The notes under the pieces are model-generated. The model was not told where the DNA came from. It made no database searches and worked only from the letters and a program-made list of their open reading frames with translations. The position numbers were made by a program, and so were the translations under genes. From Hydrurus foetidus (lineage: Eukaryota), in contig UYFQ01000676.1 of NCBI GenBank assembly GCA_900617105.1, forward strand, positions 1-43,514: a DNA stretch of 43,514 nt, given 5' to 3'. Positions 1 to 43,514 of this stretch are shown here, one piece after another; position 1 is the first letter of the stretch, and every line of letters starts with the position of its first letter.

Positions 1-261
1 GTGGTCTTGGGCGGGGCCTAGGACGTTGGAGCTAAAAGTGGTGGTCGGTTGATGCAAGCGGTGGGCAAGGGAAGGAAGGATAGGTGGAGTAAACTTGTGT
101 TAGTATCTTACAGTTGAGTATATACAAGTGATGTGTACGCTAAAGTGCATTCACGTCATATGTGGAACTAAGACCTAAAAGTGGAATCTGGGCGTAATAT
201 ACCTATTGTACCTAGTTAACCTAGACACATTGTATCCCCTTAGGAATGCAATAAGGCTACA
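1..261 (-). repeat. 3' LTR of element A (truncated by window edge)
   Basis: Matches 5465-5725 except at positions 107 and 122; begins TGTAGCC on the minus strand. Confidence 0.96.
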
Positions 262-281
262 CTACCCCTTCTTCCTTTTTT
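262..281 (-). other. Polypurine tract of element A
   Basis: Minus strand AAAAAAGGAAGAAGGGGTAG immediately before the 3' LTR TG. Confidence 0.85.
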
Positions 282-457
282 GAAGATCTTTGATATGATA
301 TACAAAAAATGAAAAAAAGAAAAGATATGTAAAACATATATATGAGATATAGATGAAACGATTATGTCAGACTTTTACTGACTAAACTCTCCAAAAAAGA
401 CCCGTAGGTAAAAAAATAGGAGAGAATCCTCATGGATAAAGTTTCAAATATATTAAG

Positions 458-3400
458 TCATCGATGTTGCTTATTGATTAATTTAGTCATGTTATTATGA
501 CGTAAATAATCATGAAGTTTATCAACATCACGAAGACTTGAATAAGGTTCCCAAGTGTTTTTGTCTGAAGGGTAATTTAACCATTTGACTAAAAACTCTA
601 TGTGGGTACGTTGGTGTTTGCCACGATGATCAAGAATGTCTTCAACAAAGTATTCCATGTGATCACGTCGTGCAACATCCAACGGATTTGTGATTGAAGG
701 GTCAAATAGAAAAGGTTTCATTGCAGAAACATGAAACTCTGAAGTTTTCTGAGTGACTAAATCATAAAGTGTGTAACGCGAATTTTCGCCACTAACGACT
801 TTTAATGGGCCTCTCCAATGCGTGTGAAGACGTGAAGGAGGGATCCATCGCGATAGTGCACTAAGACATAAGAGTCTTTTGGATAATCTACATGCTGAAA
901 AACTTGAGACTGACTTTGATGAAGCAAATCTGTGCGAAGAAGTTCTTTAGCAGAAGCTTTAAGAAGACTGTCTTGCGTTTTGAGTAGATTGCTCATACGC
1001 TTTGACAAAGGTTTGTCATCAGTAACATTTCGCTCAGCAGGAGGTAAAAAATACCTCTATCGAGTTTGAGTACATTTCCGAAAAGAAGTTGAGAAGATGA
1101 TATTTTTAAACGATCACTGTGATTAGAATTTAAAATTCGTTGCACAAATGGAAGTGACGTTTTATAATCTTCTAGTGTGACATTATCGAATGTTAATGCA
1201 CGAAGATGTCTATTAACTTCTTTATTCATGCGCTCAACAATAGCATTTTCTTCTTTAGAATATGCTAAAGTAAGACAATGTTGAGTGCCAATAAGAGTTA
1301 GAAACTCTCTAATAACTTCGGAAATGAAGTGTGGCCCATTATCAGAACGGAGTTGGAGAGGTGCGCCGAAACGACCGAAGTGTTGCAAGAGGCATTTAGC
1401 TGTTGAAAGTGCTGTAGCATCTTCTGTATGAAACAGTTCAACCCATCTTGTGAACGTATCGATAATTACGAGTACGTACCCGCCGTCTGGAAACGGTCCT
1501 ATGAAGTCTATGTTAAGGCATTCCATAGGTGTGTAAGTAGAAGTCGAGAAACCATGAGCATGTATTGGTATCTTTAACATACTCATTTTCTGACAACACG
1601 AACAGTGATCTATGAACCACCTGACATGCTGACGCATATATTGCCATACTATTTTTTGTCAATGAGACGCTTTAAAGTGCGCTCAAGGCCAAAATGCCCA
1701 ACTTGTGAATTGTGTACTTTACTGATTGTATTGTACTGATCACGTGTTAGTTTGAATTTTTCAATAGTATTAGCAGACATGATTGCATCAGGAGTATATT
1801 CCTGAGGGAAATCAACCATGTTATTGCGACAGAGTCGAGACATCGAATCAGCTATATCATTGTTAGCACCAGGTATATATTCAATTTTAAATGAATATTC
1901 GGATAAGGCCATAAACCACCGAACAATCATTGGATTTGAATTATCCTTGATGTATAACAAGTTACGATGATCTGTACGCAATGTGAACGTACGATCACGT
2001 AATAGCGATTTTAAATACGTGCACGAATAAAAGATAGCATATGCTTCTTTTTGTATAACAGCCCAACGAAGCTGAGCTTTGTTAAGTGATTTACTGACAA
2101 ATGCTATGGGCGTCTCTTGACCGTCAACTAACTGGAAAAGATAGGCACCTACACCATAGTCCGATGCATCAGTGTGCAAGTAAATCGGATCGGTGTCACT
2201 TAAAAAGTGCATAGTCGTGCATTTTGAAATCTCGGATTTGATCAAATTGAATGCTCTGAGAGCTTCTATTGTCCAAGTTATTTTCTTATACTTATTATAG
2301 TTAAGAAGCAACTGATGTAACGGGTATACAACAGTAGAAGCGTTTCTAACAAAGTCGTGAAAATAATTAACCAATCCTAAAAAACTTTTGAGTTGTTTAG
2401 ATAGTACTGGTTTAGGAAAATCTAAGACAGTCCGTATTTTTTCTTGTGACATTCTAAGTCCATCTGCAGATAGAACTTTGCCAACATAATCTATTTCGGC
2501 ATAGCCTAGATAACACTTATTCGGTTTAAGGAATATTTTGTGTTTTCTAAAACGTTCAAAAACAAGACGAAGTCTAGAAATAAGTTCGTCAATGTCTTTA
2601 CCGAAAACATTGCAATCATCTATGTACATTTCGCATATAGAGTATATCAGACCTGCTAACACAACAGTCGTCATAATCTGTTGGAAATAGGAGGGTGCTT
2701 GTTTTGGCCCAAAGGGTAAACGAGTGAATTGATATACTCCGCAGAATAGTATGAATGCAGTATAAGCACGTGCAGCGAGTGTAAGTGGTGCTTGATGGTA
2801 ACCTTGAGTGAGGTCAAGTACAGCAAACACTTTTGCTTTATGTGCACCTATTCGACGCAACATCTCACCGATGTGTGGAATAGGATGTGATTTATCTTCG
2901 GTACAATTGTTGAGATTCCGAAAATCAATACACATGCGCTTAGTTCCATCAGATTTAGGAACTAGTAAAACTTGGCTATAATAAGCCGCGTTTGATTTTT
3001 CAACAATATTTTGTTTTTCAAGTTTTTAATTTGACTAAGAATGTCAGCTTGATCAACTGTTGATTTAGACCATGGAGGTTGTCTATTTTTAGAGACTCTC
3101 CATTGGTCGTCATTGACATGAAAGTCAAAGGGTGGAATATCAGCAGGAGTGGCCGAAAGTTCACTGCTAAATATATCCTTGAATTCGTGTACTAGTAACC
3201 GAAGTTTATTTTTCTGATCTTCATCACCTGCTAAGTTTATTAGCGAGAGTGGGTCAGTATCAGGAAATTCATCTATCCAAGGTGAAAACGAGTCCTTGAT
3301 CGAGTCGTCGATTTCGTCCTCATCAGGGGGCACAGCCTCAAAAAGTCTTTCAGACTCTTGTATTAGTGAAGCTAGAATAACGTGTGTTTGGGTTACTGCC

Positions 3401-3890
3401 GGTTTCACCTTTTGGGTTAAAGGATCGACCTTTGGGGAGCCATCAGAGGGTTGCAACTTCTCCTTAGGCTGACAGCCACACGTTATATCCACTTGTTCAG
3501 AAGATAAAACTTCCGCTAATGAGGTAGTGCTTGATGAAGCATTGGCAGATATTTGATCGGGGAAACGTGAAAATAAATTCAATTCGCGAATTGTTTTTCG
3601 TCCCACTATTAGATCAAATTTCGAATCGTTTAAAACATAAGCCGTGATTTGAAAAGTATAATAATTATTTAAATCAGGGCAAAAATAAGAAAGAGTTAAG
3701 TCTATAGTGTCAGAAATATCATAACAATGATTATCTAATCCACTACAAACTTTACACAATTTCTTTGAAGAGTTAGATACGAATTGTGTGAAATTATGAT
3801 TAATTATAATGCGGCGATGTATAAAGTTGCCAGCAAAAGAGCCGGTGTCCAGGAGAGTAAAGACTCTATTACTTTTTCCAGCATAACCTC
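458..3890 (-). pseudogene. pol: pol of element A (protease, RT, RNase H, integrase, chromodomain), broken by 1-nt frameshifts
   Basis: PR LLDTGS near 3850; RT LDLTQGYHQ/LPFG/YIDD; RH TDASDYG, TDH; IN HHCC, IDFIGP, SDNG, VERMN; chromodomain EYFVEDILDH..FLVKWLNY..TWEP. Split across ORFs 2962-3759, 1649-2935, 993-1637, 802-1008 and 458-721. Confidence 0.93.
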
Positions 3891-3955
3891 CTGTGAGAGG
3901 GGAGATACGAAGAAAGGAATAAGTTCTGGATCATCGGAAAGAATAGATGATGAAT

Positions 3956-5361
3956 TTAGGTTGCATAGTTGCTCACCTTTGTGTTTCTTCGCAGCGTTTG
4001 TCGAGTCTGCTGTTGAAGTAGCAGGTTTTGACGAAGAGGAAGAAGAAGAGAAGACGATGAAGAAGAGGTCGATGTCTTAGGTAAAGTTGGAATAAACTTA
4101 GCCTTTGAATCGACTTTCAACAACTGCTTATGACCCTCAGAGTTGATATAGGGTGCGTCTGTACTGTTATAGTACGGAGACGTAGTGTAGAAACACGTGG
4201 CGACGAAATGGCCGAGTCTCCCACAACCTGTGCACAGAGGTCTTTCGAATTTGTCAGACTTGTCTGATTGCACAGATTGTTCGCTCTCTCGTGGACGTTT
4301 TTGATTTTGTCCTGAGAGGAACGAGGAGGAGCTTTGATTTGGCGAGAGTGATCACCATACAAAGGAGAGACATCAATGAACCGTAAGGCATCAATTGATT
4401 CTCGTAGCTTAGCAAGCTGCGCAAGCCATACGAATCGAAAGTCTTCGATTGTAATGAGTCTTGGCGTTGTATTGTTAAGACTACGCTGTAACACTGCTCT
4501 CCAATTGATAGGTTCGACAGGCAACTTATCGATTAGAATTTTGGTTGCCTGAAGTTGGAGAGCGGGTGTTGCATCAGGGAATCCATCAACAATATCAGCT
4601 AAAAGCTGATCTGTCTTGTCTTCCACTGATTTATCCTTCAGGTCGAATTGAAGTGCGACCTGAGAGACAGTTTCAATGAAACTCAGCTTGTCAGTTCGAT
4701 TGACAGCTGATGTAGGAACTGTGAGATTGAGTTCTCTACAGAACAATTGATTCGACCAATGTTTCCAATTGTTACAGGAGTCGCGACGATCGGGATCAGT
4801 TGCAAACTTACGCTTGAGAAGCGTTGTAAACGATTGATGGTTGGAAACATGGATTACATCAACTGGTTTAAATGGAGTTCCATTTGAAAGGAGGACCTCC
4901 ATTACCCGTAGTACTTCCTGACGAGAGGGCACGGCGCTCAACTTAGGAGCTCTCTCACCCGTTTGCACATAGTGCTGAGGTGGTGCCATCGAACGAGGAA
5001 TCTCAGCCGAAGCTGGTGTCGCAGACGAATCTGGTGTCGCAGCCGAAGCTGGTATCTCAGCCGAAGCTGGTGTCGCAGTCGAAACTGGTGATAACGTTAG
5101 AGCGGATAAAGCAGATAAAACAGGAGCATCAATAACAGACGAGACCGCAGGCTCCGAATTCCGCTGAGGAATCGGTGCAGACAGGTCGCCGGCGGGGTCC
5201 TGAGCCGCAGGTGGCCCAGGAGACTCGATGCTATCTCCTCCACGATTGTGGTGCTCCTCGTAACGTTGTCGGAAGGCGACGGCGACAGCTCTAGGAGGCT
5301 GTCGTTGTCGGCGAAGGGAATTGATGGTGCTAATCCTCTTGTCCTGGCGTCGGAGAGCCAT
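3956..5361 (-). pseudogene. gag: gag of element A with CCHC knuckle (frameshifted)
   Basis: ORF 4117-5361 continues after a frameshift into ORF 3956-4273, which carries CTGCGRLGHFVATC (CX2CX4HX4C). Confidence 0.88.
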
Positions 5362-5460
5362 TGTCTTCGACTGTCGGAATTACGTGATGGATTAAAAATT
5401 GATGGAGCGGAGAAACGAACTTCTCTCGACGAAAAAACTTTGGTATCGACCAAATATCGA

Positions 5461-5725
5461 TGTTGTGGTCTTGGGCGGGGCCTAGGACGTTGGAGCTAAA
5501 AGTGGTGGTCGGTTGATGCAAGCGGTGGGCAAGGGAAGGAAGGATAGGTGGAGTAAACTTGTGTTAGTATTTTACAGTTGAGTATCTACAAGTGATGTGT
5601 ACGCTAAAGTGCATTCACGTCATATGTGGAACTAAGACCTAAAAGTGGAATCTGGGCGTAATATACCTATTGTACCTAGTTAACCTAGACACATTGTATC
5701 CCCTTAGGAATGCAATAAGGCTACA
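5461..5725 (-). repeat. 5' LTR of element A (265 bp, TG...CA)
   Basis: Repeat of 1-261; minus-strand termini TGTAG...CAACA. The inner boundary is inferred from the CA end because the partner LTR is cut by the window edge. Confidence 0.92.
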
Positions 5726-5735
5726 GTAAAAGCGT

Positions 5736-5852
5736 AGCATGTATGCCGAGCGGTCGTGGCAGCGGTGTACCTATTTTACTGCCACATCGGTCGCGGGTTC
5801 GAACCAGCTCCGGTGGTCCGACGCCCAATATTATTCTCAGTAATTTTTTTTT
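5736..5852 (+). pseudogene. Degenerate tRNA-derived sequence / possible SINE head with Pol III A and B boxes
   Basis: A-box-like TGCCGAGCGG (5744-5753), perfect B-box GGTTCGAACC (5796-5805) and a T-run at about 5844-5852. No clean cloverleaf. Confidence 0.5.
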
Positions 5853-6217
5853 CAGTTAATTAATTCCTGTACTTCTCTCTCACCACAAATTTTCAGTAAT
5901 TAATTCGTATTTCAAATCATTCTCACGAAAACCATTCTCACGACATATTACGTTTACGGTACCCTCGTACAGGATAGGGGGAGACCATGAAGAACTCACC
6001 TCCTGTCGTTACGTGAGTCATGAAAATGCGTTGGATATCAGGTCTCTCGTAAGGAGACTGACGGATGCATTTTAAATGCACTGTGCTTCACCTTCATATC
6101 TTCTACGACTGTCATATTCGAGATTGCATTAGAGATTGTCACTTCACCGACCGAGTCAACGTGGGATTTTCAATTCAACAGATCTCTTCGTGATCAGATT
6201 AACGTCGAGTCAAGATC

Positions 6218-7840
6218 ATGAAAGTTGGTCAAATGATTGCATCAGCAATACTGCTCTCAGCATTCTCGGATTCTTTGAAGAGTTCCAGATTTTACAGACC
6301 TGTCTCCAAGACGGCTATGCATAATCGTAGACTTACGCCCCACGACCACATATATGAGAAATTGATGGATGTAGCTCCAAATAACTTCGCAGTTAACAAA
6401 GCAAAGAACGTATTGCTCAGCTGCTTGATAACTGTATTTCTATTTGGTTCGGCTGTTCCATCAACGATTGCATCTACACTGGGATCGAAAGTAGACATTG
6501 GTGAAACAGTATCATGTGAGAACATCAAACTAGATCACCTCGTTAAGGTGGGTGCTGGTGGTGGTGGAACTGTATTTTCAGCCGTGCGACAGGGTCTCCA
6601 TCAGACAATTGCTGATAACGAGAATGCTGCTAAGGTGATTGGTTCATGACGATGTAGATATTTAATGACGATAGAGTGAATATTCCTTACATGCTTCTTT
6701 TACACCCCACCTTTGCTTCGCAGGTTGTTGTAAAAGTAAGCTGGGCAACAAGTGCAAACTCAGTACATCATGAATGTGAAGTGCTCAGGTATTTAGAGAA
6801 ATATAACGTCAAAGGCGTAGAAAGATGCATCGCCAGTGGAGTTTACGTGCAGCCAGACGAAGGACATCTTCTTTCTGTAACTGCTGCACTGCCACTGGAT
6901 AGCGAGTCCGCATTCTTTCCATCTGAAGCAGCATTTAAATCAGCTTCAACGGACTTAGACACTTCTAAGAAACAATCCTCAGCTGTTATTGATCAACCTC
7001 GGAAGAGTGTAACGTACTTAGCATCTCTGTATGAGCTAGATGAGGAGCAAGAAAATAAGAAGAAAGAAAGTAGTAGATCAACTCTAATATCAGAGAAGAC
7101 TCTCCAAGAAGGAGAAAGAGCGATGATTGTTCTCGATCCGTATTTCAAGGCAACTAGGCCCGCTAAGTCAACACTGCTAGATATCTCGGAATATTCTGTC
7201 AAAGTCAAAGCGGTACATAATTTGATCGGAACTATGATGGACATGCTGTGGGCGGGTAGTGCGGGATCTGATCTGCAACCGCTCCTAGATGTGGACACAG
7301 GTGAGAACAGAACTGAATAGGAAAGAGGAGAAATGAACAAAACTGAATTGCATTGAATTGTAAAGAAGAGAACAAGACAGAATTGAAGTGTATTGTACTG
7401 AATAGAACAGAATTGGACAGAATTGAATTGAACAGAACAGGACGACAACAGCTAGAAAGCAAAGCTGGCAAGAAAAAGCTAAATAATATTGCATCAAACA
7501 TCATCTGGTTATATGCACTCCACGACAATTCCTCATCACTGGAAATCTCAGTAAATTCAACATCTGCACCTTTTCTTGTTCCGCAGGTGACAGTCTGTTG
7601 ATCGATATGACAGAAGCGGAAATATTCAGCAACAGGACGAAATTGAATTTTGAAGATCAGCAGATAGCGGGATCGTTCATAGGAGAGATGTTCTCTCTTA
7701 TAGCAGCCGATAGAGGAAATTCAGATGGTCTTATGGCTGAGGCTAGAAGAACTGTCAAGGATAAGACAGGATATATGCACGCACTGGGCGATGATATGCC
7801 TGCGAGCATACTTTCCATATTAGACACTTATGTAGAGTGA
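6218..7840 (+). CDS. Host protein-kinase-like protein, 3 exons (6218-6634, 6724-7300, 7587-7840; 415 aa), probable plastid presequence
   Basis: GT-AG introns 6635-6723 and 7301-7586 join three ORFs in frame. Motifs: Gly loop VGAGGGGTVF, VVVKV, helix-C HECEVL, degenerate GSDLQP, LLIDMTEA. Hydrophobic N-terminus. Confidence 0.78.
7305..7440 (+). repeat. Degenerate pentanucleotide repeat (GAATT/GAACA/GAATA) in intron 2
   Basis: Visible GAAnn periodicity; explains several spurious ORFs here. Confidence 0.7.
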
Positions 7841-8813
7841 TTTAATCATTCAACAGTCGGAGAACTGTTGTGCAGTAATCCTTTCTCCGTCTCTTTCATC
7901 GCCATGGCGACTGGACTGATGTGTGGTATTCAACAAAAATTTCGTCATGTGTTATCACATCACACCTACACTGGCCAATTCATCAGCTCCATTACTCCCC
8001 TTTTGACTGTCCACAGTGTAATAAGCTGCATGATATTCATCTGACCTCGTGACATGTCGTGATACAATGTGATTCATATCGCTAATACATGAAACTAGTG
8101 TGATGAGTGCATGGAGAAGAACAACGATAGGAGTTGGAACAGGGGAACTCATTAGTATCGACTAGACAGCGTATTGCCACAACCATCGGTGCACTATATC
8201 GACACGTCTCGTACCACCTCTTATAGATCCCAATTCAATGTTTCTTCCTCGTTCTCACTGCTATCCGTCACTTCTCACGGACCAGTTAGAATCTGTCTGG
8301 GCCTGTACATCGTAACAAACTGTATTTTTGACCTCGTTTCTGTGTCCTACGGGCGTGTGCCTCTCAAAGGCGAGAGCTCTCTGACCTCAGAAGCGATATT
8401 GGCAACGAGACACATATCCATTATCTCCAATCTCTCTGTTTCGCTTCGCACATATGATGAAGATTCAGCAGTCTCTCTACGGAACGATTTCCACACTCAG
8501 CGTTTCGTTGAACAGCAAGGGCAGCGACTAGGACTTTCCGAGTTTTCACTCTTAAGACTTTTTCATATAATCACAGATTTAGGGCGGGATTAATGTGTGT
8601 TACTCAAAGTAGATGACTGAGTGCAAACTTGTGTGATGCATCTATGGCATGGAAGGAAAACACTCGAAAACTGTGCGACTAGTCATAGCAGCGATACGTG
8701 ATTTTGATTCAATGCAGAGAGATGGTAGACTGATGTGAGTGCATTTGAAGTCTCTTCAGCCATGACACTGCTACTGGCCTATAATCGACTGTCAGAACAA
8801 TGTGTGCTAGGTA

Positions 8814-9609
8814 CTAGAACTGACTGTTCATGTAGTGTCTCTTGGCCGCTCTGTCTGCCTCCCGCATCTGATCTTCAATCGAGTTCTCCCTCTTCAACTT
8901 GATCTTCTTTCCTATAGTGTTTGAAATACTGAATGAGCGGAATCTGCAGGAGAACTGTTTGCTATCAAAATATGTACAGAATTTGGTACTGCTAATTTGG
9001 ATCGTCTAATTAACCGGACCTGTTATCACGCTGCGTCTGGTGTCTTCATCGTCAGAACTAGAAGATCCTTCTTGCGAATCACCACCTGATGAGGACTCTT
9101 CCTTTTTGTATTTCTTCTCTTTCTTTGCCTTTTTCTGTTTCTTTTCTCTCTTCTCTTTCTTGTCTTTCTCACTCCGATGCTTCACATGTTTCTTGTCGGG
9201 TCTATCATCTTTCTTTCTGTCGCTTTTTCGCGATTTCTCTACGGGACTTGATTTTCTCTTCTTATCATCATTCTCTCCTCTATTCATCTTCTCCTCATGT
9301 GCTGAGCTTGATGAGGAGCAACCTGCCGTTTCCCGGATCCCTTTTTCGTCAGAAGAGAAAAAGCAGACAACTTCAGGATGAGAACACGCGTTAAATTATC
9401 CGCTACAGATAAATTTCCTCTGTACCTTTTCTAGAATCATGTCGATCTGATGGTGACAATGACCGCTTTCTCGCGCTTTGATTTCCTTCTGTTACGACGT
9501 TGATTCAGTGACAAGACACGGAGGAGCAAGGATTTTGTGTACTAACGGGTATACCCGTTAGCAAAAGCTCTGTTAGATCCAGTGCGATGCTAGTTAATGG
9601 GTCCGACAT
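8814..9609 (-). CDS. Host small Lys/Arg-rich protein, multi-exon, probably nuclear
   Basis: ORF 9006-9287 is spliced (intron 9019-8912, GT..AG) to a last exon, giving RRSVITG|KKIKLKRENSIEDQMREADRAAKRHYMNSQF*. Upstream exons (donor at 9425, ATG at 9609) restore frame but are less certain. Confidence 0.62.
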
Positions 9610-11437
9610 TTAGAGTTGTCACCGACCCACCTTCCATGGAAGCCTAATCTCAGTCAAACTTCTGACTGAAACCGGATGGAGAATTTTTTTGTTAAATTCA
9701 AATCAGAACAAATGAGGCAGTGCCACCGGTGAAGTATGAGGATGCCTCTTGTAGAGGACAATGTATGACCTATCAAACTACGGAAGGATTCTGCTTATCA
9801 AATCACAATCACCTGTGATTTGGGAGAGTTGAGAGTTGAAAAAATGGTTCGATCGTCGTTCTTCAATTTACCATTTCGCGATTAGAGTGGTTGCGATTTT
9901 CGTTATTTGACCTTTTTTTTCAAATATTTAAAAAAAAAACCCGAAAAAATATTCAAATATTCTTGAATCCCAGCGGTGGCGGAATCTTGAACCCAACCGT
10001 TATCCTGAACCCACGATCTTTCAAAACTGAACGTTAGCAACCTATTATTTTCGAAATATTCATTACTTCTTGCAACATTTTCAAAAGCAGATCACAATTC
10101 GAGATTAGCAGTTGCCTAGATCACTTCGTTAGCTATCGAGCGGTATCTTTCATTTCCTCTTTTGCGTTCTTCTACTTCTGGTTAGAGTGTCCTTCGCCAA
10201 CGAGATTGACGGCAACTTTTACGATTCAAAAATGTTGAAACTAACGAGATATCAGGACTTATCTGATTGGGTACTGCTGGCATCAGACCAGAAAGAGCTT
10301 TGTGAGAACATCTTGGGAAGTGGGATGAGTGCTTATGCATGGTCGCAGCGACATAATAGGAATTATCAAAGCATCAAAAGATACATGAGAAAGTACAGAC
10401 TGTGGAAATCTACTGGAATGGACACCTTTCATGATTCTTACGGGGGACGTCCACCAATGATCGATGACGCTGGAATAATCAATATTAGAAACGATTTGAG
10501 AGCTAATCTGAACTCAAGCACTTGTCAGAACTCAATGACGAATCAGTTTCAAATTCGAGTTGAGAAAGAGATTGCTGAGACGAAAAAGAGGAGAGGGTTT
10601 GCGGCGACTGAGTGCACTGTACCCAAGAAGTTTGTCAGGGTATTCAAAGCAACGAACAGCTTTACTGACGTCGTGTGTCAATTTAAGACTCATGCTCGTA
10701 TATTTGCAGAAAGTGACCCACGCAATCTATATTCCTTCGCTATGATGAATCAGGCTTTTCTTTCTGGAATCGATGCATGCTGCGTATTCAACTGGGATGC
10801 AACACAGTACTGTGTGAATGCAGAGGGCTTTGCAACAATCGTGAAGTGTAAAAGCGAAGGACGCGATGTAGTTCCAACATCTTTGAGCGCAGGAGGACTT
10901 GGATTTGCTATCAAGTATTATCACTTTCACAATGCTAACGGTGACGTCGCTCCAGCTGTTTTCATTGTTGCCGACGATACAATGTCTGAGGATGATCTAT
11001 TTTGGGAAGAGATCACTGGGCTTAGTCATACACAATTGGTAGATGCTAGTGGATATCTGGTCTTCACCAAAACGAGGAACTGCAATGCAGCATTCTACCG
11101 GTGGTATGCATTTCACGTTGTGGCACCCTTCGTACTAAAATGCCGGAATATTCACAAAAGCGTGAATGCAGACGGAACGCCAATGAGAGCATTCGTAGTA
11201 TGCGACGGTGAACCCTCGCAAATCCAAGTATTTCAGGAGAGTGGTCTCTTGCAACTGATGAGCGAGACCTTGATCGACTTTGGAAAATCACCAGCGTCCT
11301 GTAGCGCCATAACTCAAGCATCTGACGACAGTGACTTCTTCAATGGATCAAAGAAGAAATTGCAGAGAATTCGCGAGACAGATTACATTGATAAAGGGCT
11401 TAATGCAAGATTGAAGGAAGTCGTGGGTAATCGTGTT

Positions 11438-11839
11438 TGTTATAGCTTCCACTATTTCATAGTTTCCACTATATTGCATTCTCACACGTACGTTACATGT
11501 ATGTACGTACATAGTACACATTGCTTGCAGCCACAGGTTTTTCGGTACCAGCTTTTCGGTACCAGTTTTTGGTTTCTCGAATACTTCAACTTGCAACTCT
11601 CGTAGTCAGCTTCTTCGATACACCTCTCACATCTTTAAATCTTTAAACAAAACACCAAACCCAAACCGGCTTCTTTTAGCCAAACATCCTGTCCAGCGAC
11701 TCTCTTGTTGCTGAACGATCTGTGGCCGTTAGCCGCTCATCCTAGTTTGCAGTTCTCGCAAACTGATCAACAGCCCTTGCAGTTGATCCAAGAAACCCGT
11801 CCTCTCGTTTTAGCTTCTGTAAGCTACGTGGACAGCATA
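11438..11839 (+). repeat. 5' LTR of element B (TG...TA)
   Basis: Identical to 18921-19322 by eye. Confidence 0.95.
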
Positions 11840-12047
11840 AAAGTACTTTTCTCGTTTACACAAGAACGATCAGACAAATCTCCAGTTCAGAATAAGACTC
11901 TTCAAGCCAGACGACGGTCGTAGTTTGCGAATCTGGCCAAACAAGAGCTGATACTGTTCGGGTGAGATTCAACTCCTTCAGTGACATTTCACGAAGCAAA
12001 AAATATTTGTACAAAAAATATCCTTCTCTTCTTCGAAGAAGAAATCC

Positions 12048-13775
12048 ATGTCGAAAGAAGTTCCTACTGTTCCGAAGAACTCGCCGAAGTTGGATCCTGG
12101 CAAGTCTACTACTAAAGATGAAACTCCAATCATTCGAAAGAATAACGACGATGCCGAATTCCGCGCCATGGTTACGCAATTCTGTCAGCAGAGTGTCAGA
12201 AATCAAGAATCCAACAGAGAAGACATCACAGAGTTGCGTGCAGCCATCGCTTCGTTATCAATGAAACCTGGCGATGAAAGTCCATACTCTCTTGGTGATA
12301 TTGAGACACCTGTTGCGGATCGTTCGAAAAGCGACCGACGTTCCACCATTTTCTTTGGGCAATCATTGTCTCCAGATGATAAGCAAACCTCCTCCCAACA
12401 ACCACGCATCCAGATATTGCAAAATGATATCGTCTACGATAAGGAATTGAAAGTTTCCTCACTAGAAGGACTTCAATACCTTGCAAAACAGATGCAGCTA
12501 CTAGCTTCAAAATATCCTGGTCGCGACATCAAGATGGCTCACATGGTAGCTTACAACTTAAGGCCTCATATCGTAGCCAACTGGAACTCCTTCCGTTTCC
12601 GACAGTCACAAGTGGATGGTCGTGAGTATGAAGAAGTAATGGTTGAAGACTGGCTTTCCTTCACAAATCCATCTGTTCAACAGATTCTAATCGAAGCTGC
12701 GAGACCACGCACAAAGGAGTTGTATTCGCGGGAACTCATTCTATTCCTTGGCAAAGGAATTCCACAAAGCCCCGACATCAACACCGAGAATTTCTCGAAA
12801 ATATTCTACGGCCCGCTCATGAGATCTCTCAATGATTTGCTCAGTCTGTACAACCTCCTATCTGAGGAGACATCTAAGCTCAGCAACAACGCTGCCAAAA
12901 TGCCCGTTGGTACCTATGGTACAAAAGATAGCCCTGGCCATATCTCACTCTGGATTATATCACTCGGAAGTCAAAAAGATTCAATCCTACAATGGCTAGG
13001 CAAAGATGATTTAAGCAAGCATAAAACGCTTGAGTCGGCTGTCAAGTTCGTCCGTTTCAAACTCATGGAAGGACGTTCCAACAGTGAAGCCCGGCAAGAT
13101 TTTGATTCCCAATTAACGCCTATGCGTTGGAATGAATTGCGTTCCACTCAAGGAGAGTCTCACAGCAGACATCAAATACCAGCCTTAAATCCATCTCATC
13201 AACGTGTTGCTGAGATCTCGAAGACCCGTCATCATTTTCGTACCAACTTTTCAGCGCTTGCCTCCTCAACCGACACAAACATGGATCACCAAGACAATCA
13301 TGATGATACTGGTTATAACAAAATTGACGAAGACTATGATTATGACGACATAGAAGACTCTGACTACTCTGTCTACAACAGCCATCAGAATTCTACTGAT
13401 TTAATTAATGAACGCAATCCATCCTCCCCAGACGAACCTTCATTAGCTGTGCTCACTACCACCAATCCCTCACGTGCTGCTATTGCGGCTACTTTTCGTG
13501 GTTATTGCTGTGAGCTGTTTGTATTCGGAAAATGCTCCCAGTCAAAGAATTGCACGAACGATCATTCAACGGCAGCTCAGGAGCGTTGTCTGGCTTCCTT
13601 TAATCTGCTCAGCAGACGAGAGATTGCTGCTCATGGTCAGCTACCACCATGGTCCCAAACCTCAAATACACAACCTCGTCCTGATTACCGCAAAGGGCTC
13701 ACGACACATCAGAGTTCCAATAAATTCGAACCCTTACATGGGAAAACCTTCTACCCTCCAATGAAATCAAATTAG
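12048..13775 (+). CDS. gag: gag of element B (575 aa) with CCCH-type zinc finger
   Basis: Long ORF between the 5' LTR and pol; contains CCELFVFGKCSQSKNCTNDH. Confidence 0.85.
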   Translation: MSKEVPTVPKNSPKLDPGKSTTKDETPIIRKNNDDAEFRAMVTQFCQQSVRNQESNREDITELRAAIASLSMKPGDESPYSLGDIETPVADRSKSDRRSTIFFGQSLSPDDKQTSSQQPRIQILQNDIVYDKELKVSSLEGLQYLAKQMQLLASKYPGRDIKMAHMVAYNLRPHIVANWNSFRFRQSQVDGREYEEVMVEDWLSFTNPSVQQILIEAARPRTKELYSRELILFLGKGIPQSPDINTENFSKIFYGPLMRSLNDLLSLYNLLSEETSKLSNNAAKMPVGTYGTKDSPGHISLWIISLGSQKDSILQWLGKDDLSKHKTLESAVKFVRFKLMEGRSNSEARQDFDSQLTPMRWNELRSTQGESHSRHQIPALNPSHQRVAEISKTRHHFRTNFSALASSTDTNMDHQDNHDDTGYNKIDEDYDYDDIEDSDYSVYNSHQNSTDLINERNPSSPDEPSLAVLTTTNPSRAAIAATFRGYCCELFVFGKCSQSKNCTNDHSTAAQERCLASFNLLSRREIAAHGQLPPWSQTSNTQPRPDYRKGLTTHQSSNKFEPLHGKTFYPPMKSN

Positions 13776-13842
13776 GGAATTGCGAGGCCCTCATTGACTT
13801 CCCTACAGTCAGAGGATCACCTCGCCCCTTCTTCCATAGTCT

Positions 13843-16800
13843 TTGATCCTGAAGCTATTCTCTCAAGCACTCCTCTCACAACTGGCTTCTAGTACGTCTG
13901 TACCCGCACAAGCTCTTTGTCAGCCTTTCATTCGCGCTGGTTCAGTGCAATCTAAGGACGGACTCAACCCATTCCATTTCGCTCGTGGTCTATTGGACAC
14001 TGGCGCACAAGGCAGTAACTTTGTTTCCGGTACACTAGTTCTCAGCCTACCTAAATCGCATACGCTTGCTACTCGACCAACGGATCGCATTGTCCGCCTT
14101 GGTGATGCACGTCACATTGCAGTTCAATCTGAAATCCAACTCCTGGTCTGTTTGACTGATTCCTCTGGCAACGATCACGCTCACATACTATGGTATAGTG
14201 TTCTTGAGGATCTCAGTCATGATCTTATCATTGGTCTCGTCGACCTTGTCGGACCTTTCTACGATGTATTCGCTGATGCGATAGCTTCTTCTCGAAAATC
14301 TGCAATCGGAGCTATAGGAACTAATCTTCACGCTTTAACCGCCACAATCCGTGAATCCCTACCTTGTGCTCATCTTGGCAACACAATTCGCACAGCGCAT
14401 AACCTTAGTTCCCACAGTCGATCGTACGATCTCCGAAAGCGTGCCATCTGTACTAGCTCCAATACTGATATCTACGCTGTTGCTCTGCATGACGGTTCCA
14501 GCACTGATGTCCTTTCACACCCGCGGCATGGACTAGTGTATGCTGACAACCGCGTCGAACTACAGCACAATGCACTCTCATCATTACTGACTCAACCGTC
14601 ATCAGGAGATATCCTACCACCTTGGTCGCAACCAATTGATCAAATTGCACTCGAAGAATCCGAGACGCCTGATCCAACAAGTTTCCCTGACGATATACTC
14701 ATGCTTCTCACTGTCTCAAAAGATGAGGCTCGTCATGAATACAATAAAGATTTAGAGACTCACGTCATGCCAGAAATGAGTGCCGCTCATCCCAACATCT
14801 ATCGCCTTCTCACGTCTGACCTGGCATATGATGTCTTTGTTCCTCAAACCTGGACAGGTATACATATGCCTCCATACCATCTGACCACAAAACCTGGTCT
14901 CCCTGAGTTCCTGAAAGCTCACACCCGCCCAATTCGCGATATGCTCTACCAACATGCCAAAGCAGAATTTGATCGGATGAAAACGTACTTCTACGTGAAA
15001 TCAAATTCACCAATCGCTTGCCCGTTAGTAGTTGCACCTAAAGCCACAGCACCATTCATCCGCTTGTGTGGTGACTACAGGCCTATCAACCCCTTCATAT
15101 CCATTCCACAGGAACCCATTCCACATGTACAGCAATCCTTAGCAAAAGCAGCCGGATGGAAAGTCTTTGTAGATCTTGACATGACAAACTCATTTCATCA
15201 AATCCCACTTGACGAAGCAAGTTCCAACCTTCTGTCTGTATCTACACCATGGGGTCTGTACCGTCCCCTCTTCCTTCCTGAAGGTGTAGGACCAGCATCA
15301 GGAATCCTCCAATCAATCGTCCGCCGAGTATTTATCGACTATGAAGACTGGATCATTGTCATCTTCGACAATTTTCTTATCCTCGCCTCTGACTACGCTG
15401 ATGCAGCCAAGAAACTTGACCTTGCTCTCCGACGTTGCCGCGAGCATGGACTAGTGCTCAAAATGAAGAAGTCTTGGATTGGTTCCACAAATGTAACATT
15501 TTTCGGCTATGACGTACATCCAGGAACCTGGAGCCTCTCTCAGTCTCGGAAAGATGCCATCAGTGCTCTTGTCTTTCCGACAACGCAAAAGCAAATGCAA
15601 AGCTTTCTAGGTGCTGCAAACTTTTTCCACACTCACATCCCCAACTATGCCTCATGGGCATCCGATTTATACGAGTGTACTGCCGTGTCTTTTGACTGGA
15701 AGTCTCTGACATGGCCAAAAGACTATCGCAACCTATTCGAAACATTCAAGACAGCAATCCAAGCTTCAGTCATACTACACTTCCCAGACTACAACCTTCC
15801 CTGGATCATCAGATCCGACTCCTCCGACAACGCTGTGGGTGCTGTCCTCTTTCAAGAATTCACTGATTCATCCGGTACCATCATCCATCAGCCGATCACA
15901 TTCGCATCTCATAAATATTCCGGCGCCGCAGTAAACTGGGATACCTACAAAAAAGAAGCATACGCAATTTACTATGCCGTGTGTCAATTCGGGTATTACT
16001 TAACCGGCAAAACCTTTGTTGTAGAAACTGACCATCGCAATTTAGTATGGATGGAGACAAGCCTTGTTCCTATCATCATACGCTGGCGTGTCCTCCTTCA
16101 AAGCTACAGCTTTCAGATCAAACATATCCCTGGTAAAGAAAATGGTGTTGCCGACTGGATATCCCGTATGCATCCTCAATCGACACCATCTTCAACCCTA
16201 TCGTCATCGGAGAATACACTCAGTATTCAAGAAATGTTCGCATCTGTTCACGGTCATCGATCACTCCATCACGGAGCCAAACGAACTTACCTGACTCTTT
16301 GTCAACGTTATCCTGGACATGGCATCGCACTCCGCACCATCCAAGACCTTGTAGCTGAGTGTCCGATTTGCCAAAAGGATCGAATCCCTTTTGCCACTGT
16401 ACCTTCTCCTTCACTTACTGAAACAATCCTTCACCACGTTCGCGCCGTCGGTATGGATCATGTTACAGTTACACCTCCTGACGAAGATGGTTATATCGGA
16501 TTGTTACTACTTGTAGAACATGACACAAAATTCCCCCGTGCTTATCCAGTACGCGACTACACTGCTCCTACTGTCGCAACTATTCTGTTCCAACATTACT
16601 GTACCTTCGGTGCTTATGATGCACTATACTCTGATCCTGGCAGTGCATTCACTGCAACAGTCGTCCAACAGCTCAACTCTTGGATTGGTATTCCCCATCG
16701 TATATCAGTTATTGGACGTCACGAATCTAACGGAACAGAACATGTAAATGGTATCTTCATGGGTCACTTACGCCGTCTAGTTCATGACGAACGACTCACT

Positions 16801-17568
16801 CATAAGTGGGCATCTGACACTATCTTACCTCTTATCAATCATGCACTAGCCACCACACCAAATTCCGAACTTGGCGGTCTCGCTCCAACAGAGCTGAAGT
16901 TCGGTACAATGGATCATGCCCGCTTTCAACTACCACCGCCGCTTCCACCAGGTCATTCCTACGGTGAATACGTTAATCAACTAGACATAAATTTGTCAAT
17001 AGTCCGTGCCATCACAACACAATATCAACACGAATTGCGACAAAAACGTCAAGCATCCACAACAAATCAAAACATATATCAAAAAGGCGATCTCATATTG
17101 TGGAATCCAAAAGAACATGACAAGGCGTTTCGGTCATCAAAACTTGCACCAAAACTATTAGGCCCATACACTGTAATCACACAAGACGGAAATAATATTA
17201 CCTGCCTGCACACTCAGCTCAATACAGAACACGTCTTCCACACCGACCGCATTTCCCCCTACATCGGCACAATGAGATCAGCACAAAAGATTGGACTACT
17301 TGATCGAGAAGAATACATCGTCAAATCAATTGTCGCTCATCGTGGAAAATGGACTCACCTGAAATCAATTGAGCTCCTCGTCCACTGGCACGGCTACACC
17401 TCCGATTCCGATTCCTGGGAGCCTTGGACTTCGCTCCGACTTGTCAAGGCCCTCCACGAGTACCTACAAAAGATAGGGCATACAAATAAAATCCCACTCC
17501 CCTACCGACACGATTACCTCCCTCAACAAGGTATCGATACTACTCCAAAAGCCCACAAGGGTGCTTGA
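13843..17568 (+). CDS. pol: pol of element B: PR-RT-RH-IN-chromodomain (1241 aa)
   Basis: LLDTGA; DLDMTNSFHQI; LPEG; IFDN; SDSSDNAVG; TDHRNL; HHCC; GMDH/SDPG/TEH; LLGPY; chromodomain EYIVKSIVAH..VHWHGY..SWEP. Confidence 0.96.
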   Translation: MILKLFSQALLSQLASSTSVPAQALCQPFIRAGSVQSKDGLNPFHFARGLLDTGAQGSNFVSGTLVLSLPKSHTLATRPTDRIVRLGDARHIAVQSEIQLLVCLTDSSGNDHAHILWYSVLEDLSHDLIIGLVDLVGPFYDVFADAIASSRKSAIGAIGTNLHALTATIRESLPCAHLGNTIRTAHNLSSHSRSYDLRKRAICTSSNTDIYAVALHDGSSTDVLSHPRHGLVYADNRVELQHNALSSLLTQPSSGDILPPWSQPIDQIALEESETPDPTSFPDDILMLLTVSKDEARHEYNKDLETHVMPEMSAAHPNIYRLLTSDLAYDVFVPQTWTGIHMPPYHLTTKPGLPEFLKAHTRPIRDMLYQHAKAEFDRMKTYFYVKSNSPIACPLVVAPKATAPFIRLCGDYRPINPFISIPQEPIPHVQQSLAKAAGWKVFVDLDMTNSFHQIPLDEASSNLLSVSTPWGLYRPLFLPEGVGPASGILQSIVRRVFIDYEDWIIVIFDNFLILASDYADAAKKLDLALRRCREHGLVLKMKKSWIGSTNVTFFGYDVHPGTWSLSQSRKDAISALVFPTTQKQMQSFLGAANFFHTHIPNYASWASDLYECTAVSFDWKSLTWPKDYRNLFETFKTAIQASVILHFPDYNLPWIIRSDSSDNAVGAVLFQEFTDSSGTIIHQPITFASHKYSGAAVNWDTYKKEAYAIYYAVCQFGYYLTGKTFVVETDHRNLVWMETSLVPIIIRWRVLLQSYSFQIKHIPGKENGVADWISRMHPQSTPSSTLSSSENTLSIQEMFASVHGHRSLHHGAKRTYLTLCQRYPGHGIALRTIQDLVAECPICQKDRIPFATVPSPSLTETILHHVRAVGMDHVTVTPPDEDGYIGLLLLVEHDTKFPRAYPVRDYTAPTVATILFQHYCTFGAYDALYSDPGSAFTATVVQQLNSWIGIPHRISVIGRHESNGTEHVNGIFMGHLRRLVHDERLTHKWASDTILPLINHALATTPNSELGGLAPTELKFGTMDHARFQLPPPLPPGHSYGEYVNQLDINLSIVRAITTQYQHELRQKRQASTTNQNIYQKGDLILWNPKEHDKAFRSSKLAPKLLGPYTVITQDGNNITCLHTQLNTEHVFHTDRISPYIGTMRSAQKIGLLDREEYIVKSIVAHRGKWTHLKSIELLVHWHGYTSDSDSWEPWTSLRLVKALHEYLQKIGHTNKIPLPYRHDYLPQQGIDTTPKAHKGA

Positions 17569-17622
17569 ATATGGAAAGCCCAACACCTGAGGCGAACCCC
17601 TAATAGTAAGTCCTTGTTAGTT

Positions 17623-18294
17623 TTACACAACAACATTCTCATCAATTAAATCAAACGCAAAGCAATGTGATATACAATAAAATCGCTGCGCTACATTCAA
17701 CACACTGAATAATTTAACGCCTCTGCAACCATTATCATACATATTGATCACACCATCACAAACAATTATACTCATAGCATGGTTTGGAAGTAGCATATTC
17801 TGCTTCTCCCATACCTTAGCCTTCAACGTGTCACCCTGTGCTCTCTTGATTTGCTTCAATTTACTCGTATGAGTAGGCCCTGTGCTCCTTGAAGCTCCAA
17901 AAATAATGTATCTTCCATTCACAGTCAATTTCTTCTTCAACTGCTTTGGTCCGAATCTATTATTGAATTTGATCTCACGAAACTTATATGTCCAGTTTTC
18001 ACCCCTAACACTTGCCACCTCGCAAACATGACGTAAGAAATCGCGAACTTCATCTCTACCACAACCATCTGGCAACACCGTAATGTTGTTGGCTGTCATG
18101 AATACATCCCTTGGATCCTTGGCTCCATTAACCTACACCATTTACATATTATACATATCAGCAAATAACTCAAAATTATTCAATTCAACGATTTTTCGAC
18201 TTACCGTCACCATCGCCTGCTGCTTCGCGTTCAGTGCTGACATGATCGCAAATAATACGCACATATTCTCGTCTAAACTCCACTTGAACTCCAT
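17623..18294 (-). pseudogene. Antisense cargo gene in element B, putative papain-fold cysteine peptidase-like (~223 aa, two in-frame stops)
   Basis: ORFs 18142-18570 and 17623-18099 share one frame, separated by TAA and TAG. Motifs ENMCVLFAIMSAL and NHAMSII..NMYDNG. Confidence 0.5.
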
Positions 18295-18585
18295 ATTGTA
18301 CACACTCCACCGCAAGAATACGAAATTCGCCAAAAATTGTACGTAGTATCCCCAATAAATACGAAATTTTTCAAAAATCGTACGCAGTATCCACACTGAA
18401 TACAAAAAATTTCTCCCGACACGTTTCACCGATCTTCTCACACGTTTCACCGATCGGCAATTATTGATTTTTTCTCCAAAACGGCAGAGACAAATAAAAA
18501 ATCGAAGTTCGAATAAATTGTGATTGATTACAGATTCTGAACCGCAATTAAAAACTACATCTGAATCCATCTCTCAAAACTCTCA

Positions 18586-18633
18586 CAACTTCAACTTCAA
18601 CTTCAACTTCAACTTCAACTTCAACTTCAACTT
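18586..18633 (+). repeat. (CAACTT)8 microsatellite
   Basis: Eight perfect copies. Confidence 0.95.
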
Positions 18634-18920
18634 GAAAACTAAAACATGATTCTAGGCAAATGAAGGTCCCCTGTTCATATTAAACTGGTTTCGGTGAAGC
18701 TATCGAATCTTAATTTCACACTTTGAAGGTCGTGAGTTCGATTCTCACATATAACTACTGCTAAAATGAAACCGCCAGTAATATTTTTCTTACCTCATAT
18801 CTAATTATGCTTCTACAGCGATACAACAATGTTTGCGAACTCACTGAGATGTAACAACATATTTTGTATTTATTCATTTTTTAACTCCCATAGTCTCACA
18901 TTTAACCGCGAAAGGGGTGG

Positions 18921-19322
18921 TGTTATAGCTTCCACTATTTCATAGTTTCCACTATATTGCATTCTCACACGTACGTTACATGTATGTACGTACATAGTAC
19001 ACATTGCTTGCAGCCACAGGTTTTTCGGTACCAGCTTTTCGGTACCAGTTTTTGGTTTCTCGAATACTTCAACTTGCAACTCTCGTAGTCAGCTTCTTCG
19101 ATACACCTCTCACATCTTTAAATCTTTAAACAAAACACCAAACCCAAACCGGCTTCTTTTAGCCAAACATCCTGTCCAGCGACTCTCTTGTTGCTGAACG
19201 ATCTGTGGCCGTTAGCCGCTCATCCTAGTTTGCAGTTCTCGCAAACTGATCAACAGCCCTTGCAGTTGATCCAAGAAACCCGTCCTCTCGTTTTAGCTTC
19301 TGTAAGCTACGTGGACAGCATA
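18921..19322 (+). repeat. 3' LTR of element B
   Basis: Identical to 11438-11839; preceded by the PPT. Confidence 0.95.
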
Positions 19323-20780
19323 TGTTGATCAGGATGGCAATTCAAAATACGTAATCCTGAAACTAGTGCAAAGAAGACGCTAGTGTGCAATTCACTACAG
19401 CAAGTTGTATACTCAATCAAGCATGTTCTAACACCAGAGATAGTGAAGACTGGTTACAAGCGCATTGGACAATACCCCTCATCCTTTCTTGCAACCATGG
19501 GACGCTGCACGAGACCAATCTCTGCTCGGGATATGGCCACCATGCAAGAGGCTATACCGGATATGGTCGCCATATTTAGAGCTACTGGGAATCTAACCGA
19601 GGAACAGATGGATGCAGCAGGGATTCTAAGCGTGAACGATGAAGCATCTAATGCAAGACCCAAAGACGACCGTCCATTGCATCAGCAAAGGTCAGTTATC
19701 ATAAATGCTGATGACTGCGTCGCCAAGTATAGATCCTATCAGAACTACAAAGCAGCAGAACCAGAACGAAGAGCTACCGCAATGCAGCAACGGCAAGCTG
19801 CAAAAGAGATTCGAGAGAAGAAAGCAGATGAAATTAAGGCTCGAAAGGACATCAAGGAGGTAGAAAAATTACGACGGTCCAACCTTACGCCAGAGAAGAG
19901 GAGAGCGGAGGATAAGATCAAGCGTGAAGCGAATAAGGAGGCCAAGCGAGTCGCCGCTGCTCTAAACGAAGTGCAGGAACTTCCTGAAAACAATCCTGAC
20001 GGAGTAATCGATAACGACGATGATGACAATTTATTTGACGAGCAAGAAATCGCTGAGATAAGTTCATTCTTGCATGTTGCAAATATTTGATGTTCTGCGC
20101 CAGATGATCAACCCGTGTTCTAAATTATCCCGCGAGAGCGGATTAGCTTAGCAAATTGCGTGGAGAGTTATGATGATTGTAGAGCAGTCCTCTGATTTCT
20201 TTGTCCATTTTGTTTTGTTCGTAGCCCTCATCCTCGCTCCATAATTGTCTGCTGAATTTTTGCTGTTGAGGACCGATCTGATCCTAATATATTAAACAAA
20301 ATAAATTCCAAATTCAGCTCGTTTCGTCCCGTAAATTTATCCGCAACTGAGGACGACGATGGCGAACTAGTTTGCCAAGGGGCGTCCCGATTGGTTCAGA
20401 ATCAGTTGTGTTATGGTAGTAATTGTAGCTGCCGTGGTGAGAGTTGGGCAGGTTGAAAATATGTGCGGTGGGTTCAGGATAACGGTTGGGTTCAAGATTC
20501 CGCCACCGCTGGAATCCCCCACTCAAAATAAAAAAAAGTCGAATCCGTCAAAATGTGAAATTCGACTTTTTTCATTCTGTGAAAATCACTGATCTCATTT
20601 TTATTTTCCCTGAGGGTTGAATTTTCCATTCGCAACCACTTCGGGAGGGCATTTGAAAAGTTGAATATTCAAAAAGTAAAAAAGTCAAATAAAGAAAATC
20701 GCAACCACTCTATTCTGCTGGCATATGCTTGGCATAATTTAGCCCTCCGGGGATTTTGGATTATGCTAGCATTATGCCTG

Positions 20781-22722
20781 CAAGGGGGTATAAAAGGAGA
20801 GGGGCACTTTGAGGCCTCTGGGTCCCATAAAATTTTCTCCGATGTCTCTCACTCAAAACATTTATACCCGAGATTCTTATATTGCATCTATTTCATTACG
20901 AACCACATGAAGCACATATACTCTCAACATAGAAGTCGACCTCCTGACTACAACGATTATTCTTCCCAAGCGTCACAGGCATCCCCGGATTCGCAATTCC
21001 TCGCAGCTGAAGCCAATGTAAGAAAATTTCCAAATCGATGTGCATTGAATAAGAGTTATGTCATGACTGTCGTCCATAATTTCGATGTGGCATCGCTAGA
21101 TGGACATGACGCTGTGAATCCAACGTGCACTAAGGACGTCTAATCGGTCTTAAATACCATAAAAATGCCTCCTGAGTGGTTTAGTGCATGGTGCTACTGG
21201 AATTATTACCTTTTTTCGAGTGAGTCACTAACAATCGTCTACTTCACTTTCTATCCAGAAAAATGTCTTCGGACACTGTCGATGGGGTTGAGCTGCTGAG
21301 CATATTCAAGGCTTTCCTAGACCTGAAATTTCATGATTCTGTCAGCGAATCACCCACCTCCATCAATCGGATTAACGAGTGTTTGCTCACAGAGATACTG
21401 CACTCAATGTTAGTAATGCTGTTCTTATCCCAGACGCACCAGATTTACTAAGCAGTACATTAGAAAGTCTAAGTTGATAAATGTCTTTAGAGTACACACG
21501 TAGAAAGCCTGTGATGAATTGAAATAAGAATGCAATAGGCGTTTTGTGTAATGCTAAGTCTAGACCGTCTGTGAAGCAATGCTGTCATGTAACACAAGAC
21601 TCTCTGAATGCATTTTGCACATTAGTTGAGTTCATTATGATTTGTTTGACTTAATTCACCGGTTCATCAGAATTAAACAAAATCAATACATCGGTGGTCA
21701 ATGATTGCATGTATATACTCTGAATAATTTTTATAAAAATGTAGTTTCCAACTCTAGGGAAATACAGACCCTCAGAGTGCTGTCGAAAAAGGAGGTAATG
21801 CGCAGGCATGTCGTCCGATAATGCAGAAGATCCTAAATCAGCGAGATTGGGTGTAGTATTCGTGAAATACGTCTCGGAAATCGTTGCACAACCGATTATA
21901 CTTTAATACGTTGAATATTCTGTGACCGCAAAGATAGCCTTTTATATCATAGATCTTCTCTTTCATTGCTTCTGAGTACTCATCTGTTGTATCGTTTTCT
22001 CTCTCTTTTATGAAATTAGACCAGTGCTGCTTCTTCTCTGTCATAACCCATTTCCAGAAATTTTCTGATAAATAAAGCTCCAATGATCCATACAAAATGT
22101 TGCTTTCTTCAGAAGTGCTGTCGCTCTCATAATCGACAGCCATGTCGAAAGTATCTTTGATACAGGCCAGACAGCTGAACTTCTTCCTTGACTCGTCCCG
22201 TAGTTGAATTCTTTCAGATTCGAACGCTTGAATCATCACTTTGCCAGCTCGCTGACGTTTCTCAATTGAGCCACTCGTGCCGCCAATCGCAACTTTTTGG
22301 TATAGTTCAAAATAGGCAGCACAAAAGCCGTACAGCAAGACGATGATGTCATTACTCGACTCTGGGACACTCATGCAGCTTCTGAAAAATCCCCAAAAAA
22401 TGCTTCTTCGCTGCATGTTAAAAGGGATGCATTCGAAGAGGTTTTGAACGGTACTCCTAAAGATACCATCTTCCTCTGTGAAAACCTCCATGGTCAACTT
22501 CCTCATGATGAAAAGCTGTCGATAGTCTACAACTGAGGCAAGGCTTTGACTGAAGTTTGGTTGCAAGGAAATTTCTCAGGCGGGAGGGAAATGAAGAGAA
22601 TCTTTCAAATAATTAGATGCAGTATAAGAATCTCGGGTATTAATTTTGAGTGAGAGACATCGGAGAAAATTTTATGGGACCCAGAGGCCTCAAAGTGCCC
22701 CCTCTCCTTTTATACCCCCTTG
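20781..22722 (-). mobile_element. P-element-like non-autonomous transposon with ~110-bp TIRs
   Basis: TIR CAAGGGGGTATAAAAGG.. at 20781-20890 and about 22614-22722; 7-bp TSD ATGCCTG at 20774-20780 and 22723-22729. Confidence 0.85.
21651..22566 (-). pseudogene. ORF in the P-like element resembling the C-terminal region of P transposases
   Basis: 242-aa ORF with YDIKGYLCG; continues after a frameshift as YLLFRQHSEGLYFPRVGNYIF (compare YIAGY...GGLxxPS). No catalytic core seen. Confidence 0.5.
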
Positions 22723-23056
22723 ATGCCTGGCATAATTTGACCCATTTTGATGATAAGTGGCATAATATTTACGGCAGTGGCATAACTTCATCTACAGTAG
22801 CATAGTTGCAGCATAGTAGAAGCAATGTGCTGAATTTGGTAGCATAGTAACTGACCAAATAGAGTTTTATATCTCTTTTATTGGTACCAACTTACTACTA
22901 TTCGAAAAAAGAATGACTGCCGAAGATACTAATCAAGGACTTCCTGATTCCTGACTGAGAATTGCGAATCAGTTTTCCAAAGTGGAGCATTATCTATCAT
23001 CTATCGTCAATTATCGTATCATCGCGTCATCGCCGTGCACAATCATATACATCAAA

Positions 23057-25362
23057 ATGGAACAGATTACGGCAGATTACGATAGCGGCACTGAGCAGGA
23101 GCAGGAGCAGGAGCAGGAGGAAGATGATAGACATCCCGCAATATCCTCAGCTTCAAATCATTCCAGCTCGACTTTTTTTTTGCCTCGTACTTCAGCAGCA
23201 ACTCCAAGATCTGGAGTTACTGTACCCGCTGTCAGAGGTGGTGTGAAAAAGGTTTTCAAACACATTGAAATTCAGGCTTCAGACGACGACTCAGCGGATG
23301 AGGTGGACTACGTCCCTCCAAAAAACTACGCTGAGGATAGTGATGACAGTAGCTCCGATGAGTCTGTTGCACCCGAAGTGGGATCGGAAGAAGAAAGAGA
23401 CAAGATGAAAGAAATAGAGAAAAATTTACCGATGGAAAGCAGTCTATGCCGCAAGAGAAAAGTCAAGAAATCAAAAGGAACTTACGCAAGAGCAGCTACA
23501 AAAGTCACGACAAACTTAAAATCTAAGACACCGTTCGATCGCGTCAGAGAATACCCAGATCAACCACTAACTGTAGTGAATGGTAAACTATGCTGCAGGG
23601 TTTGTAAGAATCAGGTTCTAGCGCTGAAGGTATCAAGCATTAAGAATCATATCAGGAATGACACTCACAAACGCAACATGGTGAAGGAGGACAAAACTCA
23701 ACTAACGCTACTAAGCTACAAACAACTTGTTGAAACCAACGAGTCCGAAGAGTCTGCAGCGGGCGCAACTCTCTCTCTGGATGCAAGCGCGTACCGGATG
23801 GCCGTCTGTCATGCCTTCCTGAAATCAGGGACGCTGTTCGCACTTCTCGACAATGGCTCCGAAATCCGCGACCTTCTCGAGGATGGCCATGCAAAATGTC
23901 CGAAGCAGGCTTGCAGTGACATGATTCCCTTGCTGTACAAGAAAGAGTACGAAGAAATTGTGCGAGAATTAGACGACGTGCACTCCTTTTCTATCAGTTC
24001 AGATAGGACTATTAATGTTGCTGAAGCTCTGGCTGTGGTAAGATTGCTGCATTTTCGAAATCAAGTGCCTTCAATCAATTTACTTCCGACTTCAAAATGC
24101 CACAGATTGTGCGGTTCGTCGACAATAAAAAGACCATACAGTAAAGAGTCCTGGCACTGAGTTTCCTCGACGAACTTTTGACAGGGAATTCTTTGGCTGC
24201 CCAAATTATCAAGCAAGTCATGACAATGGCTCATCAAAATCCTATGAAACTCCGCTTCAACACTGTCGACAGCTGTGCCACGAATGGAGTAGCCAAAGAA
24301 GTGATGAGCACAGTTTTTACCCAATGCTGTGATCTTGTGTGTGTCTCACACACATCGAATCTTCCGATGAAGTTGTTTGAGAAAACTACTGATACAGCTC
24401 ACAACGTTCTACAGTGCTGGAGTCAGTGCCTGACTCAAGGATCGAAAGTGCGCGCCGCAACACGCCGTGCGCTTGGAGAAAAAGGCATGAAAAATCATGC
24501 CATCCGGTGGATGGCTGAATACCGGACCGCGGTCCAAGTTGGTGATAATTTCCGATTAATCAAAGACATTATCATCAATGAGGATGTTGGATGTGCCAAT
24601 CTCATGGACACACTCAAAGGGATAATCAATCGCCCCGCCGCCAATGGACTACCTTCTGGTGAACACATCCTCCGTCTGGAGTTAGCTCTTATCAAAGACG
24701 TTGGGGACCCGATTGCCTACTTCTGCAACCATTATGAGGGCGATGGATTTCTTTCCCCGTACGCTTATGACAGCTGGAATAATCTTATCGGGCATTTGAG
24801 AACAGTCGTGAATAGATATGGTGAGGCAGACTTTGTCTCATTTATGCGTTATGTCGCAAGAGAAACAGCTGAAGACGATTTGAATGAGGAGCAGCATTTG
24901 GTTGAAATGACTATCTTAAAAGCGAGAGTCGTTCTCGAAAAGCTGGAGTCCAATACAGTAACGAGATTTCGGGATACCCTCCACGTTCTAAGAGGCTGTC
25001 GCCTTCTGGGTTATGCTTTTATTAAAGAGACTACCTTTGAGGCACTAGAGGAAGGAGTCGATTTCATTCAAAACCTTCCCATAGCGGGGACTTTACTGGA
25101 TGGTCTCCGAGCAGAACTTTAATGCAGAGGATCCGGACGGTTGGTTGTTTTGGAGGCGATATTTCATTAGACTCCCTTTATGGTACAAGGTAGCTGCAGA
25201 AGTGGCATTAGTCATGTGTTCAAGCGCTGCTGTTGAGAGAGTGTTTTCTTGTTAAATTGCTTGTTTACTGATCAGCAGAGAAAGTGCTTAAACGACTACA
25301 AAGAGACTTCTATTATGATACGATACAATGAGAATTTTCGAGAGAAAAAGCAGTATGTGTAG
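23057..25362 (+). pseudogene. hAT transposase with N-terminal C2H2/BED-like finger, one intron (24038-24105), premature stops
   Basis: CRVC..NHI..H finger; SISSD; DSCATN; CVSH; IRW; C-terminal WLFW..LPLWYKVA..SSAAVERVFS dimerisation motif at about 25140-25250. Confidence 0.9.
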
Positions 25363-25646
25363 ATTTGTAATTTTTAAAACTAAAGCTTCCAGTAATTTGA
25401 TTCTTCTTGATCAAGGGTATAGAAGTTATTGGCATCGAATTGCGTAAGCAATATCATAGAAAAATATTTTGTACAGTGCATCTTTCAGTGGCATAATTAC
25501 ACAATAAGTGGCATAATCTAGCGTCAAAAAGCATGGTAGCATTATCAAGTGGCATAATTCCCTCAAAAAAGGGTCAAAATAGACCTATATTATGCTAGCA
25601 TAATTTTAGAATCTAATGGCAGAATCGCGAAATGGCAATCTTCAAT

Positions 25647-25797
25647 TCACGGGAACGCCAAAAAGTTTCCCATATAATTTTTTGCCATAAAATATGCGGA
25701 AAAAGGGGAACTTTCCCATATAAAGGGGTAGTTTAGGGTAAATTTCGGACCTTACCATAAAATAATTATATGGGAAAACTTTTTAGCGTTCCCGTGG
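25647..25797. mobile_element. ~150-bp MITE-like inverted-repeat element
   Basis: TIR CACGGGAACGCYAAAAAGTTT(T)CCCATATAATT at both ends; possible 2-bp AT TSD. Confidence 0.72.
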
Positions 25798-26077
25798 ATT
25801 GTAGCCTTACGGCTGTTGATTAACGTCCGATGGTACAGCAAATAAATCTGATGCAGCAGCTAATAGCGCGGTCACTGATACGATTAGATGCTACTTCCAT
25901 ATATACACACATCGCACTCAATCATCATTTATACAAACATCGTCATTTGAATCAACAGATAGTGAACCACTTCTCGCATAATTTAATTCTAACACTCGTG
26001 AAATACGATCATTCATGTCACCTTTGGTCCGTAATCAAATCTACGGCATCAACAGTTGGAATTAAGAGACATCGACC

Positions 26078-27155
26078 ATGGCCACATTCCCAGTAACTCT
26101 GTTGGACAATCCTCGGCAACAATTCAGATTGTTTTATCGTGCTGCACTTGCCGCATATGGCGCGGCATGCACCACAATATATCAGCACGGCCTGCTCGGC
26201 TACATCGTCACCGACAACCAATGGGAACTTTTGCCCGGTAACAGCGCCCCCAATGCGGATCCTGTTCTCCCCAACGATATCCTTCCTCGCCCCACAATCA
26301 CGATTCCTCCCGCTCCCACTGCAACGGCAAGTGCCCTGACAATTAAAATTTGGGAGCGTAAGCTGGCAGATAATGTGCTGGTCACCGATAGCCTACGAAC
26401 GCTCAAGGCAAACCTCAGCCAGTATTCAGCCGGCAGATTTAGTGACACTCCACGATCCCTTCTTTGGACTACTTAACGTCAGTGCCCTAACTATCATGAC
26501 GCACATCACAGAATTACACGGTACCCTCAATCAGGCCGACTTCGCGCACCTCCGCAGTCAACTATCGCTCACCATGGGCCATAACGAGTCTATTCAAGAC
26601 TTCATCGGAACGCATCAACTTCTACATGATCAGTTTGCTGAGGCACAACAACCTCTCTCGGAGCTCGATAAGTGCCACCACTTCCGCGAAGCAGTTAAGC
26701 CCTTGACACACATCCATCACACCATCGATTCCTACTTGGTTACACATCCCCTAGACGGACAGCAACTATATCGCGAACTGACGACCCATGTTTTTCAACA
26801 AGCGCCTAACTTCACTCCCACGGCAGCGTCAATGGGATATGTGGCCACAGCATCTGCGCCAACAAACGCTCAAACGGAGCCATCATCCGTCGCCACACTC
26901 CTTCAATCTTGAGCATTTGCCGCCCTCCTCACCGCCGCTATCAAACAGGCCGCTCCCGACCGTAGAAACGGACGAAATCGATCCGCCGCAAAAAAGATCC
27001 CTGCCTCCGACAATCGGCCGTACTGCTTCCATCATGGGTACGACAGCCACCATGGTGTCGACTGCAGATACATGTCGGCCAATGCCTTCTCCTCCGATGA
27101 ACGAGCCGCTACCACGCACGGCACACTCACAGGCGCTTCCAGTAACCGTCTCTGA
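26078..27155 (+). pseudogene. gag: copia gag (one frameshift, one internal stop)
   Basis: ORFs 26078-26476 and 26373-26912, then in frame YCFHHGYDSHHGVDC knuckle, ending TGA at 27153-27155. Confidence 0.8.
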
Positions 27156-28495
27156 CCTGCAGGAACGGCTGGAATGCTTCCATGTTCGCTTCACGCACAG
27201 TGTAACTTAACAAGTACAGCATCTCTATCCGTTCCATCTTCTTTTTGCACCGACACGGGATCCACGAATACGTTGATTCGCGAATCAGATGCCAACCACA
27301 TTCATTTCGACGAGCCAACTCTCTACGTGCTGTTTCCCAATGGCAACACAATCGCCTCCATCGGCTCGTGCCTTATTCACATTCCTAACCTCCCTCACTC
27401 ACTGCTCACTCATGTATTCCGTGACGATGTGCTAAACACGTCACTTCTCTCCATCACCCAACTTTGTCAACTTGGTTGTGTCGCCAACTTCAGTGCCACC
27501 ACCGTCACAGTTACCCACAACACTCACACTGTGTTCCAGGGTACCAAGTCATCGGTAACCAACCTTTGGACAGTTCCCATTCCACACCTAGTCGCCACGT
27601 CAATAGCTCATGCTGCTACTGCACTCACTTCCGACGCTAACTTCGTTCGATTTGTGCATGCGGCACTCGGAAGCCCGTCGCATTCCACGTTTCTCAAAGC
27701 CGTTCGACGCGGATACTTGCACTTGTACCCGCGGCTCACATTCGCTCTCGTATCTGCTCATCCTCCACTTGCTATCGCCACGGCTCAAGGACATCTGGAC
27801 CAACATCGACAAAGCCAGACATCCACTGGAGTCCACGTCAATCTCTTCGATATTGACGACGATGATGATAGCGAGGCTAACCAAGCAAAAAAATCTACCT
27901 CGCCAACAGCGCACCAATCATTAGCATACACTCAAGTCGTACTCATGTCAGACACACTACACTCTGACCTAACTGGCCGTTTCTCCGTTACTGCACATAC
28001 CGGCGCTCAGTACCTATTTGTGTCATACCTAGATGGCTACATACACGTGGAGTCCATGAAGACGCGGCATCACATAGATTATATAACAGCATACAAAAAA
28101 ACGCTCAATTATTTCTCTAAACTTGGTCGCCATCCCGCTTTCCAGCGACTCGACAATGAGACATCTGGTTCGTTAGAGGCGTTTGCTCTTGCAAGCAACA
28201 TCTCCATACAGTACTGCCCCCCTCACACTCATCGATCCCTAAAGGCCGAGCGCGCAATTCGAACTTTCAAGAACCATTTTATTGCAACACTCTGCACAGC
28301 ACCTCCTGATTTCCCACTCCTGCTCTGGAATGAGCTACTGCCGCAAGTTGAGCTCTGTTTCAACCATCTCATTCCCTACAGTCCCAACATATCTGTTTCT
28401 GCATATGCGGGCCTCCACGGCGGAGCTTCAACTTCACAAAGCATCCAATTGCTCCTGCCGGAACGCGCATTCTGATACACGATAAGCCTGCTGTC
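27156..28495 (+). pseudogene. pol: copia pol fragment (protease, GAG-pre-integrase, integrase core)
   Basis: DTGST; FVHAALGSP; HSDLTGRF; RLDNE; KAERAIRTFKNHFIA. Confidence 0.9.
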
Positions 28496-31400
28496 TGCGT
28501 CACGCATACCCAGCCATATGTTATTTGTTTTCTTTAAATTTCGCAGTGTGCGTTGTACACCACCATGTCCGACTATCGTGTTATGGCACGTTGCAATTAG
28601 GTTATATTGCTCGGTCGTCATTGGCTTGTGTGTCAGAATAGCTGCTATTACTCCTGTTTTAGGTAGCATTCTGTTTTTACATAGGCGAGACATTGCGTCA
28701 GCAATTTCATTTTGTTTCCCTGGGATATACCCTATCGTATATTCTAGTTCCTGCAGGGCCATACGCCATCTGCCGACCATCTCGTTTTTATCCTTTTCTA
28801 GGAACGTAAGATTTTTGTGGTCTGTTAGGATTGTGAATTTACGATCTCGCAGCAGTGCGTCGAGATAAGTACAGCAATAATATAGCGCGAAGGCTTCTTT
28901 TTGTATTACTGACCATTTCAGTTGAGTCTTGGTAAGAGACTTGCTGACAAGAGCGACGAGTTGTTTTTCTCCGTCGACTTCTTGATACAAATAGCCGCCG
29001 ATACCGTAATCCGACGCATCGGTCATAAGGGTTATGGGCGCTGTATCGTGTATAAAATATAATAAAGGACTCCTTGCAATTAGATCTTTTATCTTTTGAA
29101 AAGAATTTGCGGCGTCATCTGTCCAGATTAGCATTGATTGCTTTTTCGCGGCGTGATCTATCATTTTATGCAGTGGTGCCACCACGTTGGAGTGATTTGG
29201 TACATGATCCCGAAAATAATTGGTGAGTCCGAGAAACGATCTTAGTTCGGTCGTCTTTCTTGGCATAGGAAAGTCGGTCACACCTCTTATCTTTTTGGAA
29301 CTCATAGTTATACCTTCTTTAGATATTTGCTTACCAACATATTCAACTATTTGCACATTTAGCTTAAGCTTTGCGGCTTTTAGTGAAATGTTCTTTTCTT
29401 CGAGACGTTGAAATACAATTTCTAATCGTTCGCAGAATTGTTCAAATCCATTACCATAAACGATGATGTCGTCGAGGTATACTTCACAGATTTGGTATAT
29501 TAGTCCTAAAAGGACTATTGAGGCCATCATTTCTTGGAAATATGAGGGGGCCCTCTTTGGTCCGAAAGGTAGTCGGGTGAAGTGGTAGATGCCCATAAAT
29601 GTTATGAAAGCGGTATACACACGTGTGCTTAGCGTTAACGGTGCCTGGTGATATCCTGCAGTGAGGTCTATTACACCGAATGTGTCAGCTTTTTGTGAAC
29701 CTAATCTTGCTAACATTTGTTTAATATTAGGGATTGGCCAGCTTGCTGATTCCGTTGCGTCGTTGAGGTGACGATAGTCAATACAGAATCGGTATAAACC
29801 GTCGGGCTTTGCCGCAAGTGTTACTTGCGAGTAGTATGATGCCTCTGATTTGACTATTATACCCTGTTCGAGCATAGTGTCAACTTGTTTTCGGATTTCG
29901 ACCTGTTTTCGTGTAGACGTTGGTCTGGGTGCCACGCGGTTTTTGAAAACTTTCCACTCTGGATCCCGTACGGGTAGCCCAAAGGGAGGAATTCGCGCGG
30001 GCTCTGGTCCGAGTTTGTTGTTGAATAGCTTTATGTGTTTGACACAAATTGCTCTAATTTTTGCTTGTTGTTCAGGGGTACCATCGATCTGTATGAGATC
30101 GATGAGGTACATTTTGTCCTCTGTTGGATTGTCTTGGAAAGGAGCGAAGGTATCTTTCGACTTGTAGTCAATCTCTTCGGGTCCGAAGGGTTGAACCTCT
30201 GGGAGTTCTTCACGCTCCCGGAGTAGAGCAGCAACTAAACCAAGTGTTTGGGCTGGTGCCTTGGATGAGGGAGTAGGAGTAGCTAATTCCGGACTCCTGT
30301 CGGCTGTTACACCTAAATCATTTCGTCGGGGAGGTGACAACAAAACTGCTGCCTCGACCGTAGGGTGCAAAATGAACTCATCGGGATCTAGCCTAGCCGC
30401 TGCCGCAGCTAAGCTAGCGGGACACCCACATGAAAGAGTGCATGTCTTGCTTGTACAAGCACCTCGAGCCACCAGGTCGTCTTGCCATCGACTGTCTGCG
30501 TCTGAGGGTTTTGTCCCCTCCAGGCTAGTTATAACCGGAGGTATGGTTGGATCTGTAATGCTCGTGACTGTGTCCGACTCTGCTTCTAGCAGGAGTGGAA
30601 CGTCCACTTGGTTTATTACCATGTGTGTGGACTGGTCGAGTCTTTGCATTTTTGACATGTGTGTCATTGTCTTGTCTGTTACTATATTTTCCGGATTTTT
30701 GAAGAATTCCGGAATGATTTTAACCAAATTTAATTTTTTAATAGTCTGTAATCCTAAGATAAAGTCGACTTTTGAATCTTCTGCAATTCGCACCGGAAGA
30801 GAAAAAGTGTGTTGAAAAGAGTTCTTTTTAAATGATACAATAATATCAAGCACACGTGTTGATTCAATACATTGGTTGTTTAAACCCGAGCACATCCATA
30901 AGGGAGTGTCTGTTGGGCGCAGGTGGGGTTCGCCTCGTAGGTCCCGGAGGACTCTACGGTTGATTACGTCCCCGACCTGGCATCCGGTGTCGATTTGGGC
31001 GAGCGCGTCGATTCCCTCACTTTGGAGCGTACTTTGAGGACGACGAGGATGAGGAGGAGCTGGCATTGGAGTCTCGGTCGCGGTTGGAGAAATCTCTGTC
31101 GCGGTTGGAGACGTCTTTCTCTTTTTCCGTGTTGCGCGAGTCGTCTTTGCGGCTGGAGTCGCGGTCGCGACTGTCGGAGTGACTGTCGTTGCGATGGTTG
31201 GGCCGGAAGTTTGCGATCGGGTCTGTGGAAGAGATATGTGTACTTGTAAGTAATCCTCTATATTTTCAGGCAGTACTGCGGAAAGTAACATTTGCATGGT
31301 GGGTGTGCTGCGACTTTCGTCGAGGTTTTTTACATGCGTAGCGGTAAGGTGTAACTTACTTTTGCCTTTGTAGTTTGAGCTTGCGTGGGAACCACTTGGC

Positions 31401-31747
31401 TTGTTGCCACGCTCGCTGTTGCGATCGTCTGACTGACGATCGTTGTTGCGGTTGTTGGACTTATTGTTGTTGTTCTTGTTATTGTTGTTGTTTGGGCGGC
31501 GTGGGTCTTGGGTCTTAGGTGGTCCCATGTCCATCTCAACATCGTCGACTGGGTAGACGTACGTCGACGCACCTGGGTAGTTGGTGAGGTGGGTTTTCTC
31601 GTTGTTGACGTAGATGTCGGGTTTAAAGTGGGAATGCCCGATGCGTTTGAAATCCTGCCCAATGGAAGAAGCGTTCCATGTGGCGTGGGAGTTGTTGCAG
31701 TGCGGGTTCATAAAGAGCGGACAATTGTACCGATTATGAGTTGTCAT
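28495..31747 (-). CDS. pol: Gag C-terminus plus pol of element C in one open frame (3'-truncated)
   Basis: ORF 28376-31747: QIDTG, IDLTAGYHQ, LPFG, YLDD, TDASDYG, HNTIVGHGG. The last ~40 codons are copia antisense sequence. Confidence 0.92.
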
Positions 31748-33383
31748 TCCGCACGTGTGACATACGTCTGTTGTTCGGCTAATGCCTTCGTTGTCGGGAC
31801 GACGTTTGGGAATGGTCTTGTATGATGCGGATGGGCCAGTGGACGCGGATGTGGACAGTTGGGTGTCGGGATCTTCTTCAGGGGTAAGCTTGGTGGTGAA
31901 GGTATAGCTTAGTCCCCCATCTTGTCAGCGTCCGTAACTGTCTCGCGTGACGCTTGGAGACAGATGACAAGACGGGCGAGCATTTCCCTGATGTTGTCCT
32001 TTTTCCTTTCTTTGGCTGCCACTTTGGTCAAGTCCATGAAATTTTCAGTGAACTTGTTGCCTGGTGGGAGCTTTTTGTAGAATATCTTGCAGATATCGTC
32101 CTGGCGATCACTATCGATGTTGTCATACTTGTTGTAGAACCCCAGGATAATGTCGCGGAACGCGGCGATGGAAGTGTGTTCCAGTGCACCGTTCAGCCAA
32201 CTGAATTTGAACTGAAATCTCCTCAGTTTGAGGTCGAAGTCGTATGTGGATTGCGTACGTCTGTTAATGAAGTAGATTGTTTTAAGATCTTCTGCCATTT
32301 CTTTCAGAGTGAGCTCACCATCCGGTAATTCCGGCCACGCCATACATTGCGCGGGGGTGTACCCGACGAGCTTCGTGTTTTGCAAGAGTCCATCACGAAT
32401 GGTGTCGAGTGCCTCATCCTCTATCAGCGACTGCCAACCCGCGCTGAAACCAGGTCGGTGTGCCTGTTGGTAGAACAGGCGGGCGGACCCGTCCATGTCC
32501 TTCAACAGTACGTCCCTACCCATGTAGAACGCCTCCTTCATGTTAAAAAGGGAGGTCGTCATGTTTTGGTGACGTGGGATTTGGTTGCGTTGGGGTTGTT
32601 CGATGCCCGCATCTTCTGTTTTGCGTTTGCGTATAGGGTTCTCCACGGCCTTCGGTTTCGAAGCCGGGACCTTTTTCGCTGGTGCTTTAGCAGTGCGTTT
32701 GGCAGGTTTGGCTGTGCTGTTTGAGGGTGGTTGCTCTGGTGTGGGTTTGACTACTCGGGGGAGCGTCTTTTGGCAGGTGGTTTGGCCTCTGCGGGCTTGT
32801 TGGTGTCGAGTTTGGCTGTGAACGGATCTTCGGAGTCGGACGGGACTTGACTACCTTCATCCGATGAGAGTTCGATGTAGTTTTCATCGTCCTCGTCCTC
32901 GTCTTCCTCACCGGTTTCATCCTCCCCGTCCTCCTTGTCTGATTCAGGGTGGGAGTCCGATGTCACTTTGCCGTCGGCTGTTTGATCGTCCTTATTGCCG
33001 TCTCCCTCCTCGTCATTCTGTTGGGTCGGATTGCCACCTTGGTTTTCCTCCTTGTCGATGTTGTCGAGGTTGTCCGGTGATAAGGTGGCGGGTTCACTAT
33101 GTGAAACGACCTCGCCCATGATCGACATGAATTCGGAAAGACTTTGATCATCGTCTGCTTTTTCCTTTTCTTCTGTCTCGCCCTCCAATATGGAGAGACG
33201 TTTGCGCTCTGCCATGCGCGTGTTATGCCTCTCGGCTTGTTTTGCCTTGTGGGCTTTTTGTTCGTCTTCGATGCGGCTTTCAGTGTCTGTAGCCTTGATG
33301 CTTTTTGACTGAGCGCCGCCGTCGAAGCGGCGATATTTGCCTCGCGCCGCTTGGCGACTTGTTTGAGACGTTCCTTTTCCCAT
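31748..33383 (-). pseudogene. gag: gag of element C (frameshifted)
   Basis: ORFs 32751-33383 and 31909-32646, then knuckle CHTCGMTTHNRYNC at about 31762-31721. Confidence 0.82.
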
Positions 33384-34019
33384 TTGAGGGTCAGGCGTTC
33401 ATCGTCTAGGAGCGAAGAGCTGAAGATGATTGGGTTAGAGCTCTGTCTCTTGTCTTTTTGGCTCTTTGTCATCGTGAATTTTGGTCGGGACTTATTTGGA
33501 TGGAACTGAGCGTCTTCGACAGCGACGGAACTCGGACGCGGTGATGTAGGGAAATGAGGAGTAGGTTCGTCGAGGATGGAGACTGGTAGGTTAAGAGTGT
33601 GGCAGTAGAAGTCAGGGGGATTGGGTTACTTTCGTGCGATTTCGGGAGGAAATCGCGTCGAAAGTTGGGGGCGTTGGACGGCTTCGTGGGCAACGAAGTT
33701 GGGCGTGCGCGTTGGAGCTTTCGTTTTAGAAACGATTTGTTTGGTTTCACTTGCTTGCAAGTTACTCTCTTTTGTCGGCCTTCGTTTTCTGAAGAGCTCG
33801 AGGAGATGTCGTTAAAAGTCGTCGGAACGAACTTCTAAACGAGGGCGTTCTGGAGGCTGTCGATTTAACAGAGCCTTTGTAGTGTCGTTAGACGTTGTTT
33901 TCACTTAAAAAAGTTACTCGCTTTTGTTTGGCACGACTGTTTGACGGTCGCGGCAAGATTTTTCTGTTGATTTTGGAAACTGGTCTCTGAAGGAGATCCT
34001 AGTTGGTTCCAAATACCGG

Positions 34020-34239
34020 TATTGTGGCCTTGCTAGGTCTCAGGGCAACGGGAGCGGAGGTCTGAGGGCGCGTGGACAAAGGGAAGATGCTGTGGGGCTA
34101 AAGCTATGATAGCAATGTGGTTAGCTTACAGGTAAACACAGCAGATATCATGGCAATGAATCGTGTGGATCGGATCGTCCTCGATCCGAACCGGACGTAC
34201 GCCTGTACCCTTACAGCCCGTACGGGTGTTCGGGGCACA
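34020..34239 (-). repeat. Inferred 5' LTR of element C (TG...TA)
   Basis: Starts TGTGCCCC exactly where the integrase of D breaks (LQHF|). Its end CCACAATA parallels the element A LTR end CCACAACA. No partner LTR in the window. Confidence 0.7.
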
Positions 34240-37140
34240 GAAGTGTTGGAGGAGTGCCCTACATGCCGAGGCGGCTGTGGCGTCCGGGCACCAAAAAAGC
34301 TCCGTCCATCTTGAGAAGGTGTCAATGATGACAAGAACGTGTGAGTCGTCCGGGAAGGGTCCGATGAAGTCCATGTTGATGGTATCGAACGGGTTGTACG
34401 TCGAAGAGGCGAAGTGGTGGAGCTGGATGGGAATGCGGACCGCGCTCATCTTCTGGCAGCAAGGGCAGTGACCTAGCGATGCGAGCTTGTCCAACGTCCT
34501 AGCGTTGCCTCCGTGTCCAATCATGCCGTTGTGGCATTGCTCTATCCACTCCAAATTTTCGTCAGTCGCTGACGGGCACACCTCGAGGGCCGCCATCAGG
34601 CGGACTGGTCCATCCATCACCACCGGAGTGTAGTCAACCGCCAGCTCAATGAGGTTGGGGCACAGCCTGGATAATGAGTCCGCCATCTCATTGTCTTTGC
34701 CTGGAACGAACTTCACCTCGAAGTCCAGCTCTTGAAGCGCAATGAACCACCGAGATACCATGGAACTTGGACTTTGCTTCATGAACGTGATGTTCTGGTG
34801 ATCCGTGTGTATCGTGAACTTGCGGTCTCTGATCAGCGAGTCAAACTGTTGGCAACAGTGAAAGATGGCGTATGCCTCCTTCTGCATTGTGGACCAGTTG
34901 ATCTGGGTCGAGGAGAGAGATTTGCTGACAAAGGCGATGGGTCGCCACACCTGACCCACAACTTGGTAAAGAACTCCAATGATGCCGTAGTCGGACGCAT
35001 CCGTGTACAACCGGATAGGCGAGTCGTCGTCCAGGAAGTACATTAGGAGGCATCTTGAAATCGCCAGCTTGATCGCATGGAAAGCCTCCACTCCTGCCGG
35101 CGCCCATATGGGGGCTTCCTTCTTTCTGGCTTTGTGGTCAATCATGTTTTGTAGGGGCCTAACTATGTCGGAGTGATTTGGTACAAATCCCCGAAAGTAG
35201 TTCGCCAGTCCGAGCAGGGAGCGCAGTGCGGTCATAGTCTTGGGTCTTGGAAATTTGGGGACATTCTCTATCTTGGGTGCCGACATGGATAGGCCATCTT
35301 TAGATACCACTCTCCCTACGTACTCGATACTTGCCATTCCGAAACGGCACTTCTTGGCCTTGAGTAAGAGTCCGCGGTCTTTGAAGCGTTGGAGGACCTC
35401 CCGCAGTCTCTCCACGAACTGGTCTTCATTGGAGGCGTAGACGATGCAATCATCCAGGTACATCTCACACGAGACATATAGGAGACCTTGTAACACCTTA
35501 GAGACCATCTGCTCTTGGAAGTACGAGGGCGCCCGCTTGGGGCCGAAAGGTAGTCGGGTGAAGTGGTATATACCCGCAAAGCAGAGGAACGCGGTGTAGA
35601 TCCGATGATCAGGGTGGATGGGTGCCTGATGGTAACCGCTGGTGAGGTCCATCACTCCAAAAATCTCGGGCTTGCAGTTACCGATGCGCTCGAAGAGTCC
35701 CTTGATGTTCGGCAAGGGCCAACTGGCGGGCTCGATGCACGCGTTAAGGCCTCTGAAATCCATGCACACCCTAACCTTATCCGGAGTCTGCTGTACCACC
35801 ACGGGGTGACTGTAGTATGACGCGGTGGATTTCTCCACGATCCCTTTCTTGATCATCTCGTTTATCGACTTGTGTAGCTCCAGCTCCTTTTTTGGTGTAG
35901 TGTGACGTAAGGGTCCGCGGTTCTTGCTGGTCTCCCATTCGGACTTCTTTACATCGAACGTGAAGGGGTCTATGTCAGCCGGTTCCGCTGCCAGCTCGTC
36001 GCTGAAGATTCCAGGGAACTCAGAGCATACCGCCTTGCATTTAGCTTGGAGGCTAGCAGTACCCTCGAAACCGATCTGCTTCATATATGCTAATTTGTCT
36101 TTGGGTCCTGGGTCCGTCGCCATGTCGTCCAAGAGGAACGGGCCAAACGCGTCTGTTTTCTCACTATCAATCTCGTCATTAGAGATACTGATACCACTGG
36201 GCTTATCGCAGACAGTGTCGAGAGCAGGGCCTTCGATAACCAAAGGTGGAGCCGGAGGGGTGTGATTAAGGTCGACACCAGGACGCGGTGTATCATCCTT
36301 CCGCGTGACTAAAGTCGCAATGACGCTGGCTAAAAGTCTGCGACTTCCGGGTTGCCTTTGACTAGTGTCCGGAGCTGGAGTCGGATGAGCGCATGGCGTA
36401 GGAACATTGGTCTCAGGCGGTGGGGCGGCCTGGATCACTTGGGGTGCCCCTACTTGAGCCGGAGCTGTAGGGGAACCTGTCCCCAAAGGGATTGCCTGCG
36501 GGCCATAGCTTGCTAGCTTTTCCTCCGCCTTCTTTTTGTTCTTTGCTGCTTTCCGTTTCTGAGACGCAGCGCGTTTCTCATACTTGAGTTTATTGTCTGG
36601 TGCCGGCGAAGCTCGCAGGTCTTCTGGAGTTGTCTCAATGAGAATCGTGTCCTTAGTCTTCTTGTCAGCTGCAGTTTTGCGGTTGTAAGCCTTGGACGGG
36701 CCTGACTTCGCGCCAGCAGGGACAGGGGGCGGTTTCAGAAGTAGACCATAGGTGGGTGGAGCAGACTCGGTCGGGAAACCCAAGGCAGTTGGTGTGAGAA
36801 TGTTGAACTTATATTTATTAAGGGAAAGACGTCCTATGATCAGGTCTACGGCGGAGTCAGGGTTGACTCTGGCCTGGAGGTACACCGTGTGGATCTTGTT
36901 GTCTTTACAAAGAAAAGTTACGCCTATGTCGACTACTGCAGTGCTAACAAAACAGTCGCTGTTGAGACCCGAGCACACAGTAATAGGCTCGTCAGACTTG
37001 TACATGTGTGCCGAAGCACCTAGGCGAATCGTGAAAGCTTCAGAAATAAAATCTCCGGCCACGGCTCCGGTATCTAAAAATGCTAGAGCCTTGATCTCTC
37101 TGGTTTGCACAACCGTGGGGTCCGTGCACCCTTTAGGCTG
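34240..37140 (-). pseudogene. pol: pol of element D (PR-RT-RH-partial IN)
   Basis: FLDTGA, MDLTSGYHQ, LPFG, YLDD, TDASDYG, shortened HHCC region, MDFIGP. Confidence 0.92.
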
Positions 37141-37178
37141 TCAGGCAAAAAGAGTAACAGAGAGGCAATCTTTAGTAG

Positions 37179-38210
37179 TCAGAAGATGGTCGACATTGTC
37201 CACATACAATGGCATGACAGGCGGCATCTCGAACGATGAGGGTGGGGTGAGCCATATTTGGTCACTTTCATCTGTGCTCGCCTTGCATTGTTGAGCACCT
37301 TGATAAAGCGGACGAGGCAGGACCTCCATGTCTCCTCATCCTTGAGGTTCTCTACCAGCTTGAGCTGCAGGTAGTCAGTCTGGATCTGGCTTCCTGGGGG
37401 GAAGCGTTTCTCCACTAACTTGACTAAGTCCCGCTTTTGCTCCAACGTCATCTGGGGGTGTTCCATCGCAAACGTGCGAGCCACGGAGGTGTACTCACGC
37501 ATTGTCTGGACTTCCAGATTGGGATCGTCGTAACAGTACTGGAAGGCCACCTTCTCGAATGCTTGGGTCAGGGTCTCCCCTGTCTCCGGTCGCATCCCGA
37601 AGTACCTGACGACGAGTTCTGCAATCGTCAGGATGGGTAGCTCTTTCCAGTTCGCAAGCTGTGCTGGTGAGAGGTGCTTGATTGTGTCGTCGATCATGAT
37701 CCTGATGTCCAAGGCGTCCACCGCTTCCTCTCTCATGACTTGGTTCAGCTCGATCCCGTCTCCCTGACTGTTGGCCTGCTGAAGGAACTCCTTGGCTGCT
37801 TGAGGCGTAATCTGAGAATCCTCGATTATGAAGAGCGGCTTCTGCAACTGAAGAGCTCTGTTGAGTTTCTTCTTGTTGAACTGCTCTGATCCTCCAGGCA
37901 TCTGAGTGCTGCCGTACGGGAGCATGCAATTGTCAGATATGAACGATGCGTTCATATCCATGAGATCATCATCTATGATTCTCTTCGGAAAAGTTTTTCC
38001 GAACTGTCGTATCCATCGTCTCCATCTCGCGGTGTCGGCTGCACCGATTGTGATCTCATTGGTGGACGATGAGCCACGGTTGACGTCGACGAAGACGACG
38101 ATGAAGACGAAGACGGGCCGGAAACAGGCGTCGGATTCATCGCTCGGATCGCGTCCTAAAACTTTCTTAAAAATCCTTTTAAAACCTCTAAGATCTTTCA
38201 AATCCTGCAA
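37179..38210 (-). pseudogene. gag: gag of element D (nucleocapsid apparently deleted)
   Basis: Similar to gag of E (AAKEFLQQ vs AAREFYEH; LVVRYF vs LVLRYF); no CCHC knuckle. Confidence 0.75.
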
Positions 38211-38697
38211 AAATTTTGCGAGGGGTTTCCCTACAGCGTCTCTTTAAACGCTGTCTTCGACGGACTTTAGGAAATTAGAATTAAAAGGTAGATACGAAAA
38301 ATAATTAAAGGTGCTGCAAAAGTCTTCCGAAAAATGAAAGAACAGATCTCCACGAAGAAAGCTCCTCCAACGTTCCACAGTAGCTATAAATTTCCAGCTA
38401 GTGAAGGCTGCTGCTCCGGCTCCGTTTTTTAGAATTCAGATAAGGGATACTTATGTTCTATCGAATCGGAATTGACTTCGATTCTTCAGCGAGATAAAAT
38501 ATCAAGCTGGGACGCTCGGGCAACTTGGCGCGGCGACTTGAAACTTGAGGGGCCTTGATTGGGCCTCTTGAAAACGACTTTGAAGGCTTCCTTGGACGTG
38601 GTTGGGACCGCGTGGACAGGAAGTCTAGCTAAGCAGAAATGGATTGCAGAAGATGGGAGTTGCAGTAGAAATTAGAGGGAAAATGGGCAAGTAGCGC

Positions 38698-38876
38698 TAC
38701 TGTGGTCCGAAGGGGGTTGGAAAGAGGAAGGTTTTGGCAAGAAGAGCTCTCTTAGAGTTACAACGGGTTGGAAGCTGTCTATGGGATAAACAACTGAAAG
38801 GTTGCACTGAAAGGTTAGTGATGTCAGGATTGACATCTCAAACTACCATACATCTACAAGCACGTATGTACCGTCA
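38698..38876 (-). repeat. Inferred 5' LTR of element D
   Basis: Begins TGACGG where the pol of E stops; ends CCACAGTA like the LTR ends of A and C. Confidence 0.55.
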
Positions 38877-40001
38877 GAGGGTCCAGGGGTCCGGAGACCC
38901 CGGAACCACTACACCACTGCCCGTCCATAGCGCAGATGGACCCCACTCTTCTCCCACTGTTGGAATACGGTGGGTGCTCGAGTGACCTTCGTCTCCATTG
39001 TCAGCAGTGTCGGTAATCAGGCGACACTGTGTACAAGGACTACGCGATCCGACAGCGTCACTATGATGACAACAGACGTCGGTATGTGAATCTGTACCGA
39101 TGTCGGACTCTGCCCTTAAGGGAAGTAGACCGATGTCATCTGGGCTATGTGACGTTTCGACTAACGTAGGGTCAAAGCCCATACGTGTCGGTGTCAGCAC
39201 AAACAAGTTGTGTTGATTCAGGGACTTGCGTCCGATGATCAGATCCAGTTGTGCAAAAGGATTAACACTAAAAGTGATATAGATAGTGTGCTTAATTTTA
39301 CTATCATCGAGAAAAGTAAGGCCTAAATCGACTAAGGTATTACACCTATAACAAGTGCCATCGAGACCGCTACAAACGTTAAGTGCGGTTGAAGACACAT
39401 AACAATGAGCAAGTGCATCGAGTGAGACAAGCAGTGATTTGGAAACAAAATCGCCGGCCATGCTACCCGTGTCTAGGAGCGCGTGCGCTGTAAGACTAAG
39501 TCCCGCGGACTGAGATGCTGACGCGGCTGTGGTGAGGGCGTGTCCCTGCAAGGTTCTTCGTTCATCCTTGAACACCAATAATGAGAGAAGTTCATTAGGA
39601 TTCGTTGAATGTACCGCTGCTACAATCGAGTCAGACGGTAAGGTACCTATGAGCGGTATTTTCGACACGTCGGTCTGGTTATGGCACGCCGCCAGCACCT
39701 CCGAGATTAGCGGCAGGGAGGTAGGGGGTGGCTGTTACACGTGAAGACATGTGGGAAGAACATCGTTAATGTTATCCGATAGAGCATTGGAAGGGGTTGA
39801 GACCTCCAATGAATCAGTTATGAGTATATCAGAGTTGAGCATACATAAAGATGGTGGTGTATCGGTAGGGCTACATGTGTTAGCCGCATGTATCGCCACT
39901 ACCAATGCATCCACCACCGTGGTATGAGTTAACGTACCATCGTATGGGGCTGGGAGTGTTTGGCCACAGTTGGCTGCGTTACTGGAGGTGTTGTCGGCCA
40001 A
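38877..40001 (-). pseudogene. pol: Gag-PR linker and protease of element E
   Basis: ORFs 39735-40001 and 38874-39698 are in one frame, separated by one TAA; aspartic protease motifs present. Confidence 0.85.
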
Positions 40002-40126
40002 CGTGGTGTTTTGTCCACCTGAACCGTATCGCGGTTTGTTGGTGGAGCTTCGGTTAAAGTTCCCCCCATGATTGGGGTTCCCTTGGTATTTTTTCTCATG
40101 ACCACCTCCTGGGGGATGGGCTTTAT

Positions 40127-43006
40127 TCAGTACCTCGTCAGTGAGTTTGTTTCACGACGGGGTATCTGGATTTTGAAGCGGTCCAGACCAGGGATGCGGT
40201 CGTGGAGAGGATAGGTCGCATGACCGTATTGTACCCACGTGCGACCCATGTTGGAGTGGTCCCACGGAACATTGTGGTTGGTGTTTGAATCCACCATCCA
40301 CATGTATGGGCAGTTTTTCAGCAGATGGTCGCTGTGTCCACACGAGTTACACTGTCGGAGTGGTGTTGTTGGCAGTGCCAGCGGTGGTAATGCTGGGAGT
40401 GCCGCACCAACCAACAGGGTTTTGGGGTTAGTCGTGAGAGATAACCCATACGGATTTTGTCTCGCGGGGTGACAGTAAATGTCGTTGGGGTCCCCGAAAG
40501 CCGCTACGTGTAGCTGGAGCTGTCGTACCGCATTGACTTGGGAGAAGAAGCGACGCATCGCAAATTCCCAATCGTCCACGTCATGCGGGTTGACGCGCTT
40601 ATGCTCTTTGTATTTGGCGGTGATGGCACCGTTAAGAGGCATCTTTTTCTCTAAAATGAGAGTGAGTGCAGCATGGTCGGAGGTGCTGAGTGGGCCATGT
40701 ACTTGTACATGATTCTCAACCACCTCACGAAACTGCGTCATGCAGCGCATCTCAATCTCACTTTTGTTGTAACAAAAGGCGAGATGTACTTCGGAGAAAT
40801 GCTCCGCCAGTGACTGCCCGAGTTGCGTGTCCGCGCGAAAGTAGCGCAGGACTAAGTGCGCAACTTGAGGAACCGTCAAAGTTTGGAGCCACACTTTACG
40901 TGTCTCCTCGGAGTATGGATAATCTTGATCCGTATGGATCTGATCATCAATGCATCTGACTGCTTTAGTCGAGATGACTTGACCAACATCGTAGTTGTTG
41001 GTCCAGCGCTGGGAGTGCTCATAAAACTCCCGCGCTGCATCCTGTCCAATAATGCCGGACGCATTCACGTTGAGAACGTAAAGTACCGTTTGCAGTGCAA
41101 TAGCGGATATAGGTCGGGAACCATCATCCACCGCACGTCCACCCACTACAAGCGCTGTAGGGATCGCACTGGGTGTGGCAACCTGTACCGCGGATACGTT
41201 GATCGGTGACGTATGATCATGTATATACCGTGGTATCGGCGGTCGTACTGGGTGCGCTGCATTGGGGTCGAGACCGCCCCCTGCAGCTCGGAACGCTGCC
41301 GTTTGCAGCTCGTAATCGATGATGCGATCCGTTGCGGGTAGCACCACGATGTCTGGAGGATCCAGGGGAAGTGGGGTAGGAACCCGAATTTCCCGTGGGA
41401 TTTTCTGGATGACTCGTTGGGGTTGGGGGTTATAATCGGAGTCACCAGTAAACGTACGTACGTACGTAGGACATTCGGGTGGCCCTGGTGGGGAGGCTTG
41501 TCGCTTGCGTGACGTTGGACCCTCTTGAGGGGGTAACGCGCGTTTGCGAGGAGCATCCGCTGTGCGGGTTACTGTCCCCACATCTTCGGGGATGCGCGTA
41601 TCGCGACTCTCGAGCAATCTAGAGTTGTCGGTCACGCGTATGGACGCACGTGGAGTCGTACGACTCTCAGTCGCACGTTCGTCCTCATATTGGTTTTCGT
41701 TGTACTGACGACTGTCAGTATTACGATTGCCCCTGTTCGAGGTATCATGTTGGCGACGATCGTCCCCTTGATGATTTTCCCTGGGGGGACTGTCGTCGTA
41801 ACCCTGTGGGGGTTCTCTACGACTTCTCCTGTTGGAGTTGTTATCTCCCTGACGGAAGTTGTCATTGTTGTCGTCGCGAAAATTCTCGAAATTGCGAGTA
41901 TTCGTAGAATAATTCCCCCTATTGGGGTTGTCATTACGACGAGAATCCTCGTAATTACGATTATCCCTTTGGGGGTTATCGTTGGGACGTTGGAAGGTGT
42001 CTCGGCGATTATCCCTGTTAGGGTTGTCGTCTTGTTGACGATTATCGCTATCGCGACGCCCGTCATTCTGAAGTGGGTTGTCGTCGTTGCGACGATTGTC
42101 GCTGTTGCGTCGATCGTCATATTGACGTCTGTTATCGTCATTGAATTGGGTGTTGTACCCGCGACGTCCCTCGTTGTCGTAATCATGACTGTCGTCATTC
42201 TGACGGTAATTGTCGTTATAACGACGATTATCGCTTAGACGATGATTGTCGTTGCGGCGATCATCGTTATATTGACGTCCATCGTTATCGTGACGATTGT
42301 CGTTACGGTGCTCCGTACCGTATGAAGGGCCCGTATTACGGTTGTCCCTGGGAGGGTTGGAGTCATCGTAGTTACGACGATTGTCGTTGTGACCTTGATT
42401 GTCATCATTAAAACGCCGATAATCGTTGTTGTTTCGATTATCGTCATTGTATTGACGCTGGTTAGAATCGTTGCGTTGACGGTTATCGTAACGATTAACG
42501 TCACCACCGTCTTCGCTACCACTCTGTTGATTCGGAGTAGGCGGATAGTCGCCCGTTGCATCTCCGTCGAAGGGGTTATTTCGACGAGTTGAGTTGTCAT
42601 AACTGTCGAGGCCCTGACGACGGAGATATCGTTGCGGGGGTGAATCCATACGGCGGCGAGGGTTTGTATCGCCGTCGTCATCATCCCGGTCAGGGTCGCT
42701 GTTGTGGCGTGTCTGTTGACGGTTTGCGTCTGACGAACGCAACGTGACATTGTCTTGTTGTCGCGTTGTGTGAACGTCGTCGTCGTCGTCGTTATGACGA
42801 TTAGGCGGCGCCTGATTGGAACTGTTGGTAGGTCCCAGCATTGTTACTGGGAATACCGGTCGATCAGTTCCATCAGACGCAGCTACTGCTGTCGGCGCTG
42901 TTGGTGTCGACTGAGTTTTTGAAACTGTCGTCGCTGCCGGAACTACTTGAGTAGTTAATTCGGCGAGCGACGGCGAGATCTCCGAAGAGTCATCGGATAA
43001 CGGCAT
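40127..43006 (-). CDS. gag: gag of element E (959 aa) with a long N/D/R low-complexity N-terminus
   Basis: Long ORF, CCHC knuckle, capsid-region similarity to gag of D. Confidence 0.88.
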   Translation of the reverse strand: MPLSDDSSEISPSLAELTTQVVPAATTVSKTQSTPTAPTAVAASDGTDRPVFPVTMLGPTNSSNQAPPNRHNDDDDDVHTTRQQDNVTLRSSDANRQQTRHNSDPDRDDDDGDTNPRRRMDSPPQRYLRRQGLDSYDNSTRRNNPFDGDATGDYPPTPNQQSGSEDGGDVNRYDNRQRNDSNQRQYNDDNRNNNDYRRFNDDNQGHNDNRRNYDDSNPPRDNRNTGPSYGTEHRNDNRHDNDGRQYNDDRRNDNHRLSDNRRYNDNYRQNDDSHDYDNEGRRGYNTQFNDDNRRQYDDRRNSDNRRNDDNPLQNDGRRDSDNRQQDDNPNRDNRRDTFQRPNDNPQRDNRNYEDSRRNDNPNRGNYSTNTRNFENFRDDNNDNFRQGDNNSNRRSRREPPQGYDDSPPRENHQGDDRRQHDTSNRGNRNTDSRQYNENQYEDERATESRTTPRASIRVTDNSRLLESRDTRIPEDVGTVTRTADAPRKRALPPQEGPTSRKRQASPPGPPECPTYVRTFTGDSDYNPQPQRVIQKIPREIRVPTPLPLDPPDIVVLPATDRIIDYELQTAAFRAAGGGLDPNAAHPVRPPIPRYIHDHTSPINVSAVQVATPSAIPTALVVGGRAVDDGSRPISAIALQTVLYVLNVNASGIIGQDAAREFYEHSQRWTNNYDVGQVISTKAVRCIDDQIHTDQDYPYSEETRKVWLQTLTVPQVAHLVLRYFRADTQLGQSLAEHFSEVHLAFCYNKSEIEMRCMTQFREVVENHVQVHGPLSTSDHAALTLILEKKMPLNGAITAKYKEHKRVNPHDVDDWEFAMRRFFSQVNAVRQLQLHVAAFGDPNDIYCHPARQNPYGLSLTTNPKTLLVGAALPALPPLALPTTPLRQCNSCGHSDHLLKNCPYMWMVDSNTNHNVPWDHSNMGRTWVQYGHATYPLHDRIPGLDRFKIQIPRRETNSLTRY

Positions 43007-43194
43007 CGTTAAATGACTTATGTCTTGACAATTTTAAGTAGCGAGAGTCGCCAAAAAATTGCAAGGGCTTCGCCTCGTGCCGTTTGGATGAAAATCAAAC
43101 AGACGATTAGGCGAAGCAAAATAAGTCAAGTAAGTTCTGGGCGGATGAATGAATCAATCCGCACAAAATGAGCCGGGATTGGGAGACTTGCTCG

Positions 43195-43512
43195 ATCAAG
43201 CAAGCTTGAAGCGAGAGATGGGCAGAAGTTAACTGAGTTAACTCTGCACAATGATATGGGATTGCCGAGATGAAACTCGAGCAACCACAAGATAGTCAAG
43301 TATCGGGAGATAAATCTCAATCCGAGTGACTAAGTCTACGGCGTGGAAGCCAAAGCTATCCACGGACGTCAATCAAGCAAGCTTGAAGCGAGAGATGGGC
43401 AGAAGTTAACTGAGTTAACTCTGCACAATGATATGGGATTGCCGAGATGAAACTCGAGCAACCACAAGATAGTCAAGTATCGGGAGATAAATCTCAATCC
43501 GAGTGACTAAGT
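43195..43512. repeat. Direct repeat of 141 bp (43195-43335 and 43372-43512; period 177) upstream of gag E
   Basis: Two identical copies by eye; may continue beyond the window. Confidence 0.9.
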
Positions 43513-43514
43513 TA

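Follow-up and report, generated by a model that had tools for sequence, protein, structure and literature searches.

A short, partially spliced intron at the Gag/protease border of a Ty3/gypsy element from Hydrurus foetidus

Retroelements require far more Gag than Pol, a need for which textbooks give frameshifting and readthrough as the solutions. The stretch of Hydrurus foetidus DNA analyzed here (43,514 nucleotides; referred to as the window) carries a retroelement, element A, in which a GT..AG segment lies between the end of gag and the protease. This raises the question of whether the segment is an intron and, if it is, what its removal does to the reading of gag and pol.

Element A lies on the minus strand. 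At least part of its 5' LTR is found at positions 5465 to 5728, as a 99% identical direct repeat of a partner LTR at 1 to 264, which is cut by the start of the window. The Gag core is an ORF of 420 codons (4117 to 5379), with relatives P0079 to P0088, and the C-terminal part of Gag, including the CCHC zinc knuckle CTGCGRLGHFVATC, is read in a frame from 4351 to 3956. The protease and linker occupy an ORF of 322 codons (3930 to 2962) that contains LLDTGSF, the catalytic Asp-Thr-Gly being encoded by GAC ACC GGC at 3841 to 3849. Matches to Pfam RVT_1, RT_RNaseH, rve, and Chromo span 458 to 3025 and place RT/RNase H at 1649 to 3025, integrase at 993 to 1658, and the chromodomain at 458 to 946; in this copy, no two of the three share a reading frame. 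The order of protease, RT/RNase H, integrase, and chromodomain is that of Ty3/gypsy, and the LTRs, the CCHC knuckle of Gag, the retropepsin, RT-RNase H, the integrase, and the C-terminal chromodomain together characterize a chromovirus-like member of that group.

The segment at 3891 to 3976 (minus strand) has the features of a U2-type GT-AG intron, GTGAGC ... TCTCCCCTCTCACAG with a pyrimidine-rich tract. The donor side reads AAAG/GTGAGC, with GTGAGC at 3976 to 3971 and position 3976 as the first G of the intron. The acceptor side reads CTCTCACAG/, with CAG at 3893 to 3891 and position 3891 as the last G; the wider context, TTTCTTCGTATCTCCCCTCTCACAG/, ends in this same G and has pyrimidines at 14 of the 17 positions from -20 to -4. 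Among the family contigs, neither the GT nor the AG showed a variant at 1% or more. The segment is 86 nt (3n+2) long and lies 3' of the Gag zinc knuckle and 5' of the protease DTG, all as the original prediction had described it. The knuckle frame passes into the frame that holds ...AAKKHKG (4076 to 3804) only via a break in the Ser run, and this second frame reaches the donor in phase 1, which agrees with the phase proposed once the Ser run is corrected. Read without splicing, the intron encodes 28 residues, EQLCNLN...LIPFFVSPLSQ. When the 86 nt are removed from the sequence as assembled, the AAKKHKG frame continues into the protease frame, where the 133 codons read are free of stops, and the predicted fusion of Gag to Pol in this copy is thereby borne out.

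In two RNA runs from one sample, six sense-strand poly(A) reads skip exactly 3891 to 3976. Their joint, recorded as 3889 to 3976 (skips 86, CT..AC, cut +1), corresponds precisely to these boundaries. Two of the reads are from run X21 (two starts) and four are from run X22 (two starts), with a shorter side of 41 nt; together they amount to approximately three fragments from the roughly 6% of each RNA run that was read. The first mate is on the plus strand in all six, as it is for a spliced host gene on the minus strand (8351 to 9631). At least five reads in X22 run unspliced into the intron, and splicing is therefore partial; both spliced and unspliced polyadenylated RNAs are present in the oligo-dT library, and splicing is seen in roughly one read in two at the acceptor. 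The X22 depth across the intron, in 30-nt bins, was 9.6, 2.1, 0.4, 0.5, and 4.0. Host introns in the same RNA reads measure 108, 85, 142, and 89 nt, so 86 nt is an ordinary intron size for this organism. As to the host, Pfam was uninformative for 10 ORFs lying outside the elements, and the Atlas places it no more narrowly than Eukaryota, Oomycota being the most frequent group in its top cluster. Since a junction predicted from the sequence was matched exactly by six RNA reads and an identical layout is found in 25 of 26 related elements, the pattern goes beyond chance. The segment at 3891 to 3976 is a real intron.

The relatives compared were 26 DNA elements, comprising elements A, C, D, and E of the window, 10 metagenome loci, and 12 loci from MAG bins, and they represent approximately 17 lineages. 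A GT..AG pair was found at the homologous place in 25 of them, locus L002 being ambiguous. In each of the 25, the donor falls within an NGT codon, in phase 1 relative to the protease frame, and is followed 80 to 206 nt later by an in-frame NAG; the length is always 3n+2. Three of the candidates are on the minus strand of the window. Element C has a 137-nt candidate at 31223 to 31359 (AAAA/GTAAGT ... CCACAG/, phase 1) within an open frame of 1182 codons, element D has a 128-nt candidate at 37138 to 37265 (AAA/GTGACC ... CTGACAG/) that would, as assembled, join its Gag ORF in frame to its Pol ORF, and element E has a 206-nt candidate at 39732 to 39937 (GATG/GTACGT ... GTAACAG/, phase 1) in which a TAA immediately precedes the CAG. 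In element B, which belongs to a different clade, inspection by eye revealed no GT..AG pair of fitting length joining the gag and pol frames, and the RNA runs aligned gave no reads for it.

Of the 22 elements tabulated, 12 have GGT as the donor codon, 7 have AGT, and 3 have TGT, which specify three different residues with only the GT in common; the acceptor codon is CAG in 19 and AAG in 3, and the acceptor Gln forms a fixed, alignable column in the relatives. Against this, the overall codon usage of these frames gives GGT a share of 0.30 among Gly codons, AGT 0.17 among Ser codons, and CAG 0.32 among Gln codons. With one element taken per lineage (17 lineages), P is approximately 5e-9 for the acceptors and 4e-10 for the donors, the latter value being optimistic because the donors in the relatives were placed by eye beside the basic stretch. 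Both GT and AG have been kept through the choice of synonymous codons across some 17 lineages. Insertions and deletions within the intron come in threes, as seen between L007 (119 nt) and L008 (110 nt) and between L005 (116 nt) and L006 (125 nt). The intron frame is without a stop in 19 of 25 elements. Five or six elements (D, E, L005, L006, L010, and perhaps L002) have a stop inside it, and their unspliced RNA would thus give no Pol without readthrough. The shifted frame produced by splicing meets a stop 5 to 68 codons on, ahead of the catalytic Asp, in all but one of the 22 tabulated elements (21 of 22), the exception being the window copy as assembled; for the retention of this stop, P is approximately 3e-3.

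Protein relatives gave the same picture of the unspliced frame. Single ORFs of 1490 to 1790 residues make up 20 of the 35 long database matches, and 31 of the 35 have the protease motif and upstream sequence in a frame that is open across the region (three lack the motif and one starts at it). P0041, which is 94% identical to the Gag of family A, runs in one frame from the Gag core through the knuckle, the Ser run, KKHKG, and the intron peptide to LLDTGSF, and the pattern ML..S.RV.TLLDT is read in a single frame in P0001, P0004, P0006, and P0041. An unspliced single gag-pol frame is accordingly present in P0041, in the 20 long ORFs, and in the 19 DNA elements noted above, and it is absent from the window copy as assembled. 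No protein of the spliced form was found among 89 database matches (43, 35, and 11, with the sequences read for 14, for all 35 by script, and for 10, respectively). A slippery-site -1 or +1 frameshift between gag and pol was considered and rejected, because relatives both close and distant have one frame; the frame changes of the window copy coincide with 1-nt variants at homopolymers.

The predicted structure of P0009 suggests that the intron also serves the protein. Its protease region adopts a retropepsin fold, and Foldseek matched it to the Ddi1 RVP domain and to the RSV, XMRV, and HIV proteases (E values from 7e-5 to 1e-2). Disorder, with pLDDT below 50, extends over residues 177 to 223 of the model, from the linker across the donor to two-thirds of the way through the intron-coded part, and the hydrophobic intron-coded stretch forms a strand of the fold at residues 226 to 233. 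In this model, the intron has a dual purpose, its 3' third encoding the beta-strand with which the protease fold begins.

The window copy itself is a broken member of its family. Other copies of family A were examined through sequencing-read tables and public collections. At no fewer than seven sites the window copy is one base short, the A run that follows the acceptor being among them, and every one of its frame breaks matches a 1-nt-longer variant in other copies, mostly in A/T runs, as expected from the repeated homopolymer losses originally proposed. In the C-terminal Gag frame there is a break near 4297 (upstream) and another near 4049 (in the Ser run), with longer variants at both places in other copies; P0041 and P0079 read through both sites. 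The Ser-run variant, an extra G behind 4049, accounts for 110,834 of 172,985 summed depth in X2 DNA and corresponds to the 1-nt loss anticipated there. At least six additional breaks affect pol, and the sub-family represented by this copy therefore looks nonautonomous.

The break at the A run has the most direct bearing on splicing, as it determines whether the intron-coded or the spliced frame continues into the protease. The run, at 3873 to 3877 just 3' of the acceptor, is A5 in the window and A6 in other family copies. The extra T behind 3872 that makes A6 was found at 77,948 of 218,968 summed depth in X1 DNA (9 contigs) and 79,316 of 206,166 in X2 DNA (11 contigs), and in RNA in 6 of 10 reads of X22 and 0 of 2 of X21. 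The remaining 141,020 of 218,968 in X1 DNA, about two-thirds, is A5, and A5 is carried by both X21 junction reads, the only junction reads in which the state of the run is legible; none of the junction reads in X21 and X22 was seen to be a spliced A6 read. The suggestion that A5 was really A6 thus holds insofar as the A6 variant exists in both DNA and RNA, but A5 is also real DNA and makes up the majority of the depth. In an A6 copy, the TAA at 3869 to 3871 lies in the spliced frame, nine codons before the catalytic Asp, whereas in the A5 copy it is out of frame. The stop foreseen after splicing of an A6 copy would therefore be present by frame arithmetic. For the unspliced A6 form, the expected Gag-Pol reading is supported by the uninterrupted frame of P0041 between the Gag core and LLDTGSF.

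We consider it likely that the spliceosome removes this intron from part of the polyadenylated transcripts and that, in intact members, its removal stops translation before the protease, to give what is probably a Gag-only mRNA. Excision of the 86 nt from a fraction of the poly(A) RNA of element A would, in such members, shift the frame onto a stop just before the protease. The unspliced RNA would serve as the Gag-Pol mRNA and presumably also as the genome. Translation of the spliced RNA into Gag would be expected to raise the Gag:Pol ratio, and the spliced RNA may be excluded from particles.

The reverse arrangement, in which splicing fuses Gag to Pol, is an unlikely competitor. A5 is found in most of the DNA depth and in both X21 junction reads, and in A5 copies such as this one splicing joins the two without a stop. 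The unspliced RNA of the A5 sub-family would then yield a Gag ending at 3804 to 3806 after an out-of-frame tail, and the minority spliced RNA would yield Gag-Pol, for which Ogre offers a precedent (PMC6317226). The X22 counts are compatible with four spliced A5 and six unspliced A6 reads, if the reads are phased in this way, and in element D the 128-nt candidate intron would join a Gag frame of 354 codons to a Pol frame of 1004 codons, both of them open. However, the A5 state looks derived, given that 19 of 25 relatives can be read unspliced into the protease without a stop and that splicing leads to a stop in 21 of 22. The spliced fusion would also lack the intron-coded first strand predicted for the protease fold, the pol breaks argue against an autonomous A5 sub-family, and element D, from which the knuckle region is missing, may be a deletion derivative. 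The odds of Gag and Pol being fused in frame by chance are 1 in 3. A combined reading is just as doubtful: the conserved intron would work as splice-to-stop in most of the clade and would have been flipped by one-base shifts to splice-to-fuse in the A5 sub-family and element D. If this were so, splicing in one direction or the other would set the clade's Gag:Pol ratio, and homopolymer slippage could switch an element from one to the other.

It is considerably less probable that the splicing is noise, that is, occasional use of a GT..AG pair with degraded products and no role, the Gag:Pol ratio being set by readthrough, A-run slippage, or protein turnover. Expression of the element is very low (10 reads in X22 and 4 in X21 over 900 nt), and the intron-frame stops in D, E, L005, L006, and L010 suggest that readthrough does occur in the clade; their contexts, TGA-CTA and stop-CAG-CCN, resemble those of leaky stops. 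Noise would nevertheless not account for the preservation of GT and AG by synonymous codons, for indels in multiples of three, for the retained shifted-frame stop, or for a spliced share of about half at the acceptor. Least credible of all is that no splicing takes place and that the junction reads stem from transcribed DNA copies short of this 86-nt segment or are products of template switching during library preparation: 3 nt fit either side of the joint, and absence from contigs is no proof since contigs drop rare variants, but the joint occurred in none of 2,100 X1 contigs aligned and was not listed for X1 or X2, it falls exactly on the GT..AG forecast from sequence beforehand, and elements lacking the segment numbered 0 of 26 in DNA and 0 of the 31 long proteins covering the region.

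Under the favored reading, in which splicing stops translation before the protease, element A appears to work like BARE1 of barley, outside the group to which BARE1 belongs. BARE1 is a Ty1/copia element in which a facultative intron of 104 nt lies where the protease domain begins (PMC3735527). It shares with the relatives of element A a single gag-pol frame in the unspliced RNA and a small GT..AG intron between Gag and protease, the loss of which shifts the frame to a stop soon after the junction, and it shares with element A splicing of about half of the poly(A) RNA and a nonspliced or defective sister sub-family (BARE2) (PMC3735527). The two differ in that BARE1, as Ty1/copia, has integrase before RT, whereas element A has the Ty3/gypsy order PR-RT-RH-IN plus a chromodomain and a non-plant-like eukaryote as its host. 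The intron of element A is, unlike that of BARE1, conserved over approximately 17 lineages and always in phase 1, and its Gag-only product is a predicted one.

Other systems resemble element A in part. In EVD and other Arabidopsis Ty1/Copia elements, a splicing-coupled frameshift brings in the Gag stop of the "shGAG" RNAs, and splice sites are conserved around the protease; those introns, however, are long and remove the protease, and their splicing is coupled to premature polyadenylation (PMC5580714). The same study found Arabidopsis Ty3/Gypsy elements to be without such conserved splicing and terms the strategy unique to Ty1/Copia (PMC5580714). Drosophila copia makes a 2-kb spliced subgenomic RNA dedicated to Gag (cited in PMC3735527), but its intron removes approximately 2.9 kb of pol, while loss of 86 nt leaves the RNA of element A nearly full length. 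Ogre is itself a Ty3/gypsy element in which partial splicing sets the ratio, and as such it resembles the A5 copy and element D as assembled; its intron lies 3' of the protease, is noncoding with stops, and is required for Pol (PMC6317226), whereas in most members of the element A clade the unspliced frame is already open.

Splicing-induced frameshifting has thus been documented in plant Ty1/copia elements and Drosophila copia (PMC5580714, PMC3735527), and our literature search found no description of a splicing-induced Gag frameshift for Ty3/gypsy. Comparison of the relatives indicates that Ty3/gypsy elements with a single ORF, forming a broad clade found in environmental eukaryotes, likely use the same solution, probably with a Gag-only message. 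Their intron is short, protein coding, and fixed in phase, with splice dinucleotides preserved by synonymous codons. This would imply that the recruitment of host splicing for balancing the proteins of a retroelement is either convergent or very old. Further members could be sought by three features, namely an NGT codon that follows a basic stretch, a CAG that comes behind the first protease strand, and a length of 3n+2, and an annotated "frameshifted" gypsy copy or single Gag-Pol ORF may conceal an alternative intron of this kind.

The window contains several LTR retrotransposons of a eukaryote. Element A occupies the minus strand between the window start and position 5728 or beyond; the parts of its LTRs at 1-264 and 5465-5728 are 99% identical to each other. 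Its Pfam domains (RT, RNase H, integrase and chromodomain) are in the Ty3/gypsy order, which places it outside the Ty1/copia group. It has a CCHC knuckle in Gag and an LLDTGSF motif in the protease, and its coding part is spread across at least seven frames. An 86-nt (3n+2) intron had been predicted between knuckle and protease, and the sequence agrees: the donor, AAAG/GTGAGC, starts the intron at 3976, and the acceptor, TTTCTTCGTATCTCCCCTCTCACAG/, closes it at 3891. The frame that encodes AAKKHKG reaches the donor in phase 1, as anticipated given the break in the upstream Ser run that offsets it from the knuckle frame. Removal of the 86 nt from element A as assembled leads from this frame into the protease frame, so splicing here would indeed fuse Gag to Pol. 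This 86-nt stretch is a genuine intron, spliced in part and widely conserved where Gag meets the protease in a Ty3/gypsy clade, and it most likely acts as a Gag-only switch of the copia type.

Downstream of the acceptor, a run of five A residues at 3873-3877 (A5) determines which frame enters the protease; in A5 copies the unspliced frame stops at 3804-3806. Family A, the copies of this element, clearly is highly repeated: summed word depth in two DNA-like contig sets (X1 and X2), which does not equal copy number, was ~3e5 to 8e5 on element A versus ~126 on the single-copy flank. Each frame break of element A matches a one-base-longer variant in other copies (sites 839, 1045, 1651/1652, 3022, 3872, 4049 and 4297), and all of these sites except 839 and 4049 fall in A or T runs of at least 5, bearing out the repeated 1-nt losses suspected in this element. 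The longer state at 3872 (A6, minus strand) accounted for 77,948 of 218,968 in X1 depth and 79,316 of 206,166 in X2. The intact family state is settled by proteins in the databases. P0041, 94% identical to family A Gag over the aligned part, is a single frame that stays open across the Gag core, knuckle, Ser run, KKHKG and intron-coded peptide and into LLDTGSF; P0079 reads through the 4297 site; and P0001, P0004 and P0006 (83-88% identical) begin at ML right after the acceptor and continue into the protease. Given the A6 depth and these frames, the proposed Ser-run and A6 corrections correspond to real family members, but A5 is genuine DNA too, and assembly error was not demonstrated. The base losses have the look of slippage that became fixed in an amplified and probably nonautonomous subfamily, and not of assembly error alone. 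Element A also is one base shorter than many family copies at LTR sites 303, 311 and 409. The A/T runs at its shorter places are mostly 5-7 long, and each state is frequent among short-read contigs.

A profile search with the protease region yielded 10 metagenome loci and 12 loci from bacterial MAG bins, which, together with the gypsy elements A, C, D and E of the window, made 26 clade elements read as DNA. Of the 26, 25 share the architecture, in which a phase 1 NGT codon of the protease frame leads into a donor-like hexamer; L002, too short and too broken, was left unjudged. The hexamers among relatives include GTAAGT, GTGAGT, GTAATA, GTACGT and GTATGA, with GTTTGT and GTCAGT being weaker. 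An in-frame CAG (AAG in the L005/L006/L010 group) follows a hydrophobic stretch 80 to 206 nt past the donor, and the donor-acceptor length is 3n+2 in every one of the 25 elements. The donor residue in the 22 tabulated elements is Gly (12), Ser (7) or Cys (3), its codon always ending in GT, and the acceptor Gln codon is CAG in 19 of 19; background use in the same frames is 0.32 of Gln for CAG, 0.30 of Gly for GGT and 0.17 of Ser for AGT. The elements form ~17-18 groups at <60% protease identity, and with one element per group, synonymous choice alone gives P values of ~4e-10 for donors, which is optimistic because donors were placed by eye beside a basic stretch, and ~5e-9 for acceptors. Splice signals and frame geometry are conserved. 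Close relatives differ in intron length by multiples of three (119 versus 110 nt; 116 versus 125 nt), a pattern that fits a dual role as coding sequence and intron. The 12 contigs from bacterial MAGs (L011-L022; Saccharibacteria, Polaromonas, Bacteroidota and others) carry genes for gypsy polyproteins of eukaryotic type and most likely are misbinned eukaryote contigs.

A structure model of the relative P0009 (24 aligned sequences; mean pLDDT, 66) has residues 177-223 disordered (pLDDT <50), a segment that covers linker and donor position as well as the first two-thirds of the intron-coded part. The hydrophobic stretch forms strand 226-233 (block pLDDT, ~70-74), which enters a domain matched by Foldseek to Ddi1, RSV, XMRV, FIV and HIV proteases (E values, 7e-5 to 1e-2). 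The acceptor therefore lies just inside the protease, where that of BARE1 likewise is described.

The intron frame is stop free and runs into the protease in 19 of 25 elements. Among 35 long protein hits, 20 are single ORFs of 1490-1790 residues, and 31 have the protease motif and upstream sequence, open across the intron region; of the others, 3 lack the motif and 1 begins at it. In the spliced (shifted) frame, 21 of the 22 tabulated elements have a stop before the catalytic Asp, 5 to 68 codons past the junction (P, ~3e-3 for such a stop in all 14 lineages counted), the sole exception being element A as assembled. The predicted arrangement, with a stop when spliced and Gag-Pol when unspliced, fits the frames of most relatives but not those of element A as assembled. 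In 12 elements the shifted-frame stop precedes the Asp by exactly 7 codons, and sequence immediately ahead of the protease core seems to serve in two reading frames. This 7-codon stop usually is formed by AAT followed by a codon starting with AA or GA. In element C, past a 137-nt candidate intron (31223-31359, minus strand), the shifted frame is open for 68 Arg/Asp/Ser-rich codons resembling the preceding Gag tail and stops 10 codons before the Asp. All three loci of the LLDSG-protease subclade have an in-frame TGA three codons past the donor, followed by CTA (L005, 580-582; L006, 2063-2065; L010, 525-527); P0068, of the same AAG-acceptor group, has Leu at this position, and TGA-CTA could be a leaky stop.

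In intact members, unspliced RNA would serve as Gag-Pol mRNA and genome, whereas spliced RNA would terminate Gag just ahead of the protease core and so would supply an extra Gag-only template, favoring Gag over Pol. BARE1 follows this logic, with a small intron at the Gag/protease border and a stop past the junction: the excerpted text of PMC3735527 describes a 104-nt intron at the protease start, a stop after the junction and splicing of half of the poly(A) RNA. The same logic is described for EVD and other Arabidopsis Ty1/Copia elements in passages of PMC5580714, which report that no such conserved splicing was found in Arabidopsis Ty3/Gypsy. Passages of a 2025 review (PMC12786077) name EVD, BARE1 and Ogre only, and our literature search found no Ty3/gypsy case of a splice-made Gag-only mRNA.

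Alternatively, A5 copies may splice to join Gag to Pol, as described for Ogre in part of PMC6317226. A5 constitutes most of family A by DNA depth, splicing of element A as assembled would fuse Gag to Pol, and that of element D as assembled would do likewise. In D, an open Gag ORF (38243-37179, minus strand) of 354 codons meets GTGACC in phase 0, and removal of a 128-nt candidate intron (37138-37265, minus strand; AAA/GTGACC ... CTGACAG/) brings it in frame with a 1004-codon Pol frame; unspliced, the Gag frame stops 28 codons into the candidate intron. However, the pattern across the clade runs against this reading, such a fusion loses the first protease strand, element A has many further frame breaks, and the knuckle region is missing from D. 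We consider it rather unlikely. In the protease frame, the codon immediately preceding the acceptor CAG is a stop in D (TGA, 37141-37143), E (TAA, 39735-39737) and L002 (TGA, 137-139), and D and E have a long open frame beyond it; these stops are too regular for random decay and may represent a programmed end of Gag, with readthrough, or may belong to a splice-to-fuse design.

Splicing was sought in raw reads of two oligo-dT RNA runs from one sample (X21 and X22; X1, X2, X21 and X22 share one organism label), placed first on 265-18920 and then on 3500-4399 with finer settings. On 265-18920, introns of a minus-strand host gene were visible (85-142 nt), first mates lay on the plus strand, and element A had very little RNA coverage. 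On 3500-4399, a joint, 3889->3976, skips 86 nt with CT..AC ends (cut +1), which is exactly the predicted intron, 3891-3976. It was found in two X21 and four X22 reads, all in sense orientation with a shorter side of 41 nt; read pairs overlap, so these six represent about three fragments. X22 depth was 9.6 just downstream of the acceptor, 2.1, 0.4 and 0.5 within the intron and 4.0 upstream of the donor, and at least five X22 reads, four from a more diverged copy, continued unspliced into the intron. These figures put the spliced share of the small read set at about half. The intron thus is spliced out of some sense poly(A) transcripts; the junction reads are thin evidence, yet they match a junction predicted beforehand. 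A6 was present in 6 of 10 reads from X22 and in neither of the 2 from X21. The latter are the junction reads, so A5, the state in the window, is carried by spliced molecules in at least these cases; the X22 counts fit four spliced A5 and six unspliced A6 reads, a phasing that we infer, as the tables do not phase reads. The GT and AG had no variant of at least 1% among thousands of family A contigs. Splicing noise and a DNA-level deletion behind the junction reads are less likely still than splicing that joins Gag to Pol; the joint was present in 0 of 2100 X1 contigs placed on 3500-4399. One X1 contig skips 179 nt at 3768-3948 (ends AG..GA), a family deletion variant lacking the acceptor and protease start.

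Element B (11438-19220, plus strand), a chromodomain gypsy element of another clade, has 300-nt, 100% identical LTRs and 596-codon gag and 1242-codon pol frames, offset by +1 with 64 nt between them; no GT..AG pair of fitting length was seen in it, and it had no RNA reads when X21 and X22 were placed on 265-18920. A host gene at 8351-9631 (minus strand) is well expressed and encodes a Lys/Glu/Ser-rich protein; two of its introns measure 108 and 85 nt, and alternative donors at 9630 and 9541 join one acceptor side (23+16 and 8+13 reads). At the window end, a 144-nt unit occurs twice within 43192-43512, the copies being 99% identical and spaced 177 nt apart.

Follow-up and report, generated by a model that had tools for sequence, protein, structure and literature searches.

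In a clade of chromodomain-bearing Ty3/gypsy retrotransposons with a single open reading frame (ORF), the choice between Gag and Gag-Pol is in all likelihood made by host splicing of a short segment at the start of the protease, the length of which is 3n+2 nucleotides, to judge from the way in which the layout is conserved at the sequence level. One member of this clade, element C, lies in the window, that is the stretch of 43,514 nucleotides of Hydrurus foetidus contig UYFQ01000676.1 that was analysed, almost all of which is transposon. How would such a switch operate? In a share of the transcripts the intron would be taken out by host spliceosomes. Where it is retained, a single frame, as read from the sequence, would lead from Gag through the protease, reverse transcriptase (RT), RNase H and integrase. 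Where it is removed, translation would continue in the -1 frame for 5-68 codons, mostly specifying Gly, Arg, Lys, Asn and Ser, and would stop just before the catalytic Asp of the protease. By analogy with BARE1 the spliced RNA would be the abundant Gag mRNA, giving Gag with an added tail, and the unspliced RNA would be both the minor source of Gag-Pol and the packaged genome. More speculatively, the loop may be tolerated in Pol as a disordered surface of the protease, and this would have left room for the overprinting of a Gag tail.

Element C extends over the minus strand between about 33.5 and 28.5 kb. Coordinates 31924-28376 of that strand make up a long ORF (1182 aa), which is open when the intron is retained and holds in order, according to its translation and to Pfam, the zinc knuckle, the protease, RT, RNase H and the first part of the integrase. 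The features of the element are the following.

31909..33472, minus strand: upstream gag, in three frames, with an ATG near 33472
31721..31762, minus strand: CCHC zinc knuckle, C-X2-C-X4-H-X4-C, from the translation
31354..31362, minus strand: predicted splice donor AAA/GTAAGT, phase 1, with its GT at 31359-31358
31223..31359, minus strand: predicted alternative intron of 137 nt (3n+2), adding 45 residues to Gag-Pol if retained, the first protease strand among them
31246..31250, minus strand: branch-point-like CTTAC, a candidate only
31223..31236, minus strand: pyrimidine tract and CAG acceptor, the latter closing a Gln codon of the Pol frame
31017..31222, minus strand: predicted dual-coding exon, read as a 68-aa tail and TGA (-1 frame) or as a protease loop (Pol frame)
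31017..31019, minus strand: TGA at which the spliced Gag frame ends, 28 nt short of the codon for the catalytic Asp
30695..31270, minus strand: retropepsin-fold protease including the loop insertion, from structural alignment of a model
28748..29809, minus strand: RT and RNase H (Pfam RVT_1, E 2e-18; RT_RNaseH, E 7e-26)
28500..28612, minus strand: integrase start (H2C2), a weak match to Pfam Integrase_H2C2 (E 0.028) under the cut-off

The copy of element C in the window is dead. Its gag lies in three frames, with breaks near 33.3, 32.75 and 31.91 kb and pieces corresponding to the ORFs 32963-33625, 32751-33398 and 31909-32850, and its pol is cut near 28.5 kb by copia-like sequence on the opposite strand. 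The element is truncated at its 3' end and the LTR pair is absent. The gag gives no match in Pfam, including to the Pfam capsid families, and was recognised by eye from its homology to the N-termini of the relatives P0001 and P0025. Intact relatives are represented by P0004, P0025, P0029 and P0036, which are single ORFs of about 2020-2090 aa with a chromodomain at the end. Near-identical pieces of element C are present in one glacier and two freshwater libraries, which suggests a microbial eukaryote of fresh water as the host. In one run, X4, summing the contig depth gives some 450,000 for pol, 15,000 for gag and 480 for the flanks (28300-31100 versus 31400-33200), which denotes a very large family with a conserved pol and a fast-diverging gag, depth not being the same as copy number.

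The sequence-only reading from which this analysis started had described a donor AAAA/GTAAGT at 31359 and an acceptor at 31223 on the minus strand, and both are present, the acceptor side reading TCTCTTCCACAG up to 31223 and the two sites bounding a segment of 137 nt. Its account of the two frames was equally accurate. Unspliced, the frame runs on into Pol and is open from 31924 to 28376; spliced, it becomes KGK followed by NPIANFRP...SSKYAPK, a tail of 68 aa that ends at the TGA ahead of the DTG of the protease (30991-30983, with the Asp codon at 30991). The tail is rich in N/R/D/S, as are the Gag residues upstream of the donor, and the Pol frame of the same stretch, which had been called Thr-rich, is T/A/P/R-rich. 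The location assigned to the segment, between the knuckle and the protease, holds in part: it does lie downstream of the knuckle, but its last 15 or so codons, representing the 3' third of the intron, already encode the first protease strand or strands in the structural model.

This model, made with AlphaFold2, begins at the donor codon and places one strand at residues 37-43 and the DTG strand at 117-123, with a loop of low confidence between them that spans residues 46 to 116 or so (pLDDT 45-60 over residues ~46-110). Residues 31-224 superimpose on residues 6-124 of the RSV protease (Z 11.3, rmsd 2.8, 115 aligned) and residues 31-222 on residues 4-99 of the HIV protease (Z 9.3, rmsd 2.7, 95 aligned), and a relative with a short loop gives a retropepsin match too. 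These alignments put the beginning of the protease in the 3' third of the intron and make the dual-coding exon an internal loop. In the model, then, the dual-coding exon is a disordered loop within the protease, and the removal of the intron deletes the first strand of the enzyme.

The layout extends well beyond element C. A scan based on RT gave 79 loci, and the junction is readable in 43 entries, element C included. Loci were scored if they had a DTG motif with at least 70 open codons upstream (at least 90 in the GTRAGT test), and L069 was left out because its DTG is not protease-like. Clustering of the junction peptides at 50% identity produced 27 families, 17 of which fall in the clade. 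The clade was delimited by a quick RT tree, built without reference chromovirus sequences, in which element C groups with 26 loci and with elements A and D of the window (SH-aLRT 99); L022, the RT of which is cut short, is outside the tree and was placed in the clade on the basis of 66% RT identity. As the families are related by descent, the p-values given below are overstated. The sequence-only reading had proposed that conservation be sought among family copies, and the splice signals, the 3n+2 length and both reading frames are indeed conserved across the clade. On this comparison of sequences the intron layout is real and clade-wide.

At the donor, the motif GTRAGT has a density of 1.21/kb in the junction zone versus 0.21 in gag and 0.31 in pol, lies in phase 1 in 10 of 10 cases and occurs in 10 of 27 families, where synonymous shuffles give 3.6 +/- 1.7 and 0 of 1000 shuffles reach 10. 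The plain GTRAG motif is not enriched over the shuffles (13 of 27 families versus 10.1, p 0.15), and several family donors are weak (GTAATA, GTACTG, GTGATG). A position-blind search for donor-acceptor pairs returned a 3n+2 spacing in 17 of 26 families versus 88 of 318 control windows; the scorer mis-picked L015, L030 and L033 and missed L017, mainly because AAG acceptors had been barred. An acceptor rule anchored on the protease strand, with ad hoc donor and acceptor scores, was adopted after this result. With it 16 of 17 families of the clade have their best donor in phase 1 versus 133 of 284 control anchors (47%; p 5e-5), and the introns predicted in 16 of the 17 families measure 86-161 nt and are all 3n+2. 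In L017, the sole exception in phase, a frame break interrupts the intron and Gag-Pol is lost, and splicing would still join its Gag to an RGG tail. Since the anchored rule was set after the data had been seen, the held-out test matters: five previously unused loci, three of them from another collection, all have a phase-1 donor, a 3n+2 length, CAG and a stop 13-37 nt before the Asp.

The acceptor side is marked in a similar way. Fifteen families have a Gln within six codons of the strand, and the first such Gln is encoded by CAG in 14 of the 15 (hand count) versus 36% in pol (p 7e-6). The dinucleotide AG is nearly absent between 25 and 4 nt upstream of the acceptor (2 in 374 nt versus 0.064), a test that is partly built into the acceptor rule. 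Pyrimidines make up 0.74 of the positions ahead of the acceptor versus 0.49, and the T content is 0.35 within the intron versus 0.19 and 0.12 in its flanks.

Beyond the acceptor it is the -1 frame that carries the signal. Stops in this frame account for 20 of 572 codons between the acceptor and the Asp (0.035) versus 933 of 8470 in pol (0.110; p 2e-10), and inside the intron itself they account for 72 of 610 (0.118). The Fisher-combined probability of the open frame is p 3e-4, the per-family sum being biased by the stopping rule. Across the clade the first -1 stop lies 13-73 nt before the catalytic Asp codon and is TAA in 14 families, TGA in two and TAG in one. The tails so delimited range from 5 aa (L025 and L030) to 68 aa, are 51% G+R+K and 3% hydrophobic, and, with RGG boxes in several of them, contain 14 RGG/RGRG motifs in 403 residues versus eight in the 7553 residues that pol gives when read in -1. 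In the Pol frame the DNA of the tails encodes Glu-, Ala-, Thr- or K-rich sequence that is unconserved; the C/C/H/C residues of the knuckle are nearly invariant across the 17 families. Tails with RGG motifs bind RNA, and the composition of the Gag tail suggests that it probably does so.

The nearest relatives of element C were compared at the protein level. Among nine representatives, all eight that reach the donor have K-S-K or K-S-E there, and K-S-[KE] fits A/GTAAG or A/GTGAG. Gln-Ile/Thr follows the protease strand in nine of nine, and in nine of nine [SNI]-[EDR]-G precedes ALxQI/ALI-DTG (G-x-x-ALxxIDTG); acidic and basic residues alternate at this site, and either kind is compatible with a -1-frame stop of the form T-GA or T-AG. 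Four loose-end variants in DNA (runs X3 and X5), read by hand, are informative about this stop, which is TAG, TAA and TAG in three and missing in one. Contigs that match the intron to 31222 and diverge exactly past the acceptor number four in X4, four in X5 and one in X7.

What evidence is there that the intron is actually removed? For element C itself the sequence-only reading had looked to reads that join 31359 to 31223; in eight runs no contig skips 31223-31359 (X1-X4 over 26500-34200, X5-X8 over 30960-31620). The runs were examined as contigs, which lose rare variants, so that a skip not seen does not equate to absence. Of these runs, X1-X3 are RNA but barely cover the intron and leave the junction unbridged, and X4-X8, which lack a library record, resemble DNA. 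A single RNA contig reaches the site (X3 record 22, 31298-31528), and it reads across the donor without splicing. The claim that splicing gives Gag and retention Gag-Pol is well supported at the level of the clade, where the conservation of the layout and the junction in P0247, described next, speak for it. Wider scans added nothing to this: relatives were confirmed among 0 of 275 pattern matches in a junction-based scan of metagenome contigs, and among viral contigs for 0 of 95 junction-scan matches and 0 of 30 RT-query matches. An intron-less DNA copy was not found among the 43 + 10 loci with a readable junction, as would be expected if spliced RNA is rarely copied.

The protein P0247 bears more directly on removal. 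A profile search with the Gag region upstream of the donors retrieved seven short proteins, two of which read through the intron, four of which stop before the junction and one of which, P0247, crosses into the tail. It passes from Gag straight into the tail in the manner that had been predicted beforehand for family L033. When compared with L033 by tblastn it falls into two pieces, with the donor at 433, the acceptor at 542 and the change of frame at the predicted junction. Over its last 54 residues, 38 of them identical, it aligns with the predicted L033 tail without a gap and finishes where the stop had been predicted, and residues encoded by the intron are missing from it. For three proteins from the same sources, P0092, P0157 and P0159, the gene call carries on across the intron, and this speaks against an intron-aware caller as the origin of P0247. 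This sister-family protein may be the product of a spliced RNA, a retrocopy or a gene-caller artefact. On a separate point, the acceptor is AAG in three families, and these form a subclade with Pro/Arg-Lys instead of Gln (L015:2088-2195, L017 and L033:433-542), for which P0247 supports the use of AAG.

Could splicing be real and yet serve some other end? Its main role might be to make a tailed Gag isoform, or to bring about RNA decay or silencing, with the Gag excess arising elsewhere, for instance from degradation of Pol as in Ty5. The tail is certainly longer and more selected than control of a ratio needs, BARE1 adding three residues, and the multi-kb 3' UTR of the spliced RNA invites nonsense-mediated decay, as has been argued for Copia (PMC5580714, in the text available). 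Yet elements with a single ORF, 14 of 17 of which have no slippery site, need some route to an excess of Gag; decay alone would not select an open and compositionally biased -1 frame; and the tails of 5 aa in L025 and L030 mean that the stop is more constant than the tail. Such a role is on balance unlikely to be the main one. The same stop also bears on the view that the whole pattern is a coincidence, in which the motifs stem from protein constraints and from a purine-rich loop free of -1 stops, and P0247 is the product of a gene caller or of a one-off deletion at AAG/G microhomology. A protease strand does produce a pyrimidine-rich stretch, so that the strand upstream of the acceptor is structural; K-S-K gives GTAAG, and GTRAG alone is explained by the amino acids; and no junction was seen in the contigs of eight runs. 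But the synonymous choices (CAG over CAA, T at donor +6) match the splice consensus, the Pol-frame loop is unconserved where the -1 frame is always a G/R/K/N tail, the stop holds its position whether it is TAA, TGA or TAG, and P0247 fits a junction that was predicted beforehand. We regard coincidence as very improbable.

It is harder still to credit that there is no splicing and that ribosomes enter the tail through a programmed -1 frameshift near the acceptor, a reading to which we attach hardly any probability. Frameshifting of this kind is the usual Gag/Pol device (PMC3735527, introduction, in the part available), and three of 17 families contain a correctly phased X XXY YYZ heptamer, but the other 14, element C included, have none. 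Stops in the -1 frame are found 4-85 nt ahead of the acceptor. Most ribosomes would, moreover, have to shift, and the phase-1 donors, the CAG bias and the lack of intron-encoded residues in P0247 would be left unexplained. Splicing as the determinant of Gag versus Gag-Pol is the reading retained in what follows.

The logic of splice-made Gag is itself known. In BARE1, a Ty1/copia element of barley, the protease domain opens with a 104-nt GT-AG intron, the splicing of which produces a frameshifted Gag-only mRNA (PMC3735527, in excerpt), and in Arabidopsis Ty1/copia elements such as EVD, with its shGAG RNA, a splice-induced frameshift stop yields a Gag-only mRNA, Gag-Pol coming from retention (PMC5580714, in excerpt). 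The sequence-only reading had presented the strategy as new after comparison with Ty3, Drosophila copia and Ogre only, a claim that BARE1 and EVD do not support, since they already work in this way. BARE1 and the clade share a single gag-pol ORF, a short 3n+2 GT-AG intron at the protease start that is U-richer than its flanks, and a shift of frame that ends Gag. In BARE1 the unspliced RNA serves replication, the role that it would have in the clade, but its Gag stops three residues on, where the clade adds a tail of 5-68 aa overprinted on the protease loop, and its splicing was demonstrated by RT-PCR, where that of the clade is deduced (PMC3735527, in excerpt). In EVD the whole protease is lost with the intron, the splicing of which is tied to early polyadenylation (PMC5580714, in excerpt), whereas the clade intron is shorter and overlaps the start of the enzyme.

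Within Ty3/gypsy the comparison is different. The plant elements Ogre and CRR have partly spliced transcripts with other outcomes, whereas splicing in the clade would disable Pol (PMC3735527 and PMC6317226, in excerpt). Tf1/Tf2 and Ty5 resemble the clade in having one gag-pol ORF without a frameshift, but theirs is a single polyprotein that is processed, with the Gag excess of Ty5 arising through degradation of Pol, and the available portions of PMC7175516 and PMC5580714 mention no Gag-making intron. A genome-wide study of Arabidopsis found no such conserved splicing in Ty3/gypsy (PMC5580714, in the portion available), and a 2025 review names, in its available portion, only EVD and BARE1 for splice-made Gag (PMC12786077). 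A gypsy case with such an intron does not appear in the portions available of PMC12477816, PMC6875170, PMC7175516 and bioRxiv 10.1101/2024.04.02.587720, and PMC3059260 leaves splicing and introns unmentioned. In the open literature, with subscription papers and Repbase reports outside its scope, no description of a Ty3/gypsy element with this intron was found. What is new is therefore the occurrence in Ty3/gypsy and the overprinted tail in the protease loop, the splice logic being known.

The assignment to Ty3/gypsy follows from the order of the domains. In copia elements the integrase precedes RT, and the gypsy order differs. In element C the protease fold, RVT_1 and RNase H are followed by the weak Integrase_H2C2 match, so that the integrase comes after RNase H, contrary to Ty1/copia, and full relatives add rve and Chromo domains; the best PDB match is Ty3 Gag-Pol (E 4e-81). 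BARE1 is, by comparison, Ty1/copia, where the clade has the order RT-RNase H-integrase-chromodomain. Metaviridae are characterised by a pol with PR, RT, RH and INT, a gag with capsid and nucleocapsid, and LTRs, PBS and PPT (PMC7879559). Long direct repeats at element-length spacing are present in three of five relatives and may be LTRs or assembly overlap. The chromodomain (PF00385) is found in P0004, P0006 and P0009 and in most of the 120 Pol matches listed, and is absent from the truncated element C; chromodomain gypsies outside the chromoviruses are reported from Ectocarpus and oomycetes (PMC12477816, in excerpt). The clade shares two features with the BARE1/EVD type, namely a single gag-pol ORF and, at the gag/protease border, a predicted GT-AG intron that shifts the frame and makes a stop.

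A broader interpretation can be offered, to which we give an even chance. An undescribed gypsy clade would have independently evolved BARE1-like splicing together with an RNA-binding (RGG/basic) Gag tail, overprinted on a dispensable loop of the protease, with the result that the C-termini of Gag and Gag-Pol differ; sister lineages may use a 3n+1 intron and the other frame, making frame switching the conserved trait. The source of excess Gag in single-ORF LTR retrotransposons is an open question for most families, and a gypsy clade with splice-made Gag would, if true, represent convergence across superfamilies. The annotated single-ORF products of such elements would then miss what is likely to be the main protein. 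The dual-coding exon would be a small, naturally occurring example of overprinting within the fold of an enzyme, and the combination of a phase-1 donor, an AG-ending codon after the first protease strand and a -1 stop before DTG provides a signature that can be searched for without RNA.

The remaining elements of the window include two with the following positions.

3891..3976, minus strand: element A, AAG/GTGAGC ... TCTCCCCTCTCACAG, a predicted intron of 86 nt (3n+2) ahead of the protease DTG, in the same RT clade as element C
11985-17568, plus strand: element B

In the copy of element A, frame breaks nearby prevent a direct reading of the frames, and in elements D and E the junction is too broken to read. 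Element E (40127-43033, minus strand) has a Gag-like ORF of 968 aa in which a very long repetitive stretch, rich in N/D/R, precedes the capsid-like part. Two pairs of inverted repeats, one of 58 nt at 20801-22701 with 1.8 kb between its arms and one of 48 nt at 9967-20515 with 10.5 kb between them, the latter lying around element B, are likely to be the ends of DNA transposons.

Outside the clade, L050 has a 104-nt version of the intron, also 3n+2. Five distant loci that have no loop insertion (L055, L057, L058, L070 and L071) combine a phase-1 donor with a phase-2 acceptor (3n+1), and in the same five a +1-frame stop lies 5 nt before the Asp codon, a weaker pattern without a control of its own. 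Further relatives, L080-L096 from the genome contigs, are found within bacterial MAG records and GTDB bins, where they are probably contaminating eukaryote contigs.

Follow-up and report, generated by a model that had tools for sequence, protein, structure and literature searches.

Self-complementary sites stand at the primer-binding position, directly behind the 5' LTR, in Ty3/gypsy chromoviruses

Four Ty3/gypsy elements carry a 12-nt palindrome directly at the inner end of their 5' long terminal repeat (LTR), at the place of the primer-binding site. Three of the palindromes are perfect and one is nearly so. They share one register and occupy all four visible junctions, which is far beyond chance. 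In dozens of related elements from freshwater metagenomes the letters of the site change while its self-complementarity is kept, and structural selection on the palindromic site is well supported by this comparison. The observation is confirmed and generalised here. A priming mechanism can be inferred from the sequences, and it is presented below in conditional terms.

The window, by which we mean the whole 43.5-kb stretch of DNA analysed, is filled by Ty3/gypsy LTR retrotransposons nested in one another. The Pfam domains RVT_1, RT_RNaseH and rve follow in this order in elements A (minus strand), B (plus) and D (minus). Element C (minus) shows RVT_1 and RNase H and is truncated thereafter. A chromodomain is present in B (Pfam Chromo, E 3e-6), and this region matches the C-terminal part of A (tblastn, E 4e-13). 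C and D are truncated upstream of the chromodomain position; PF00385 is present in the relatives P0002-P0004. The LTRs have traits of the chromovirus group, with TGT...CACA ends in A, C and D and polypurine tracts in A and B. The LTR of B ends in TA, not CA, and its target-site duplication is 4 bp. By domain order, chromodomain and LTR traits, A to D are Ty3/gypsy chromoviruses. The RT-RNase H proteins of A, C and D are 47-51% identical to one another. B is a separate lineage, with about 25-30% protein identity to these three.

Element C sits in the integrase of D, and D sits in a further element, E:

38914-43033, minus strand: element E, with gag and only the beginning of pol; its 5' junction lies beyond the window

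The region 28376-43033 is a minus-strand chain of nested, 3'-truncated elements. E is broken at 38913/38914 by D, and the D integrase at 34239/34240 by C. C stops after RNase H near 28376, and the window contains none of the 3' parts of these three elements. The leader of E, upstream of gag, has a tandem repeat of two 99% identical copies with a start-to-start spacing of 177 nt (43192-43512). Element A differs in composition (GC 0.37-0.38, against 0.45-0.54 in the other elements). Its frames lie in at least four pieces despite LTRs that match at 259 of 261 positions, and its palindrome is the sole imperfect one. Long open frames that had no significant Pfam match are found at 10133-11605, 19329-20090, 22955-25122 and 27156-28475, in the parts of the window from 5729 to 11437 and from 19327 to 28375. 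B is inserted between the first two of them. The only Pfam hit among these frames is zf-C2H2_12 on 22955-24160, below the cut-off. A TGTAGCC at 25800-26100 was considered as the start of a further LTR and rejected, since it continues into an open reading frame.

The LTRs of the four elements have the following limits:

11438..11839, plus strand: 5' LTR of B, 402 nt, TGTTATAGC...GACAGCATA; target-site duplication TGTT at 11434-11437
18921..19322, plus strand: 3' LTR of B, identical to the 5' LTR at 402 of 402 positions; polypurine tract GAAAGGGGTGG before it, TGTT (19323-19326) after it
5464..5725, minus strand: 5' LTR of A, 262 nt, TGTAGCC...GACCACA
1..261, minus strand: 3' LTR of A, incomplete at the window start; it matches the 5' LTR at 259 of 261 positions
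262-281, minus strand: polypurine tract of A, AAAAAAGGAAGAAGGGGTAG; the TGTAGCC of the LTR adjoins it directly
34023..34239, minus strand: 5' LTR of C, 217 nt, TGTGCCCC...GGCCACA, in the integrase gene of D
38701..38913, minus strand: 5' LTR of D, 213 nt, TGTAGTGG...GGACCACA, in element E

B is a recent, polymorphic insertion with exactly known ends, because its LTRs are identical, TGTT flanks it on both sides, and contigs from two runs (X5, X1) contain the empty site, joining 11437 to about 19361. The element (11434-19326) is intact, with long open gag and pol frames, and is a candidate active element. Between its pol stop and its 3' LTR lie about 1.35 kb of low-GC sequence (17569-18920, notably 18372-18643). 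There a short segment (about 18590-18636) reaches 5-10 times the word depth of the adjoining sequence in each of four runs, and numerous contigs diverge to either side of it; it is a short repeat that recurs in many other places. The outer LTR ends of C and D coincide with the frame breaks in the D integrase and in E. Contigs free of C (X1, X6) continue past 34240. An X6 contig departs from the window, with a loose end, at 38913, where D begins. The inner LTR edges of C and D were not among the loose ends listed. At the C LTR, the word depth rises about 6-fold between the bin ending at 34021 and the bin starting at 34022. Word depth in run X5, summed over the LTRs of C and D (34022-34365 and 38838-38990), exceeds the depth in the internal region of D by a factor of 10-100, with values such as 500,233 and 214,510 compared with roughly 5,000-20,000. 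This suggests that the C and D families have very many LTR copies or solo LTRs.

The palindromes lie at the junction of 5' LTR and leader:

34012..34023, minus strand: palindrome of C, perfect, 12 nt, AATACCGGTATT; its first A, at 34023, also ends the 5' LTR
38690..38701, minus strand: palindrome of D, perfect, 12 nt, AGTAGCGCTACT; begins at the last A of the LTR
5453..5464, minus strand: palindrome of A, 12 nt with one C/A mismatch, AACATCGATATT; begins at the last A of the LTR
11839..11850, plus strand: palindrome of B, perfect, 12 nt, AAAAGTACTTTT; begins at the last A of the LTR
34009..34027, minus strand: extended symmetry around the palindrome of C, CCA-C-[palindrome]-TGG; the bulged base is the C of the CA that ends the LTR
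5448..5470, minus strand: extended symmetry in A, GACCA-C-[palindrome]-TGGTC

An earlier reading of this DNA, made from the sequence only, had reported 12-bp palindromes at these four junctions. All are present at the positions it gave, perfect in C, D and B and with one mismatch in A. It had also described a 4-nt overlap of palindrome and LTR. This needs correction: the overlap is 1 nt, the terminal A, and it is exact in B and in three related families. The lack of a TGG-starting tRNA site against the LTR holds. In A and C a TGG does occur directly 3' of the palindrome and is the pairing partner of CCA in the LTR end CCA-C-A. The window as a whole contains 26 perfect 12-nt palindromes, a frequency of about 6 per 10,000 positions, against 10.0 +/- 3.2 in 100 first-order Markov simulations. 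This excess extends beyond the LTR junctions.

Protein relatives of D came from metagenome sources only. An RT-RNase H alignment built from D, C and A served to scan metagenome contigs. It matched 559 stretches; 447 of them were confirmed to be relatives, and we retained 78 loci. The 78 loci form 46 RT clusters (at least 80% nucleotide identity), and the site was recorded in 35 of these. Among the 11 clusters that have no recorded site, 6 have contigs too short for the junction. Five RT clusters show no perfect palindrome in the 3011-3346 nt downstream of the RT match, a length with which the contigs may or may not reach the junction.

Many of the contigs read pol-LTR-leader-gag, through tandem copies or assembly collapse, which puts the next junction 2.7-3.4 kb downstream of where the RT match starts. 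We took the region from +2.7 to +3.4 kb as an unbiased test region. There we counted the loci with a perfect palindrome starting at an A preceded by C, and 200 mononucleotide shuffles served as the control. The counts were:

Downstream, +2.7 to +3.4 kb, 30 loci: at least 12 nt in 16 (shuffle mean 0.68, maximum 3); at least 10 nt in 20 (mean 2.51, maximum 7)
Upstream, 8 loci: at least 12 nt in 6 (shuffle mean 0.45, maximum 3); at least 10 nt in 6 (mean 1.51, maximum 5)

So the proposal that such palindromes exceed chance across families is borne out by the related loci. On the opposite strand, the counts at 12 nt or more and at 10 nt or more were 3 and 9 for the downstream regions and 3 and 4 for the upstream regions. 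Ten downstream loci were missed by the count, and seven of them have a perfect palindrome in a shifted register:

L009, L011, L013 and L017: CA, then a perfect 14-mer
L010 and L015: TTA, then a perfect 10-mer
L070: TT precedes a perfect 12-mer
L002: a true 3' LTR/flank junction
L058: a decayed copy with a broken site
L050: no class assigned

Many loci have a polypurine tract and TGT 190-310 nt upstream of the site, a distance that fits the LTR lengths in the window. The end of the LTR can be fixed where a 3' LTR, or a solo LTR with foreign flank, is compared with a 5' junction. Beside B, this was the case four times. The sequences diverge right after the A that starts the palindrome in L024 against L023, in L012 against L025 and L026, and between the two LTRs of L040. 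L002 shares two further letters with L003 and L006, which chance allows, and its end is ambiguous by 2 nt. LTR pairs inside the metagenome contigs were mostly useless for boundaries: many contigs are of the form internal-LTR-internal or overlap at their ends by 84-127 nt. Such internal-LTR-internal or whole-unit repeats occur in L015, L018, L019, L043, L044, L046 and others, with a period of 5190 in L046. These contigs may be assembly collapse or real tandem arrays with one common LTR. For Tf1, tandem arrays are attributed to integrase-independent annealing at the primer site in the part of the source cited here (PMC11042837).

Relatives of B were absent from viral_contigs, where the A2 query likewise gave no match. 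Three were found in genome_contigs, on contigs of bacterial MAG records that are too short upstream for the junction. Of the 24 runs listed, 20 contain B itself, and they come from 9 studies. Most are metagenomes of freshwater and sediment; three carry the label of a single organism. Pieces of B are also present in RNA-library contigs, which is no proof of transcription. One such contig (X20) stops at the final base of the B palindrome, 11850, and was considered as an RNA end. It was rejected: the next contig starts at 11821 and overlaps by 30 nt, an ordinary break of the assembly graph.

The letters of the site vary strongly and its pairing does not. The 12-nt register comprises 22 distinct sites, and 21 of them are perfect. 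By position, the pairs are:

Pair 1-12: always A:T
Pair 2-11: A:T, G:C or T:A
Pairs 5-8 and 6-7: all four Watson-Crick types

Conservation is fairly good in the outer letters (A-A/G-T...A-T/C-T). Between close relatives whose flanks are nearly identical, the sites differ by two changes that compensate each other: L025 has AATATCGATATT and L026 AATATTAATATT, L022 has AATACGCGTATT and L053 AATACTAGTATT, and L009 has TAATATCGATATTA and L017 TAATACTAGTATTA. A single RT cluster (at least 80% nucleotide identity) has three different perfect palindromes. Through compensating changes, the site is maintained across at least 35 RT clusters. The sequence-only reading had suggested selection on structure and not on letters, and the distinct sites and the double changes agree with it.

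Within a hairpin, adjacent and next-to-adjacent bases cannot pair. The two central pairs of the site are always complementary although they could not form in a hairpin, so the selected pairing is, as judged from this covariation, one between two molecules. The flanks add at least 3 bp of symmetry around the bulged C of the CA end at 7 of 42 distinct junctions, compared with 4.4% in mismatched partners. Further into the leader, about 30-50 nt after the palindrome, L025, L034 and L040 have a hairpin with a covarying stem (TTGGT-TTGCT-ACCAA, TTGCT-TAGCT-AGCAA and TTCCT-TAGCT-AGGAA). A short stem-loop stands within about 10 nt after the site at most junctions. These leader hairpins may be packaging or initiation structures.

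We compared the site with the known models of priming. A Tf1-type complement in the own LTR was not found among 39 elements, where the best score was 7.90/12 in the own LTR and 7.92 in the LTRs of other elements. Likewise, a second arm of the GalEa type (CHSeq2) was not found in 44 elements: the score was 6.30/10 in the own 80 nt downstream and 6.29 in other elements. The predicted folds contain no conserved intramolecular structure around the site and no consistent hairpin, and the predicted pairing probability is 0.45 for the site against 0.51 for its flanks. A dimer initiation hairpin of the retroviral type was rejected, as the palindrome is not presented in a loop and the site occupies the position of the primer site. 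TGG directly follows the LTR end at 0 of the 50 junctions listed. ARAGORN, run on the window and on 46 of the 78 loci, reported no tRNA genes, and the window gave no Rfam match. The homoduplex is predicted to be stable, with energies of -14.9 kcal/mol for C, -19.5 for D and -10.2 for B. The weak ones are AAUAUUAAUAUU (-6.8 kcal/mol) and the imperfect site of A (-5.9 kcal/mol).

The reading that we prefer is that the palindrome is the primer-binding site and would pair with the same site of a second element RNA, which would then be cut and used as primer. We hold this tentatively, at a little under an even chance. It builds on what is seen at the site: its position, its 1-nt overlap with the LTR, its complementarity through the centre, and the absence of a Tf1-type partner and of a downstream arm. 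In reverse transcription, U5 ends where minus-strand synthesis starts. The 3' end of the primer should thus pair right beside the LTR end, on the 5' half of the palindrome, and the primer should then end in the letters of the 3' half of that same palindrome. Since a single stretch of DNA contains four different sites, the element's own RNA would be the only one known to bear the complement of each.

By this mechanism, two element RNAs would pair through a 12-bp duplex of site with site. A cut of the RNase H type at the 3' edge of the duplex, as in Tf1, would leave R-U5-site with a free 3' end. For Tf1 itself, the source describes an 11-bp RNA duplex and an RNase H cut that frees the primer (PMC7175516, in the part cited). 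The cut R-U5-site, still paired on the partner RNA, would copy the U5 and R of the partner. The site would be copied twice, once from the primer and once from the template. In HIV-1, one ribonucleotide of the primer remains on the minus strand and gets copied. A ribonucleotide retained and copied in this way would explain the terminal A:U pair and the 1-nt overlap. A single change would then give a doubly mismatched site, and its repair could either restore the old palindrome or make a new one. This is speculation, and as speculation it would account for the fast, family-specific turnover of the sites by creation and repair of mismatches. A primer as long as R-U5-site would pose a problem, so far unsolved, for the plus-strand transfer.

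The main rival is that the palindrome serves only as a dimer-linkage or packaging signal, comparable to the retroviral dimer initiation site, and that a separate primer starts reverse transcription. We regard this as unlikely. It shares the pairing of two molecules but leaves the site at the primer position unexplained. In its favour, complementarity through the centre indicates two-molecule pairing here too, family-specific sites would keep co-resident families apart (four different ones are in the window), and behind the site stand small, conserved hairpins whose stems covary, as would be expected of a packaging leader. Palindromes near or within the primer-binding region dimerise retroviruses and Ty1 according to the portions of the two sources used (PMC8096270, PMC5454406). 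However, the site adjoins the LTR with a 1-nt overlap wherever the end is fixed, so any primer must pair with its 5' half. No other conserved candidate primer site lies behind it, the letters downstream vary by family, and the site is not displayed in a hairpin loop. The central pairs also bear on snap-back priming in cis, in which the cut 5' fragment of one RNA would refold at the palindrome. Its fit to the position and to the terminal A:U pair equals that of pairing in trans, and the bulged-C extension at 7 of the 42 junctions (4.4% in mismatched partners) would lengthen the stem. Nevertheless, the two central pairs are always complementary, with four pair types, and are unpairable in a hairpin. 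A 12-nt hairpin would hold just 3-4 A:U pairs, and the predicted folds are inconsistent. This makes snap-back priming very unlikely.

It is still less probable that each family uses a host RNA (a tRNA, a tRNA fragment or a small RNA) and that the symmetry is incidental. Internal parts of tRNAs do prime some copia elements, as the cited parts of two reports describe (PMC10886601, PMC6317226). Here TGG adjoins no LTR, and a separate host RNA ending in a palindrome half would be required for each of the 22 sites, of which the window alone has four. Compensating double changes in close relatives would be unexpected for a site that tracks a host RNA. The same variation speaks against a DNA site for a dimeric protein of the element or host, such as a regulator or a factor acting on unintegrated DNA. 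Dimers typically bind palindromes, and the outer letters are fairly conserved, but the centre varies freely and stays symmetric, which is the signature of base pairing and not of base recognition. A protein site also gives no reason for the fixed register at the LTR end, and we give it hardly any credence. The sequence-only reading had proposed either tRNA-independent priming or RNA dimerisation. Selection for self-complementarity at the place of the primer-binding site and the misfit of the Tf1 type both stand, and a different mechanism is a reasonable suggestion; a role in priming or in dimerisation is what we infer from them.

A full-text literature search, with subscription journals and Repbase reports outside its scope, returned no paper that describes a palindrome as the primer site of gypsy elements. 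The hairpin site of the fungal copia element GalEa is the only precedent found in the literature searched. In the part of the report cited here, its authors fitted it to neither Tf1 priming nor a dimer initiation site (PMC5445492). Like the present elements, GalEa has no tRNA primer site, and a short stretch directly behind its 5' LTR forms a palindrome once the LTR's final A is counted (PMC5445492, same part). Unlike the elements here, which are Ty3/gypsy chromoviruses by domain order, GalEa is a Ty1/copia element. Its site has two dominant 10-mers in the text cited, whereas the site here is mostly 12 nt (10-16) and highly variable. Moreover, that text places a CHSeq2 arm 12-41 nt downstream in GalEa, and the present elements have no such arm. 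One locus (L052, 6308-6317) has the site ACTAATTAGT in a gypsy element; its letters coincide with one of the two main forms given there for GalEa (the final A of the LTR plus CTAATTAGT).

Tf1/sushi elements are similar as chromodomain gypsy elements that have no tRNA site, and their site adjoins the LTR with a primer duplex of similar length, about 11 bp, according to the passages used (PMC7175516). If the present site primes, a primer from the element's own RNA would be a further likeness. The Tf1 site, as that source describes it, pairs with the first 11 nt of the transcript. In contrast, the site here is self-complementary and has no complement in the LTR, so that the partner would be a second molecule. 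Self-priming of the Tf1/sushi type is described for the plant Tcn1 and TAR lineages in the cited part of a further source (PMC6317226). The retroviral dimer initiation site is also a short self-complementary sequence of the 5' leader that varies between lineages and stays palindromic, as far as the cited parts of two sources show (PMC5445492, PMC8096270). These place the retroviral site in a hairpin loop beside the tRNA primer site, whereas here it replaces the primer site and has no loop. SM-Tcn1 of Selaginella is likewise a chromovirus lacking tRNA or Tf1-type priming signals in the portion of its report cited (PMC2864245). It differs in its conserved thymine-rich leader, and no palindrome is reported in that portion (PMC2864245).

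The gypsy elements with a self-complementary site at the primer place form a group that is large, diverse and active at present. The site is a new annotation signal for elements that are now reported with 'no PBS found'. The mode of minus-strand priming is a defining step of every LTR retroelement, and to our knowledge only the host tRNA and the Tf1 cis self-primer are established for it. A third start of reverse transcription may exist beside these two, in which two genomic RNAs would pair through a palindromic primer-binding site and one of them, once cut, would be extended on its partner. Such a mechanism would of itself produce mismatched sites, whose repair could give new perfect palindromes, and it would be common to protist chromoviruses and, as a variant, to the fungal GalEa copia elements. 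On the comparisons made here, we consider this wider proposal somewhat less likely than not. If it is true, the elements would be independent of host tRNAs, and hence of defences based on tRNA fragments. Genome dimerisation would also be tied directly to priming, which would give a simple account of the family-specific sites.
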